Origin: Rhizophagus irregularis
Lineage: Eukaryota
Reading direction: 5' to 3'
DNA length: 64,000 bases
Assembly (NCBI RefSeq): GCF_026210795.1
Contig: NC_089432.1
Coordinates: forward strand, 4,712,001 to 4,776,000
Part shown: piece after piece, positions 1-64,000 of the stretch
How positions within the stretch are numbered: position 1 is the first letter of the stretch
How the letters are laid out: the number at the start of each line of letters is the position of its first letter
Position numbers and translations under genes: made by a program
Notes under the pieces: model-generated
What the model was told of the DNA's origin: nothing
The model's input: the letters and a program-made list of their open reading frames with translations, nothing else
The model's database searches: none

Positions 1-2289
1 ATTTTTAGTACATATAGATTTATCGGATTTTATATTTAAGAATATTCTATATAAATAAAGATTTAAACATTAATCTGTAATACAGTAAGTGCAAATATTC
101 CGCTCAATGTATCTTTATTCTCGATGATAATTGTTACAAATTCTTAGTGAAATTTCATTTGATTATCATTTTATGGGTAATAAATGGTTAATACTTAAGG
201 TAGTTAGATCAAAATTCATTTTTTTTTTATTTATGTTTATATTTTATACAAAAATGGCTAAATGGAATACATGAAATACTACTTCTGTTTACGCCATAAT
301 CTGCAAAAGAGGACAAATCAAATTTGAAAATTGGATTATATAAGCGGATCATCATCGGCTAAATTTTATAGTTCGGTAGTTCGGTAACAAATTTTCGTGT
401 GAGAGCATCGTTTTAACATACTGTATCTTAAAATTTTATGATAGATAGGCTTTTTAATATAGATAGATGTACGATACCAACAAAAGTTCAAAAAATAAAT
501 TAAATAGTTTATTATTTTAATTGTTAAAATTTTTCATAACTTAAAATCAAAATAATTCGTTAGAAAAGAAATAAATTCAATAACATGAATTTATTGTGTA
601 AATTAATAATTCAGGTATATTTTTTTCGCTAAACCGGATGGTTATGTAATACCAAAATAGAATTTTTGGTCAGAAATGACATATCATTACAAGAAAAATT
701 TTTTTATGGTTCGAACAAATAATTATTAAAAGAATAAAAACACCATCTTAATATAAAGATAAATTTATTTAATTAAATTCACTTAAAACTGAAATTTTTT
801 TCCAATATTTTTTATTTTTTTTTCGGATTTTTTTTTTCACCATTTTTTTTTACTAATATAGTTTTTTTTTTAAAACTAATTTTTTTTAAATTTTTTTTTA
901 GTTTTTTTTAAAAAACTGATTTTTTTTTAATTTTTTCGTTTTTTTCAGTTGATTTTTTCTAAAACCAAAAAAAAATTTTCGATTTGGTTTTTTTGTAAAC
1001 TGATTTTTTTTTTCCTTTTATAATATATTAATTTTTTTATTTAGACTTGAATCTAGATCAGAATGACGTTGCAGTATTACAGTAAGCGCCTTTTTTTAAT
1101 AATAATTTTTTTCTAATTATTATTTTGCATATTTTTTTTTCATTCTTTTTCAACTTTTAAGTTTGAATCAGTGATTGAATTGATGATGCGATGCTATATC
1201 AAGTGTCTTTTACTAATTTTTTTTAATAATAATATTTTTTTTTTCTAATTATTTTTTTACTAATTTTTCTTCCTATTTTTTTTTTTTTGTTCTTTTACCT
1301 TTTATGTTTGGATTAAAGTTAAGTGCTGTAATATAATCAAAATATATATACATATATATTATTTAAATAAATTTAGTTAAAATAAATATATTTTTTTACT
1401 TAATAAAAAAGTCTTTAATTCCTATATATTAAGAAATAGTCCGCATTTATTTTGATATTCAGTTCACTAACAGTAACTAATAAGTCGATTTATTTATGAT
1501 AATATAAATTGACTATTTGCAGTACAATTTGTTTTGATTAATTCATTCCTTTAAACTTGTTATCATTAATCTCTGTTAAAGTATACTTCATTATAATATT
1601 CTATCGCGGGTAATAAACGTTGATTTTATATAAATGTAAATATTCGTTCGCCTATAATTAAACAAAAATCAAAAATAATTAATATTTACAATAAAATAGT
1701 ATTTAAACTGTATTAAACTAATTAAAAAATAATTTTATCATTAATTTTATTATTTTAAATAAATTACAAAATATTATTACCTCTTTCATTTAGATTCAAT
1801 AATACTATCTATATTGACAAATCTTATTATTTTTTTTCATTAATACAATGAAATACCTCGATCTCCTAAATCTATCCAATGATTCCGAATATATTAAATA
1901 TATTACGATATCCAAATTTGGAAATAAATTCAAAGTTTTTTACTTAGATAAAAAATAAAAAATAAAAATTTCAATTAAAAAAAAAAGTTATATTTGTAAG
2001 AATCAGCATACAGGAGGCACGTGAAATATAAATGAATAAAAAAAAGTGGTTCAAATAGAAAAAGAATTTCCACCTCGGTTTATAATATAATAAATTAAAA
2101 GGAAAAAAAGCTATAGCGTATACAAATCATTAGACTTATATTTTTTAAATATCTTTTTATTCTTAATAATTTTTAACAAAAATAAATATTAGTTCTATCA
2201 ATATTATACTCTATATATTCTATATATTGATTATTATATGTATATGTATTTACATACGTATATGCATATGATTCTAAGATTTTAAAAAT

Positions 2290-4143
2290 GATAAATTAAA
2301 TATTAATAGTTTTTTTAGTTCTTAAAAATTCTGTTATCCGCAAAGCTATACAAGTTTATCATAGCGTTTATAACCTTCAAAATGCTGTCTCTAATTATAA
2401 TGGCGAAAGGCCCAAGTGGAATAGAAGTCTTAAATGTGGCAGTTCTAGATTTTAATACGTCAGCAGATGTTCGCTTCAACATTTTTTTTCATATTCTTCA
2501 ATAAAAGAAATATTACTGTCCATATATTTAAGTAATGCTTGAGAAAGTTTATCAGCATCTTGAATAGCATTATTTGCTCCTAATCCTAATATAGGACTCA
2601 TATCACCTAATAATACAATTCGATTACTTACCCATGATTTGATAGACATTGGATCAATATCTCGCATCATATGGGCTGATTCAACGCATAAAATGGATTT
2701 GGCCAACATTATTGGATATTTTAAGGGAAATTTGGCTAAAATAATGGTATTTTCGGCCAAAATTACGGCATGTCCAACAGGTGGACAACAGGTTTTTTGA
2801 GGAGACGTAGATGATTATTATTATAACTTTATACTATCTTGCCAAAAATGATAATTTTGTAACTAAAATAAATTTGTTACTCTTTACCATTATTGTTATA
2901 TAAAAAAAAAATACTTCATTGAAATTTTTTAACAAAAATTTTAATAAATAACAAATTTACTACTTAATGCATCAAATCGGCCCATATGCATTCTTCATTG
3001 TACAGGATTATAAGTTTTAAATGGAAACTTTATTGGATCATTTGGAATTGTTTTAGGTGCCAAGTCCCATAATTTTATTAATAAATCAGTCAATTCACAA
3101 TCTGATCTTAATGTTCGAATTAACCGTTTAACATGTTCGATGACTGATGCAGGGTCATTATCAATATCAACGTTATCCAATTCGGAGGGATAAAAATAGA
3201 CTAATGTTACTCTATAATGAGGTTCACTTTTCTCATCATTTTGTTCTTGTTTGATTGGTATTAAGCGTGTCAATATAAGCGTTGAATCTCCTTTTGTTCC
3301 AAGAGTTTTATGGACCAATAAGTTTCCATGGATTTTATTTGCCTTGTCCATAAGATGTTGAGGTATGGTAACATCCGCACTAACATGGGTTATTCCATAA
3401 TCAACGATTTGTAATTCAGGTAATTTTTGTTTTCGTACTAATATAAAAAAAAATGTTTGTTATTTAAGAATAATTTAAATAATAGATATTATTTAAAAAT
3501 ATTTTATAACTACTTAATTGGAGAATTAATTCCATCTGCGCCAACTAAAATATTACAAAATTCTTGTGAACCATCTTCAAAAAATACCCAAACTCCTTCT
3601 TGAGTCTCTACATATTTAATACATTTTTTATTCCATTGAACTGGTACACCTTCTAATAAAACATCTCTAAGTCTATTACGATAAATGACAATTGATGATA
3701 GACCACGAAATATTTTTGCGATTTCATAAACATCTTTAAATGGTTTAGTTGGAGGGGTAAGTAAAACATTTCCTATTTGATCAATGATAGTTATTCCATG
3801 AGTTTCTACATCAGGAATTGGATTTGGTATTGCTTTTGAAAGGTTTGAAGCGATCGAGGATGGAACACAGTTTAAAAGAGATCGAGCTCCATAATTGGAC
3901 AAGCCTATATGATATCCTTGCCATTGATCTAATACGTGACAGTATGAGTGAGTTAATTTTTAAAGTTTCTAACATAATATTTAACTAGAAAATTAGAAAT
4001 TTTTATACCTGTCAGTAGGACTAGTTTCACGTTCAAAGATTTTTACGTTGAATTCTTTTTTGTCCTTGTTTTTTATCAAGGCATGATAGAGAGAAAGTCC
4101 TCCTAGACCTGCACCAACAATAATAATCGTTGGAATTTTTTCT
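2290..4143 (-). pseudogene. FAD-dependent monooxygenase (UbiH/zeaxanthin epoxidase-like), disrupted
   Basis: The first exon reads EKIPTIIIVGAGLGGLSL...KIFERE (GxGxxG), but an in-frame TAA lies directly upstream and there is no ATG. Later exons give ILVGADGINS and IVLLGD-MSPILGLGANNAIQDA, with the AAHA residues of the GD motif missing. There is an internal stop at ~2995, a TIR insertion at 2668-2988 and a frameshifted 3' end. Confidence 0.85.
2668..2988. mobile_element. Small non-autonomous TIR element (MITE-like) inside the monooxygenase
   Basis: Left end CATATGGGCTGATTCAACGCATAA and the reverse complement of the right end CATATGGGCCGATTTGATGCATTA form an imperfect ~22-bp TIR. CAT flanks both sides (2665-2667, 2989-2991). 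Removing the element rejoins ...Q*RMRDIDP. Confidence 0.7.
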
Positions 4144-6732
4144 TAATGAAATTATGATTTTATATAAAAATTTAAAAAAGATAAATTGTTATTATGATGT
4201 TTAAAATTGTTTGATTTTTTTAATGTATTTTAATGTAATTTAAAATTTGTTTTGAAAAATCGAGAAACATTTTTCTAGCGGATTTATTTATAAGAAAATA
4301 AGGTCTTTGCCAAAAAATAAACGAAACAAACGTTAACGTACCTTTATCTTTGCGTAATGTGATTGTAAGTATCTTAAAATGTCGATCAAAGCGTAAATTT
4401 TTTGCCAATATTTATCGTTATTTCTGTTTCACAAAAAATTGCTATATGTGTCACATGCCAAGTCAAATGTAACGTCATTAATTATTTTCTAGAAATAAAT
4501 GACATCATTATTTAATAACGAAATTTTAACTTTTCGGAAAATTATTTTACCATAAAATTTTACCAAGGAATTACACGAAATTTCTGTGGTAAATATTATC
4601 AAAGAAAATTTCTTTGATTGTAAATAATGACCTTCATGAATCTTATTATTATTTAATTTGATTATTTACGAAAAATGTAACTATATTTACCAATTTATTA
4701 ATACTTCTTATAATAAATAATACAAAGTAATTAAACAATCATTAAACATTTTTTTCCGAACTAATCTGTTATAATATATTTGAACTAACTCGTTAATGGT
4801 TTTACGATTTCATGAACCACATTCTATAAATTTTTAAACTAGTTCTTGTTTCAACTTTTAATTCTTTTTATAACTTCCTTTCAATCTCGTTTCAATTAAT
4901 CTATACTAATATTTTATCATTTCATCCAATTACATTCACATTATGATCAAATTGAAATAATAAAGATTCGTAGATAAAAGTGATGGCACGAACTCATTCC
5001 TACACTTAACATGACAACTTTTTATGAATGAAGAAAAGATTAAATTATTTATATACAGTGCATGAATTTTAATTTTACAAATTTATAATTAATTATAGCT
5101 TACATCTTTTTACGAATTCAAAAATTTTGAACAAGCTGTTCCTTCAAGAGACTTTACAATAAAGTAAAAAATTAATAATTTTAATAAGAGTAATATTTCG
5201 TAGGATTTACGTAACGGCAAATCTGCAGTAGAGGTACTTCAAACGTAACCATCTGGTTTCGTTACTTTTATTAATTCACCAATAATAAAAGTTCATTGAT
5301 CTAAAGTACTATAACGTGGTTCAATATTTAAATAAGTCAAATCAAAATGATTTTCTTCCTTACAATATATCAGCATGGTTAAAATTTAATTGATGCGAAA
5401 AATAATATTTTCTTATCAATGACGAAAAATCCCAAAAGTGAATATTCATTTGATAACTCTAAGAGAAATGTTCCAGCTCCAGTGTGTATATATATATACA
5501 CATAGTACAATAGTACATCTAAAATTTTAGCATCATTCTTCAAAGAATCTCCATGGAGAAGGAACAGATTTATTTAAATAATTTATATGTTCTTTGTTGA
5601 AGTTGATGCTATTTATGCTATTTCTTGTTTTCAAATTTTTTTTAAATAAAATCTGATCTATTCCAAGATAATTTTCAACGCGTCTATTTTTATTAAAATT
5701 AGAAACTGATTTAATAATCTATAGAAAAGATTCGATAATCGTTTCCAATCAATACGTCGAGGTCGAGCAACCATGTGGGTAACAAAACATCGAAGATTTT
5801 GGTAGAAGTATTATGAAACAATTTTATATGAAGTATTAAATAACTTTAAATTGTGTATACAAAAGTAAACAATAATAATTATTATCATTATCATTTCATA
5901 TAATTTTAATGTAATGAGTTTATAACACTAAAGTCACGTAATAATAAATTTGACCGAAGATCGAACGAGATCGAACGGTATCAAATTTATTTTTTCTATA
6001 GTTAAATGAAATTAATTTTGCCAAGTTTCAGATTCATTCTCTGACAAAACTCTCAGGTTTTGTTCACAACATTGATTTATTGTATTTTCTATAGTTCCTA
6101 TTTATTTAATGAATAAAAACAAAACAATCATATTTATAAATCTATAAAATAAGAATGTTTTCTTTAAAAAAATAAATTTCGCTAAAAAATTTTAATCATA
6201 ACTGTAGAATCTGAGCTAAGTACACGTCTTGTCAAAAGAAATGGACTTTTAAGTTTTTTTCTTGAAACAGCTTAATCTTAAGCTTAAATTGAAGCTGTTT
6301 GAGCAAATTGAAGTTTCTACTTTTATGTTATAAAAAAGAATTTTGATGCATCAAGTAATTTACAATAAAAATTTTTTATTAATTATTATGAGAAATATGT
6401 ATTTTATTATATTATGTAATATATAATAAATTTTATAGAATTAACAAGAGGTTATTGTAAAAAATTTGACAATCTAAACTATTTATTAGTACAAATAAAA
6501 ATAATTTTTTTTAATATAGAACGTGTGCACATTATTTATGTCGCTTCTTGTCATATTTTCATGAGGTTAAAAATTATTCTTTCAACTTGTTTTAATAAAT
6601 TCATGTATAACGAATGGAATAATCTGTTATGATTTTACAATGTTTATGACATGAATTTACGTTAAGAAACTTAATTTTCGCCTAAATTAGTAAATACATT
6701 TAATAATTTGATTGAATTTATTAAAATTATTT

Positions 6733-6797
6733 AAATTACAAACTAAGAATTTTGTAAAACATTTACTACTCTAGTAGTCTTAGTGTTTAAATAATCT
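6733..6797 (-). repeat. Conserved ~65-bp kinase 3'-UTR element (copy 1)
   Basis: Reverse complement of the AAACACTAAGACTAGAGTAGTAAAATATTTTACAAGTTTCTTAGTTTGTAATTTA element at ~27685-27747. It lies ~70 bp past the kinase stop, in the gene's sense. Confidence 0.7.
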
Positions 6798-6864
6798 CCA
6801 AGATAAAATAAATAAATAAATAAATGATAATAATTTAAAATATAAAAAAAAAATTGTTAAATGA

Positions 6865-9289
6865 TTATTCATATCCATCTAAAGTTAAAAAATAACAAAT
6901 TATAAATTAATTATTTGCTTTATAAAGAAATCTCATTTATTTAAGAACTTACCATCAGGAATTTCCAGTTCATCTTGTTCTTTCGAATGAAGATTTGGAT
7001 TATTATATACTTCGTCTTCATCTGTAAGAAATAAATAATTAAATTAAAAAATAATATAAAAATTAAATAAAAAATTCGCATAATTCGCATACCATCAATA
7101 TCACCAATATTTTGTCTTTTCATTTTTTGTTGAATTATTTCTTTTTCATCATCTAAATTTTTAAATTAAAGCTTAGTACATTTAAATAAATATATTGACA
7201 AAATAATTTTTACTTTTTTTTGCTTACCATCAATATCAATATCTTTCCTTTTCATTTGTTGTTGAATTATTTCTTTTTCTTCATATTGTTTTTAAAATAA
7301 AAGTCACGTTATTTAATAAATAAAACTGTTACAATGAATATTATTCACTTATTTACTTACTATTTGAATTTTGCAAATTTATAAATTCTTTGGGTAATTT
7401 TTCACTATCACCTAAAATTAAGAACATAGAAATAGATTTTAATATTTAATTTATTATTTCAAACAAATCACCTTTAAAAATATTTATTAATTATACCTGA
7501 TAATTTCTTACTATACTGCTCATTTGATTTATTAAAGTCGTTAACTAAAATAAAAATTAATTATTAGATATCATTACATGATAATTCAACGTTATAATGT
7601 TATTAAATACTTACTATTGTTAGGAATGTTAAAATCATACAATTTACTATGAAACACTATTAATAGTAAAATAAAGTATTTAAAACTAATTAATTATAGT
7701 TACCAAAAATGGTAGAAATTATTATTTATATGGTTATACCTTCTTGTTCTTCTATTATAATAAAAAGATAACATTAATAATGTATTTTAAATAAATACAT
7801 CCATTAATAAAATATTATACACTTATACCTTCTGTTGCGTTTTTTGGTTCAGGTAGGTTTCCAAAGTTGTGAATTTTACTTGTAAATAATCTGCTACTCG
7901 TATAATTTTCTTCTACTTTATTCACTTCTAAATTATCCATTTCTGATTTGAATAATTCATCTGACATATTTTGATAATATAAATTAAGTTTTATCACTTT
8001 AATCGCAAGTGCATAAGCGTCAGGTCTTTTTAATGGATCAGCATCCCAACATTCTTTCATTAAATTTTTATATTCTAACGGAGTTCCTGGCACAATTTTT
8101 GGTCTTATACCATCAATAATATTATATACAAGAATATGTTCATCTTCATAATCCATAAATGGTGGTTGTCCAAATGAAATTTCCCACATAAGCATTGCAA
8201 TACTATAAATATCAGATGCAAAAGTATATCCTCTTCCAACAATAACTTCGGGTGCTATGTAAGGAAGATTTCCATATATACTTGTTGAAGATTTATCAGC
8301 AGGTCCACAAAATCCAAGATCACTAATATACCAGTAATCATTATATTGTGAATATAATATATTTCCAGAATGTAAATCTCTATGAATTACTTTCTCTTTA
8401 TGAATACGATAAAGTGAAAGAATTATTTCATAAGTAATATTAATTCTCTTTTTCCATGTAAGTTGATTATGATTTTGTTGTAAATATTTTCTTAAATCTA
8501 TATCCATTTCCATCATTACGAGAAAATAATTTCCATTTGATGGATTTTGTGTTAAACCAAAACATCGAACAACAACTGCCCATTTATTATTTATAGTTAA
8601 ATGTGATTTAGCCTAAAAGACAATAATTTGTAAAAATACTAGTGTTAATACAAAAAATTACAACAATTTTATGAAATATAGAATACAATAATACAAACCT
8701 CTTCAAACCAACTTTGATTTGCACTTTCAACATTTTCTAATTTTTTTAATACTACTTCGCCATATCCAAATCTTTTTAATTGTTTTTTTTCAAAATCCCA
8801 TTCTTCATAATTTCCATTAATCCAATCTGCTGTATAAATTTCTGAGAATCCACCTTTTGTTAAATATTTAATATTTTCTAAATTACTATATGGGATCCAT
8901 TCAACTACCATATCTGGCGCCAATGTTTCCATTTGACATTCCTGTATTAAATTATCAATATCATCATTCCCGGATGTCCAATTTGGAAAATTTTCTTGTA
9001 AATAATTTCGGACACAATATTCACAATATAATGTAGCTAAGCATTCTTGGTTACAATTTTCACAAATTCTTCTTGTTCCTGAATTATAATAAATTTTATC
9101 TCGATCATAATTGTCAATTAAATATCTTATTGCTTCAATTTTTTCATCATCTGTAAGAATTTTATCAGCAAGGACTGTTTGTTTTTGAAATTCAAATTGT
9201 TTGTGTATATCATTGTAAATATTAGTATCTGTTAATGTTGATACTCTATTAACTGTTGCATTAATTAACTCATATCGAAGAGTGGACAT
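6865..9289 (-). CDS. Tyrosine-kinase-like (TKL) Ser/Thr protein kinase, multi-exon
   Basis: Exon 9289-8699 has CxxC..YCEYC, WTSGN, EWIPY, KGGFSEIY and VVLK. Exon 8612-7829 has HRDLHSGN, DLG, YIAPE and CW. Several small GT-AG 3' exons follow (e.g. 12-nt 7751-7740; DEDEVYNNPNLH..LEIPD), with a final TAA at 6865-6867. Confidence 0.9.
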
Positions 9290-12200
9290 AATGCAATCAA
9301 TAAGAAAGAAAGAAATAATTATTTTAAGTTCATTACTTCGTTACTCCGAGATAAATTAGTAAAATGCAAATTGTTGATCAAACTTCATGTTGTGCCCACA
9401 TAAATTTTGTAACCTTGAGGCGTAGTATTTTACGCCTCATAACCAAAAAAAGAAAACCATTTATTACTGTACTTTCTATACTTAGTATGATAATTTAAAA
9501 TTAAAAATTTCTTTTTTTTATTTTTTTTGCGTCACTCATCGCTTCCCCTCTGTTCGCTTTTTTCAGCGAATACAATTTATGTTTAACTAGTTGATTGTCA
9601 TATTAATGAATAAATATATAGTATCCTTGATTATTGATTAATTTGATAAACAAAATCAATGATTGTTATTCAATAGGTTATTAATTCGTTGTCATTTTTA
9701 AATCTTATTTAAAAAAAAATCTATAAAAACATGATTGATGAAAAGTCAATTTAGTTATTTTCACTTGAATTTATTTTAAATAAACAACGTGGCGAATAAT
9801 AAACATGAAAGATTATAAGAAACCATTCAATTTATTATTTCTACTAAAAAAGTCATATCTAAGAGAAAGAATTTCTGTAGAATTATTATTATTATTTTTT
9901 TTTTTTTAAGATGTACGCAAATATAGGTTTAAATAAAAATATATGGTTTAATAAAAAAAATAAGTTTGAATGAAAGAATGATTACGTAACTATTTAGTTT
10001 AATAATAAATAAGGAATAGATCAGGCGCAAGTATATCACGGGTTTTCATATTATGACACGGGTTTCATGTTACACAATTCAAATTATTTATATGGAGACT
10101 ATTCGTCTATTCTAAACGGCAGACAAAATTTTTTTAGTTATATAGATTAGAAAAATTTTCATTCACCAACTAAATGAATATTAATTAAAAAGGGAGATAA
10201 CTGATTTTATGGCCAATAAATGTAAAATTTTTATGATTTGTGGCATGAATAATAATTTTTTTTTAATTTTTGAACAAGGTTTCGAACAAAGATATTTTAA
10301 TTGTGTGAAGAATATAATTTAATTGACGAATGACAACAGTAAATGAAGTCATTTTTAAATAATTCGTAATAACAATATTGCATCAAATTATTATCATCAA
10401 CGCCATCTTTATTATGATAATCAAAACTATGAAAGACATTTTTAATTCTGCTAAATTGATAAAATTTGAAATTGTTTAAATTGGCAAATCAATACAATTA
10501 AAAAGTTCAAGAATTCTTTAAAGAATTTGAGGATGTTTGATAATTTTCTTTTTGAAAAAATTCACCATCTGTCTGAAGCGTATAAATGTGAGAATATTTG
10601 TACTTGTATTATCATTATAATTTCAGACAGACATGAATCTGAGAGATCACTAATAAATAAATTATTACATTATCAAAACTCAATACGTTTTAATTTGTGT
10701 CGGAATAATTCCTCAGAACAAAAAATAATACTAATCGTTAATATTCACCAATTACCTTTGAAGAATATAGTAATATAAAATATAATTAAATTAAATTTCA
10801 TTGTTTTTGTTATAATAAAAGAAATCATCAAATTTTATTTATGAGATTAAAAGAGAATTTTTTATTTCTTGTCAAACATTTAATTGTCGATCTTCCAGGA
10901 ATTTCAATCGGTATCTAATATCTATTAATAATGATTCTTCAGTTATTTACTGCAAAATATTTCAAGATTTCTTTAAGTAATGCAATCTTTGAAAGTGCAC
11001 TTGATTTTTCTTTAAAAATGTGAAAAAATGAAAATTTATTTATTTTTACGATGTAATTTATCAAATTATATTGTATTGATCGGATTATATTTTTTTTAAT
11101 ACCCAGTATTTAATTTATAATCGGCATAAATTATACTTTACATCACCTAACTGTATTTTGGAATGTAAGACTCTTAATATTTAAATATTAACCGATTAAA
11201 AAATATTATCAGATATTGATTTATCATAAAATTTTTTGTAGTATGTATTTCTTAAATGTACGCTTATATCTGCAGTGTAAAATTTTTTTTTTTTAAAAAA
11301 AAAGGATAATAAGCCAACAATAAAAAGAACAGCATAAAAGATCATTATTCATTGAAGTTGTCCAGTGTACAGATATATTTGACATGTCAATGTCAATAAA
11401 TCGTGTTGTCAGTTTGTTATGGTTAGTCTAAATTGATAGAAATATTACAAAATATATATACATACTGTCAATAATTATTTAAATTTGCTAAATCACTACC
11501 TTTATAACTTTTTATTTACTGTGAATTTGTGATAGCACTTTGATTGTCGTTTTTCAATTTGTAATTCATTTATTAACATTATTATCAATAGATATTTCTT
11601 TAAAAAGTCTTATGCATTAATTAAATATTTATGATACGTTGATAGATTTACTAAAACCAAAATTAGACAATTAAAATTCTAATCATCGGATATTAATAAA
11701 ATAATATATTTCAAAAAAAAAATTCTAATTCTAAAACTATTCTCAAACTATACTAAGTTCTAAAACCAAACTGTTATAACCTTTCCTAATTGACTATTCT
11801 AATAAACCATTAATTAAAATAATTAATGTGACACCTTTTCATCTTAAGAAAAAGGCAAAAAGAATCAAATGTTAAAATTATAAGGTTTAATTATTAATAC
11901 TAAAATCTAAAATGATAAAAGCTATGTGGTTATAAAATCGTATTTATACTTTCTAAGGTGATACTATTTTCCTCGAATGAATCCCACATATAATCCAATA
12001 AAACCAATTATTCTATGAATATCCCCATTAATAAAGATCAATCGCCATTTTTATGTCCCGTAGATCTATTAATAACCAGCATAGTTTAACGTCATCGCTG
12101 ACGCAGTACATTTAAGACACTTCAACTTTTTATACACTTAAACTAAATATAATATCGCGCCCAAAATTAATAATTTTACTGTAAAAGTTTTGAGGTAAAT

Positions 12201-12650
12201 CTTAAAAACTGATGAGTAATAATTTTCTTACGGTGCAATACAATTTTTGCTACTGCTTCACCCGGCGTTCTGTAGTAAATCAAAAGCATTAAAAAAAATC
12301 TTAATTAAATTTTTCCCGTAAGAAAAATTTGTTAAAATTCAAAGAAACTTGGAAAATTCTAAAAAAAAAACTTAACCTTCTTCCTCCCTAATCCTGCGGA
12401 TATTTATTAACGTATGGGACAATCAACTTGTACGACGAACAATTTGTTAAGCCCGATAGACTTACCTCATCAATCAGCTAACAGTAAATGTAGAATAAAT
12501 CTAAGAGCTACCTAATAAAATATAATACAGTAATATAATACAATAATATAAAAAAAACTCAATTAAGTCACTGAAAAAAAAATTTTTTTCCAAGATAACA
12601 TTCAGCTTCTGTTTGAGTAGAAACATTTTTATTAACCATTTTTTTAAATA

Positions 12651-13030
12651 ATGAATTATTTATGGGTTTGTAAAGAATGTAAACAAGAAACCACTGATTA
12701 TAATGGTGTAAAACATGTAATGCAAAACAATTTTTAATAAAATTTTAAAAATTGGAATAGTGGAAATAATAATATTAACAAATTTATTCAAGAAACTCAA
12801 CTATCAGTAATTGGTCATTATAATATATTAGAATGGATACCTTACAATAGATTTTATGATATTGAATATATTACACAAGGTGATTTTGAAAAGTATGTAG
12901 GGCAAAATGGATCGACGGGTTTATTATGGAATTGGATAAATAAAAATCAAAATTGGAATGATTTTGTTCTAATAAGTTCGTAGCTCTGAAAAATTTAGAT
13001 AAATCAAAAGATGTTACATCTTAAGGTACA
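12651..13030 (+). pseudogene. Remnant of a TKL kinase N-terminal exon
   Basis: Frameshifted but readable: CKECKQE..WCKTCNAK..NWNSGNNNINKFIQETQ..LEWIPYNRFYDIEYI..KWIDG. Confidence 0.75.
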
Positions 13031-13874
13031 TTTTTAAATGCAATTTTTTAATAACGAATTTTTTGAATATATAAATCATAAATTAAGTTGGAAAACTACT
13101 ATGAAGATTTATCTTATATTGCATTAGAATTCATGAAAAAGAAATAATTACATATCAGCAATATACTTCTTTCATAGTTGATCCTGATGTAATCCTATGG
13201 TTATATTTTTATTATTTTAGCCATTTGTCGCCTAAAATATCAATGATTGGAATCTATATCTAAAACAAATCCCCACCTATTTTCATAATATATTCATCTA
13301 TTATTCATCGGTAAAAAAAAATAGAACTAAAACACTTACTAGTGTACAAAATATATAAATCCAATAAATCTACAATTAAATTTAATAATTTTATTTGGTT
13401 TCAACGTAAAATAAGTGTTATCTAGATTTGTCATACGCCTGACTTTAAGAATGAATAGTTTTTTCTCCAATATTTTTAGCTATTACTCCTGTTGGTGCTA
13501 TAATTCTGTTGTGTTTGTTTAGAAGTTCAATAATGTAAATAATTTCCCAGTACCTCAGACTCATTCCTTGATTTAATTGAAGTTCTTGTTAAAAATACCA
13601 ATCAAGTTCTTCATTTATTATTAATCTGTCATTTATAAAATGTTCTGTAATTAAGGATATTTTATTTAATATGTAAAATTACTTTTTTTTTTTAATCATA
13701 ATTAAAGTTTTTGATTGCTCATAATAATAATCTAATTATTATATAAATTAGTAAATAATTAATAAATACTTTGAAAAAAAAACTGAAAAATCTCATTTTT
13801 ATAAAAAAAAAAGATTTACGATAAAGAACTTTATCTGTTATAAAAAAAACTGAACCAAATTAAAAAAGTAATAT

Positions 13875-14300
13875 CGTCTCCCATTATTTTTTATTACATC
13901 TTTTCATTTTCCATTATCTCTTTTTCTCTCCTGTTTACTTCCCATCATTTCTTTTTGTCTCTCATCATTCCTTTTAGTCTCCCATCGCTTCTCTTCATCT
14001 TCCCATCAATTTTTTTCGTCTCCCATCACTCCTCTTCATTTTCCCATCACTCCTCTTCATCTACTCATCATTCCTTTTCATTTTTTTCGTCTCCCATCAC
14101 TCCTCTTCATCTCCCATCATGTCCTATTTCTCTTTTTGTTTCCTATCACTTCTCACTACTCTTTTTTACTCCCTTTCATCTTCTATTACTTTCCATTACT
14201 CCATTGTTATTTCATTTTTTTTTATTAGCATCTTTCTCCTAGATCCTTGTAATTTACTTGTCTTTTTATTTATTGTTATTGTTTCTTTTATTTGTATCAC
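13875..14300. repeat. Pyrimidine-rich low-complexity repeat (TCTCCCATCACTCCTCTTCA-like units)
   Basis: Recurrent CTCCCATCA/CTCTTCAT motifs; the overlapping ORFs are F/S/H-rich artefacts. Confidence 0.7.
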
Positions 14301-14974
14301 TTCATTAAAAATATGGTGAGTTTTTTCTTTAAAATCGTAAATGTGTGATTTAATTTTTAATATTTGCAAATAAAATTTCATTAGATAAGATTATTTTGAA
14401 TAAATATGGCTGCAAAAAAAATTTTTTTTAAAATATCTTAAATATCTTTTACGATAAAACTTTAAGTTTAGCCGATCAAACATTAGCTAAGTTAAAAAAA
14501 TCCAGCAGTCAGCCGATTAATAAATTTACTCTATATATTGTACATCATGTGATATATTTGAAAAAAACCCAGGTGACAAATTGACAATCACCTAGGTGAC
14601 GTTTAGCAATTCCCTTAAATTTTTACTATTTTACTTTAACTTATAATAAACCAAAATCTTGCCATTTCTCTATACTTAATTTACTCATTATAAATAGAAA
14701 ACACCATTTGTTCATTCATTTTATTTAAAAAAAAAACTAGATTTAAAAAATTTATTTATTTTAACAAAGCTTGTTTATAAGAGATCAAACAATTTGACAT
14801 TATATATATACAGATCACACTATATAGTTAATGATATCAGGTGCTCTTCATTTTAATAGTGATAATTTTTGCAATTGGTTGCTATGCTTAATTGTGTTAT
14901 CCTGGAAAAGAAGAAGAAAATTACTAATTCGGTTAGCATTTATGTGCTAAGTATAAGGTACGTTTTTTATATAT

Positions 14975-15062
14975 TTATATTTATATTGATATTGATATTG
15001 ATATTGAGTCAATATTGATATTGAGTTTAATATTGATATCAGATTGATATTGAGTCAATATC
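14975..15062. repeat. Degenerate (ATATTG)n/(ATATTT)n microsatellite
   Basis: Direct reading of hexamer units. Confidence 0.7.
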
Positions 15063-15659
15063 GTATGAACAGCGGTCATTTATATAGAGGAAAAAAAGAT
15101 TAAGAAAATTTTTATTGTTTATATATTTTTAAAGGCTTTTGTGTTCTATTAAAATAGAAAAATAATCCATCGTACCAAGACCAAATAACTGAAAAAATTT
15201 TTCTGTTCAGTATTTTAATTAATTGAAATTGTATATAAATATAATTGAAGAAAAAAAATAGTTTACCGGAAATGTTGTGTCCAGGGAGACCGAAATAACC
15301 ATCTAAAAAAGAATTTTGGATTTTTTTTGTAGGTGATTTTAACTTTTTTTTAAACAGAAGAGGGGAAGGATGAAAAAGAGGAAAGAACGAATTTGAAGAA
15401 GAAAAAGAATGAAGGAAATGGAAATGGAGAGAATAAAAAAAAAGAACGAAAAAAAGAGAACGAAGGGAAGGAAAATGGGAAAAGGAAATGTAATGTAAAT
15501 CCCGATAGATAAGCTTATAAGAAATTCGGTGAAGGAAAAATGGAAAAGGTGAAACTTCGTTGAAAAAAAATTTGTAAAAAAAAAAAAATTATCAATTTGA
15601 TAATCTATATCATGTGATGTTCGTCACTAGTTTTAGGAATTAGGACATTTTTCCTTCAG

Positions 15660-16073
15660 ATCGGGTCAACTGGCTAACCTTGACCTGAAACTTTTTCCAT
15701 TTTATCAACTCATTTATACATAATTTATAGGTATAATAGAAATATGAAATCGGAATCAAAATAATTGGAAACCTCACGATTTGCAATGATAATTTACCTA
15801 ATTAAATAGCAAAATATAAAATTTTATTTTATATATCATAAATGATTTCTATAGTTTTTTTATTTAGTAATAAAATACAATATAAAATATAATAACAGGT
15901 CACATATCAGGTCAAAAAAAAAAACAATTTTTTTTAATAAAAATCAGGTCAGGTTGGATCGGGTCGGGTCAAGTTATTTTTATATTCGGGTTGACACTAA
16001 CCCGATCTGAAAAAAATAAGACAGGTCAGGTTAAGTCAATTACCTGACCCTACCTGACCCATTTGGAGCTCTA
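15660..16073. mobile_element. Terminal fragment of a hAT-like DNA transposon
   Basis: Clustered GGGTC/GACCC and CAGGTCAGG subterminal motifs end in ...CCCATTTGGAGCTCTA (reverse complement TAGAGCTCC, a hAT-like terminus). The partner terminus was not found. Confidence 0.5.
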
Positions 16074-16580
16074 TTTAAAACACTAAAAGATTTGTTGGTT
16101 GCCGATCGTACTAAAATAGAAAAGCTTGATTTGAAATGTATTTATATAATCAGCAAATCAATACCAAAGATGGGGGATCAGCATCTTAAAATGGAAATCA
16201 CTCAAAAACTAATCTTATGTTAACGTTAAGTTAACGTTAACCTATCATGACATGTCAATCATTTCAAGTCATAACAATAACGTGACGCGCCACCCTCCCA
16301 CCCATAGGGTGATATTGCACTTATATAGAATGATCTTTCTTGCTTAATAATTATGGGATAAAATTTTTAGCAAATCATGTGAAAACTAAATAATTTTTTT
16401 GTTAGCCAAAAATGATCAACAACCGGATGACAAATTTTAATATTATGTAAATAAACAATTTGTTTGTATTATTACTTATTTAAATATAGATACATTTTTT
16501 TTTATTTTGAACAAAAAAATAAACAATAATCAAATGGTAAATTTTCATTATCGTCGTCATTACATTATCGTTATAATTAA

Positions 16581-17289
16581 AGTTGCCTGCCGAAATTAGG
16601 GAGTTTCGGCATGTCAAAATTGTCAAAACTATTTTGACATGTCAAAATTGTCGAAACCTAAAAATATTACATTTCACGTAATAACTCAACGTCCAATGAT
16701 CGTAGAAAGATGCACCATAGCTCGTTGGAATCGTCTCATAACGACGAGTCGAATGGTAGTTAAATCGTCTTCCTACGATCACTGGATGCCGAGATAATAG
16801 ACGAAACGTCAAACGGCGCAGTAGCGCAAAATACAAAATGCCGATTTTTGACGTTTCGCTTAATATCTCGGCATCCAATAATCGTAGAAAGATGCACCAT
16901 AGCTCGTTGGAATCGTCTCATAACGACAAGTCAAATGGTGGTTAGATCGTCTTTCTACGATCACTGGATGCCGAGATATTGAGCGAAACGTCAAAAATCG
17001 GCATTTTGTATTTTGCGCTACTGCGCCGTTTGACGTTTCGTCTATTATCTCGGCATCCAATGATCGTAGAAAGATGATTTAACCACCATTCGACTCGTCG
17101 TTATGAGACGATTCCAACGAGCTATGGTGCATCTTTCTACGATCATTGGATGCCGAGTTATTACGTGAAACGTAATATGTTTAGGTTTCGACAATTTTGA
17201 CATGTCGAAACTATTTCGGCATTTCGGCATTTCTACAGGTTTTAGTTTCGACATTTCGACAATAGCCTGTAGAGTTTTGGCAGGCAACT
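16581..17289. mobile_element. Foldback / long-TIR non-autonomous element, possibly Kolobok-like
   Basis: Termini AGTTGCCTGCC...GGCAGGCAACT are flanked by TTAA and TTAG. Almost the whole 709 bp is an imperfect palindrome containing three copies of a ~115-bp module. Confidence 0.75.
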
Positions 17290-17964
17290 TTAGTTATAAT
17301 GCTATCATGAAAATTTTTTCAGGGTAGTAATTCTAAAAATGATTAACAATCAGATAATAAAATTGTTGTTTATTATAATGTTATCATAAAATTTTTTTTT
17401 TCTCAACAATTGGATGATAAAATTAAATAAATGTTATATCAAGTAATTTTTTATTTTGAAACAAAACAATAAACAACAACTAAATGGTAAAATTTCATTA
17501 TCATTGTCTTATTATTATGATATTCAGTTATCATAATTTTCCAGAACTAAAAATGATCAGCAATCGGATAGTAGAATTGTTTTATTACAATATAATCGTG
17601 AAAAATTTTTTTCCAGAGCCGTAATTCCAAAAATGATGATAGTAAATATTAAATAAATGCTTTATCAAGTAATAAACAATCTTTCTGTATTGTTATTTAA
17701 AGTTAATCACATATTCTGATATATATATTTTTTTATTTTTAAACCAAAAAATAAACAACAATCAAGATAATTAACCTTAAAATGATTAACAAGTGAAATA
17801 ACTAAGCCAAAAATGATTAACAAGCAAAATAAACCGAAAATGATCATCCTTTACCAAATGAGAAAAAAATTATGTTAATAGCTAGTTAAGAGTAATTTCT
17901 CATTTTTTTTTATAGATATGTTAAATATAATCAAAAATTTTGCAAATAAAGTGAAAGTTATGGT

Positions 17965-20097
17965 TTGGCTAGAAAAGCCCGGCGAGCGAAGCGAGCCAAA
18001 TGAAATTGCATCATCATAATAAATCACATGAATATTTAATACACAATCACATGATCTACCAGTAATTTTTCCACCAGTTAAAATTTAGAAATTCTCTTTA
18101 AATCTTAAAAACTATTTATCATAATTATAATCCTGTATGGTAGTATAAACCAACTTAATTAAAAAAAAGTCAGAATTATTACAGTTCTAATTATACTATG
18201 ACTATAGCTCCCTGCCATGTTTAATGTTAACTTGTTTGGTGGTACCATTAGTTTGAATTATATTTTAATGTTTTAAAAAAATTCTTTTTTGTAATTACTA
18301 ATCATTTTTTCCTTTTTTTTTTAAAGTTTGGTACCTTTTTTTAGGTCTAATGATTCTTTGGATATTTTTTTAGGTTTGTCTGGCTTCCTAATGAACCACT
18401 ATAACTATTATAATTACTATTATGATAAAAAATGAATTGCATATTATTTATATTTTATTATTATTTTATTTTGTCAATGTAATGTAAAATCACTTGCTAT
18501 ACACAGCCTATGATTTCCCATTTACTACAAAATTCCAAATTAATGCTAATAACCATTCTAGACTTTATATAACAGCCCAGTAAAAAGTTTATGTTGATTT
18601 TTTGTATAAAAAATGTAAGTTACAAATTTAATACGATTATGAGCATCCATTTGTACAGTATTTGTAAACAATTTGTAGTAAACTTGTAATGTTTTATATA
18701 GAATTCAAAGTAAATTCGTCACAAACTTGCAATGTTTTTATGTAACATTCAAAATAAATTTGTATATTATTTTTACATGTTTGATTTATTATTCGTATAT
18801 GAATTACTGTGTATATATGCATTTCATCATAATAAATAAACTAAGACGAAAAAAAAACTTACCATAACGGCATCCAAAGAGATTTGAAGAAATATCTATA
18901 AAAAAAAGAACTATTGATATCTGTTTGTTAATATTAAAGGAAAAATTTGAAAATTTGCGAAATGTCAACATCCAGGAGACCAAAAAGCCGCCTAAAAAAG
19001 AAAAAGAAATAAGTAACCACTATACTCCCACTAAAGTCCCGTCCATAGAGCTGAAGAACTGTCTAAAAGAAGAAAAATCAAAGTGTTAGAAAACATTTTG
19101 TTAAATAAACGTTTTATCAAAGAATAATTCAAAAAAAACCTCTACCCTACCAAATTGTTACGCCAAAATTCCACGTCCAAAAAGACCGTAAGAAGCATCT
19201 AAAAAAAAAGAAAAATTTGTTAAAATAGATAATTAAGATTTAAGAAAAAAAATTTCCTACCATTATTCCCACACGTCCAAATACTCGAAGTCTAAAAAAA
19301 AAGTAAGAAAAACAACTATTAGAATTGTTCATTAAAATTAAACAATTAAAAAAAAGATGAACTTACCGGAAATTTGCACCAAAGGAGAGAAATGCTTAAG
19401 ATTTCTTCAACAAAAAGTGCGAGAAAAGCGGGAAAAAAAAGAGAAGGAAATGTAAAAGTGAAGGGAAAAGGGAGGAAAGGAAAAGGAAAGAACAAGGGAG
19501 AGACGAAGGAAGGTACAAAGGGAAGTGAAAGGGCGAACGAACTGAAGGAAAAGGGAAGAATGTGAAAAAAAAGCAAAAAAAAAAGTTTAAAAAGAAAAAA
19601 AAAAGTTTAAAAGAAAAAAGTTTATCGAAGTCATCGAACTGCGGATTATATCATCACATACTGACATACACGTGATACATATTTTTATAACGCGAAAATC
19701 ATTACAAAAGTAGTCTGAAGATCAATATAATTATTTTTTAACTACACAAAAGTTAACAAAAAGTAAAATAATGGTGAAAGCGATGAAAAAATTGTACGAA
19801 TTTTGTTTAAATGAATATAATAAATAATAGTTACAAATTTAAAATATAAAAATTGTACAATTTCTGTTTATTAAATGTAATAAATCTTACAATAATTGTA
19901 CATTTAAATTTTACAAAAAAATAAAATTTGATTCAACTATACGAATACTGAATGAAAATTGGACAATAATTACAAAAACTAAACGAAAATTGTACAATTT
20001 CCATATGATGACTTTTTACTGGGCAGCTTAGCAGAAAGGTATCTAATTTTCATAATTTAATTAGCCAGGCCCATGTGAAACACAGGCATCCAGCTAG
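17965..20097 (+). mobile_element. Probable non-autonomous Helitron
   Basis: The 3' end reads GCCCATGTGAAACACAGGC (decayed hairpin) ATCCAG-CTAG|T at 20094-20097. A GC-rich motif AAAGCCCGGCGAGCGAAGCGAGCC sits near 17975. The 5' boundary is uncertain. Confidence 0.5.
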
Positions 20098-20594
20098 TAT
20101 AAATATAATTTAATAAAATTACAATTTGAAAAAAAAAGATAATAAATATTAAAAGGAATTTGTTTTTTATTCTGAAATGCTATAATTTATTTAAAAACAA
20201 TATAACAAAATAATACAATAAAAACAATATACTAATTAATGTTATATAAAAATGAAAGATAATCATTTCATTGGTGCTTAATAATGTTATAGCCAGTTCT
20301 TTAGTGTTTACAAACGTAAACAAATGGAAAAGGGTAAGCAGAAGGTATATAGGTAGGCGGGTATAATCAATAAATAAACTATATGTATAAACACTTAATA
20401 AACAATCCAATCAGACATGTAGTATAGCACTGTACGTCAGCATATACTCCCAACACGAATAAAGGATAACAAATTTATATTTCATTAAATTCAAACAACA
20501 GTTTATTTAATATAATCATTAGAACCATTTTTATTAAGAAAACTCTTCTACTGAACTTGAACTTCATTCAACTCCATTTCGTGTTGCTACAAAT

Positions 20595-22254
20595 TAGGGA
20601 TTGGAAAAGATTTGATTAAAATCGTATCTATCGAAAATCGACAAGAATCGATTTTAAATCGATTATCGAATAAAAATCGAATCTATTTATTGTGGCGCAG
20701 TATCGTTAATAAATGTTTATTAATGACACAAGTTAGCATTTTGCAGTATTAAACAAGGAAGTATTACATCATTACGTGATGAAGCAGACGAACTCTTTGT
20801 TAGAATAATATGTATTACATCATTTGTAATCAAAATATCAAAAATTTTTTTTAAAGTAACTTTTAAAATGTAATGAAATTTTTATTTGCAAACTAAATAC
20901 TTACACGTTTATAATGATAATAATAATAATTTATTAATTAAAGATACGTTTTATTGATTAAAAATATAAATATTAACAATTTTTATTTATTTATTTATTT
21001 ATGGAAATAACAGAAATAATGAAAATAAAACGAAGAGAATGTGCAATAACAAAAAGAAGAGTAAGAAACAAAATATAATGAAAAAAATAATGAATGAAGA
21101 TCAACAAAAGAAGTGAAGGGAAGAACAAAATAAATGAAGAGGAATAAAAAGTAATGAAAGAAACAAAGGTGGAGTAAAAAAAATGAAAGAAGCAAAAGAG
21201 AGGTGAAAAAGGGATGAAAAAAACGAAGGGGATAAAAAGGAACGAAAAAAATGAAGGAGTGAAAAGGAATGAAAAAAACGAAGGGAAGCGAAAGGAACAA
21301 AAGAAAATGAAGGCCTTTATAACATATTTTCAGCCCACTTAAAGACAGAAAAAAATTTGCCAACTTCTCTGTCAATTTCTAATCATTTGCATACGCGATA
21401 TAAAACACGGGGAGTGAAAAGGAGTGAAAGAAACGAGGGACAAGCGAAAAGGAACGAAAAAAAATGAAGTGGAGTGAAAAAGAAATGAAAAATTAAGGAA
21501 ATAAAAGTAACAATGGAAACAAAAGATAAAAAAATAGTAGGGAATAAAAAAATGAAGGAAACCAACCGACCAAATAAAAACCATAAAATAAACGAAATAT
21601 GATAGACAAAATAAAAAAAATAATAAAAAAAAATAAAAGAAAGAACACACCGGGAAGAACTAAGGACCTAAAAGAAAACAAAATAAAGTTAGAAAGGAAA
21701 TGTAAGGAACAAAATATAAGAAACGAAGTGTAAGAGACAAAATAAAAAAAAAACAAAAACTTCAAAAAATCGTGACTATGTAATACTAAACACACCTTAA
21801 TTGCAAAGAGCAAAAGACTGAAAGGAGTAAGAACTTAAAGAGAATAAAATAAAGTTAGCAAGAAATAAAATATAAAAACAATAAAAGAAAAAAAAGAAAA
21901 ACATACCAGCTGAGCGAAGGGTTTAAAGTTGGGAAAGTACTAGAAATAATAAACAAATAAACATTTATTGATGATGACGTAATCGCGTAACCAATCAAAA
22001 ACGTGGGTGTGATCGGTGAATTTGACATTCTCAAATTATATTACTTTTAAAAAAATTCTATTATTATAAATAATCTTTTAAGTATAATTATAAATTTGCA
22101 CCGTAATTTGTATTTTTTGTGAAATATAAATTCGATTAGTTTCGATTATCAAAAATCGAAAATTGAATCTTAAAATTGATATTTGCGAAACGATTAATCG
22201 CGATTAATCGATTTTAAAATCGATTCCAATAATGGGAATCGATTCCAATCCCTA
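20595..22254. mobile_element. Complete non-autonomous hAT element
   Basis: 12-bp TIR TAGGGATTGGAA...TTCCAATCCCTA with a perfect 8-bp TSD CTACAAAT (20587-20594 and 22255-22262). Subterminal ATCGAT repeats are present; the interior is purine-rich and non-coding. Confidence 0.9.
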
Positions 22255-22673
22255 CTACAAATGCTCCACTATTTATAATTATTTTACTCTAATTAATTAA
22301 TGTTAAATATATTTAACATATTGCATATATTAAACATATTTAATACGTTGCATATGATAAATATGTTAAACATATCAAACATTTGTAACATTTGTAACAT
22401 TTGAAACATTGATCGTTATCTTGTGATTAAGTTGAATTTTGGTCACGTGATTGATCGATCGCTACAATAATTACTGCGATTTTGTAATAATTGATCTACA
22501 TTCCAGTTTGTTTGTCATATATGGTCATATATGCAATGATGCAATGTGATCAACGCTTTTGCACATAATGTATTTTGCATAAATATTATTACCATATTTA
22601 TATATACTAATAAAAAAAGAAAAGAAAAAAATATTTACTTTATCTTTTCCAGTTGGAGAACTTTGATATAGTA

Positions 22674-25600
22674 ATGGACCAACGTATTAAAGGTACATCA
22701 AACAAGCTGAAATATTTTTTTATTTTATTATAAACAATCCATGTTTAATATTTTACATAATTCAACTAACTACATTCTTAATTTAAATAACTAGATTGTA
22801 AGTAATATATATATAATGTACAGTAAATAATTTTATATTATCTTTATATTTAACTAATTAATAATTGATAATACTACAGGGTGTAAGTTATATGATATCA
22901 TTTGTATTATTTATAATTTAAGCTAACTAATTTCTTTAAAAAAATTATTAAATAATATAGGGTGTAAGTTATTTATTTAATTCTACTATTACTTATTGTT
23001 ATTATATTTACATATAATTTAAACTATTTAATTTCTTTATTTAAAAAATTATTAAATAATATAGGGGGTAAGTTATTTATTTAATTCTATTATTATTGTT
23101 ATAATATTTACATATAATTTAAACTATTTAATTTCTTTATTTAAAAATTATTAAATAATATAGGGTGTAAGTTATTTATTTAATTCTATTATTACTTATT
23201 GTTATAATATTTACATATAATTTTAACTATCTAATTTCTTTATTTAAAAAATTATTAAATAATATAGGGGGTAAGTTATTTATTTAATTCTATTATTACT
23301 TGTTGTTATAATATTTACATATAATTTAAACTATCTAATTTCTTTATTTAAAAAATTATTTCGTAGATGGTAAGTTATTTATTTAATTCTATTATTACTT
23401 GTTGTTATAATATTTACATATAATATAAACTATCTAATTTCTTTATTTAAAAAATTATTAAATAATATAGAAAGTAAGTTATTTATTTAATTCTATTATA
23501 ACTTATTGTTATAATATTTGCATATAATTTTAACTATCTAATTTCTTTATTTATTTAATAGATTGTAAGTTATAAGTTATTTATTTAATTCTATTATTAC
23601 TTATTGTTATGATATTTACATATAATTTAAACTATCTAATTTCTTTATTAATTTAACAGATTGTAAGTTATAAGTTATTTATTTAATTCTATTATTACTT
23701 ATTGTTATAATGCTTACATATAATTTAAACTATTTAATTTCTTTATTTAAAAAATTATTAAATAATATAGGTAGTAAGTTATTTATTTAATTCTATTATT
23801 ACTTATTGTTATAATATTTACATATAATTTAAACTATCTAATTTCTTTATTTATTTAATAGATTGTAAGTTATAAGTTATTTATTTAATTCTATTATTAC
23901 TTATTGTTACATATAATTTAAACTATTTAATTTCTTTATTTAAAAAATTATTAAATAATATAGGAGTAAGTTATTTATTTAATTCTATTATTACTTATTA
24001 TTATAATATTTACATATAATTTAAACTATCTAATTTCTTTATTTAAAAAATTATTTCATAGATGGTAAGTTATTTATTTAATTCTATTATTACTTATTGT
24101 TATAATATTTACATATAATTTTAACTATCTAATTTCTTTATTTAAAAATTATTTCGTAGATGGTAAGTTATTTATTTAATTCTATTATTACTTATTGTTA
24201 TGATATTTACATATAATTTAAACTATCTAATTTCTTTATTAATTTAACAGATTGTAAGTTATAAGTTATTTATTTAATTCTATTATTACTTATTGTTATA
24301 ATGCTTACATATAATTTAAACTATTTAATTTCTTTATTTAAAAAATTATTAAATAATATAGGTAAGTTATTTATTTAATTCTATTATTACTTATTGTTAT
24401 AATATTTACATATAATTTAAACTATCTAATTTCTTTATTTATTTAATAGATTGTAAGTTATAAGTTATTTATTTAATTCTATTATTACTATTGTTACATA
24501 TAATTTAAACTATTTAATTTCTTTATTTAAAAAATTATTAAATAATATAGGAGTAAGTTATTTATTTAATTCTATTACATTAATATTATAATATTTACAT
24601 ATAATTTAAACTATCTAATTTCTTTATTTAAAAATTATTTTACAGATGGTAAGTTATTTATTTAATTTATTATTACTATTGTTATAATATTTACATATAA
24701 TTTTAACTATCTAATTTCTTTATTTAAAAATTATTTTGTAGATGGTAAGTTATTTATTTAATTCTATTATGTTTATTGTTATGATATTTACATATAATTT
24801 AAACTATCTAATTTCTTTATTAATTTAACAGATTGTAAGTTATAAGTTATTTATTTAATTCTATTATTACTTATTGTTATAATGCTTACATATAATTTAA
24901 ACTATTTAATTTCTTTATTTAAAAAATTATTAAATAATATAGGTAGTAAGTTATTTATTTAATTCTATTATTACTTATTGTTATAATATTTACATATAAT
25001 TTAAACTATCTAATTTCTTTATTTATTTAATAGATTGTAAGTTATAAGTTATTTATTTAATTCTATTATTACTTATTGTTACATATAATTTAAACTATTT
25101 AATTTCTTTATTTAAAAAATTATTAAATAATATAGGGAGTAAGTTATTTATTTAATTCTATTATTACTTATTATTATAATATTTACATATAATTTAAACT
25201 ATCTAATTTCTTTATTTAAAAAATTATTTCATAGATGGTAAGTTATTTATTTAATTCTATTATTACTTATTGTTATAATATTTACATATAATTTTAACTA
25301 TCTAATTTCTTTATTTAAAAATTATTTCGTAGATGGTAAGTTATTTATTTAATTCTATTATTACTTATTGTTATAATATTTACATATAATTTTAACTATC
25401 TAATTTCTTTATTTAAAAATTATTTCGTAGATGGTAAGTTATTTATTTAATTCTATTATTACTTTTGTTATAATATTTACATATAATTTTAACTATCTAA
25501 TTTCTTTATTTAAAAAATTATTTAATAGATTGTAAGTTATAAGTTATTTATTTAATTTTATTATTACTTATTGTTATAATATTTACATATAACTTTAACT

Positions 25601-27579
25601 TTCTAATTTCTTTATTTAAAAAATTATTAAATAATATAGGGGGTAAGTTATTTATTTATTACTTTTTGTTATAATATTTACATATAATTTAAACTATCTA
25701 ATTTCTTTATTTAAAAAATTATTTTGTAATTTATTTTAGTTGGTAAGTCATAAGTTATTTATTTAATTCTATTATTACTTATTATTATATAATTTAAACT
25801 ATCTAATTTCTTTATTTAAAAAATTATTAAATAATATATAGGGGGTAAGTTATTTATTTAATTCTATTATTACTTATTGTTATAATATTTACATATAATT
25901 TAAACTATCTAATTTCTTTATTTAAAAAATCATTTCGTAGATGGTAAGTTATTTATTTAATTCTATTATTACTTATTGTTATAATATTTACATATAATTT
26001 AAACTATCTAATTTCTTTATTTAAAAAATTATTATGATCTAGCTTGTAAGTATCTCTATTGTTATATATTATATAATATTTATTTGTTAATTGAATTCTT
26101 TTATTTAAAAATTATCTGTTACTTTAGTTGGTAAGTTGTAAATTATAGGTTATTATATGTATTTATCCAAAAACTAAGACTTACATTACATTACATTAAA
26201 TTCCTATTTAAATTTTAGAGTAAGTAATAATTTATTTTAGTGTAAATTATAATACAATCTATAATATAATTTTAATTATTTAAATTTATAGATTTGGAAA
26301 AAGTGGAAATACAATTATAGATGATTTTATTCTTGAAAACAAATTAAGATGGATTCCTTATAACAAATTTAAAAATGTTGAATATCTTAATGAAGGAGGA
26401 TTTGGTACTATATACAAAGCTATTTGGTTAAAGAATAATGAAGATGAAAAAGAAGTAATTCTTAAATGTCACAAGAATTTAAATGAAAATTTAAGTGAAT
26501 TTTTAAAAGAAGTATGATAGATTGATAGTATATTATTTTTTATTTTCATAATTTATATTAATAAATTTTTATTAATTTTGTAGTGGGACTATTATAAGAA
26601 TTGTTTAAATTCATCATATGAAATTGTAAATTTTTATGGATTTACAGAAGATCCAAATATTTTAAAATATATAGTAGTAATGCTTTATGCAAATAATGGT
26701 AATTTAAGAGAAAATTTAACAAGAATAGTCGAAAATAATTGGAATGAAAAATTATGTATGTTGTACAGAATTATTTCTGGACTTAATAAGATACATGGAG
26801 AAAATCTTATTCATTGTGATTTTCATGATGGTAATATTTTAAATCATAATTTTTATGAAACTTATATTAGTGATTTAGGATTATGTCAACCTGTAAAATC
26901 ATTTTTGAAAAAGCATGATATTTATGGTGTTATACCATTTATGGCTCCTGAAGTTTTAAGAGGCAAATCTTATACTCTAGCTAGTGATATATACAGTCTT
27001 TCTATGATTATGTGGGAATTTACATCTGGAATACCACCATTTAATAATAGAGCACATGACATTCAACTTAGTTTAAGTATTTGTAGAGGTGAACGTCCTG
27101 AAATTCTTGAAAATACTCCACAATGTTATGTAGATTTAATGAAAAAATGTTGGAATGAAGATCCATTAAAAAGACCATCTGCTAAAAAAGTATTAAAAAT
27201 TATTGAGAATTGGCTTATCCATTCTGATTATGATGAAGTTAATGAAGAATTAAAAAGCAACATTATGGAATTTATAAGTGCACCAATTGGGCAGCATAAC
27301 AATCTTGTTACTAAATCTCATCCTAAAGCATGTTATACAAGTCGTTTACTTGATTTTACTAGTAAAGAATTGAATGAAATTCTCAAAATTGAAGATTCAC
27401 AAGCTAGTATAAAAGCAAATGAAATGCTAGTAAGTGAAGATTTGAATGATTGTATAATTAAGGATTTGGGGTCATTAGGTATGTATTATGATATATAAAA
27501 GAATTAATCTTGCAAATTATTTATGTAAAATTAATTTTATTTAATATTTAATTTAGATATTAAAACAGATGAAAATTAA
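22674..27579 (+). CDS. TKL protein kinase with micro-exon-encoded N-terminus
   Basis: Putative exon 1 is 22674-22692 (MDQRIK+G), followed by ~36 micro-exon sites at 22795-26219. Exon 26292-26511 has SGN..IDDFI..WIPY..EGGFGTIYKA..VILK. Exon 26584-27478 has HCDFHDGN, DLG, FMAPE and CW. The last exon is 27557-27579 (DIKTDEN*). The kinase core is secure; the 5' structure is inferred from splice signals and frame. Confidence 0.8.
22790..26291 (+). repeat. ~95-105-bp tandem repeat array = duplicated intron + 3-nt micro-exon units
   Basis: Every unit reads ...YAG-NNN-GTAAGT...(CTAAT branch-like)...T/A-rich...YAG. The variable NNN is ATT, GGT, GGG, ATG, AAA, GTA, GGA, TTG or CTT. A higher-order six-unit block of ~585 bp occurs about three times (23660/24251/24832). 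Confidence 0.9.
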
Positions 27580-27684
27580 CTAATCATTGTTTGTTTTTAA
27601 AAAAAATTTATAGTTTTTTTTAAGTGATATTTGATATTATACATTTAAAAGAAATTGTTCTTTATTTATTCTTTTTAGATTTAT

Positions 27685-27747
27685 TTAAACACTAAGACTA
27701 GAGTAGTAAAATATTTTACAAGTTTCTTAGTTTGTAATTTAAATAAA
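27685..27747 (+). repeat. Conserved kinase 3'-UTR element (copy 2), stem-loop forming
   Basis: ACTAAGA...GTAAAATATTTTAC...TCTTAGT nested inverted repeat, ~105 bp downstream of the kinase stop. Confidence 0.7.
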
Positions 27748-30700
27748 TCTTTTTTTTTTAACTTTTCCAATTATGAGATATAAATTATCAAAAATAATAA
27801 TATAAAACCATTTCCAATGATAATGTATAGGCCAACAGCCTAACACTAGCCATTTGATCTGTTTGATCACATGTTCATACATAGCTCTGCATAATTCTGG
27901 CCAAACCTGTCTGGAAAATGTCCTTCTATAAATTTTGTTTTACAAACAGTTCTATGAAAATGGCAGTGATTTGTGTATATATTGATAAACAAATTACAAT
28001 GATAAATTATCACGTATGTGACAATAAAGAGCCAACTATACAGTATTAAGAGTTTTGCAGGTAAACTTTTATTTTCACTAATTTAATGTAACTTATATAT
28101 ATTATAATATCCGAATGGAAGTTATTTGTTATTTGAATATCAAGAAATTGATGTTCAATAAATTAAAATTATTATTCCCCTTAGCCGATCATGACGGCCA
28201 TTGAGTAGTAATATCTCTCGAGTTTAACGTTATAAATTATAAAATACTTCCTGATTTAACAATAACATATAAAGGGTAGAGTGGGATCCTAAAATATACG
28301 AAGAATGAACAAAGATTGTATGTTTCTTGTTTGTTAAATAACGGCCTTAAATAGCTTTGATTCACTCATTAAGAATATTATTTTATTTTTCATTGTTTTA
28401 TCTATACGAAGGGAGGGAATTTCTTTATTACGAATGAGAAATTTTTTGTTTAGAAAATTTTATTATTCAATGGATTTTTTAATGAATGATTTTCCTTGGC
28501 GAAGCGAAGGACAATACAGTCAAACTCTGATATACCAATATTTCTGGATCTATGAAAGAATAGTTATATCAAATTATATCGATATTTATGAAAAAATAAA
28601 TAATATATCATATAGTTTATCTAGATTTTATCACGAATTAAGCTATAAAGCTATTTTTAAGATGTAGCAGATTAAAAAATGTTCCCAAACTATTTAAAAC
28701 TATTTACTGTTAGAAATAAACAATAAAAATTCTATTGATTCAGATTTTCTTGGTCTAATGTATGATTGTGATTTAACGAATATTAAAGATAGTAAAAATT
28801 ATACACTTCATCCCTAATCTCTTATGACTGTACAACTTAATTCTGAGTACAAACAAGAAAATATGTATAGAGATTTTTTCTATACAAAATATTTATTTTG
28901 TTAACATATGGTAAATCATCAGATGATTAAGCTATTCGGTTACGTCGGATCTTTTATTATTATCTTTTTTTATAGTAAAGAGACTCTTCTCTATTATTAA
29001 ATTTTATTTACTTATGCATTATTTATTGATTTATTGATTCATTTTCATGTTTTTTTTATGTAGTTTTAAATTAACGTTTCTATTAGATAAATAGAATATT
29101 TTTCAATTTTTATATTTTATGAAAAATAAATAATGTTTAATTTGTTTTATATAGAGACTTTTAAAAAGGAAATATTCTTAGTTATATAGTATACAATGGT
29201 GTTCTTTATTGACATCTCCATATATAAGACGTGATGGATCTTCAAGACGGTTGGTTAATAACATTTTGTAATCAAGTCAATAGAATGCAAATTCAAAAGT
29301 AAAAAATTTCTTTTAACTTACGCAACTCCATAATGAAGTGTGGGATAATTACGACTGTATTTCCAATATTATTTTATACCAAATTGTAAATGACCAAAGT
29401 TATGATATAAACGCCATTAATATCACATACTTGACGTTCAAATTGAAATTTGAACCATTACCCAATGAGGGGAGCTATACACCAAAATAGATTATGAATT
29501 AACCCATAATAATTTTACGAATAAAATTGTAATACAATTTCTTAGGTTTGACGTTAGTTTGTATCCGTAATTAGAGCCACTGAAATTAGATAATTGTGAA
29601 AATGTTGTACACAACACTTTTGAGTTGATTTCCTTGTTACCTACTTTAAGAGATTTTGCACTATTTATTCTTTAAAATGATGATATAATATTCCTCATAT
29701 TGTCGTATATAAAATTGCTCGTCAATAAGTCGAACCAATCTCCTTAAACTGCATATTTGATAATTTTATAATTTTTTTAGTATTCAAATTGAAAAAATCG
29801 CACGGTTTTACAACTACTGATGTTAGCTGTGCAACTTTATTTAATAATTTTAATATAATTTAGTATTGTTATTACATTATTACTAATATTAATAATACAT
29901 CATGTATGGATAATAAAAAAATCATATTGAAAATTTTGAGGTTAATAATCTAATTTAATAAATCATGAAAATGAAAGTTTACTTACACCAATCATGAATA
30001 AACTCATAATCCAGTTTCGTTACTCCCATAAATTTTTCTGAAACAGAATAAACAGGATAGTTATACTTTTCTCCACAAATTATCCTTTCGAGATTATCAA
30101 TTCGATTATTTAATATAAGAATCTTGTTTCTAAGATCACTTATGTCTTCTTGTAAGACTTCATTCTTTCTAATTAGCTTACGAATGATGTAACTTAATTC
30201 TTCATTAGACTCATAAGTAATTATATACGGGGTTAGGCATTGATTTGTGAAGATTTTTTAGCCATGGACGGATTATTAAAATACGCATATTTTTAGTAGT
30301 TTATCTGATTATATATATACTTTATAGTTTATATATACATAAGAATAATTAAAATAAGTATAATCAACTATTTAACCTATTTAACACGTAATACTTATGC
30401 TGATCTAACAATTTGTAAAAACTAAAAAACTATTTTAATATATTTTTTACGCGATAAATGTGCAAATCACATAATGATCAGAGGCTAAAAAATTAATTTG
30501 CGTATTTTTTCTGATTTTCTGAAATAAGGCAATTTTGCGTACTAAACTTATATAAAAACCCCATGACGAATAAATTTGAAAGTCACCTTACCTCTTTATA
30601 TATCAACCGTTTTATATAATTTCTTTTGTTTATTTTCATTTTTACAACCCATTTTATAATCTTTGTTAAATTTTTTTTTTTTTTTTACGTTAAAGATTTT

Positions 30701-31354
30701 TAAAGATTTTTTTTTAAACATACATTTAGTTATTCATAATATAATATGGTCAACTATAATAAGCTTACTATATTTATATTTTTTAGTCACAATGCTGGAA
30801 AAATTCATACCGTCATGAGTGTTACATTATTTTAAAATGTCAAATCTTAGGATCCAGCATGAACTTTTCAGGGCCGGAATCATGATAATGTTGGCTAGTA
30901 TTTAAAAAGGCAATGAAACTCTAGCCGGCACTATCTAAAAAGGAAAGATCTACATGAATTTTTTGGCTGCTAAACTCAAATCTATGTATTTTTCAGGGTT
31001 CTAGACCTATAAATTATTAATCAAGATTCCTGTCACTATTAATAATTGATTAATTGGCTATATTTAATCAAATATTATTACAAATTCATTAAGTATTTCT
31101 CCTGTAATTAAAATTTATGGGTTTTTATTTATTAGTTTACCTTTATTTAATCAAGTAATCTGCATTTATAAAATGTGAATCAAACATCTGTTATTAAATT
31201 TTAATTACTTTCTCTTGAAATGAATATAAAAACTTTATATCATGTCATTCATTTTAATTATTTTATAGTACATTTGTAATTGTTTTATTTATATAATTAT
31301 ATTATTATTTTGATAATTATATCTAATAATTGGAAAATTTATAAAAAAAAAGAT

Positions 31355-31670
31355 TTATTTAGATTACAAACTAAGAAACTTGCAAAAATATTTACTACTT
31401 TAGTCTTAGTGTTTAAATAATTCTAAGTAAAATAAAAAGGAGAATATAAATATTTAATACTTGGATAAACTATAAAAAAAAAAAGGAATTATTTAAATTA
31501 CAAACTAAGAATCTTGTAAAATTATTTTTACTACTCTAGCCTTAGTGTTTAAATAAATCTAAGCAACAATTTCTGTTAGATGCATCATGACATCAAATAT
31601 CATTTAAAAAAAACTATAAATTCTTATAAAAATACAAATAATTAGTTATTTTTTATGGTATCAACATATC
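31355..31670 (-). repeat. Two orphan copies of the kinase 3'-UTR element (remnant of paralogous kinase 3' ends)
   Basis: 31360-31425 and 31490-31560 match the element. The reverse complement of 31560-31670 also resembles 27555-27660 (last exon plus UTR of kinase 2). Confidence 0.7.
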
Positions 31671-32889
31671 AACAAGGTCTTCAATATAAATAGAGGCGAA
31701 TAATAGCAAAATAGCAATATAATAGACTGATGTCCACAAGTGTACTAATCAAACTAAGTTATATTAATTTAATATTTTAATGGACCTACCACCCTAAGAG
31801 TCTAAGACAATAAATTATCACGTCATTTTAATATATTAATTCACATTACTGTTTATATTAAGATTAGAATAAAATAAATTTCATTAATTTTAACAATGCA
31901 TGGTGATTTAACATTATTATGATGTAATAAAATGATCATGATAAAGAAAATGTGTCTTCGCGGTACAGTAATTACAGTAATTATAGCCGATTACAAGTTT
32001 TGAACTACCATTTATTCTCTTATCAATCCGAATTTTCCTGTAATCATATCAATAATCAAATTATCTGATAAATTTCCGAATTTCTTTCTAGGTAGTTTTC
32101 ATTTATTATATCATTTGTATGATTCTTTGCCGAAGCCTAGATTCTGGGAAAAAAATACCAATAACATCTTCCTCCGGCCTGCTTTTCTCTCATGGAAGTA
32201 CGCCTCCAGCACTTGTACCTTCATATTTTTAATCTCATTGCGCAGTTGCAGATTAGCCATAATTTTAAGACGTTAAGCTTACTTTTAACCCGATGATTGA
32301 TCTCCTCTTCATGATTGCAAATAGAAGAAGAATATCAGAAGTAATTGCTTTGTAGTCGGTATCAGATTCCTGAAAAGAAACAGAATCTTGTGTCTGTGTC
32401 TCTTTACCAGTAACATATACGCCGGGGATTTGTAAAAATTTTCCGTTATCCTAAGCATCTGATCACTATACTAAATTACTTGTGCAAGAAAAAAAAAAGA
32501 TCAGTAATGCATACTGCAATTAAAACTTCGCACATGCGTTTAAAAATTCGAAATAAAGCTTTTTATTATATTTTTGTAAGATAATACATGATAAATAAGC
32601 TGGTTTGAAATGTTGATATCTGTTATTCAATCTTTAAACTTTATATTGAGGATCAAGCATCAAATACTATAAAATTTCTTCTTGGGAATTTAAAATAAAA
32701 TGAATTAAAAGAACTATTCAACGAAATGGTCTAGATTGTTTGCAATTTCTACTGTGCTTTGTTCTTGGTTTATCAATCTTACAACTACTTGGTTGTTAAA
32801 AGTGATTTCGTAATTTGTAGGATAATTGATGATAAAGTCCCCGAACGGATTATTATGGAGAAATACTGGCGCCACTGGTCTATTTCTGG

Positions 32890-33492
32890 TGTAATGCCGT
32901 AGTATATCTAGTAAATTTATTAATTGTGAGGCGCAGTATTATATTTAGTCTTAGTGTATAAAATTTTAACTTATTTTTATTTTTATTTTAATTGGACCGA
33001 GAAGTCGTTAAACTAATAATCACATGGATTAAGGTAATTGGTCCGTGATGACCTTAAACTATTAGTCACGAGATTTAAGGATAAATGAAGATCCGAAAGA
33101 TACTAAATTGAATGAAATCAAGTGATCTGAGATGTCAAGTGAGTAATTTGTTGATCACTACGTTAATATTATAAATCATAATTCAGGAGTTTATGATGAT
33201 CAAATGGATACAAAATTAAGATAATGGAAATACTTTAAAACAATGGAAATACTTTAATAATTTAAATCCATGAATTGAAATTATGAATTTAGTTACACAA
33301 GAACAAACATAAAAGGGCGTGAAGATCACCTTTTGAGAGAAAAGGAGACGAATTTTGTTATGAATTATTTATTTTATCATTTAATGTTATTAAACCAAGC
33401 ATATTATTGTATTTATTTATATTATTAATAAAGAGTCATTTTGTTAATACCTGAGGTGGCAAACATAATTCTCTATGGGCTCAGGTGTTACA
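32890..33492 (+). repeat. 5' LTR
   Basis: TGTAATGCCG...GGTGTTACA; no differences from the 3' LTR seen by eye. Confidence 0.97.
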
Positions 33493-33494
33493 AG

Positions 33495-33512
33495 TGGTGC
33501 ATGCTCCGAGAA
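33495..33512 (+). promoter_or_regulatory. Primer binding site, inferred tRNA-Gly
   Basis: TGGTGCATGCTCCGAGAA, 2 nt after the LTR. Its reverse complement TTCTCGGAGCATGCA-CCA is a canonical 18-nt tRNA 3' end with a GCATGC-type acceptor stem. Confidence 0.85.
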
Positions 33513-34083
33513 AGGAAAAGTGATCATCCTCACATGATCACTGCAGGTTATAAGTACAGGATCTCTGAGAAAAGAAAATGATCACCCCACGTGATCATTA
33601 GAAGTTACAAATAAAGGATCGACGAAGTTAAGGAATTATAAAATTAAAAGTTCTAAGTCTTGGTTGGAAAGAATTTAAGGTGTATTGATGTTAAATTTTA
33701 ATAAAATAAAGTCAAATATTTTAAAGGATACGTGAAAATAATGGTTACCAATGTAAAAAGTATTAATTTGGGTAAGTATGACCATAAATGTATGAAGAAA
33801 TAATGTTAAAAACTAAATTTTTGATCTAACTTGACCACCGGCTGATAAGTCAATGAAAAATTATTATTATAATAATTTTCATACATATGAACCAAATATG
33901 TATGGTAGTAATTGATTATCAAGGGAAATGCGAGGCTAATCAAGTTAGAAGGGGTTTAATAAAATATTGTAAATAAGTTCCATGAATTAAGGATTAAAAA
34001 TAATTTTTATAAATAATTGAGGTTAAGTTAAGGATAAAAAAAAGTGTACCCAAAAACCGACACTATAAATACGATGGTAGGGT

Positions 34084-34230
34084 AATTCTGTGTGAACTCA
34101 ATTGAGGTTTTCTGTGTGATCAATTGAGAATAGTTCTGTGTGAGCTTTTTCTGTGTGAACTCAATTGAGGTATTCTGTGTGATCAATTGAGAATAGTTCT
34201 GTGTGAACTTCCAAAAACAATTCTGTGAGG
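34084..34230 (+). repeat. Short tandem repeats (TTCTGTGTGA + TCAATTGAG modules) in the element leader
   Basis: About seven TTCTGTGTGA motifs with palindromic TCAATTGA spacers. Confidence 0.85.
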
Positions 34231-34343
34231 GTACCCAAGAAGAATCATGATTAACGTTAACGAAAATAAAAATAATATTTGCTGGACAAATATATTCAAG
34301 GAAAGTTATAAAAAGGTGAGGAATTCGATCTCTCACCCATAAA

Positions 34344-35027
34344 ATGGAATACAAAATCAATTTAACAAAAGAGGATTCAGAAAAATATTTGTGTAAAGGA
34401 AAAGGAATTAAATTAAAAATTTATAATGAAGATAATAAGGCCATCAGTCTAAAGACCATCTATGATGTTAGACCACCCAAAAAGAAAAAAAAGAGATGTT
34501 TGACCTGTGATGATAGAGAACATGTGAAAAGGACCAAAAGTGAGAATAAAGTGGAAAGATTTATAAATGAATTGTTGACACCGGTAAATGTGGAAGACCT
34601 ATTGATACCAGAAATACAAAATGTAGAAATTCATGATGTTGAAAAATTAGTAGAAAGATACATCAGTCTTGGAAATACAAATGGTAAAAACATCTTAATA
34701 TGGTACAATATTGGACAAATTTTTGAACGAGAAATTAAAGCAAGAATAAATCAAACAAAGCCAGACCAGACAGCTAGAGAAGAATTATATGATGAAATGA
34801 TGGAATTTATAGTTAATGAAAGTACTGATGAAAAACAAAAGAAGAAGGAAGCATTAAGGAAAAGGATGCAAGGAGCTATAAAAATATATAAACTTTTTAC
34901 TGAAATTGGTCAAGATAAGATATATAGAGTAAAGGAAACATTTGTAACGACTATTATAAAATTGACAAATCCGGAAATACAACAAATAATCGGACAAATC
35001 AAATATGGATTCACACTCCAACCTTAG
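34344..35027 (+). CDS. Extra 5' ORF of the retrotransposon, 227 aa, unknown function
   Basis: Intact ORF between PBS and gag with an NLS-like PPKKKKKR, a CxxC and a helical C-terminal region (ALRKRMQGAIKIYKLF..IG.DKI.RVK). Confidence 0.75.
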   Translation: MEYKINLTKEDSEKYLCKGKGIKLKIYNEDNKAISLKTIYDVRPPKKKKKRCLTCDDREHVKRTKSENKVERFINELLTPVNVEDLLIPEIQNVEIHDVEKLVERYISLGNTNGKNILIWYNIGQIFEREIKARINQTKPDQTAREELYDEMMEFIVNESTDEKQKKKEALRKRMQGAIKIYKLFTEIGQDKIYRVKETFVTTIIKLTNPEIQQIIGQIKYGFTLQP

Positions 35028-35193
35028 GTTGGGAATTTTAAGGAAAAATATAAATTTATTTGTACAAACCTGTAAACTACCATACTCAGTAATGAACAAA
35101 TGAGGTAAAGGCAAGCCCAGTATAGGTCAAATAAAATATAAAAGAAGGATAAAAAGTAAAAGACGTGAAAATTTTTAGAGAATTTTATTAAAA

Positions 35194-38100
35194 ATGGAAT
35201 GGTACCATGTTTGGAACGCTGGATATATAAACCATAAACAAGAACATGACCTAGGAGTGATAGAGCCAGAGGAATGTTTAGCATGTGAAATATGTAATCC
35301 AATAGAAAGAGAAGTATCAGCAGCATTCAAGAAATTTTGGGATGCTTTATTTAAATTCGAGGATACAATACTAATGTACAATAATGTGACACATAAAGAA
35401 TTATTGAATTTATTAAGTATGGACAATAGAGAAAGGGAGGATACAATACATAAAGGAAAATGTAGGAATATAGTAGATAGAATAATTGAATCAATAAGGT
35501 ACAGACAACAACCAAAAATGAAGGAAAAAGGATTGAGAATAATAATTGTAGTAATTGTAAGGGATTGTATTGAAGGAAACTTGGAAAATGAAGTATTTGA
35601 TCGATTGATAGGATGTCCAGAAATAATGAAACATGGATACATTTTAGAAGATTGGGATGTTGAAAATAGATTTCAAAAATTTTGGGATTGGTATAACACG
35701 ATATTGGAAAATGAAATGAAAGCAATACATGTTAAGAAGTTAGCAATAAAGTTATTCAGGGATTTATTATATGAAGAAACAGAAGATCTGTTGAGGAGTG
35801 AAAAGGTAGTTGAATTAATACTCCAGATAGAACATCAGAATAGATGTGAGGTAGACACTCAAGAAGGAAAGGATGCATGGAAGAGATTGATGCAGAAAGT
35901 AGGACAAAGATTTATTGACACCAAACAATTTACAAGGGAACCTGAGGACCCAGAAAGTGATAGTCCTGAAAGTTATGAATTAGAGGACAGTGATGGTAGT
36001 ATACATTATGAAATAAAAATAGAGGATGATGTCGAATGGACAGTAGAATCATTAAAAAGAAAAATTGAAGAAATGGGTGGAAGGTTCACTGACAAAGATA
36101 TACAAAGGATGTGGGACCTAAGGATAAGGATAGAATTGATATTAACAGAGGACTTTTTAGGTACATTTTTCGAATTAATGAGACTAAGTGATGAAAAATT
36201 AAAAGATGAAATAAATGAATGGTTAACAAAAGAAACATTAATATGTGGAAATTGTAGGAATAGAAAGTTACCTGATATGATAGCAGACATTGGACAATGT
36301 AAAAATTGTGAACAAAAAGAATTATTAGAATTAAAGGATGACTTAGAAAAACTAGGATACGAATTAAATGTGTCAGAAATAGAGAGAATAAGAAAATTCA
36401 GGATAAGCAATAGTATAATATTAACAACGGAATTTATGGAAAAATATTTTCAGGAAATTGATACGAATGACAAAGAATTAAGGACAAAATTATATGAATG
36501 GATAAATGAAAATACCACATTTTGTGATGAATGTGGAATAAGATGGATGAACAATAAATTTGACGAAGGAAAAACCAAGTGTAGGGATTGTGAAAATGAT
36601 GAAAATGAAATTGATATCAGGGTCAAAAGATTAAAACAAATATGTGATGATAATAAAATAGAAATAACTAATGGAGAGCTATTGAGGTTAATCAGTATGG
36701 GATATACTGATGGAGAAATACTGGATCAAGAATTTATTGAAATATTTCAAGGAAATAAAAATGATTTGGAGAAAAATTTAAGGCGGATATTAGATAAATT
36801 TCTAAAACAGCAAGCTGGAATTGAGGATAGTGAAAGTAGTGGAAATGAATCTGATAATGAAAAATCGGATGGATTTGAAAAAGAATCAGATGGATCTGAA
36901 AAAAATGGAGAAATTTTAAATCCAAATGATACCGATAGCAATGAAAATTTTGAAGAACCTTATGAAGAAAACATTATAAATAGACCTGGTTTTGACTCAA
37001 GTGAAAGTTCAGAATCAAACTCTGAAGATAAAAGTGAAATATCTGATTATAATATAGAAAATTTATTTGAAACATCTTTAACACCACCGATACCACCAAT
37101 CCTACCAATAGTACCAATAATTATGGGAGCAACAAGAGCTGAAGTAAGGGAAGATTTTAGAGCGGCTTTACTAGCAGCAACAGGACATGACATAGGAGGT
37201 AATTGGGCAGGATTAGTCGCAGCCAACCCATTAGCAAATGCAATTGAGGATGCAGGAAATGTAGCTGGAGGAATAATTAGTATGCCACAATTTTATGGAA
37301 GGGAAGAAGAAGACATAAACGATTGGGTAAGACAATTTGAAACAGCATTTACTGCCATAGGAAAAGCAGCAGGAGCAAATGGAGCTAGACAAGCAGCAAT
37401 GGCAGCTACCTGTTTGAAAGGTGCAGCAGCACAATGGTATAATGAAAAGAAGGAAGCAAACAATGGTCATTTGGTAAATTGGCAAGATAACGATAATGAT
37501 AATGATTTAAAACATAGGATTAAACAAAGATTTACCAGGGAAGATGTTAGAAAAAGGAAAATGTTAGAATTAAGGAAAATAACACAAGGAGTAAATGAAA
37601 ATGTTGAGGCATATACGATAAGGTTTAGACAAATATTAAGGATAGCTACCAGAGGCCATGCATTAGATGATGAATTACAAGTGGATAATTATATCGAAGG
37701 ATTAACACCAACATTGGGATATCAAGTCAGAAGACAAAACCCAGCAAATTTAAATGATGCAGTGAATACAGCAAGAAGAGAGGAGGAAGCTACTAATGAA
37801 TTAATAAGAAAGACACATGGTATATCAGTTAGTACCCAAAGAAAAGGAATCGATATACAAGATGACAAACCAAAGAATATATTTGAAAAACCATTGGAGA
37901 AAAATTATGAGGATGACCTTGCCGACATGTTTAAAAAATTAGAGGTAAAACTAGTAAATCAACTTGGAGGGCAAAAGAGACCACCAAACAATAATAATAG
38001 ACAAGGACCACCACCTCGAGCATGTTATAATTGTAAACAACCAGGACATTATGCAAATGAATGTAGGGTAAATAATGGTCAAAGAAACTATGGAAGACCA

Positions 38101-38781
38101 AATAATCAAAATTATAATAGAAGATCAAATAACTATAATGGAAGACCAAACAACTATAACAGACCACCAAACCACCAAAACAATAATCGAGGATTCAATG
38201 TAGTGGAATATGATAATTATAATGACCAATATGACCAATATGATTATGATAGTCAGGATTATCAGGATAATTATGACCAAGGATATAGTTATGACGACCC
38301 GTATTATCAAGATAATGATGTAACATTTAACCATGTTGATCAAGATTTTTATATTGGTGAAAGACAAACGAGAAGTAACATAAAAAATAGGTCAAGTAAT
38401 CGAGATGTAGATATGGAAATTGACCAAGAACAAGCACGAAGAAGGAATAATAAATATGCAAGCCAAGAGGAAAGGGCAGCAGCATTACCAAAAAGAGGAT
38501 TCACTGATGAAAGTCTGAAAAAAGCACAAGAAGCAAGGAGAAATAATAATACATGTGGAAATTGTGGACAAAGAGGTCACTATGCAAAACAATGTAAAAA
38601 TGAACGTGTTGAAGGTATTCATAGGACAAGCGCATTTCAAAGAAATATACCAAAATATAACGTATTAGAGGATATGAAAAGTACCAGAGCAAATGCAACT
38701 TTTTCACAAATTATAGATATGAGCCCAGAACAAAGAAAAATATATTATGATGGTATGAGAAGGTATCCACAAACAGATTGA
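35194..38781 (+). CDS. gag: Gag polyprotein with ~640-aa N-terminal extension
   Basis: Capsid-like MPQFYGREEEDINDWVRQFE...LKGAAAQWY...QGVNENVEAYTIRF, plus two CCHC knuckles (CYNCKQPGHYANEC, CGNCGQRGHYAKQC). Confidence 0.92.
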   Translation: MEWYHVWNAGYINHKQEHDLGVIEPEECLACEICNPIEREVSAAFKKFWDALFKFEDTILMYNNVTHKELLNLLSMDNREREDTIHKGKCRNIVDRIIESIRYRQQPKMKEKGLRIIIVVIVRDCIEGNLENEVFDRLIGCPEIMKHGYILEDWDVENRFQKFWDWYNTILENEMKAIHVKKLAIKLFRDLLYEETEDLLRSEKVVELILQIEHQNRCEVDTQEGKDAWKRLMQKVGQRFIDTKQFTREPEDPESDSPESYELEDSDGSIHYEIKIEDDVEWTVESLKRKIEEMGGRFTDKDIQRMWDLRIRIELILTEDFLGTFFELMRLSDEKLKDEINEWLTKETLICGNCRNRKLPDMIADIGQCKNCEQKELLELKDDLEKLGYELNVSEIERIRKFRISNSIILTTEFMEKYFQEIDTNDKELRTKLYEWINENTTFCDECGIRWMNNKFDEGKTKCRDCENDENEIDIRVKRLKQICDDNKIEITNGELLRLISMGYTDGEILDQEFIEIFQGNKNDLEKNLRRILDKFLKQQAGIEDSESSGNESDNEKSDGFEKESDGSEKNGEILNPNDTDSNENFEEPYEENIINRPGFDSSESSESNSEDKSEISDYNIENLFETSLTPPIPPILPIVPIIMGATRAEVREDFRAALLAATGHDIGGNWAGLVAANPLANAIEDAGNVAGGIISMPQFYGREEEDINDWVRQFETAFTAIGKAAGANGARQAAMAATCLKGAAAQWYNEKKEANNGHLVNWQDNDNDNDLKHRIKQRFTREDVRKRKMLELRKITQGVNENVEAYTIRFRQILRIATRGHALDDELQVDNYIEGLTPTLGYQVRRQNPANLNDAVNTARREEEATNELIRKTHGISVSTQRKGIDIQDDKPKNIFEKPLEKNYEDDLADMFKKLEVKLVNQLGGQKRPPNNNNRQGPPPRACYNCKQPGHYANECRVNNGQRNYGRPNNQNYNRRSNNYNGRPNNYNRPPNHQNNNRGFNVVEYDNYNDQYDQYDYDSQDYQDNYDQGYSYDDPYYQDNDVTFNHVDQDFYIGERQTRSNIKNRSSNRDVDMEIDQEQARRRNNKYASQEERAAALPKRGFTDESLKKAQEARRNNNTCGNCGQRGHYAKQCKNERVEGIHRTSAFQRNIPKYNVLEDMKSTRANATFSQIIDMSPEQRKIYYDGMRRYPQTD

Positions 38782-39321
38782 CTACAAGAATCAATGAACA
38801 ACATTGAAGCAGAACATTTAACTGCATTAAGAGGTAAATTAATAATAAACCAAGAATTAAAGGACGTAATGTTTGATACAGGAGCAGCAGTAAATGTAAT
38901 AACTAGTCAGATAATGGATGAAATGGACCTAAAAATTGAGGAACCAAGTACAGTAAGATGTGTGATGATAAATGAGGATAAATTAGCATCTAGGGGTACC
39001 ACGACAATATACATACAATTTGGGGATAAGGAGATACCCATTAAGGTTGAAGTAATTGATTCAGGAAAAAACGAAATTGTGTTAGGAAATGGAGTATTAG
39101 ATATGTTTAAGGCGAATATAGATTACACGGATAAAACAATAATAATTAGAATGAATGATGAAACTATGGATATACCAGTAAAATACACACAAAGGACCAT
39201 TAAAGGGTTTGAAGAAACATTTGATGAAGAGGAAATATTGGAGGAATTATACCAGGATGAATTGTATAACATATATGAAGATGACCATGAAGGTCAGGAA
39301 GATGAAAATTTTAAAGTATAA
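38782..39321 (+). CDS. Retroviral-type aspartic protease
   Basis: VMFDTGAAVNVI catalytic motif and IVLGN motif. In frame with gag after a single TGA. Confidence 0.92.
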   Translation, partial: LQESMNNIEAEHLTALRGKLIINQELKDVMFDTGAAVNVITSQIMDEMDLKIEEPSTVRCVMINEDKLASRGTTTIYIQFGDKEIPIKVEVIDSGKNEIVLGNGVLDMFKANIDYTDKTIIIRMNDETMDIPVKYTQRTIKGFEETFDEEEILEELYQDELYNIYEDDHEGQEDENFKV

Positions 39322-40796
39322 GTCTTGGTCAGAATGATACTGAAGAGACGATAAAGAAGCACAAAAGTGACCATGAAAAATTTACTGAAAAATTTAAAGT
39401 AGGGGACATAACCAATGAACAAAAAGGTAAATTAAAGGTATTAGTAGAAAAATATAAGGACATATTTGAGTACGATGGTGAAAAATATAACAGGACAAAC
39501 TTAGTAAAACATGAAATCAGATTAAAAGGGGGTACTGAACCAATAGCCCAAAAGAGGTACAAAGAAAATGATGAAAAAGGTAAATTCATCAGAAAAGAGG
39601 TTGAAGAAATGTTAAAAATGGGAAAAATTAGAGAATCTAGAAGTCCATGGTCTTCACCAGTGACTCTAGCAGGGAAAAAGTCGGGAAATTATAGATTTTG
39701 CATCGACTATAGAAAATTAAATAAAGTTACAATAACAGATGCATATCCATTACCGAGGATTGATGAACAATTAGAAAGGATAAGTTCAGGAAAATGGTTT
39801 ACCAGTCTAGATTTAGCATCAGGGTTTAATCAGATAGAAATGGCTGAGGAAGATATTGAGAAAACAGCATTCATATGCTCAGCAGGATTATATGAATATA
39901 ATGTCATGCCATTTGGGTTAACAAATGCACCTGCAAGTTTTCAAAGGTTAATGGATAAAGTATTAAAGGAATACCTAAATGAATTTGTGATAGTATACAT
40001 TGATGATATAATGATATATTCGAAAAATTTTGAAGACCACCTAAAACACATAAAGTTAGTGTTAGAAAAATTAAAGGAAGCCAGTTTAATACTAAAGTTA
40101 AAGAAATGTATATTTGGAAAAACAGAAATAGAATTTTTAGGACATGTAGTCGGTAAAAATGGATTAAAACCAAGTCCAGGAAAGGTTGAAAAGATACAAA
40201 AATTAACAGCACCTATAAATATAAAAGGTGTAAGGTCAATATTGGGGTTATGTACGTATTATAGAAAATTTATTAAAGATTTTTCAAAAATAGTAAAACC
40301 AATAACATCTTTATTGAGAAAAGATGAAAAGTTTGAATGGGGCATCAAACAACATGAAGCATTAGAAATATTAAAAAGGAAATTAACCGAAGAACCGGTG
40401 TTAAGACAACCAGATTGGTTAAGGAAATTTATATTAATTACAGATGCTTCAGGAATAGGATTAGGGGCAGTGTTAGCTCAAAAAGATGATAAAGGTCAAG
40501 AATATGTAATAGAATATGCCAGTAAAAGTTTAAACAGGACAGAACAAAGATGGCCAATAACCGAACAAGAATGTTATGCAATTGTATGGGGAATACAACA
40601 TTTCCATAAATACTTGATCAATAGAAAATTTGAGGTAGTAACAGACCATGCAGCTTTGAAGGGATTAATGACTGCAAAAGTACCAAAAGGAAAGAGATCA
40701 AGATGGGTCATGGAATTGGAACAGTATGATTTTGAAATAACCCATAGACCAGGAAAAGAAAATAAAAATGCAGATGCCTTATCAAGAATAATATAA
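39315..40796 (+). CDS. pol: Reverse transcriptase + RNase H
   Basis: Frame open from 39315. Motifs SPWSSP, RFCIDYRKLN, LDLASGF, MPFGL, YIDD, TDAS, TDH, NADALSR; ends at TAA 40796. Confidence 0.95.
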   Translation, partial: SISLGQNDTEETIKKHKSDHEKFTEKFKVGDITNEQKGKLKVLVEKYKDIFEYDGEKYNRTNLVKHEIRLKGGTEPIAQKRYKENDEKGKFIRKEVEEMLKMGKIRESRSPWSSPVTLAGKKSGNYRFCIDYRKLNKVTITDAYPLPRIDEQLERISSGKWFTSLDLASGFNQIEMAEEDIEKTAFICSAGLYEYNVMPFGLTNAPASFQRLMDKVLKEYLNEFVIVYIDDIMIYSKNFEDHLKHIKLVLEKLKEASLILKLKKCIFGKTEIEFLGHVVGKNGLKPSPGKVEKIQKLTAPINIKGVRSILGLCTYYRKFIKDFSKIVKPITSLLRKDEKFEWGIKQHEALEILKRKLTEEPVLRQPDWLRKFILITDASGIGLGAVLAQKDDKGQEYVIEYASKSLNRTEQRWPITEQECYAIVWGIQHFHKYLINRKFEVVTDHAALKGLMTAKVPKGKRSRWVMELEQYDFEITHRPGKENKNADALSRII

Positions 40797-40832
40797 ATAG
40801 ATGGGTAAAAGAGTCACTTTTCAAAAATAAAA

Positions 40833-41096
40833 ATGGAACAAGTGGTAAGAAATACAAATCATAAAATAAAGGATATAATCGAAAATTTAGAAGGTATAAC
40901 AAAGGAATTAAACAGGATAAATTATAACTATAAATTCAAAGCCAAAAATTTTGAAGATAGTGAAGAAAGACCATTAATATTGGAAACTCAAGAGGAAATA
41001 TTACAAATAGAGGTGATATTAAGTAAAGTAAACAAGCTAAAATTATCAGAATTATGTAAAAATGGGACCCAAAATAATAATCATATGTGGAGTTGA
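40833..41096 (+). CDS. Small 87-aa coiled-coil-like ORF between RH and IN
   Basis: ATG-initiated ORF with heptad-like I/L spacing; overlaps the start of the kinase-integrase ORF. Confidence 0.45.
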   Translation: MEQVVRNTNHKIKDIIENLEGITKELNRINYNYKFKAKNFEDSEERPLILETQEEILQIEVILSKVNKLKLSELCKNGTQNNNHMWS

Positions 41097-42843
41097 TGGT
41101 ACTGGAAAAACATTCATTGTAAATAAACTTATAAAAGAATTTGAAAAAGTAGGACAAAGTGTGAGGTTTAACACCTTTAAAAGGAGAAGAGAGGACAATG
41201 ATAAGTATAAAATACCAAAGAAAGGTATAGAATGGGAATTCAGGAAGGAAGTTGTCGAACAAATCAACAGGAGAATGGAAGAACATGATAATGAGGATTG
41301 GTTAATATTAGATAAAAGTCCCTATAGTGAGTACTTTTATCAACAAACACCATCATTCGACAGAGGATACATAACAAGATATGAGAACCACCTATTAGAA
41401 AAGGAAGTATTTAGGAACAAAAGGATAATTGATGAATCAATAGTGATATTTTTAGAAAATGAAAAATGTTGGGAAAATTACAAAGGTAGAGAATATTCGA
41501 AAAAGGATCAAGGACATAAAACATCATATCCATTATTAGATGAAGAAAGATATATGGAGATGGTGAAATCATTTAAAGAATGTCAAGATATTTACGAAGG
41601 AGAAAAATATGCTAATATTAAAATATCAAATAATGACACAGATTGGGAAAGAGTATATAATAAAATAATAGAATTAGATGGAGATAAACCACCAATAGAG
41701 GTTAAAAATGTTGAGATTAAGGATAACATCAGAGTAACTGATGGTAAAAAGCATATTGAGAAAAATGGTAAAAACATCAGAATAATAGAAGACTTTGAAA
41801 AGATGGGAGCACTATATTTAGCTCACAGTCATGAATTATCGGCACATATGGGAATCAAAAGTACTTATGATAATTTAAAAGATAAATATTATTGGGAAAA
41901 CATGCTGAATGATGTTGAAAGATATGTAAGGACATGTGATGAATGTCAAAGAAGAGGAAAACCACAAGGGAAAAATGAATTACACCCAATTAAAGTAGTA
42001 GAACCATGGTATCAAATCGGGATTGACTTTGTTGGACCATTGAACACAACAACAAATGGTAATAAATACATCATAGTAGCAATGGATTATTTTACAAAAT
42101 GGCCAGAAGCCAAAGCAGTAAAAGAAGCAACTGCCAAAGAAGTATCAAAATTTATTTATGAAGACATCATTTGTAGACATGGATGTCCAATGAAAATATT
42201 GAGTGATAGAGGAAGTCATTTCAATAATGAAATGATTAAGGAATTAATGGAAAAATTCAAAATTAAATGGAATTTTTCTACAAGTTATCATCCAGAGACA
42301 AACGGACTTGTTGAAAGATTCAACCGAACATTAGGTCAAGCATTAGCAAAATTATCAACCAAAGATGATTGGGATCAAAGGATAGCACCCATATTATTTG
42401 CTTACCGAAATAAAAAGCATAGTTCAACAAGAATTCGACCATTTTATTTAACATACGGAAGAAATGTACGGACAATAATGGATGAAAATATCAAAGAAAT
42501 TAACCTAAGTGATAGAATAGTTGGATTATTAGAGGAACTACCAAGAATCCGACATGAAGCCAAAGAACAAATACTGAAATCTCAAACAAAACAAAAAGAG
42601 TATCATGACAGAAAAATAATCAAAGAACACACCTTTGGAATTGGAGATAAAATACTACTCTATGATAAAGCCAAAGCACAACAACTATCGGGAAAATTAG
42701 AATCAAAATGGTTGGGACCATTTTACATTCATGAAATACTACCGAATGGAGCTTATAGAATTAAAAATATTAAAGGTGTCATCAAGAAGATACCTGTAAA
42801 TGGAGAATTATTAAAGACTTACCATACACCGATGAGTAAATGA
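41062..42843 (+). CDS. dNMP (thymidylate)-kinase-like domain fused to DDE integrase
   Basis: The N-terminal ~205 aa carry the IIIICGVDGTGKT P-loop and LILDKSPYSEYFYQ (TMK DRxxxSxxxYQ-like). Then follow HHCC (AH..AH...CDEC), the IDFVGP / LSDRGSHF / NGLVERFN core and a WLGPF (GPY/F) motif. Confidence 0.9.
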   Translation: MGPKIIIICGVDGTGKTFIVNKLIKEFEKVGQSVRFNTFKRRREDNDKYKIPKKGIEWEFRKEVVEQINRRMEEHDNEDWLILDKSPYSEYFYQQTPSFDRGYITRYENHLLEKEVFRNKRIIDESIVIFLENEKCWENYKGREYSKKDQGHKTSYPLLDEERYMEMVKSFKECQDIYEGEKYANIKISNNDTDWERVYNKIIELDGDKPPIEVKNVEIKDNIRVTDGKKHIEKNGKNIRIIEDFEKMGALYLAHSHELSAHMGIKSTYDNLKDKYYWENMLNDVERYVRTCDECQRRGKPQGKNELHPIKVVEPWYQIGIDFVGPLNTTTNGNKYIIVAMDYFTKWPEAKAVKEATAKEVSKFIYEDIICRHGCPMKILSDRGSHFNNEMIKELMEKFKIKWNFSTSYHPETNGLVERFNRTLGQALAKLSTKDDWDQRIAPILFAYRNKKHSSTRIRPFYLTYGRNVRTIMDENIKEINLSDRIVGLLEELPRIRHEAKEQILKSQTKQKEYHDRKIIKEHTFGIGDKILLYDKAKAQQLSGKLESKWLGPFYIHEILPNGAYRIKNIKGVIKKIPVNGELLKTYHTPMSK

Positions 42844-43075
42844 TAACTATCATCAATGGACTTAGAAAAATAAAGATAATTTATAATCATGTGAAATAAA
42901 ATCACATGACATAAAAATAATTTTCGAAAATAGGAAAAACTAATGAAAATTTCCTAAGAAAGACCGAAGTGAAATCCGGTACAGGAAAACCGTAGACTTA
43001 ACAAACACATGATAAACCGCAGATGTAGACGCAGCAAAAAGGAATATTTAAAACGCAGCTGAGTCAAGTGACAAT

Positions 43076-43145
43076 GCATGTTTGATTTAGTGGTATAATT
43101 CGCACCTACCACTTCGAGACACGAGTTCGATTCTTAGAATAAATT
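43076..43145 (+). tRNA. Degenerate tRNA-Gly-like sequence inside the retrotransposon 3' UTR
   Basis: GCATGTT TG ATTT AGTGGTA TAAT T CGCAC CTACCAC TTCG AGAC ACGAG TTCGATT CTTAG AATAAAT has tRNA-Gly(GCC) layout, with A-box and B-box retained and stems decayed. Confidence 0.7.
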
Positions 43146-43168
43146 TAATGTGGGCATTAAATTTTTAT

Positions 43169-43180
43169 GCGGGGGATAGT
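43169..43180 (+). promoter_or_regulatory. Polypurine tract
   Basis: GCGGGGGATAGT immediately before the 3' LTR. Confidence 0.8.
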
Positions 43181-43783
43181 TGTAATGCCGTAGTATATCT
43201 AGTAAATTTATTAATTGTGAGGCGCAGTATTATATTTAGTCTTAGTGTATAAAATTTTAACTTATTTTTATTTTTATTTTAATTGGACCGAGAAGTCGTT
43301 AAACTAATAATCACATGGATTAAGGTAATTGGTCCGTGATGACCTTAAACTATTAGTCACGAGATTTAAGGATAAATGAAGATCCGAAAGATACTAAATT
43401 GAATGAAATCAAGTGATCTGAGATGTCAAGTGAGTAATTTGTTGATCACTACGTTAATATTATAAATCATAATTCAGGAGTTTATGATGATCAAATGGAT
43501 ACAAAATTAAGATAATGGAAATACTTTAAAACAATGGAAATACTTTAATAATTTAAATCCATGAATTGAAATTATGAATTTAGTTACACAAGAACAAACA
43601 TAAAAGGGCGTGAAGATCACCTTTTGAGAGAAAAGGAGACGAATTTTGTTATGAATTATTTATTTTATCATTTAATGTTATTAAACCAAGCATATTATTG
43701 TATTTATTTATATTATTAATAAAGAGTCATTTTGTTAATACCTGAGGTGGCAAACATAATTCTCTATGGGCTCAGGTGTTACA
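43181..43783 (+). repeat. 3' LTR
   Basis: 603-bp direct repeat of 32890-33492. Confidence 0.97.
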
Positions 43784-44616
43784 CTGGTGACATCTGTTAC
43801 GGTAATCCCGGCTGGGATCCGGATGTCATTTGGTGGATTTGCGTTGTCCGTAAAGTATATTCTTCCGTTTGGAGACCCAAGAGAGCCTATTCTTAAAACG
43901 ACGTTTCCACCGAGGTCAACACAACATGTGTTGGTATTTATATACGAGAACAAACCGGCGAATCTCATTGTAATATCTGTTTTCATTTTGGTATAAAGTA
44001 GACAGATAACGTGTGAAAGTTAAGTATTTTTTTTTTCGCTATAATTATGTAGATCACAAAGAACAATTAACTGACTGTTCGCCATCGTCCGTCACTTGAA
44101 TACTACGATCAAAGAGTTAGTTCTTACCGTGTTTTTTTCTTGGTAACAAGTTAATGAAATATTTCAACGAAAAATAAAGTAAAGAAGAACAGCGTTGGTA
44201 ATAATTGTTTGTTGAAACTTTTTTTTTTTTTTTTAAAAAAAAAACTGTAACGCATCTTTATTAGGATTTATTTATAAAATATATGGTCCTAGCTATAAGA
44301 TACTTAGAGCCAAACGTGCCAAACACGTTAACCCTATAACAGAGTTTACTGTTTGTTGAAACTTTAAAGGTATCTAAGTATGTATATAAATGATTTAATA
44401 ATTATGAGATTATAGTGATGTAAAGCGGAACCTAAAAAGGAAATAAAATTCCGGTAGAAATGATACATATATATTTCTGGTAATAAAATTCTTAATGTTC
44501 AGGACTTGTAACAATAGAAAAAAAAAATTAAAAAATTTACGCACTTTTCCAAGAAAAATTTTTATTAATACATGCGAAAATAAATACAGGATCCGGGACG
44601 TAGCCCGCAATACATA

Positions 44617-45205
44617 TTACTTTTTGGTAATTTTTTTGATCCTAGCCCTCTTACTATCAGGAGAACTATCTACACTAACTCTGTCTTTTAACAACCCTAC
44701 AATGATGCCAATTACCCTTTTCACATTACTACGAAGTAATTCAGGACTATCTTTGATGGCGGATTTCGTGAGGTTAATCTGGTACTCACTACCGCTTGTA
44801 CAGTAAATACCATCCGGAGTGTATATAATAAAGTGCCACTCCGTCCCCGTGGTCACAATGCCATAGAGATAATCAAAATAATCTTCATTGAACACTTGGT
44901 CTGCGCTTCGTTTCTTATTTGTCTGGAACGTGCTCTCAAGTTGCGCCAGATTCTGAGAATAAAATGTGTTAACATTGAATCTTCTATCAATTTATAAAAT
45001 TGTATGGTAGACTTGACATTGCGCGGTTTCCCCTCGGTGATACAAATGAGGTCTTCTAGACTTTTGATTGCGTAGTCTACTCGGCCTGTTGCACGCTATG
45101 TAAATATCTTGAGAGGTAGTTGCTGGTCCCCTTTCATACCATATTGTTTAAGTTTTTCTTCTGTTAACTCAAGGAAGTCAAGACCAGCTATTTTCTCTCT
45201 GCGTA
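44617..45205 (-). pseudogene. SAM-like + PD-(D/E)XK-type nuclease (Crinkler-associated type) gene remnant
   Basis: REKIAGLDFLELTEEKLKQYGMKG (SAM-like) is followed almost directly by ATGRVDYAIK..DLICITEGK..NLAQLES..LYGIVTTGTEWHF. Frameshifts and an apparent internal deletion are present. Confidence 0.65.
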
Positions 45206-46335
45206 GGTATTAAATTACTCGAATCAAATTAAGAAATTTAGGATTTTTTACTGGGAAGAATGTCCCAAATATCCCAATTCACGGTAATTAAAGAATTACT
45301 ATACAGGTTTACCCAATGAGATATACACAAATGAGATTATAGAATTAAAAAAAAAGTAGGATCTCATGATGTGAAAGATATTTCCAATTAATTTGTTCGA
45401 AACTAGGAACAAACAAGGTTTTAAATATCGTAAACATAAGAATGTGAAATTTTATGAAATTTTCGCGTACTATCACATAATAATTCAACTTTTGCACCAT
45501 AAAGCTTATTTGTACGTTCGGACGTACGTCCTTATATTTGAATTTTGAGTACGTACGTTTAAAATCTAATACTAAAATTTGAAATATTTTCGTACTACTT
45601 TAAATTTCGTAACAACTTTGAACTTTCGTACCACATCACCCTCAACTTTTAGTTATGCAGAAGTTATTTCTTCCGTGAGGAATTATTTTTGAAGACTTTA
45701 TAAAAGCAGGAGAGGAAGCCGAAGCAAAGTTCCTAGAGTGTTAGGATTATTTAAGGGATAACAAAATTAATGAAGAATGAAGAAAATATATTATCCTCCA
45801 ATCTAGCGCAACTCCAAGAAAGGAAAGAGAAAATATTCATAGCATATTATTCATTCTCGCAAATTCGATAATTCGATCAATGTAAAATTATTAGTACGGA
45901 AAATCAGTTTATTTTTAAAGATCCGCTGAGTACGGAAAATTGAAATTCTTTTTTTTTAGCGTCCGGACTCCGGACTAATTTGTATTATCACTCCCTTCTG
46001 TACATGAATTTTTTATTTTTGATTTCGTTATTATGGAACTTATAAAGTTAAAAACGTTGTACAGTACTGATAAATCTAACCAACTTTGCAATAGCTTCTC
46101 TTGGTATATGATCTGACCTAGAATATTAAGAAAACAAATATAGGGTTTGTCTTTTCGTATACTCAACAACATTATAACAAAGAATTCATGGTTTCTCGAA
46201 TTGAAACATAGTTAAAAGCCAAGATTTTAATATTTATATATAATTGTAAAAAAACTAATTTTTTGTGATATGGTCTAAAACTACTACTATACTACTATAA
46301 ATTTTTTTTTAAAAAAAAGTAATAAATAAGGATTT

Positions 46336-49300
46336 CTACATGTTGTCAATAAATTCATCAGGCTTTCTTCTGCCAGGTTTTGCCTGTTTAGCCGGTTTAG
46401 CCTGCTTAGCCTTGGCCTGTTTGGCCTGCTGTTTGGTCCTCGTTTTCTAAAATTTGAAGTATATTCATTAATTGAAACTAAAAAAAAAGTTATATAATTA
46501 TTAAATTTTCTTACCTTAATAATGAATGTATAAGCTTCATATGTATTAGCCACTAACAAATTTTTCGGAAATAATTTGTTAATAAGTTCTTCTGGAATTG
46601 TAGACGGCCAAAAATTTAATGTATTATTATCTCGTAAATAATGATATAACGGTTCCTTTTCTTTTTGATTTTCTAAAGTTAAATATCGTAACATGAATCG
46701 TTTTAAAGCTAAAGCGAACGCTTCTGCTGGTATGGCTTTTTTCATTGTAGTTTGCTGTTCAAAATCTACGGAATTCGTTATTGCCATCTTCATATCTGCT
46801 GAAAGTTCTTCCTTATATTTTTCATGAATATATTTAATTTTAACATCGGCAACTTGTTCTTCGACGAGTTCGTATAAAGAAACTAAATGTTTAAGTCGTA
46901 AATCCACTTTTAACATTTTAGAAAATCTTTCATGTTCATTTAATGATGATAATTTCATCCACTGTGAAACATAATTTTTAATTGATTTTTCTCCATCTCC
47001 AACTGCAGTACGTTTGACGAAACATAAAAGAATCTCCAATGATGATAAAATTTCTGACGCGTTATCTAGAGCTGGTTCCAATGCAGGTTGCAATCCAGAA
47101 TTTTTAGAAAAACCTAATAAATCCACCTTTTCAATTGGAATTGGTTCCTGATTTATTAAATCCTTAATATCACTTAGAATTCTCATATGTCCTTGGAATA
47201 ACTCCAAATGATATGGGAAAACTTCTAGATATAATTGTGAACCTGGTTGAGTTTCTATATAAACTTTTTCAAATACTAAAATACTTGCCAATTCCATCTC
47301 AATTTTTGTCAAATCATAAACAATATCTTCTCCTCTAGCAATTGCTAAATTTCTTTGACTATATGCAAGAATTCTATCATTCCACTTAAAATTTATGATA
47401 TTAACGGAACGAACTTGATCAAGATACATCGATTGAAGGCAATATCCATTGGGTGTTTCCGGTTTTGTTTTTGATATTGACGATCCAAAACCAAATGAAG
47501 GTTCATCTAAAAATTTGAGAGATTTACAAGTTCCAGGTGGAATTTCAATGACTTCTTGTAAGAATTTATTTTGTATATTAACTAAATGGTATAAAATTGC
47601 GCATAAGTAAATTCCTGAATCTTTTTGTTCCACTAAACCAAGAACAACTGGTGAATCATCTTTAATGGTTGGCTTATTATCGGGAAGTTGATACCGATCT
47701 ACGAGAGATATTACTGTATTCCAACCAAGTTTAAAGTCGTCAAAAGCTGTTTTCAAGCTATTGAAAATTTCTTTATTACCACCACTATTTAATTCTATAA
47801 ATTTCCTGAAAGTCATTTCTCCTGCAGTTTGTCTTGCTAACTGATATCCAAGTTTGGAATGCAAAATTTGAACAAACTTTACTATAGGTAAAAGATGTTC
47901 GAGTAATTCTAATTCTTGAGTATATTTCAAAAATACTGAGAGGAATGGATAATCGTTATTTCTTGTCGTATCGCTCATATAATAAGCGCGGAAACTGTTG
48001 AAACTAATCATTCCAATCGTTCTCCACAAGTTTGGTAAATTTTCACTTCGATATCGTTGATCCATAACTAAAGTTTGATTGATTTCACTTTCAATTAAGT
48101 TACCTTTTTGATTTTTGTTTCGAGATTCGCTTAATTTTTCACGATAATTAGTTGCCGTTTCATTTATATTTTTAATTTGCGGTGTGATATAATCATTGAA
48201 TTCTGTTTCCCACTTTTCACGCTCGGCAGATGTTGTTACTCGTTGATTCGATAATGGTTTTTCCATCATCGAAGAAATTAATGAATGGAACATTAACGCC
48301 AAATTCTGATTAGAATTAAAAATTGACTATTAGTTTATAATCTACTTTAATAAGATAAAAAATATATATATAATATAAATATAAAATATACCTCATCTGA
48401 GCAATTAAGAAGGGTTTTCAGCATTTCCCAATCATTTCGAATATGGTCCATACAATAATTTTCAGAATCTGTGGCAGTTTGATCATTTTTTTGAAGGAAG
48501 GCAAGGGCAGTTTGAGGTGCAGAGGCTCCAATAAGAGCATGAACAATTAAATGTAAAACACGATATGATGTAGGCGTCATATATCTGACAGAGTGATACA
48601 AATTTTGATTAGCTAGTTCTCCAATGTATCCTGTTTGATCGTTTGCTGATTGAGCAATTGGTTTATTATCGAGTATAGTGTTTCCTTCTGCTGGTTTATG
48701 ACCCACTCCGCTGATAGTATTTCCACACTCCGGACATTTACTAGTAATAACAGTTCCACCACAATTTGCGATGAAATATTTATATCCGCACTTACAAACA
48801 TATCTTGTAAGTTTGTTTGTATTTGTTTTTCCAGCAACGGCGTTTAACACCGTTGATTTTACGTCAGACATGCATGATAAAATAAACGAGTTCTGACAAT
48901 CTAGTAATTTGTGTAAATACATTGCTAATTGAGATGAATTCGGTTCAACCGATGCGTGAAATATGATGATATGAGCAATAACGGATTTTATAAGCAATTC
49001 AGTATTATTAATTTCCGGGCTATCAATTTTAAGGAGAGGTTGTTTATTCGACAAGATATTTGTTGCAATTGGTTTAAGTAAATCTGGAAGATTTATTCCA
49101 TCGAGTTCTTGTGTCAAGAATTTTTCTGATCGCTCTTCTGAATGTTGCCATTCTCTTGAAGCTCTCAAAGCATGAAGACGTACAAAGAAAAGCCCCGTTA
49201 AAGATAATTTTGCCGTTAAAGTCATATTTTGATTCATGTTTTGGACAAATTTTTGAAAAGGTGCCTTATTTCCTACACTATAGAAATCCATAATACTATT

Positions 49301-52300
49301 TTCAGCTACATTATATTCAGGTAAATAACAATATGGATTAAATGACAATCGATTTTCTTTAATCTCATCCCAATTGAAAGATCCAAGCCACGGTAAAAGA
49401 TGTTTCTGAGCGTCACAAAATCTTCTAATATCATCCATTGAAAAATCTCTTCGACATAAATCTCTTAAAAAGTAAATTTTGAAAGAATCAATCAAAGGAT
49501 GAACGAATGTCAAAATATTGTTAATTTGACCAATTAATTCATTAGTAACAAAATCGTTATCAAGATCGTTATCAAAATCGTCTTCCTCCATTTGGTCAGG
49601 ATCATTATTATCTTTCCTAATAAAACTGTCCCAGAATCGACGAACGAATTCTTTAAGTAAAGCAATAGAAGTTATTTTTTGTAATGATGGTATTCCTTTT
49701 TTATATAAAGCTTCAAGAGCCGGTCCAATATAAGCCCCTAAACTTTCTAATTCTTCATTCATGAAGAAGGTCTGTTCAATGGTATCACAACACAAAGTAG
49801 CCATATTTGTATCTAAATCTCCTAAACATTTATTGATAATATTTAATCGAGGAGATTGTATTAAAGCTTCTTCGAAATCTGTAATTACTAAAAAGAACAT
49901 ATCTCTGTCTTCTTTAAGAAAGATTCTTTCGATGATTGCACCCATTAATGGAAAAGGTTCTTTCGAGAATAATTTCTCATATAAACTTAGTCGGACTTCT
50001 GATTCTATTGGAATCAATGCAAGGCATCTCATGATGAATGATCTTCTTGGAATTATATTCTTCTCATTTTGTTCTAATTTATCTAGCTTATTAAGTACGG
50101 TGCTGACAAATTTCTCTGAGAGAACTCCTTGTTCATCCGAACTTAACACAAGTTGAACAATTTCTCTAATACTATCTAAAGGAATGGATTTTGTCGCAAC
50201 TAAATCGTTTACAATACGTAACAATTGAAGATCTGGTAAATTCTTTGCTCGCGTCACCTTACTAACAAGAGATAATATTTTTGTGACGTCATGTTGCCAT
50301 TTATCAATCGAATGAGAATTTCCTGCGCCTTCGAAATTTCCACGAATTTGCTCCAACATCAATTTTATCAATTCTTTGACAAGATGGTTTTCAAAATTTC
50401 CTCCAGCAGTAACATTTCCTTGAATTTCGATATTTTCAATTATCATTGGAGACATTTGAGCCAATTGTAATTGAGCTAAAACTTCGTTGCCATTTTCCCA
50501 CCAATATGCATGAAGCAAAATTGGTTTGCGTGTTTTATCACCGATGAGTAACTTCAAGATTGACGCTAACATTTTTTTATTCTTTGTTTCACCATCTTTT
50601 GACGCAATAATAGTAACAAAGTCATTGAAATATAGTTCAGAAGCCCATTCCCATTCGAATGGAGAATCTTTTTCTTTTAATAGCGGTATTGACGTAAGAA
50701 TATTATCTTTGAATTCTTTCAAATGATCCTCAATCACGTAATCGTATAGTTCATTGGTTTCTTCATCAATTCTCTCATTATCTTCTTGTAATTTAGCTAT
50801 TTCTTCTTCGTAAATTCTTTTAAAACTATTAATTTGGTTCATAAAATATAATGAAAAAGGGAATTCAAGATCAAGTAAACTTCCTGCCGGCATATTATAT
50901 CCATCAAGTTCTGGATTTTGCGTATTTTCAATTTTGACAATTTTCTTATCCATATAAACCTGTTCCCAAAACTTAAGTAATTTCACATAGTTTCCTTTTG
51001 ATCTTGCTCGTTCATTAATATAGAAAAATGTTTTTGTTGCTGATAATCTTTCCAAAGCACATAAAATTTGAGCTATCGGCTTCTTAAACAGTGTTCTAAT
51101 GTGAGTTTGTAGTGCTGCAGAAAATGAAGGGTATGGGTATAAATTTTGTTTATTTGATGCGACTTTATATTGCCAATCATTTGTAGGTTGTTGTTTGATC
51201 CATTCAAGAATTCTTACTTTCAAACATTTAATAAAGTCTTGGCACTTTAGGATTTTTTCGTTTATTGTTCTAAAGAAAAAAGGTTAACAAAAAAATTTTT
51301 TAAAAAAATTATACATTTATGAAGGACAAAAAATCATTACTTTACGCGTTACTTACTTTATATGATTGATTGACTTATCGTTCGATGGATATTTCATACA
51401 TGATAGACACCATAATAGTTCTTGTTGTAAAATTTTTTCAAATGGATAAGTAGAATCAACAATACGAGATAAAGACCCATCCAAGAGACCTGATGTAGGA
51501 ACGTTACTTCCTGATAATGTTTCAATAGTTATTTGTTTCCAGCCGCACATGAAATTAAAAGACGAAAAGGTGGATTCCTGCTCTCGATGAATATGAAGAA
51601 TGATACACGCATGCTTCATAGGTACAATATGCTCCATTTGATCTTTCTTTGCTATAAAGTCTTTTCGGAATTGTTCGATGATTAATTTAGCTAGTTTAAT
51701 ACAACCAGTACTAACAGTAGTTATATCGCATTGGAGGATTAGCATTTGATCATTTGATTCTTCAGACCAAAAGTGTTTTACCTACAATACAGAGTTGTAT
51801 AAGTAACAAGAAAACATGCATTAACTTAATAAATCACCGCTTTTGACTTACCCGATTCGAAAGTTGAGCTTCAGTCTTAAAAATCGACAATTTATCTACT
51901 TGACAACTAAATTTTCGTAAACAAAACATAACATCCGTATTGATATTGGAGAAGGTGTTTATAATTAATAAATGCCCATTAGGAACCGATGATGTTCCTT
52001 GATTATCAAAGTAATCATAAAGACTATCATGATGCTGTTGATTGAAATAAACATGCTTCCATTTTTCAAATTCATCTCGCTCTAAAGCTGATAACTCGGC
52101 TCTCACAACACCATCAGAAGTCGCCGTTGCAATCAAACATTCTTTGCATTTTTCTAATATTTCTTCTTCATCTGCTTCGGGATTATTCTTCATAATGTCG
52201 ATAATTAAACTTTGTAAGGTTTCATTTTTATCAAATCCAATGAATAGATCTTTCTGGGTAAACTTATTACGTGATTGAGTTGCTTGATTATTGTCGATCA

Positions 52301-55300
52301 AAGTTGAGAATTTTCTTGCCCAATCATTTAAATTTTCATAAAATAACTTTTGGTTATTGTCAAGTATGTCATTAATCGACATTTTTTGTTTTTCAAATCG
52401 ATTAAGAAGTGGAGGATCAGCCAAAGCCAATTTATTCTCATCCATAACAAGAATACATTTAAAATTCGGCGAAACATAACTAAAAATTTATTATTATTTA
52501 AAAATTTTTGTAATAATAAAATATGAATGATAAATTTCAACAAATTCACTTACAGCATAGGATTGGCATACGCTCCAAGTGCAACTCTCGTAAAGTATTT
52601 GACATTATCTTTACTTCCTACCACAATATAATTTTGATTCCATAAATCGTAAAGACTCCCTATTGAAATAGGAAAAAAAAATTTTTTTATTTACTTGATT
52701 ATTTATAACTATGATAGTAAATGAAATAATTACCATAAATTATTTCTAAATCTGTTAAAATCAATGGTCTGCCTGCTTCAACGCACATCTAAAATGACAG
52801 AATGATTTTTAATATAAATAAGCATATTAAACTAGAAAAAAAAATCTCTTTGAGTTGAAAATTAAATTATTAACCATAATTTTTCTCAAAACACTATAAT
52901 AATAATCCTCTTGATCATCAGGAAATTGTGATCCTAGAATTACAACAGGATCTCTCTTTCTTAGCTGATAAGTCAGCAAATTTACAATTGAATCACTTTT
53001 ACCAATAACCATTAAATGTCGTGCATCAGGATCTTTTAAGTTTGTATCAATTAATTGTTCGACTGGAGCTTGTTTATATGTCCATGGGTTATGGTTATTA
53101 TACATTTTTAGAACATTTCCAAAATATTGATCGCATAATTTGACATGATTATCTGTTCCTCCAAAATTACGGGCTAATGCCATTTGAATATTCTCTGGAG
53201 TCATTTCGTTTAATGAAAGACGTTTAACCAATGCATAATAATCACGAAGACCATGGAAGTTAGACGAAGATTGGCCATGTTTTTCAAAATTTGAATATGC
53301 CTTAGCTAAAGGACTTAAGGCGCCTCTCTGACCAGATGCAATAGCTCTTTTATTTAATAAACGTTCAGCAGTATCAACTAAATCATTCAAATTAAATTGT
53401 GGTCTGTAGAGAGGATATTAAAAAATTGTAAATAAGACAAAATTGTGAAATTATATAAATGTATGTTATTTAATTTTTTGAAAAAAAAATCGTACCTTTG
53501 AACAAGTAATGCACGACTACTTTTACTGTTGTCTAAGCGCCAGTTAGATATCCCTATCACTGAAACAGTTGGCTCTGTAGCTGGATAGCTTGGTTCAAGT
53601 AAAGAGTGAAGTACTTTTAATGGATTGAAAGGACTTGTTTCAGCCAAACCAACTATAAAAAGAATAATAAATGATGTGAACAACTTAATAATGTAAAAGG
53701 ACCATAAGAAAAAATAAAATTACCTTCATCAAGTAAAACAACACTAGCAACAGGAAATTGTTTGGAAGTTGTCTCCTGAAATTTATTTGCCTTCTCAAAA
53801 ACTTTTATAATACCTTCAGAAGTTGAAGATGAAGAGCCTTGATGTGGAATTAAGTAAACTTGTGCTAAGTTTCTAAAGTACTTATCACTTGAATCTGGAC
53901 CACGTAAATTTGAGCTTATAAGACGAACTGCTAAAGATTTTGAAGAACCCGGCGCTCCTATAAGGAACAGAGGGATTTTTGTCAAAATGCATACGATCAT
54001 GACTAAAACATTTTCTAATAAAGCTTCGTTATATGCTGTATTAGGTGGACATTGCATCCTATTAATATAATCTTCCTGTTCTTCACGAATAATTTTAGCA
54101 AACATATTTTCTCCTACATAAGTATTATGTTTGTGTAATATTTGTTCCATTTCATGACGATATTGTTTACGTAAATCTTGTTCATACAACCGAGAATGAT
54201 AACAAAGACTAAGTGCCAGAACATAAGATCTGATCCTTACTGTTAGTTTACCAGGTGGTGGATATGTATGTCCTTCCCTCCAAAACGGACGATTTTGAAG
54301 AGAATTATGAAAGAATTTCACTAAACTTATAGCTCGTTTAACATCACGTAAGCTCACACTATATCGTTCCTCAACCTTACGAATGAATTCTTGAGAAGCA
54401 AATAGAAGTTCTGTAAATTCAGGATGGAATAAAGTTTTTGATTCTTTTCCAACCATAATTTGAATATATCTGTGTTCATCTTTTGATTTCAGAATACCGT
54501 AGTCCCAAACATAATCTAAAATTTGATCAGGAAGTGGTTTGACTTGATAAACAAGTTTACTTTGTTCGAAGTTTTTAACTCTATTTGTCAAACCGGCTTG
54601 GCTTTGAGCTTTCGTACGAAGACGGTATGGATTGCAAGCAGCGAATAAACGGATATTTGGGTGTATTGGTTTCCCATTAAGCATTCGATGGGATATTAAA
54701 TCAGCGAGTAAACCTATATAATTGCAAGTATTGATTTCATCAAAGAATAACCAAATCTCGCCTTTTTCTGCTTTTTCTAAAGAATCATTCATGAACCTCA
54801 TAATAGTTTTTTCATCGATTCCGGCGTGAAGGTTAAGTGGCCGGAATTGAACTTCAACCATCAAGGCCAGATAAGCGATCAAACTTGTCTATAAAAGAAA
54901 CGAGAATTTAATAAATATTTTTTTTTTTGGAAAAAAAAACATCGATAATGAAATAACATATTAAATCACCTTGCCACATCCTGCTTCACCACAAACTATC
55001 ACTGGAATATTCGCACGTGCTCTTAAAAGAATTAAGGCCATCTTTATTAAGTTATCACCAGATAAAGCATATTCGGGAAGATCTAATTTTTCTGTTGAAC
55101 TTCGTGCCAAACACTCTAATTTTAAGAAAAGATCTTCTGGAGTCATCGAATTGTAATCATCTAACACCCATTTCGTTCGATCTTCAATTACTTGACTTTT
55201 TAATAAAATCTCTACATTTTCATCAACTTTATTTCTGTCACGATATAAAGCTGATATTGAATCGGGAGTTTGAGAATTGAAAAATACTATAAGATGATTT

Positions 55301-58300
55301 GAGTCGTCCCATTGAACTATTGTACCAAGACGAGCGTTTTCATCATCAGCATCTATAGCGTTTGTAGATTCTAACTGTGCCTCTTTTGTTTTAATAGATC
55401 TGGTTGCAAAATCTTTTGAAACATATATTAAGGTTCCTAATATAAGTTTCCTAATGTTAGTTTCTTCTACCATTAATTTGAGATTATCTACAGTAAAAAA
55501 TTGACTTGAAGAAAATCGAACTAATTGATCTGAGAGTACATTAATAAATATTTCAAAAAATCTAAAAGAAGAAATATCTTTGCTGCCTTTATTAAAGAAA
55601 TATTTTTCAATAAGATTTTGACAGCGTTCTACTGATAGTGGATCTTTAATTGCTTTATCTGTCCGGAAGAGGATCTCTTTTGAATCTATATCATTACGAT
55701 CCAATAAATTCAAATAATGACAAGTAACCTGAATTGGACTATTAATTACTTGAGAAGCTTTCAAACTTTTAATATTCCAAGATATATGATTGAATAATAA
55801 ATATCCTGTCATAGGAAGAGAATTAAGTAGATACTGTTCTGTAGTTGAAGCTATTTCGATAAATATATGTGTAGGTGTTTCTGATGAAGGCAGACAAGCT
55901 ATATCAACATTCGTAGAAACCATACCCAAAGTTAATAATTCAAATAAAAACATGTTGACGTCTCCCGGATAGTTAGCTGATACTACATTGATGTGTAAAC
56001 TTTCTACAGGTCGGAGTTTACATTCTTTTAATTGACTTACAAGCCTGCTAAACTCCATATCATCGCATATTAAAAAGCTACGTGGAATTTTCTTTTTTTT
56101 GAAACTATCTTCTTTAATCCATTCAGTTTTGCCCTGTCCTGATAAATCAGAAGAAACACGTATGACATTCTGACACAATTCCCTATAAATTCTTCTCATG
56201 GAATCATTATTTAATCCATTAGTTGCCTTAACATCTGAAGAGAATTGATCTAAAATATGATGATGGATTCCATTCTCTCTGCAACAAATGAGTGCTAAAA
56301 GATAGCCCTCTTGTTCTTGCATTGACCTAATTTGATTAACTAAATCATATTGTAATTCAAAGTCCAATAATTCTAAATTTGCAATACAAAATAAGTGGTC
56401 TTCATAGCCATTGTCTGACGCAAAATAACTTCTTTTTATGAAGATTGTTAGTTCTTCCATCGTAGTTGAAGAAGTACATATTAGGAGTTGCCACAGTTCC
56501 GGATAATATCCATGATTAGCATATAATGACATAATAATGTTTGGGACTAGTATATTGTCAGCACAAGCAGCAATAAATAATTTCCCTCTTTTAACTACAT
56601 CCGATGCTACGCGTTTTCCAGCAGCCTTAAGTCTACGCGGTTGTTTTTGAATATTTCTGAAAATCTTCTCTAATTCATTTCCAATTTCACAAAGAATTTT
56701 AAAATAATCCTTAGATCCACGTGAGATTCCTTTAATATCCTTACGAGGTGGTAATTGAGCTTTGCTGTTCACAACTCTAATTAATGTTTTGCATTCTTCT
56801 TCGTTTTCTTCATCTAATTTTTCTGACGTGAAATAATCATAGAATGCCAAAATATGACGGGCAGGGAAGAAAGTTAAATAATAACACCGTTCTTGTGCAC
56901 GATCTACTATAGTTTGCCTATAAATTGTAAATTCATCAGTCTTTATTGCAAGCGAGAAAAATGAATGAAATGAATATAAAGATAATCATTTACCAATTTT
57001 TGAGCTCGCCCCTTAAGAATTTCAAATACTCTTTCATACTATCTATTTTATTTATTCCTATTAATTCTTTTTCAAATTTTCTGTAATCAAAATGCCCCAA
57101 CTGAATTAACAAGGACAGCACATCAATTATTTCTTGTGCTAAATCAACCTGAACAACAAAATCGTCCATAATATTTTTTGATATTTCCTCGTCTTTTTCA
57201 CTAATTACATCATTTTCGCTTATCTTAGGTTTTGCAATCAAAAGAGCCCGCCCACGTAAATCCAAGATTTCATTCATATTATAAGTCATTATCATTTCTG
57301 ATTTAGAAGTCCTAGAAGTATATTTTAATGAAACAAAACACTGGTCTTCTTTTTCATCCCGTCCAAAAGTGTAAGATCCATTTTGTACAGCATTCTTAAT
57401 TTTTTCTTTAGTAGCTTCACCACGATTTTCAATGCTCTGATACATATTTCGTAATGCCATATTGCAACTGTTACATAAGGCAATCTTTTCCCCTAAAGTA
57501 GGATTCTCGTTTATAACATCTGATAACGAATCTAAAAAGCTTTTAATAGTTTCCTTTTTATTATTATTCATAAAAGGTAATAAAAATCGCTGTACTTCAA
57601 TAAGCGATGAAACAGTACCCTCTTGAATCAATCTTTCATCCGAGTGATCATCCACACCATTAATCAAATTTTTAATATCATGCTCGGCAATCTCCTTTAA
57701 AAAGCTTATAAAATCATCTGCATTTGATAACTCTTTTATTAATTTCCAACATTCATTATTAACATTGGAAAGATTTTTACCAAGTTTAGCGAAAAAACTA
57801 TTTATTTGACTAAGTTTCATAGAATTGTTTTTTAAAGGGTCGCCTTTTAAAGAATCGCCTCTTAAAGAATCAATCGATTCTTTTAGCCAATCATCTTTAT
57901 TACTCGCTATATTAAAAAGTTGTAAAACTGTTTCTAACTCTTCGAGTCGTTCAATCCAGTGAGGAATACTTGAAATATGCTTTAGGGTTTGTATGAATTT
58001 GTGATTCTTATGTCCATCTATTAAATCAAGTTCCGCATTAATATTTGTAACATTTTCACAAAACAAAGCCATATCTGAAATTTTAAGTTTTTCCCATTCC
58101 CTAAATTGTTTACAAATAGCGTTATATCTTTCAAAAACAGCCGGTATCAATCTTTGCGCTATGTATTCCACTTTTGTGGCAGCAGTATCTTCCCGGATAC
58201 AAACTTCAAAGATATTTCGAAAAGATCGAGATTGATTATATTTGTAGCAACGCTCTGCACTCTCCAAAGTTTTTCCATGAAATGCCCAATAATCTGGCGA

Positions 58301-61300
58301 TATTGCCTCTTTCAACATCACTTTATTTGAATTTGGCATATGTTGTTTTACATCTTGGATGTAATCATCCACATCTTCTACTTGGGAAGCTGGACAAAAC
58401 TCGGTATAAAACTTAAAAAGGACATCAAGTTTAACTTGAAACTCGTTACAAAGCTTTCTAAGTTTCTCGATTTCGTCTCGCGAAACAATCACATCACCTA
58501 TATCTTTCTTTTGGGAGACAGCTGCATCAAAATGTTGAAATAATTTTTCATTTTTACATTCCAAGAGCTGTTGCAATAATTGTACGTCAACTGTCTTTTC
58601 ACGGAGTAATCCACCGAGTTCATTGATGGATGCTTTAACACGTTTAACAAGTGGATTGGAAAGAAGTTTCGTAACATCTCCAGTAGCGCATAATATAATT
58701 TTCCAAAGTTCACCAGCTCCTAGAATATTTAAATGAAGTTCCGAAGGATTTGATGCAGTAAATTGACTTTGCAATCTATTCATAATATGACACAAAATTT
58801 CTTCGCTTATCCTAATAAATTATTTAATAGAAAAATAAAAATAGTTAATTAAATAAATGTTTTTTTTTCGACAAAGAAGGATCTACATCAAATAAACTTA
58901 CGAGTTTAGGACCATCAAAACCTTTGGTTTGCAATCGCATATTATATATATTTTATTTATTAGTTGATCGTTAATTTGTTGAACAGACTTATTTAGCATT
59001 TCTTTAACCATATCTATAAACAATGTTTTGATTTCTTGTTGTTTTGTCCGAATTAAAAATTTTGTTGCGGCAAATATTAGAGATTCTGAGCACAATTTAA
59101 CCCTTTCTATAGCAATGTTTGTCAAACTTTGCCAAACATTTTTTCGATGACTAAGTAAGGGGTACATGCGTTCTAATCGTAAAAATACTAAAAATACAAT
59201 GTTGTTATCTTTTTTATTGCTTGTGCTTGTACCTGTGTCAAGTTTGAGTAAAAGATTTCTAAACCAAGTTACACAGATTTTTGGTATCTTCTTCTCCTTA
59301 TCAAAAAAATCATTACGGAACCACTCATCTAAAATTTCTGGAAATATGTCTAATAATTCTAAAGTTCTAGACTGAGATACCAAATCTAATGATAAAATAA
59401 CATCCTCTCTAGTCCAATATATATCATCATGAAGAAGGGCTGTAATAGCAGTGATATTTTCCTTTGTCCAATTTCCGTTCAAACCTTCAAATAAAAACAA
59501 AGCACGAGATCGGAAAACTTCAGACACGTCAAATCGATAATCAGCCGGAACTCTCTTAAAATGATGTTCTAAGTCAACAGCATCATCATGAGAGATAAAT
59601 TCTCGAAGTTTGTCATTAAAACTCTTAAAAATAATTTTATCAATTTTGTTATTATGGAAAAGAATATCATTCCAAAGCGGAAAAAGGTAATCCATATCAT
59701 TACATAATTGAATTAACCACTATAAAAGATATTAAAAAAATTAATTTTAATTGTAAATTTTCGAAAACAAAAATTATATTTAAATTTACCTTGGCAAGTT
59801 TATTATAAATTTCGGGTTCAATGCCATCCATGTAAGGTTTGACCATTTTTAATCCTTGAATAAATTTCGATAAATCCTCATCAGTATACTTTAAAAATTT
59901 CAACTGATCAATGAAAGAAAATTTAGGATCAACTTCAGACGCAATTGTAAAAATAGTGAGCCAATCAAACTGCATCAGAGCAGCATTATGCTGGATTAAG
60001 ATCATAATGCCACTATACATTTGGTCTTTGGTATTTGAAGGTAAAGTTCCTTCTTTATAGTCATAAAGTGCTTCAAGTAACACTCCAGATGGGAATGTAT
60101 TTTTTAGTTCATGGAAATGACATTGCATCTTTAAAGTGTAGTATCCTAAAAGAAGACATAAGAAAAGTAGTTTGTCTCTATTTAATCCATCATCAATACG
60201 ATTAGCAATGCGGTTGTAATTTGATGAGGTGATCGTATAATCATAGTGAAATTTTAATAAATGTTGATATTCCATAACTTTATCCTTAAGGTTATTATCT
60301 CTGATGGAATTAAAAATATAGTCCACAAAAGCAAAGTCGCGTATATTTTTTAATTTATAATGATTATTACTCTTAAATATGTCAAATTGATCATTTCTCT
60401 CGATATTCAACGTGCGATTGTCTCGACTACCATTTCCTTCGAATATTATTTCTCCATTACCATAATATCTAGTATTCACACAAATAGCATATTTATATAG
60501 AATTTCATTACTTTCAACTTCAGATAGAGATATAATAACTGTTTCGGATCGCCAATACGTTTGATTTATTTTACGAAATTTGATGGTAGGAGTTTTCCAA
60601 TGACCTAGTTCTTTTATATTTCCAAGAACAACAGGTTTTCCAAAAACATTATCAATATCCTCCGGACAATGAACATGGAAGATAACTTTAATCTCATTCG
60701 AACCCTTACTACTAATCAATCCTTTAAACACGTTGGACACGTTAGAGATCCAATTTTTCTTTCCTTTGTTATTACTGTCTCTATGATCACTTCGACCGTT
60801 GTGGTTTTCTGGATAATGAGTGGTATCATCCCTGGGTCCTCCGTAAGACTCAGATTCATCAGACTCTTTTCGCTTATTACGATTATGTTCTGATGATTGA
60901 AAGACATCTTGCTGGGAGTCGCTGATATTATCATCATAACTCTCATCCTGAAAGTCAGTCACATTATCTAATTTCTTTTTCGTAGACCGATTTTTATTGT
61001 TTTTATGTCGAGTGGTTTCATTTATTGATTCTTCGGTATCAGTCCCAACATCATCTTTATTGATACGAGAGTAACTTTCTTCATGATCTTCATTATCGTC
61101 CTGAGAGTCACTTGTATTAACTAATTTTATAGGCATATTTTGGTTATTTTTATCTTTTGAATGTTCCTCATAATAAGACTCGGCATCTTTTTTATTGAAA
61201 TGGCTTGAAGATGAAGAGTCATCTCCCTCATAATCTTCATTCTCATCCTGAGAGTCACTCTCACTATCCAATTTTTTCAGATTTTGATTATTTTTATTTT

Positions 61301-62936
61301 TCGTATATGGAGTTTCTACCTGTTTTTTATTGATACGCCTTAAAGATGAAATGTCACCTTCTTCATTACTACCGTAATCAACGTTATCGTCATTATCACT
61401 TTCTTGTTTTCTCACAATATTACGAGACTTTGAAATTGGGTTTTCAGCTTCTTCATCTGATAAATCACCATGTAAAGACTGACTTTGACTATCTTGATTT
61501 TTTGGACGATGAGTGATTTCATCGCTTTTTCCTCTATGGGGAGGATCAAACCTTTCTTTCTTAATATTTTTTCCCGTTGGAGATGGAGAGTCATCTTTTT
61601 TGTTCGGGAATTCGCCGATATCATCATCATAATCAACATCATAGTCGTAGTTTACGGTCGTATCTGATTTCTTTGATTTCTTACTTCTTGTATCATGGTC
61701 AGACTTTGGACGATTATATCCCGCTGAAGATAAAAAGTTGTCTTTCTTGTCCGGGAATTCGCTGATATCATCATCATAGTTCTTTGATTTCTTTTTACTT
61801 TTTGTATCATGGTCAGATTTTGAACCGCTTTCAAATTCGCTCGCTGATCCCTTTGTATTAAATAATTTAGATGCATGCCTATTATTATCATAATCTAAAG
61901 TATGTTGGATATGTCGAGATTTAGGAGAAGAGTCAGATTTTGAACCGCTTTCAAATTCGCTCGCTGATCCCTTTGTATTAAATAATTTAGATGCATGCCT
62001 ATTATTATCATAATCTAAAGTATGTTGGATATGTCGAGATTTAGGAGAAGACGTCTGAACGGTCACAGTTTGATTGATTGAATCATCATCTTCAAAAAGT
62101 TCGAGTAACTCTTTTCGATTTTCAACATTGTCCGTCTCTTGATCAGAATTTTCTTGACCAGCTAAGACTTTTTGATCAGCTGCTGGTGGTACATTGAAAT
62201 GACTAGAACTTTCTCGTTTAAGAGTTTCAACATTCTCCGCTTTTTTAACATTCGCACTAGGGTTATGATCTTCATCATCGTCTTTATCAGAAACACCGAC
62301 TGAAACATAATCTCCAGTATTTGTAGAATTATTTTTTATATCATCGGACTCAATGATGATTTTATCGTTATCAATGGAAATATCAGTTTCTTCTTTATTG
62401 TGTTCTTTATCATCCGAACCCCCTGTATTAGAAGTATGAGTTTGCTTATTATAATCTAAAGTATCTTCTCGTTGTTGTTCAGTATATTGAGATTTTGGAA
62501 GAGAAGTTTGAATGGTCTCACTAGATACATCATCATCATCATTTATATCTTTTCGGTCTTCAATAATTTCCGTTTTTTTGTCTGATTCTTCTTGGTCAAT
62601 TAAAACTTTTTGATATAAGTTCTCATCAATACGACTTGTACTAGTATGTTCATAATCATCATCTGATGATGGGAACACTTCTTGTTTACCCGTCTCAATA
62701 TTTTCGATTTCTTTTTCGACTTGGTTATAAATTAAATTGGAGGTAATATTTTGTTCCTCGTTACTGGAAATGCCGACTGATAAATTATCATGAACATCAT
62801 CAATTGACTCATCGGACTTATCGATTATTTTATCGTTACCAACAACATTTTCTGTTGTATCAGAACTCGAAGCTTGCTCTTCCTCATTATTTGATGTGGA
62901 ATCATTCTCATTTTCAATATTTGTATCTTGTCCCAT
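46336..62936 (-). CDS. RNF213/mysterin-like giant AAA+ ATPase / E3 ligase (roughly 5,100 aa, estimated; >10 introns)
   Basis: Consecutive ORFs are linked by short GT-AG introns. Domains in order: acidic disordered N-terminus; CBM20-like (VIFHVH..VVLGNIKELGHW); AAA modules (GEAGCGKT/FFDEINTC; GAPGSSKS/VLLDEVGLAE..PLKVLH; FHGLRDYY; GSQFPDD; PPLLNRFEK); RZ-finger (YVCKCGYKYFIANCG..SKCPECG..GH). The last exon ends KPDEFIDNM* at 46336. Confidence 0.9.
61812..62051 (-). repeat. 120-bp in-frame tandem duplication in the RNF213-like N-terminus
   Basis: SSPKSRHIQHTLDYDNNRHASKLFNTKGSASEFESGSKSD occurs twice, essentially identical at the DNA level. Confidence 0.92.
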
Positions 62937-64000
62937 GCTAAAAAATTTAATTTGTCAGTAATAAATAAAAAGAAAAAAAAATATAATAATAAAATAAAAT
63001 AAAAATCGTTAATAAAGAAAAAAAGCTATTAAAAAAAAATCGTCAGTTAAAAAAAAATATTTCTTTTTGACATAAAATTAGAAAAGAAAAGACTAGCAAA
63101 AACAAGTAAAAAAAAAATGATTTTTTTTTTTTTGAGAAATAAAACAGAGTATAAACCAAAAATGAGTTTTTAAAGAAAGAATAGAAAGAATAGTGCAGCT
63201 TGTGTAACCGGAATTCCGGAAAAACTACCTGATTGAATTAATCATCACAATACAGCGGTATCAGCAAATCAATCCTAGAGATATAAAGAATATAAATGAA
63301 AAAAAAAGAAAAATCCCTAATACCAGGAATAAACTAAAACTTTACCCTATTATTACGAAATTGAAATACGGTAATAAAAACTATAATAATAATAATAATA
63401 ATGATGAATGTGTAAATGTGAATAAAACAATAATTATAAATTATTAAATTTTCCACTTTTAACGTTATTGACATACAAAACTTTCGATACAATGTCTGAA
63501 AACTTTATTTTTTTCTTCCTTTTTTTGCTCCTTTTTTTTATCTTTTTTTACAATAAACGAGAAAACGAAAAGAATACGAATACCTATCAAAATATATGAC
63601 AAATCTTAAAAGTATTATTATTTTTTCTTTGAAGGATTGTATGGAATATTCGATTATACCCGATTAAATTATCAAATTATGAAAATTTCTACCATTTTCC
63701 GTTATTGTAAATGTAAAATGCATAAATTCTTTTAAAATGTTTTGCCTAGAAAAAAAATATTTTTTTATATAATTGTTTATGCAATAAAGCAAATTATGCA
63801 AGTTTGTACATTATCATTAATACAATATGTTATATAAAACCCACAACAAATGAACGGTTATAAAGGGTAAATCAGTACGAGAAGATAATAGAACGGAAAT
63901 TGACGAACTATGGAAGAAGCACAGGAAAATAAACATCAATCGAGATAATGAACTAGTCCGTCGGCGAGTTGCACAGATTGCTGCTCTTGATTTGATAATA

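Follow-up and report, generated by a model that had tools for sequence, protein, structure and literature searches.

An array of three-nucleotide exons probably forms the split 5' coding region of a tyrosine-kinase-like gene of Rhizophagus irregularis

Introduction

Does the tandem repeat that stands in front of a kinase gene of Rhizophagus irregularis belong to the coding region of that gene and, if so, how do its units contribute to the protein? The repeat lies within the stretch of 64,000 nucleotides analyzed here as a whole (the window), where Tandem Repeats Finder places it at 22912-26034, with a period of 98 nt and 31.4 copies. This fungus has 2,533 kinase genes, with expanded Ser/Thr/Tyr kinases (tyrosine-kinase-like, PF07714) (PMC10234402), and its tyrosine-kinase-like kinases constitute a high-copy class (PMC8647823). 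The window kinase belongs to the same PF07714 class as these expanded kinases, and micro-exons are absent from the passages of both publications on which we draw.

An initial annotation had read the apparent satellite as an array of three-nucleotide micro-exons that build the N-terminus of the kinase and diversify it by exon skipping. Our best explanation, to which we assign a probability of roughly 0.6, is that the repeat constitutes the split 5' coding region of a tyrosine-kinase-like gene, in which the triplets are joined in order and the units turn over at the DNA level.

Results

Anatomy of the array and of the kinase gene

The array comprises 37 GT-AG introns of 72-108 nt each, all ending in YAG, with donors spanning 22693-26220. 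From the 36 gaps between them, 32 measure 3 nt, two measure 2 nt, one measures 0 nt and the last one 1 nt. The array contains 32 instances of YAG-NNN-GT(A/G)AG, a pattern present nowhere else on either strand of the 64-kb window, and all 14 exon coordinates quoted in the initial annotation match. Its description of every unit as a complete intron holds for the GT and YAG borders, but the CTAAY/TTAAC branch motif was found in only 28 of the 37 introns. Introns 1-3 and 35-37 are diverged, with a best identity of 0.72-0.74 to any other unit, and still keep the layout. The features of the locus are the following:

22674-22692, + strand: predicted coding exon 1, which opens with the ATG, has a length of 19 nt and ends in phase 1 with donor GTACAT (sequence)
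22693-26291, + strand: the array as a whole, with 32 three-nt exons, the three aberrant units and the 1-nt exon set between its 37 GT-AG introns (sequence)
22795-22797, + strand: first 3-nt exon, ATT, between the diverged introns 1 and 2 (sequence)
23565-25335, + strand: recent higher-order repeat, a six-unit block present three times, 98% mean column identity (lag-6 peak of 0.917)
23964-23965, + strand: aberrant 2-nt unit, GA; its counterpart in block copy 3 has 3 nt (25136-25138)
24361-24362, + strand: aberrant 0-nt unit, acceptor abutting donor; its counterparts at 23771 and 24943 have 3 nt
24551-24552, + strand: aberrant 2-nt unit, GA
25941-25943, + strand: 3-nt exon ATG, fourth exon from the last (family-level RNA, where the consensus of the loose ends shows it joined)
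26043-26045, + strand: 3-nt exon CTT (family-level RNA, joined in the consensus of the loose ends)
26128-26130, + strand: last 3-nt exon, TTG, which is the last in related loci L002 and L003 too (RNA and locus comparison)
26219-26219, + strand: obligatory 1-nt exon, A, leading from phase 1 to phase 2 of the kinase exon (RNA and relatives)
26292-26511, + strand: first kinase exon, from FGKSGN to the Gly-rich loop and catalytic Lys (sequence and RNA)
26584-27478, + strand: main kinase exon, PF07714 protein Tyr and Ser/Thr kinase (sequence and Pfam)
27557-27579, + strand: last coding exon, with the stop codon (sequence and end of P0001)

Exon 1 translates into six residues that are, by inspection, charged or polar for the most part. 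Joining every exon as assembled leads to a stop at the first 2-nt unit, and full inclusion is out of frame; thus, the stop-free spliced peptide proposed initially requires that the three aberrant units be either erroneous or left out in splicing. Splicing exon 1 straight onto the kinase exon is also out of frame and therefore the 1-nt exon at 26219, which had gone unnamed among the 3-nt exons, is required.

The window kinase is identical to DAOM 197198 protein P0001 in 371 of the 371 residues compared, and P0001 matches kinase families only, with a PF07714 score of 137.2 bits against a curated cut-off of 23.1. The predicted kinase motifs EGGFG, VILK, HCDFHDGN, SDLG and APE are all present, which we take to be the Gly-rich loop, the catalytic Lys, the catalytic-loop Asp and Asn, the Mg-binding Asp and the APE motif, respectively.

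Layout and codon phase across the family

At least one three-nt exon precedes the kinase exon in 45 of 71 non-redundant related metagenome loci, and at least three do so in 27, with up to 20 in a single locus (L010); the nearest YAG lies exactly 3 nt upstream for 238 of 287 strict donors. This layout is kept among kinases that share 55-60% identity and whose introns have diverged, and the splice signals are intact. Arrays (45 loci) and a CxxC motif (9 loci) do not overlap, with 0 loci carrying both, and CxxC-type rows lie near the root of a quick kinase tree of 62 rows, built from 60 of the 71 loci (11 were too short) and two window kinases.

In the first subfamily, the array ends in an adaptor exon of 1 nt (L001-L005) or 4 nt (L007 and L008), and in the second the acceptor occupies a fixed phase-1 position. 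In L019 and L036 the first exon, of 52 and 97 nt, respectively, ends in phase 1, like exon 1 of the window, and both loci display an open frame from the ATG to the kinase.

Joined exons in RNA

Reads and contigs from 4 of 24 listed runs, with about a quarter of each raw run, were compared with positions 26040-27500, the usable RNA coming from raw runs of the same species. Loose ends before the kinase exon were present in 252 (X21) and 330 (X22) poly(A) reads and in two contigs (X5), and all of them finish in ATG-CTT-TTG-A, i.e., the last four exons, so the proposal that these are real spliced micro-exons is borne out in family RNA. The joint from 26219 to 26292 was found in 6 and 10 reads, and that from 26511 to 26584 in 22 and 18 reads; in addition, one X2 contig leads from intron 35 via TTG and the single A to the kinase exon, which places one A between 26130 and 26292.

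Reads at least 99% like the window locus amounted to 42 of 2287 (X21) and 60 of 2766 (X22), and the poly(A) reads joining the last four exons to the kinase exon come mostly from paralogues. Upstream of its last ten bases, the loose-end consensus differs from the window locus. RNA support for the 1-nt exon corresponds to the window locus or to a close paralogue. Among the reads compared with 26040-27500, none was seen to cross more than the last exons of the window locus.

Selection on exon order

When adjacent junctions are read in phase 1, stops occur in 0 of 192, against 9.7-10.2 after shuffling and with none of 10,000 shuffles as low, the 192 junctions not being fully independent since paralogous arrays share ancestry; the stop signal is carried by 17 of 40 runs. 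TAA, TAG and TGA are each depleted and CAG is not, by which avoidance of new YAG sites was rejected as the cause. Trp appears at 19 adjacent junctions against 10.1 expected, and, stop and Trp aside, most residues are about as frequent as in the shuffles. The lack of phase-1 stops and the Trp excess indicate that the split-codon frame is correct, and the phase 1-1 arrangement advanced at the outset is further upheld by the fixed phase-1 acceptors and by the first exons that end in phase 1. Likewise, the early argument for selection rather than chance, drawn from the diverged end introns, is strengthened by the stop-free junctions. A phase 2 reading was discarded (36 stops in 192 junctions), and phase 0 gives 3 in 245. 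Recursive splicing at zero-nucleotide exons was discarded as well, as the acceptor abuts the donor in only one of the 36 window gaps; in related loci, zero-nucleotide gaps occur at 2 of 287 donors, both readable as 3-nt exons too.

These data bear directly on combinatorial alternative splicing, in which each transcript would join a different subset of triplets and one gene would yield a library of N-termini, as reviews report for Tuber in the passages cited (PMC4986451, PMC10197012, PMC13449251). Every 3-nt exon keeps the frame, stops arise in only 4 of the 496 ordered pairs that the window triplets can form, dead units show that double introns of ~190-220 nt exist, skipping would rescue the aberrant units of the window copy, and the loose ends are heterogeneous (agreement of 0.57-0.60). 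However, junctions formed by skipping one exon are not depleted of stops (13 of 150, against 8.0 expected), and neither are those that skip two to five (7/115, 5/92, 8/74 and 4/59, respectively), none of these values falling below the shuffled mean; hence, it is the product with every exon included in order that selection acts upon. Moreover, the Trp excess hinges on neighbour order, paralogues account for the heterogeneity of the loose ends, and 13 of the 32 window triplets would give TAA if placed beside the 1-nt exon, so the idea that any exon can be skipped harmlessly stands as regards frame and fails at that position. We consider this alternative unlikely, and combinatorial skipping is not supported as the selected mechanism, stop avoidance being confined to adjacent exons. 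Skipping may still occur, for instance at a low level with decay of stop-bearing products; the variation is best accounted for if intron-plus-triplet units are gained, lost and mutated at the DNA level.

Turnover of units and remaining alternatives

The threefold six-unit block of the window, whose copy 2 is rich in small deletions, and the identity of 0.65-0.95 between adjoining introns within arrays agree with the initial view that changes in unit copy number edit the peptide. Related arrays contain 44 different kinds of triplets, in an order particular to each array. Units with a lost donor or acceptor were found in L010, L033, L036, L066 and L074, and internal 1- or 2-nt units in L046, L050 and L066; some array-bearing loci are broken, with stops in the first kinase exon (L042 and L074) or a frameshift (L037). 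Either the assembly has introduced three errors into an intact window copy, or this copy is an allele that was broken recently.

Broken loci would also fit a tolerated intron expansion, that is, neutral tandem copying of an intron plus three exonic bases in front of a dispensable N-terminus, the peptide being idle and only frame and stop absence being selected. The family is high-copy with fast turnover (1595 protein matches), the peptide is of low complexity and its sequence is not conserved, and the shuffled expectation is met by most residues except stop and Trp. Nevertheless, Trp junctions exceed what composition predicts, the layout persists among distant kinases with splice signals intact while introns diverge, and the arrays occupy the site of the CxxC motif in other members, all of which make this explanation improbable.

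Several database gene models imply phase 0 instead, with a whole codon per exon and a 5-nt last exon, AGTAA, and a second GT does lie 4 nt past the used donor. Database models begin at the kinase exon, run intron sequence into the kinase or read the triplets in another frame, and no transcript-derived, correctly spliced N-terminus was found among the protein matches listed (best 120 of 1595, 59 of 59, and best 120 of 866). P0010, P0021, P0031 and P0048 display a Gly/Ile/Leu/Met-rich stretch ending in LSK before FGKS, with a G+I+L+M+V fraction of 0.59-0.90 against 0.31 in the kinase; these stretches are presumably misread arrays. The phase 0 reading is already refuted for the most part and very improbable, as RNA puts the donor after the single A and the loose ends finish in TTG-A, phase 1 is where the acceptor of the second subfamily is fixed and where first exons end, and TAA and TAG triplets exist. 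Lastly, a plain intronic minisatellite, wholly skipped or upstream of the transcript, would suit the Tandem Repeats Finder call and the P0001 model, which begins at the kinase exon and is marked partial, but it is already refuted at the family level by the terminal exons joined in RNA, the out-of-frame direct splice and the coding-type selection on junctions, and its probability is negligible.

Discussion

According to the reading that we prefer, ordered joining with turnover of DNA units, the introns are likely removed singly and the three-base exons would join in genomic order, each codon being common to two exons. All 30-odd exons would be joined in one mRNA, probably through intron definition, with each ~95-nt intron carrying its own signals. 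The product would be a short Asp/Asn/Trp-rich front end on the kinase, and the initial annotation is supported in this respect. Such a front end likely varies between genes and strains mainly through duplication, loss and mutation of intron-plus-triplet units; homologous introns may serve as recombination handles of ~100 nt on both sides of a 3-nt coding unit, and unequal exchange would then add or remove single residues without a frameshift. Placed where other family members have the CxxC motif, the peptide may constitute a variable binding or regulatory segment, and the sensor or docking role put forward initially is hypothetical.

A broader proposal, possible but tentative, is that in a large kinase clade of arbuscular mycorrhizal fungi a Cys-rich N-terminal motif was replaced by a recognition peptide, encoded one residue per exon and diversified by intron-unit recombination (among strains and among nuclei of one mycelium) and by exon skipping. 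It would amount to a receptor repertoire of single-residue resolution on signalling kinases, with an origin separate from that of the Tuber NLR system, and one that current annotation misses.

If the preferred reading is true, the N-terminus is misannotated in part of the most expanded gene family of a model mycorrhizal fungus, and fungi long thought to be clonal have a built-in, residue-by-residue variation of signalling proteins. Codon-sized exon arrays would thereby be known from fungi in two unrelated cases, and given the many natural alleles and paralogues of the kinase arrays, the questions left since the Tuber report, namely skipping versus DNA turnover and how the spliceosome joins dozens of 3-nt exons and one 1-nt exon, would now be addressable with existing long-read data.

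The initial annotation named only schistosome micro-exon genes and Dscam as analogues. Schistosoma micro-exon genes encode secreted proteins and have larger micro-exons, and Drosophila Dscam has duplicated exon units with mutually exclusive, domain-sized exons; both share with the kinase arrays small frame-keeping or duplicated exons that lead to protein variety, and to our knowledge neither places codon-sharing 3-nt exons on an intracellular kinase. A Dscam-type mutually exclusive choice was rejected, as four consecutive exons are joined in RNA and selection bears on the junctions between neighbours. In the literature searched, which lay outside subscription journals and supplements, no description of micro-exon arrays was found for Glomeromycota or for fungal kinases.

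The closest precedent is fungal: the nank (NACHT-ankyrin) genes of Tuber melanosporum, for which the cited passages report codon-sized microexons and extensive alternative splicing (PMC4986451, PMC10197012, PMC13449251). As described there, both systems involve a fungal symbiont, an expanded gene family and tens of 3-nt exons that are interpreted as a means of diversification, and the kinase arrays display tens of 3-nt exons per gene (32 in the window) and a layout extended across a paralogous family. Since P0001 matches kinase families only, the window gene would work like nank without being a nank gene. The Tuber genes encode NLRs in an ascomycete, whereas the kinase arrays form a kinase N-terminus in Glomeromycota; exons of the latter are phase 1-1 with a 1-nt adaptor, phase being absent from the Tuber passages cited, and their order is under selection, whereas extensive alternative splicing is reported for nank. 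Single-nucleotide exons are described in Fusarium CYP621A (PMC12940212) and Arabidopsis (PMC4674806), where, according to the passages cited, they are obligatory, frame-setting and supported by RNA, as in the kinase array. Those exons are lone and occur in conserved genes, whereas the 1-nt exon of the kinase array closes a row of 30-odd 3-nt exons and gives way to a 4-nt version in some relatives.

Structure of the array and its kinase gene

The interval 22693-26291 consists of 37 back-to-back GT-AG introns of 72-108 nt each, and the 36 gaps between them measure 3 nt in 32 cases, 2 nt in two, 0 nt in one and 1 nt in the last. All 32 occurrences of the motif YAG-NNN-GT(A/G)AG in the window, counting both strands, fall inside the array; its centre is tandemly repeated (period 98, 31.4 copies), and the three diverged introns at either end retain the pattern. 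The exon coordinates in the initial annotation, which had described some 35 three-nucleotide micro-exons building a kinase N-terminus, were all correct against the sequence. In the array introns of the window and of related loci the putative branch motif is distant from the acceptor (24-45 nt in the window, median 43 in related loci), and internal AG is scarce (116 seen, 267 expected).

Features of the window
2476-3959, minus: multi-exon gene, FAD-dependent monooxygenase-like by eye; a Pfam scan of one piece gave no hit
7815-9340, minus: another kinase belonging to this superfamily; Cys-rich N-terminal motif (two CxxC), no micro-exon array
22674-22692: exon 1, ending in phase 1
23964-5 and 24551-2: 2-nt gaps, aberrant
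24361/24362: 0-nt gap, aberrant
26219: 1-nt exon (A), final gap of the array
26292-26511, 26584-27478, 27557-27579: three kinase exons downstream of the array
32890-43480: LTR retrotransposon whose 300-nt terminal repeats are identical; contains a gag-like ORF, RVT_1 and RNase H
34320-35027: additional ORF upstream of the retrotransposon gag, without Pfam hit
41041-42843: retrotransposon integrase ORF with about 240 added N-terminal residues bearing a P-loop; weak AAA_28 match below cut-off
46287-62954, minus: multi-exon gene of very large size, encoding an RZ-type zinc finger and AAA-like segments and resembling RNF213-type proteins
61812-62051: exact 120-nt tandem duplication inside the RZ-finger gene

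The 371 residues encoded by the first two kinase exons match P0001 exactly; P0001 is a protein of Rhizophagus irregularis DAOM 197198 flagged as partial. The kinase matches PF07714 with 137 bits (cut-off 23.1) and displays the usual kinase motifs. The family is large, with 1595 matches to the protein query (best 120 listed); published accounts describe 2,533 kinase genes (PMC10234402) and a high-copy class (PMC8647823).

The kinase exon begins in phase 2, and exon 1 joined straight to it is out of frame; inclusion of the 1-nt exon at 26219 corrects this. The frame is open from ATG into the kinase when the three aberrant units are omitted, whereas with all gaps included as assembled the frame is lost at the first 2-nt unit. 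All three aberrant units lie inside a six-unit block present in three copies at 98% identity, flanked by introns near-identical to those around normal units, and block copy 2 carries several additional small deletions. We infer that these deletions and the aberrant units follow the pattern of long-read consensus errors in a repeat, a recently broken allele being an equally plausible reading.

Related loci

Scanning metagenomes with an alignment of the first kinase exon yielded 93 confirmed stretches, from which 80 loci were kept, or 71 once near-copies were merged. At least one 3-nt exon was found upstream of the kinase exon in 45/71 loci, and three or more in 27/71. Among the 42 loci with at least 400 bases upstream, 32 had 3-nt exons, 6 had the CxxC motif instead and 4 had neither; across all 71, arrays (45 loci) and CxxC (9 loci) were never found together. 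For strict upstream donors, the nearest YAG lay exactly 3 bases before in 238/287, and none was found within 12 in 33/287.

In the subfamily of the window gene, the closing exon of the array is 1 nt long in L001-L005 and 4 nt long in L007 and L008. No adaptor exon is present in a second subfamily, whose acceptor is fixed at phase 1, at the site where CxxC-type members run intron-free into the Cys motif. L019 and L036 are open throughout from ATG over the triplets into the kinase, and L037 has a frameshift in exon 1. Among the matches listed, the nearest named relatives of the second subfamily are from Funneliformis geosporum (67%, with 57% of the query covered) and from Rhizophagus (53-59%), which indicates that the micro-exon layout extends beyond one species. 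The intron units of 33/33 arrays tested align to a window unit better than their own shuffles and two ordinary kinase introns do not, which suggests common ancestry of the units, with shared splice signals adding to the likeness. In L010, the triplets CAG and TAG that separate acceptor from donor (1412-1418, 2195-2201) allow two readings, one as 3-nt exons and one as units of zero length with tandem acceptors.

Neighbouring introns in these arrays are 0.65-0.95 identical, the donor or the acceptor is missing from some units, 1- or 2-nt units occur in L046, L050 and L066, and the kinase is broken in L042, L074 and L037. These features fit the expectation for a birth-and-death family.

Reading frame and exon order

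Junction codons were counted in 35 arrays (245 triplets of 44 kinds), with runs split at non-3-nt units and at gaps longer than 135 nt. In phase 1, stops arose at 0/192 neighbour junctions vs 10.2 with the order shuffled within arrays (0/10,000 shuffles as low), compared with 36/192 junctions in phase 2 and 3/245 triplets in phase 0. The depletion affects TAA, TAG and TGA individually and not CAG; it is carried by 17/40 runs, and kinship among paralogues lowers the independence of the junction counts. Neighbour junctions yield 19 Trp vs 10.1 expected, most other residues fitting the shuffle, and the phase-1 peptides are richest in Asp, Arg, Asn, Trp, Tyr and Lys.

With one exon skipped, 13 stops were found in 150 junctions vs 8.0 expected, and skipping of up to five exons likewise showed no depletion. 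Because adjacent junctions are stop-free and skip junctions are not depleted, the split-codon reading suggested by the initial annotation is correct, and the selected product is ordered and includes all exons; combinatorial skipping, also suggested there, finds no counterpart in selection. Combinatorial skipping may nonetheless occur; just 4/496 triplet pairs of the window copy yield a stop, but 13/32 triplets would produce TAA if placed beside the 1-nt exon.

RNA evidence

RNA was mapped to 26040-27500 using 4 of the 24 listed runs, namely two raw poly(A) runs (X21 and X22, about a quarter of each) and two contig sets (X2 and X5). The match was lost at the kinase exon start in 252 (X21) and 330 (X22) reads and in 2 X5 contigs, and all three consensus loose ends finish in ATG-CTT-TTG-A, which corresponds to the four terminal array exons spliced together. 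Reads bearing the GT..AG joint from 26219 to 26292 number 6 and 10, and a single X2 contig extends from intron 35 across TTG and a lone A to the kinase exon. Since most reads come from paralogues (42/2287 and 60/2766 are at least 99% alike), loose-end agreement is 0.57-0.60 and the consensus farther upstream departs from the locus, the joining of micro-exons and the 1-nt exon is established for the family, rather than as full splicing or isoform counts of the window copy.

Where the main kinase exon ends, at 27478, joints in reads and contigs jump back 93 or 122 bases, probably reflecting paralogues with a repeated C-terminal segment. Several database models have Gly/Ile/Leu/Met-rich stretches ending in LSK, which resemble arrays translated in phase 0, a reading contradicted by the RNA and phase evidence.

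Discussion

The array is real, family-wide and under coding selection. Intron definition is established in fungi with short introns; most likely, each short intron of the array would be recognised by its own signals and the exons then joined in genomic order. The repeated intron would provide about 100 nt of homology around each 3-nt coding unit, so that unequal exchange or slippage could add or delete individual residues while keeping the frame; a lost splice site would remove one residue. The encoded peptide occupies the site of the Cys-rich motif in other members and is probably a candidate variable binding or regulatory segment.

No report of micro-exon arrays in Glomeromycota or fungal kinases was found in a literature search covering mainly openly available papers, and genome-paper supplements may bear on this. 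Single-nucleotide exons are described for Fusarium CYP621A (PMC12940212) and Arabidopsis (PMC4674806). Among known systems the nearest is the NACHT-ankyrin family nank of Tuber melanosporum, for which three reviews or discussions (PMC4986451, PMC10197012, PMC13449251) describe diversification in which tens of codon-sized exons are alternatively spliced. Membership of the window gene in nank is ruled out by its kinase host. The layout is alike, but the host is NACHT-ankyrin there and a kinase here; alternative splicing is described there, and for the kinase family the RNA shows the last four exons joined.

Follow-up and report, generated by a model that had tools for sequence, protein, structure and literature searches.

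Within the window, the 64,000-nt stretch of Rhizophagus irregularis DNA analysed here, an element of 10.9 kb (32890-43783) is bounded by 603-bp LTRs that are identical base for base. Direct LTRs with TG...CA ends, a target-site duplication, a PBS (primer-binding site) and a polypurine tract (PPT) are all present, and the element is a Ty3/Gypsy LTR retrotransposon whose domains follow the Ty3/Gypsy order, Gag and then protease, RT, RNase H and integrase, but lie in separate ORFs rather than in the usual single Pol. With solved structures as the comparison set, the RT matched Ty3 at E 2e-97 (next best, 3e-64) and the integrase matched Ty3 at E 1.4e-30. The features are as follows.

32886..32889, + strand: target-site duplication CTGG, 5' copy (sequence)
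32890..33492, + strand: 5' LTR, 603 bp, TG...CA ends, identical to the 3' LTR
33495..33512, + strand: PBS, beginning TGG (sequence); presumably of tRNA-Gly type, by resemblance
34344..35027, + strand: ORF0, 227 aa (ORF call; no family at cut-off in a Pfam search)
35194..38781, + strand: Gag, 1195 aa (ORF call, Pfam)
38794..39321, + strand: aspartic protease, separate ORF of 175 aa (ORF call, Pfam)
39315..40796, + strand: RT-RNase H open frame, 493 codons (sequence, similarity to Ty3 RT)
40833..41096, + strand: accessory ORF, 87 aa (ORF call)
41062..41685, + strand: kinase domain, aa 1-208, predicted P-loop kinase fold of thymidylate kinase/deoxynucleoside kinase (TMK/dNK) type (profile match, structure model)
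41089..41112, + strand: P-loop, G10-T17 (conservation across 75 clusters)
41311..41343, + strand: DKSPYSEYFYQ, aligning to the TMK motif DR...S...YQ
41488..41493, + strand: R143-E144, predicted lid helix (model and conservation)
41686..42843, + strand: integrase, with H255/H262/C292/C295, D322/D382/E418 and a GPF module (Pfam; best solved match Ty3 Pol)
43076..43140, + strand: degenerate 3' UTR stretch resembling a tRNA (judged by eye)
43171..43179, + strand: PPT (sequence)
43181..43783, + strand: 3' LTR, 603 bp, identical to the 5' LTR, then CTGG at 43784-43787

Gag combines a long N-terminal extension with a capsid domain (residues 729-864) and two zinc knuckles. The tRNA-like stretch was rejected as a candidate, receiving no call from ARAGORN or Rfam and folding no better than shuffled sequences (z -0.97).

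The integrase is encoded by an ATG-initiated ORF of 593 aa (41062-42843, + strand) that joins kinase-like residues 1-208 to the integrase in one uninterrupted frame, with GVDGTGKT at residues 10-17, DKSPYSEYFYQ at residues 84-94 and the integrase zinc finger and core beginning at residue 251. The initial annotation had described just such a separate ORF, assigning both motifs to an N-terminal segment of about 205 aa, and had placed the end of RT-RNase H after ADALSR; the stop lies two residues further on (NADALSRII-stop, stop codon 40794-40796). It had passed over the 87-aa ORF located between RT-RNase H and the kinase-integrase ORF, which overlaps the latter by 35 nt; at one sister locus (L012), an ORF weakly similar to it (38% over 29 aa, pairwise E 8e-5) lies 3' of the kinase. 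The best protein matches were 99-100% identical and came from R. irregularis DAOM 181602. At least nine further 593-aa copies occur on nine GenBank contigs of unequal size, among the 15 members listed of a 47-member cluster, and the nine full-length copies differ from the window by one to four kinase residues, with one difference in the P-loop. Contigs from public runs also span 39088-41528 and 39708-42103 without gaps (40 of the 199 substitutions listed; one of their sources may be the window's own sample). Because of these separate copies and gap-free contigs, the fusion is unlikely to be an assembly artefact.

Protease, RT-RNase H and integrase each occupy their own ORF in the window, and the same separation recurs in L011, the only sister locus that spans protease to integrase. 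In both, Gag ends at TGA-CTA in frame with the protease ORF, which we take to be a readthrough context, and the window, L011 and L018 all have AAGTCTTGG where protease meets RT. The RT frame opens at 39315 and its first in-frame ATG lies at 39609, yet similarity to Ty3 RT already begins at codon 44. The identical LTRs had been interpreted as evidence of an element that is, or recently was, transposition-competent. Recent insertion does follow from the identity of the LTRs, but autonomy of this copy is not implied by it, and its competence hinges on some mechanism of RT expression because no in-frame ATG precedes the conserved RT sequence. No RNA run was listed as containing the element sequence. 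RNA reads on the 11.3-kb element region were uninformative: they numbered 88, 114, 87 and 16 (three polyA runs from two samples and one doubtful run) and fell mostly in the LTR, with no splice joints in the reads of these four runs over the 11.3 kb; RNA over the kinase was near zero, reaching a depth of 0.49 in one bin of one of the four runs. Such a split pol poses the question of how RT and integrase are made and packaged without a Gag-Pol polyprotein.

Three word-based protein searches yielded 35, 31 and 98 relatives (lengths covered, 326-1038, 114-364 and 110-417 aa, respectively). From 183 proteins, 177 matched the kinase profile and 137 covered at least 150 positions, resulting in 75 clusters at 90% identity. 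The named relatives belong to three Glomeraceae species (R. irregularis, R. clarus and Glomus cerebriforme), the remainder being unnamed metagenome proteins, and some of the database proteins already bear 'thymidylate kinase' as an automatic label. Sorted by flank, 17 clusters carry RNase H, nine Nudix and two integrase, while 47 have no detected flanking domain; the last group takes in the window's domain in trimmed form, incomplete gene calls and P0173, a diverged Nudix fusion that brings the Nudix fusions to ten clusters. The two integrase-fused database entries, P0011 and P0148, are probably gene-model joins, because the last helix of the kinase is missing from both. At the DNA level, 21 of the 24 metagenome loci are Gypsy-type, and RT-RNase H or integrase lies beside the kinase in 19 of these 21. 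RNase H and kinase share one ORF in five of the ten loci having both. None of the 13 sister loci with both kinase and integrase has them in one ORF, and for this reason the integrase fusion is assigned to the window's subfamily, whereas the kinase cargo itself is family-wide. The kinase thus appears in three layouts, as an RT-RNase H fusion, as a free ORF and, in the window's subfamily only, as an integrase fusion, in which its last helix takes the place of the sisters' first integrase helix. The integrase fusion can no longer be regarded as the architecture of the family, whose kinases are usually fused to RT-RNase H or stand free, although the proposed survey of related elements did find the domain conserved among the sisters. 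Among the viral contigs searched, no relative of the kinase alignment, the RT or the Nudix-kinase was detected, and the kinase's matches in prokaryote genomes were limited to a P-loop fragment and an archaeal TMK of ordinary type (29%).

Pairwise comparison of coding sequences shows purifying selection on the kinase domain across the family. Of the 298 kinase pairs, 12 had pS <0.45, and their dN/dS (Nei-Gojobori) was 0.04-0.24; nine of these are Gypsy-type (0.04-0.19) and three Nudix-type (0.14-0.24). Over unsaturated pairs, the kinase had a median of 0.18 (260 pairs after 38 saturated ones were dropped), integrase one of 0.19 (87 of 91) and RT one of 0.16 (27 of 28); the pairs lack independence, and the window's own lineage lies too close to saturation for a dN/dS value (pS 0.58-0.80). 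The RT and kinase trees (FastTree, midpoint root, no topology test) agreed in three groups, with 18 of 20 elements placed alike and P0016 and P0024 as the exceptions, and the pairwise identities of the two domains were correlated among the 20 elements having both (Spearman 0.59), a pattern that fits a single old acquisition of the kinase followed by mostly vertical descent. A neutral captured sequence or an artefact of gene prediction might be suspected from the joined appearance of P0011 and P0148 and from the negligible RNA support. Such an explanation has almost no likelihood in our judgement, given that open frames and low dN/dS persist among elements with about 35% divergence between their RTs and that the window's fusion is a single unbroken frame; the domain is neither unconserved nor neutrally evolving, the outcome on which the initial annotation would have given way.

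The predicted structure of the kinase domain (pLDDT 84, pTM 0.81) displays the five-stranded core and lid of the NMP-kinase fold. Two structures tied as its closest matches at Z 15.2, human deoxyguanosine kinase (194 residues aligned at rmsd 3.3) and S. aureus TMK (180 at rmsd 3.2), followed by Giardia dAK (Z 14.9), S. tokodaii ST1543 (13.9), adenylate kinase (13.3), uridylate kinase (12.9), YorR (12.4) and PPK2 (11-12.5), and in Foldseek, TMKs and dNKs from the PDB and from viral models had TM scores of about 0.5-0.65. In sequence, the best family was phrog_761, named 'thymidylate kinase' (aa 3-196 at E 9.6e-13; 28 of 29 members match), a profile that also gives signal in all 14 control genomes, and the Atlas neighbours of the domain were mostly viral clusters at 0.95-0.96. 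This family of phage kinases contains SPbeta YorR (E 1.3e-36) and phage G gp315; the YorR-like proteins differ from the element domain in keeping DR, and tblastn with the kinase domain found no match, and hence no close phage protein, among 50,697 phage records. Profile alignment gave 95.9% for TMKs (31 loci parsed out of 34), with the P-loop Asp, F/R and D-[RK]...S...YQ brought into register, and 95.8% for YorR-like kinases (8 sequences), compared with 75.9% for the dNK family (22 of 25; a narrow, acidobacterial set), 52% for a single PPK3-like candidate from genome G001 and 35% for PPK2 (14 sequences); once the first 30 columns were taken out, every reference family fell to 1% or less. Scores fell below the cut-offs of Pfam TMK (PF02223; window 18.3, range 18.3-21.5, of 27 bits) and TIGR00041 (21.5 of 83.25), and three of 29 members matched Pfam dNK (PF01712) at E 0.001; the best score on it, 26 of 27 bits, came from a Nudix-fused member. 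An FtsY/SRP identity was discarded, its sequence matches being limited to the P-loop region and missing from the top structural rows. The domain is therefore predicted to be a TMK/dNK-fold kinase, for which 'thymidylate kinase' is a label of fold and not of demonstrated specificity. Structure prediction and profile search, both suggested beforehand, led to this fold group and to no different P-loop family; the earlier match to TMK motifs stands for the P-loop (GxDxxGK[ST]) and fails for the DR motif, which reads DK here, and the Pfam and NCBIfam TMK cut-offs were missed.

The domain probably acts as an ATP-dependent deoxynucleotide kinase (dNMP to dNDP), a reading we consider slightly better than even. 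It would phosphorylate dNMPs with ATP and thereby raise precursor supply for cDNA synthesis or for repair after integration, with host NDP kinase still required to reach dNTPs. Fusion to RT or integrase would tether the kinase to the nucleoprotein complex, and the existence of free-ORF sisters suggests that strict tethering is unnecessary. Action within the particle, which the initial annotation had proposed, would be a further assumption. The dNMP reading draws on the fold and profile matches, the conserved residues, the purifying selection, the agreement of the RT and kinase trees and the Nudix partner of the sister branch; it is weakened by the lysine in place of the DR arginine, the missed TMK cut-offs, the loss of alignment without the first 30 columns, the structural tie with dNKs and the near-zero RNA over the kinase. 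A simple supply benefit meets a counter-argument in yeast, because raised dNTPs left Ty1 cDNA without a marked increase, as described in the accessible part of PMC3002893.

Conservation across the 75 clusters outlines residues of active-site type. Near-invariant residues include D12 (71/75) and K16 (73/75) in the P-loop, K40, R43, F60, R61, D84, K85 (75/75), Y88, E90 and Y93 (75/75), together with R143 and E144 of the lid (74/75 each); Q94, which ends the DKSPYSEYFYQ motif, is found in 68 clusters. The domain resembles TMKs (PF02223, TIGR00041) in its fold, its GxDxxGK[ST] P-loop, the S...YQ spacing after the Walker-B Asp and the lid Arg, but it differs in having DK for DR, in missing the Glu-Pro after strand 2 and in being only 12-18% identical to solved TMKs. 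The arginine of the DR motif is replaced by lysine in every cluster, whereas all reference sequences in which the motif was found have arginine (23 of 31 TMKs and 5 of 8 YorR-like kinases; the rest were unmatched), and the excerpt available of PMC12995831 reports this arginine to be essential for catalysis. In the alignment, the invariant DK marks an uncharacterised branch of the TMK/dNK group.

These residues also bear on whether the domain could instead be a deoxynucleoside (salvage) kinase, converting deoxynucleosides to dNMPs, a step that most fungi, to our knowledge, lack. Deoxynucleoside kinases (dGK, dCK, dAK; PF01712) provide tied or leading structural matches, as seen in the shared top Z of dGK, the high rank of Giardia dAK and the near-threshold Pfam dNK score of a Nudix-fused member, and S86 and E90 occupy the S and D positions of the ERSxxSD-type motif of dNKs. 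However, the P-loop Asp is of TMK type, the profile match is weaker than that to TMKs (though the dNK set is narrow), and the catalytic Glu that dNKs carry after strand 2 is not conserved, the alignment column holding N37 in 66 of 75 clusters and D in 8 of 75, with the TMK glutamate likewise missing. We consider a salvage kinase unlikely.

Arbuscular mycorrhizal fungi hold large polyphosphate stores, and an exapted TMK-fold enzyme might regenerate (d)NTPs from polyphosphate in the manner of archaeal PPK3. Ten positions hold a basic residue in 90% or more of clusters (K40, R42, R43, R61, R70, R71, K85, R118, K120 and R143), compared with four in the TMK set when the P-loop lysine is left aside, and the acceptor lobe of the kinase has extra basic residues; the structural match to S. 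tokodaii ST1543, which we take to be STK_15430, a cPPK3 homologue, points in the same direction. The accessible text of PMC12995831 describes PPK3 as a TMK-fold enzyme misannotated as TMK, in which a basic cleft replaces the dTMP-binding residues. The archaeal enzyme (Saci_2019/2020) shares the TMK fold, an altered acceptor site and basic residues with the element domain but consists of two subunits, the active one keeping the DR arginine, and no specific sequence link to it was found. Against this explanation are the low profile alignments with PPK2 and the lone PPK3-like candidate, the higher structural scores of TMKs and dNKs and a low genome GC that inflates Lys; a Pfam search revealed no PPK3-type partner paralogue in the element. 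A polyphosphate enzyme seems to us rather improbable. The loss of the DR arginine, which marks the inactive PPK3 subunit in the portion available of PMC12995831, could alternatively indicate a catalytically weak or dead module that binds nucleotide or RNA, for example, aiding the packaging or translation of the separate RT and integrase. A split pol needs a means of loading both enzymes, and the domain's surface is basic; nevertheless, D12, G15, K16, T/S17, D84 and the lid R143 are near-invariant, as expected of an active site, and the lysine at the DR position preserves charge. We give a non-catalytic role little credence.

The dNMP kinase reading has its nearest precedent in dUTPase. Ty3/Gypsy elements of Postia, Phanerochaete and Tuber, the bdelloid elements Juno, Vesta and TelKA, the planarian Burro and retroviruses likewise carry a nucleotide-metabolism enzyme in or beside pol; they differ in that their cargo is a pyrophosphatase rather than a P-loop kinase, and pol is split into ORFs here. 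The available parts of PMC2864245, PMC5408684 and PMC6431247 describe its position in or beside pol as variable, including between RT and integrase in retroviruses, and the dUTPase precedent cited for retroviruses in the initial annotation extends, in the portions seen of PMC2864245 and PMC5408684, to fungal and rotifer Gypsy elements. AlkB-bearing Gypsy elements of orchids are a similar case, a Gypsy lineage in which an accessory ORF for an enzyme is fixed and conserved; their cargo is a host-derived RNA demethylase with demonstrated activity, according to the excerpt available of PMC9289625, whereas kinase activity is only predicted here. In the accessible full texts, with supplements, Repbase and subscription journals outside the scope, no description of nucleotide kinase cargo in LTR retrotransposons was found, in keeping with the prior impression that such a kinase is not standard Ty3/Gypsy cargo. 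The word 'thymidylate' was absent from the available parts of PMC8647823, PMC11952901, PMC11075540 and PMC6416283, as was 'kinase' from those of PMC3248453, PMC6431247, PMC9289625, PMC5408684 and PMC10886601. The kinase is a real, conserved and apparently undescribed enzymatic cargo of a fungal Ty3/Gypsy family. Nucleotide kinases belong to the standard equipment of large DNA viruses and phages, whereas for LTR retroelements, dUTPase is the nucleotide enzyme that we found reported so far in the literature accessible to us. Retention of the kinase family-wide suggests that precursor supply limits retrotransposition in these fungi, and as a small soluble domain, the kinase offers a tool for testing such limitation. 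These ORFs are parts of elements, though databases present them as genes of the host, either 'thymidylate kinase' or hypothetical.

A deeper branch, at 35-42% identity, has the kinase fused behind a Nudix domain closest to NUDT15/MutT (E 2.5e-7 to 3.5e-7), and this resemblance argues for a role in nucleotide metabolism. The Nudix-kinase model (pLDDT 71) had dAK or dCK in its top six Foldseek rows, which adds to the case for a salvage kinase, and the phage records gave one chance match only (E 6). At locus L023, three ORFs come after the Nudix-kinase, one for an Mrr-type nuclease, one of 285 aa without a Pfam match and one with a Gag-like zinc knuckle, suggesting that it belongs to another mobile element; no RT was found near a Nudix-kinase in the contigs at hand. 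The Gypsy kinase domain may derive from such a fusion, for which the support is weak: the 50-aa leader of many free kinases compared as a Nudix remnant at P 0.023 with a probability of 2%, and a rough motif was present in 33 of 54. With or from a Nudix partner, the kinase could also act on a modified or damaged nucleotide and shape the bases of cDNA, as sanitisation or counter-defence. The ten Nudix-fusion clusters, the presence of phage YorR in the closest described family, the listing of YorR- or TMK-like kinases within phage base-modification gene clusters (in the part available of PMC13326640) and the altered specificity suggested by the invariant DK are in its favour, but a Pfam search revealed no modifying enzyme encoded by the element, and the Gypsy-linked forms have no Nudix domain. 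This makes a modified-nucleotide kinase very unlikely in our estimation. A broader scenario, a polycistronic-pol lineage with a swappable pre-integrase slot that hosts a new TMK-fold branch, drawn from the Nudix-kinase of another mobile element and using polyphosphate for its own dNTPs, appears doubtful to us, well short of the dNMP kinase reading. Among the matches to the kinase fold was a baculovirus entry named dUTPase (rank 44), and in phage Eden a dUTPase adjoins its kinase; the pairing of a pyrophosphatase with such a kinase thus has parallels.

Judged from metagenome relatives of the element, the interval between RNase H and integrase is an accessory slot, and its contents in the sister loci are as follows.

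Open reading frames (ORFs) in the RNase H-integrase interval of sister loci
L014 670-1089, F-box ORF, Pfam match above the cut-off
L016 945-1127, ORF resembling the L014 F-box ORF
L012 1046-1291 and L010 96-389, other short ORFs in varying order, lying in this interval

The deeper kinase branch fused behind a Nudix domain occurs in closely packed ORFs encoding the Nudix-kinase, an Mrr-type nuclease, a product of no assigned family, and a Gag-like zinc-knuckle protein (metagenome loci L022, L023, and L024; kinase-related proteins P0034 and P0161 and relatives). This ORF group is probably a second mobile element; no reverse transcriptase (RT) was found in the contigs examined.

Both in the window (38779-38796) and in L011 (372-401), a sister locus spanning protease to integrase, Gag stops at TGA-CTA-CA, a readthrough context, and the protease ORF shares its reading frame, suggesting stop readthrough from Gag into protease in both elements. 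The approximately 700 aa upstream of the Gag capsid domain (window 35194-37300) contain several CxxC pairs and matched no Pfam family. Because sequence homologous to this N-terminal region restarts downstream of the 3' LTR in L011, that locus appears to carry elements in tandem. The protease/RT junction retains AAGTCTTGG (window 39312-39609, L011 887-926, and kinase-related locus L018 40-170), and the RT frame there also keeps an SLG...ETxK-like stretch. In the window, the RT frame runs for 98 codons without an in-frame ATG (39312-39609); ribosomes could slip into it at two A-AAT-TTA heptamers inside a short ATG frame at 39373.

A second copy of AAGTCTTGG lies in the leader at 33655, and the leader also bears a 62-nt tandem duplication (97%, 34086-34210). 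Directly before the polypurine tract, a degenerate tRNA-like stretch in sense orientation (43076-43140), called by neither ARAGORN nor Rfam, begins with a match to the tRNA implied by the primer-binding site; its GAGTTCGATTC motif recurs in L011 at about 4245-4300.

Outside the element, 94-nt inverted repeats spaced 3.6 kb apart (27665-27758 and 31343-31436) are possibly the termini of a DNA transposon, and related sequence occurs at 6715-6825. An AT-rich satellite array of approximately 100-nt units with higher-order repeats occupies 22895-26133, and inverted arms of 275 nt (93%) composed of 182-nt repeats lie at 16618-17224. Protein kinase domains of a kind expanded in these fungi were located at 7815-8612 (minus strand) and 26584-27498 (plus strand). 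A very large multi-exon gene at 46287-62954 (minus strand) encodes an RZ-type zinc finger, also shows a weak AAA-type match, and is by inference RNF213-like.
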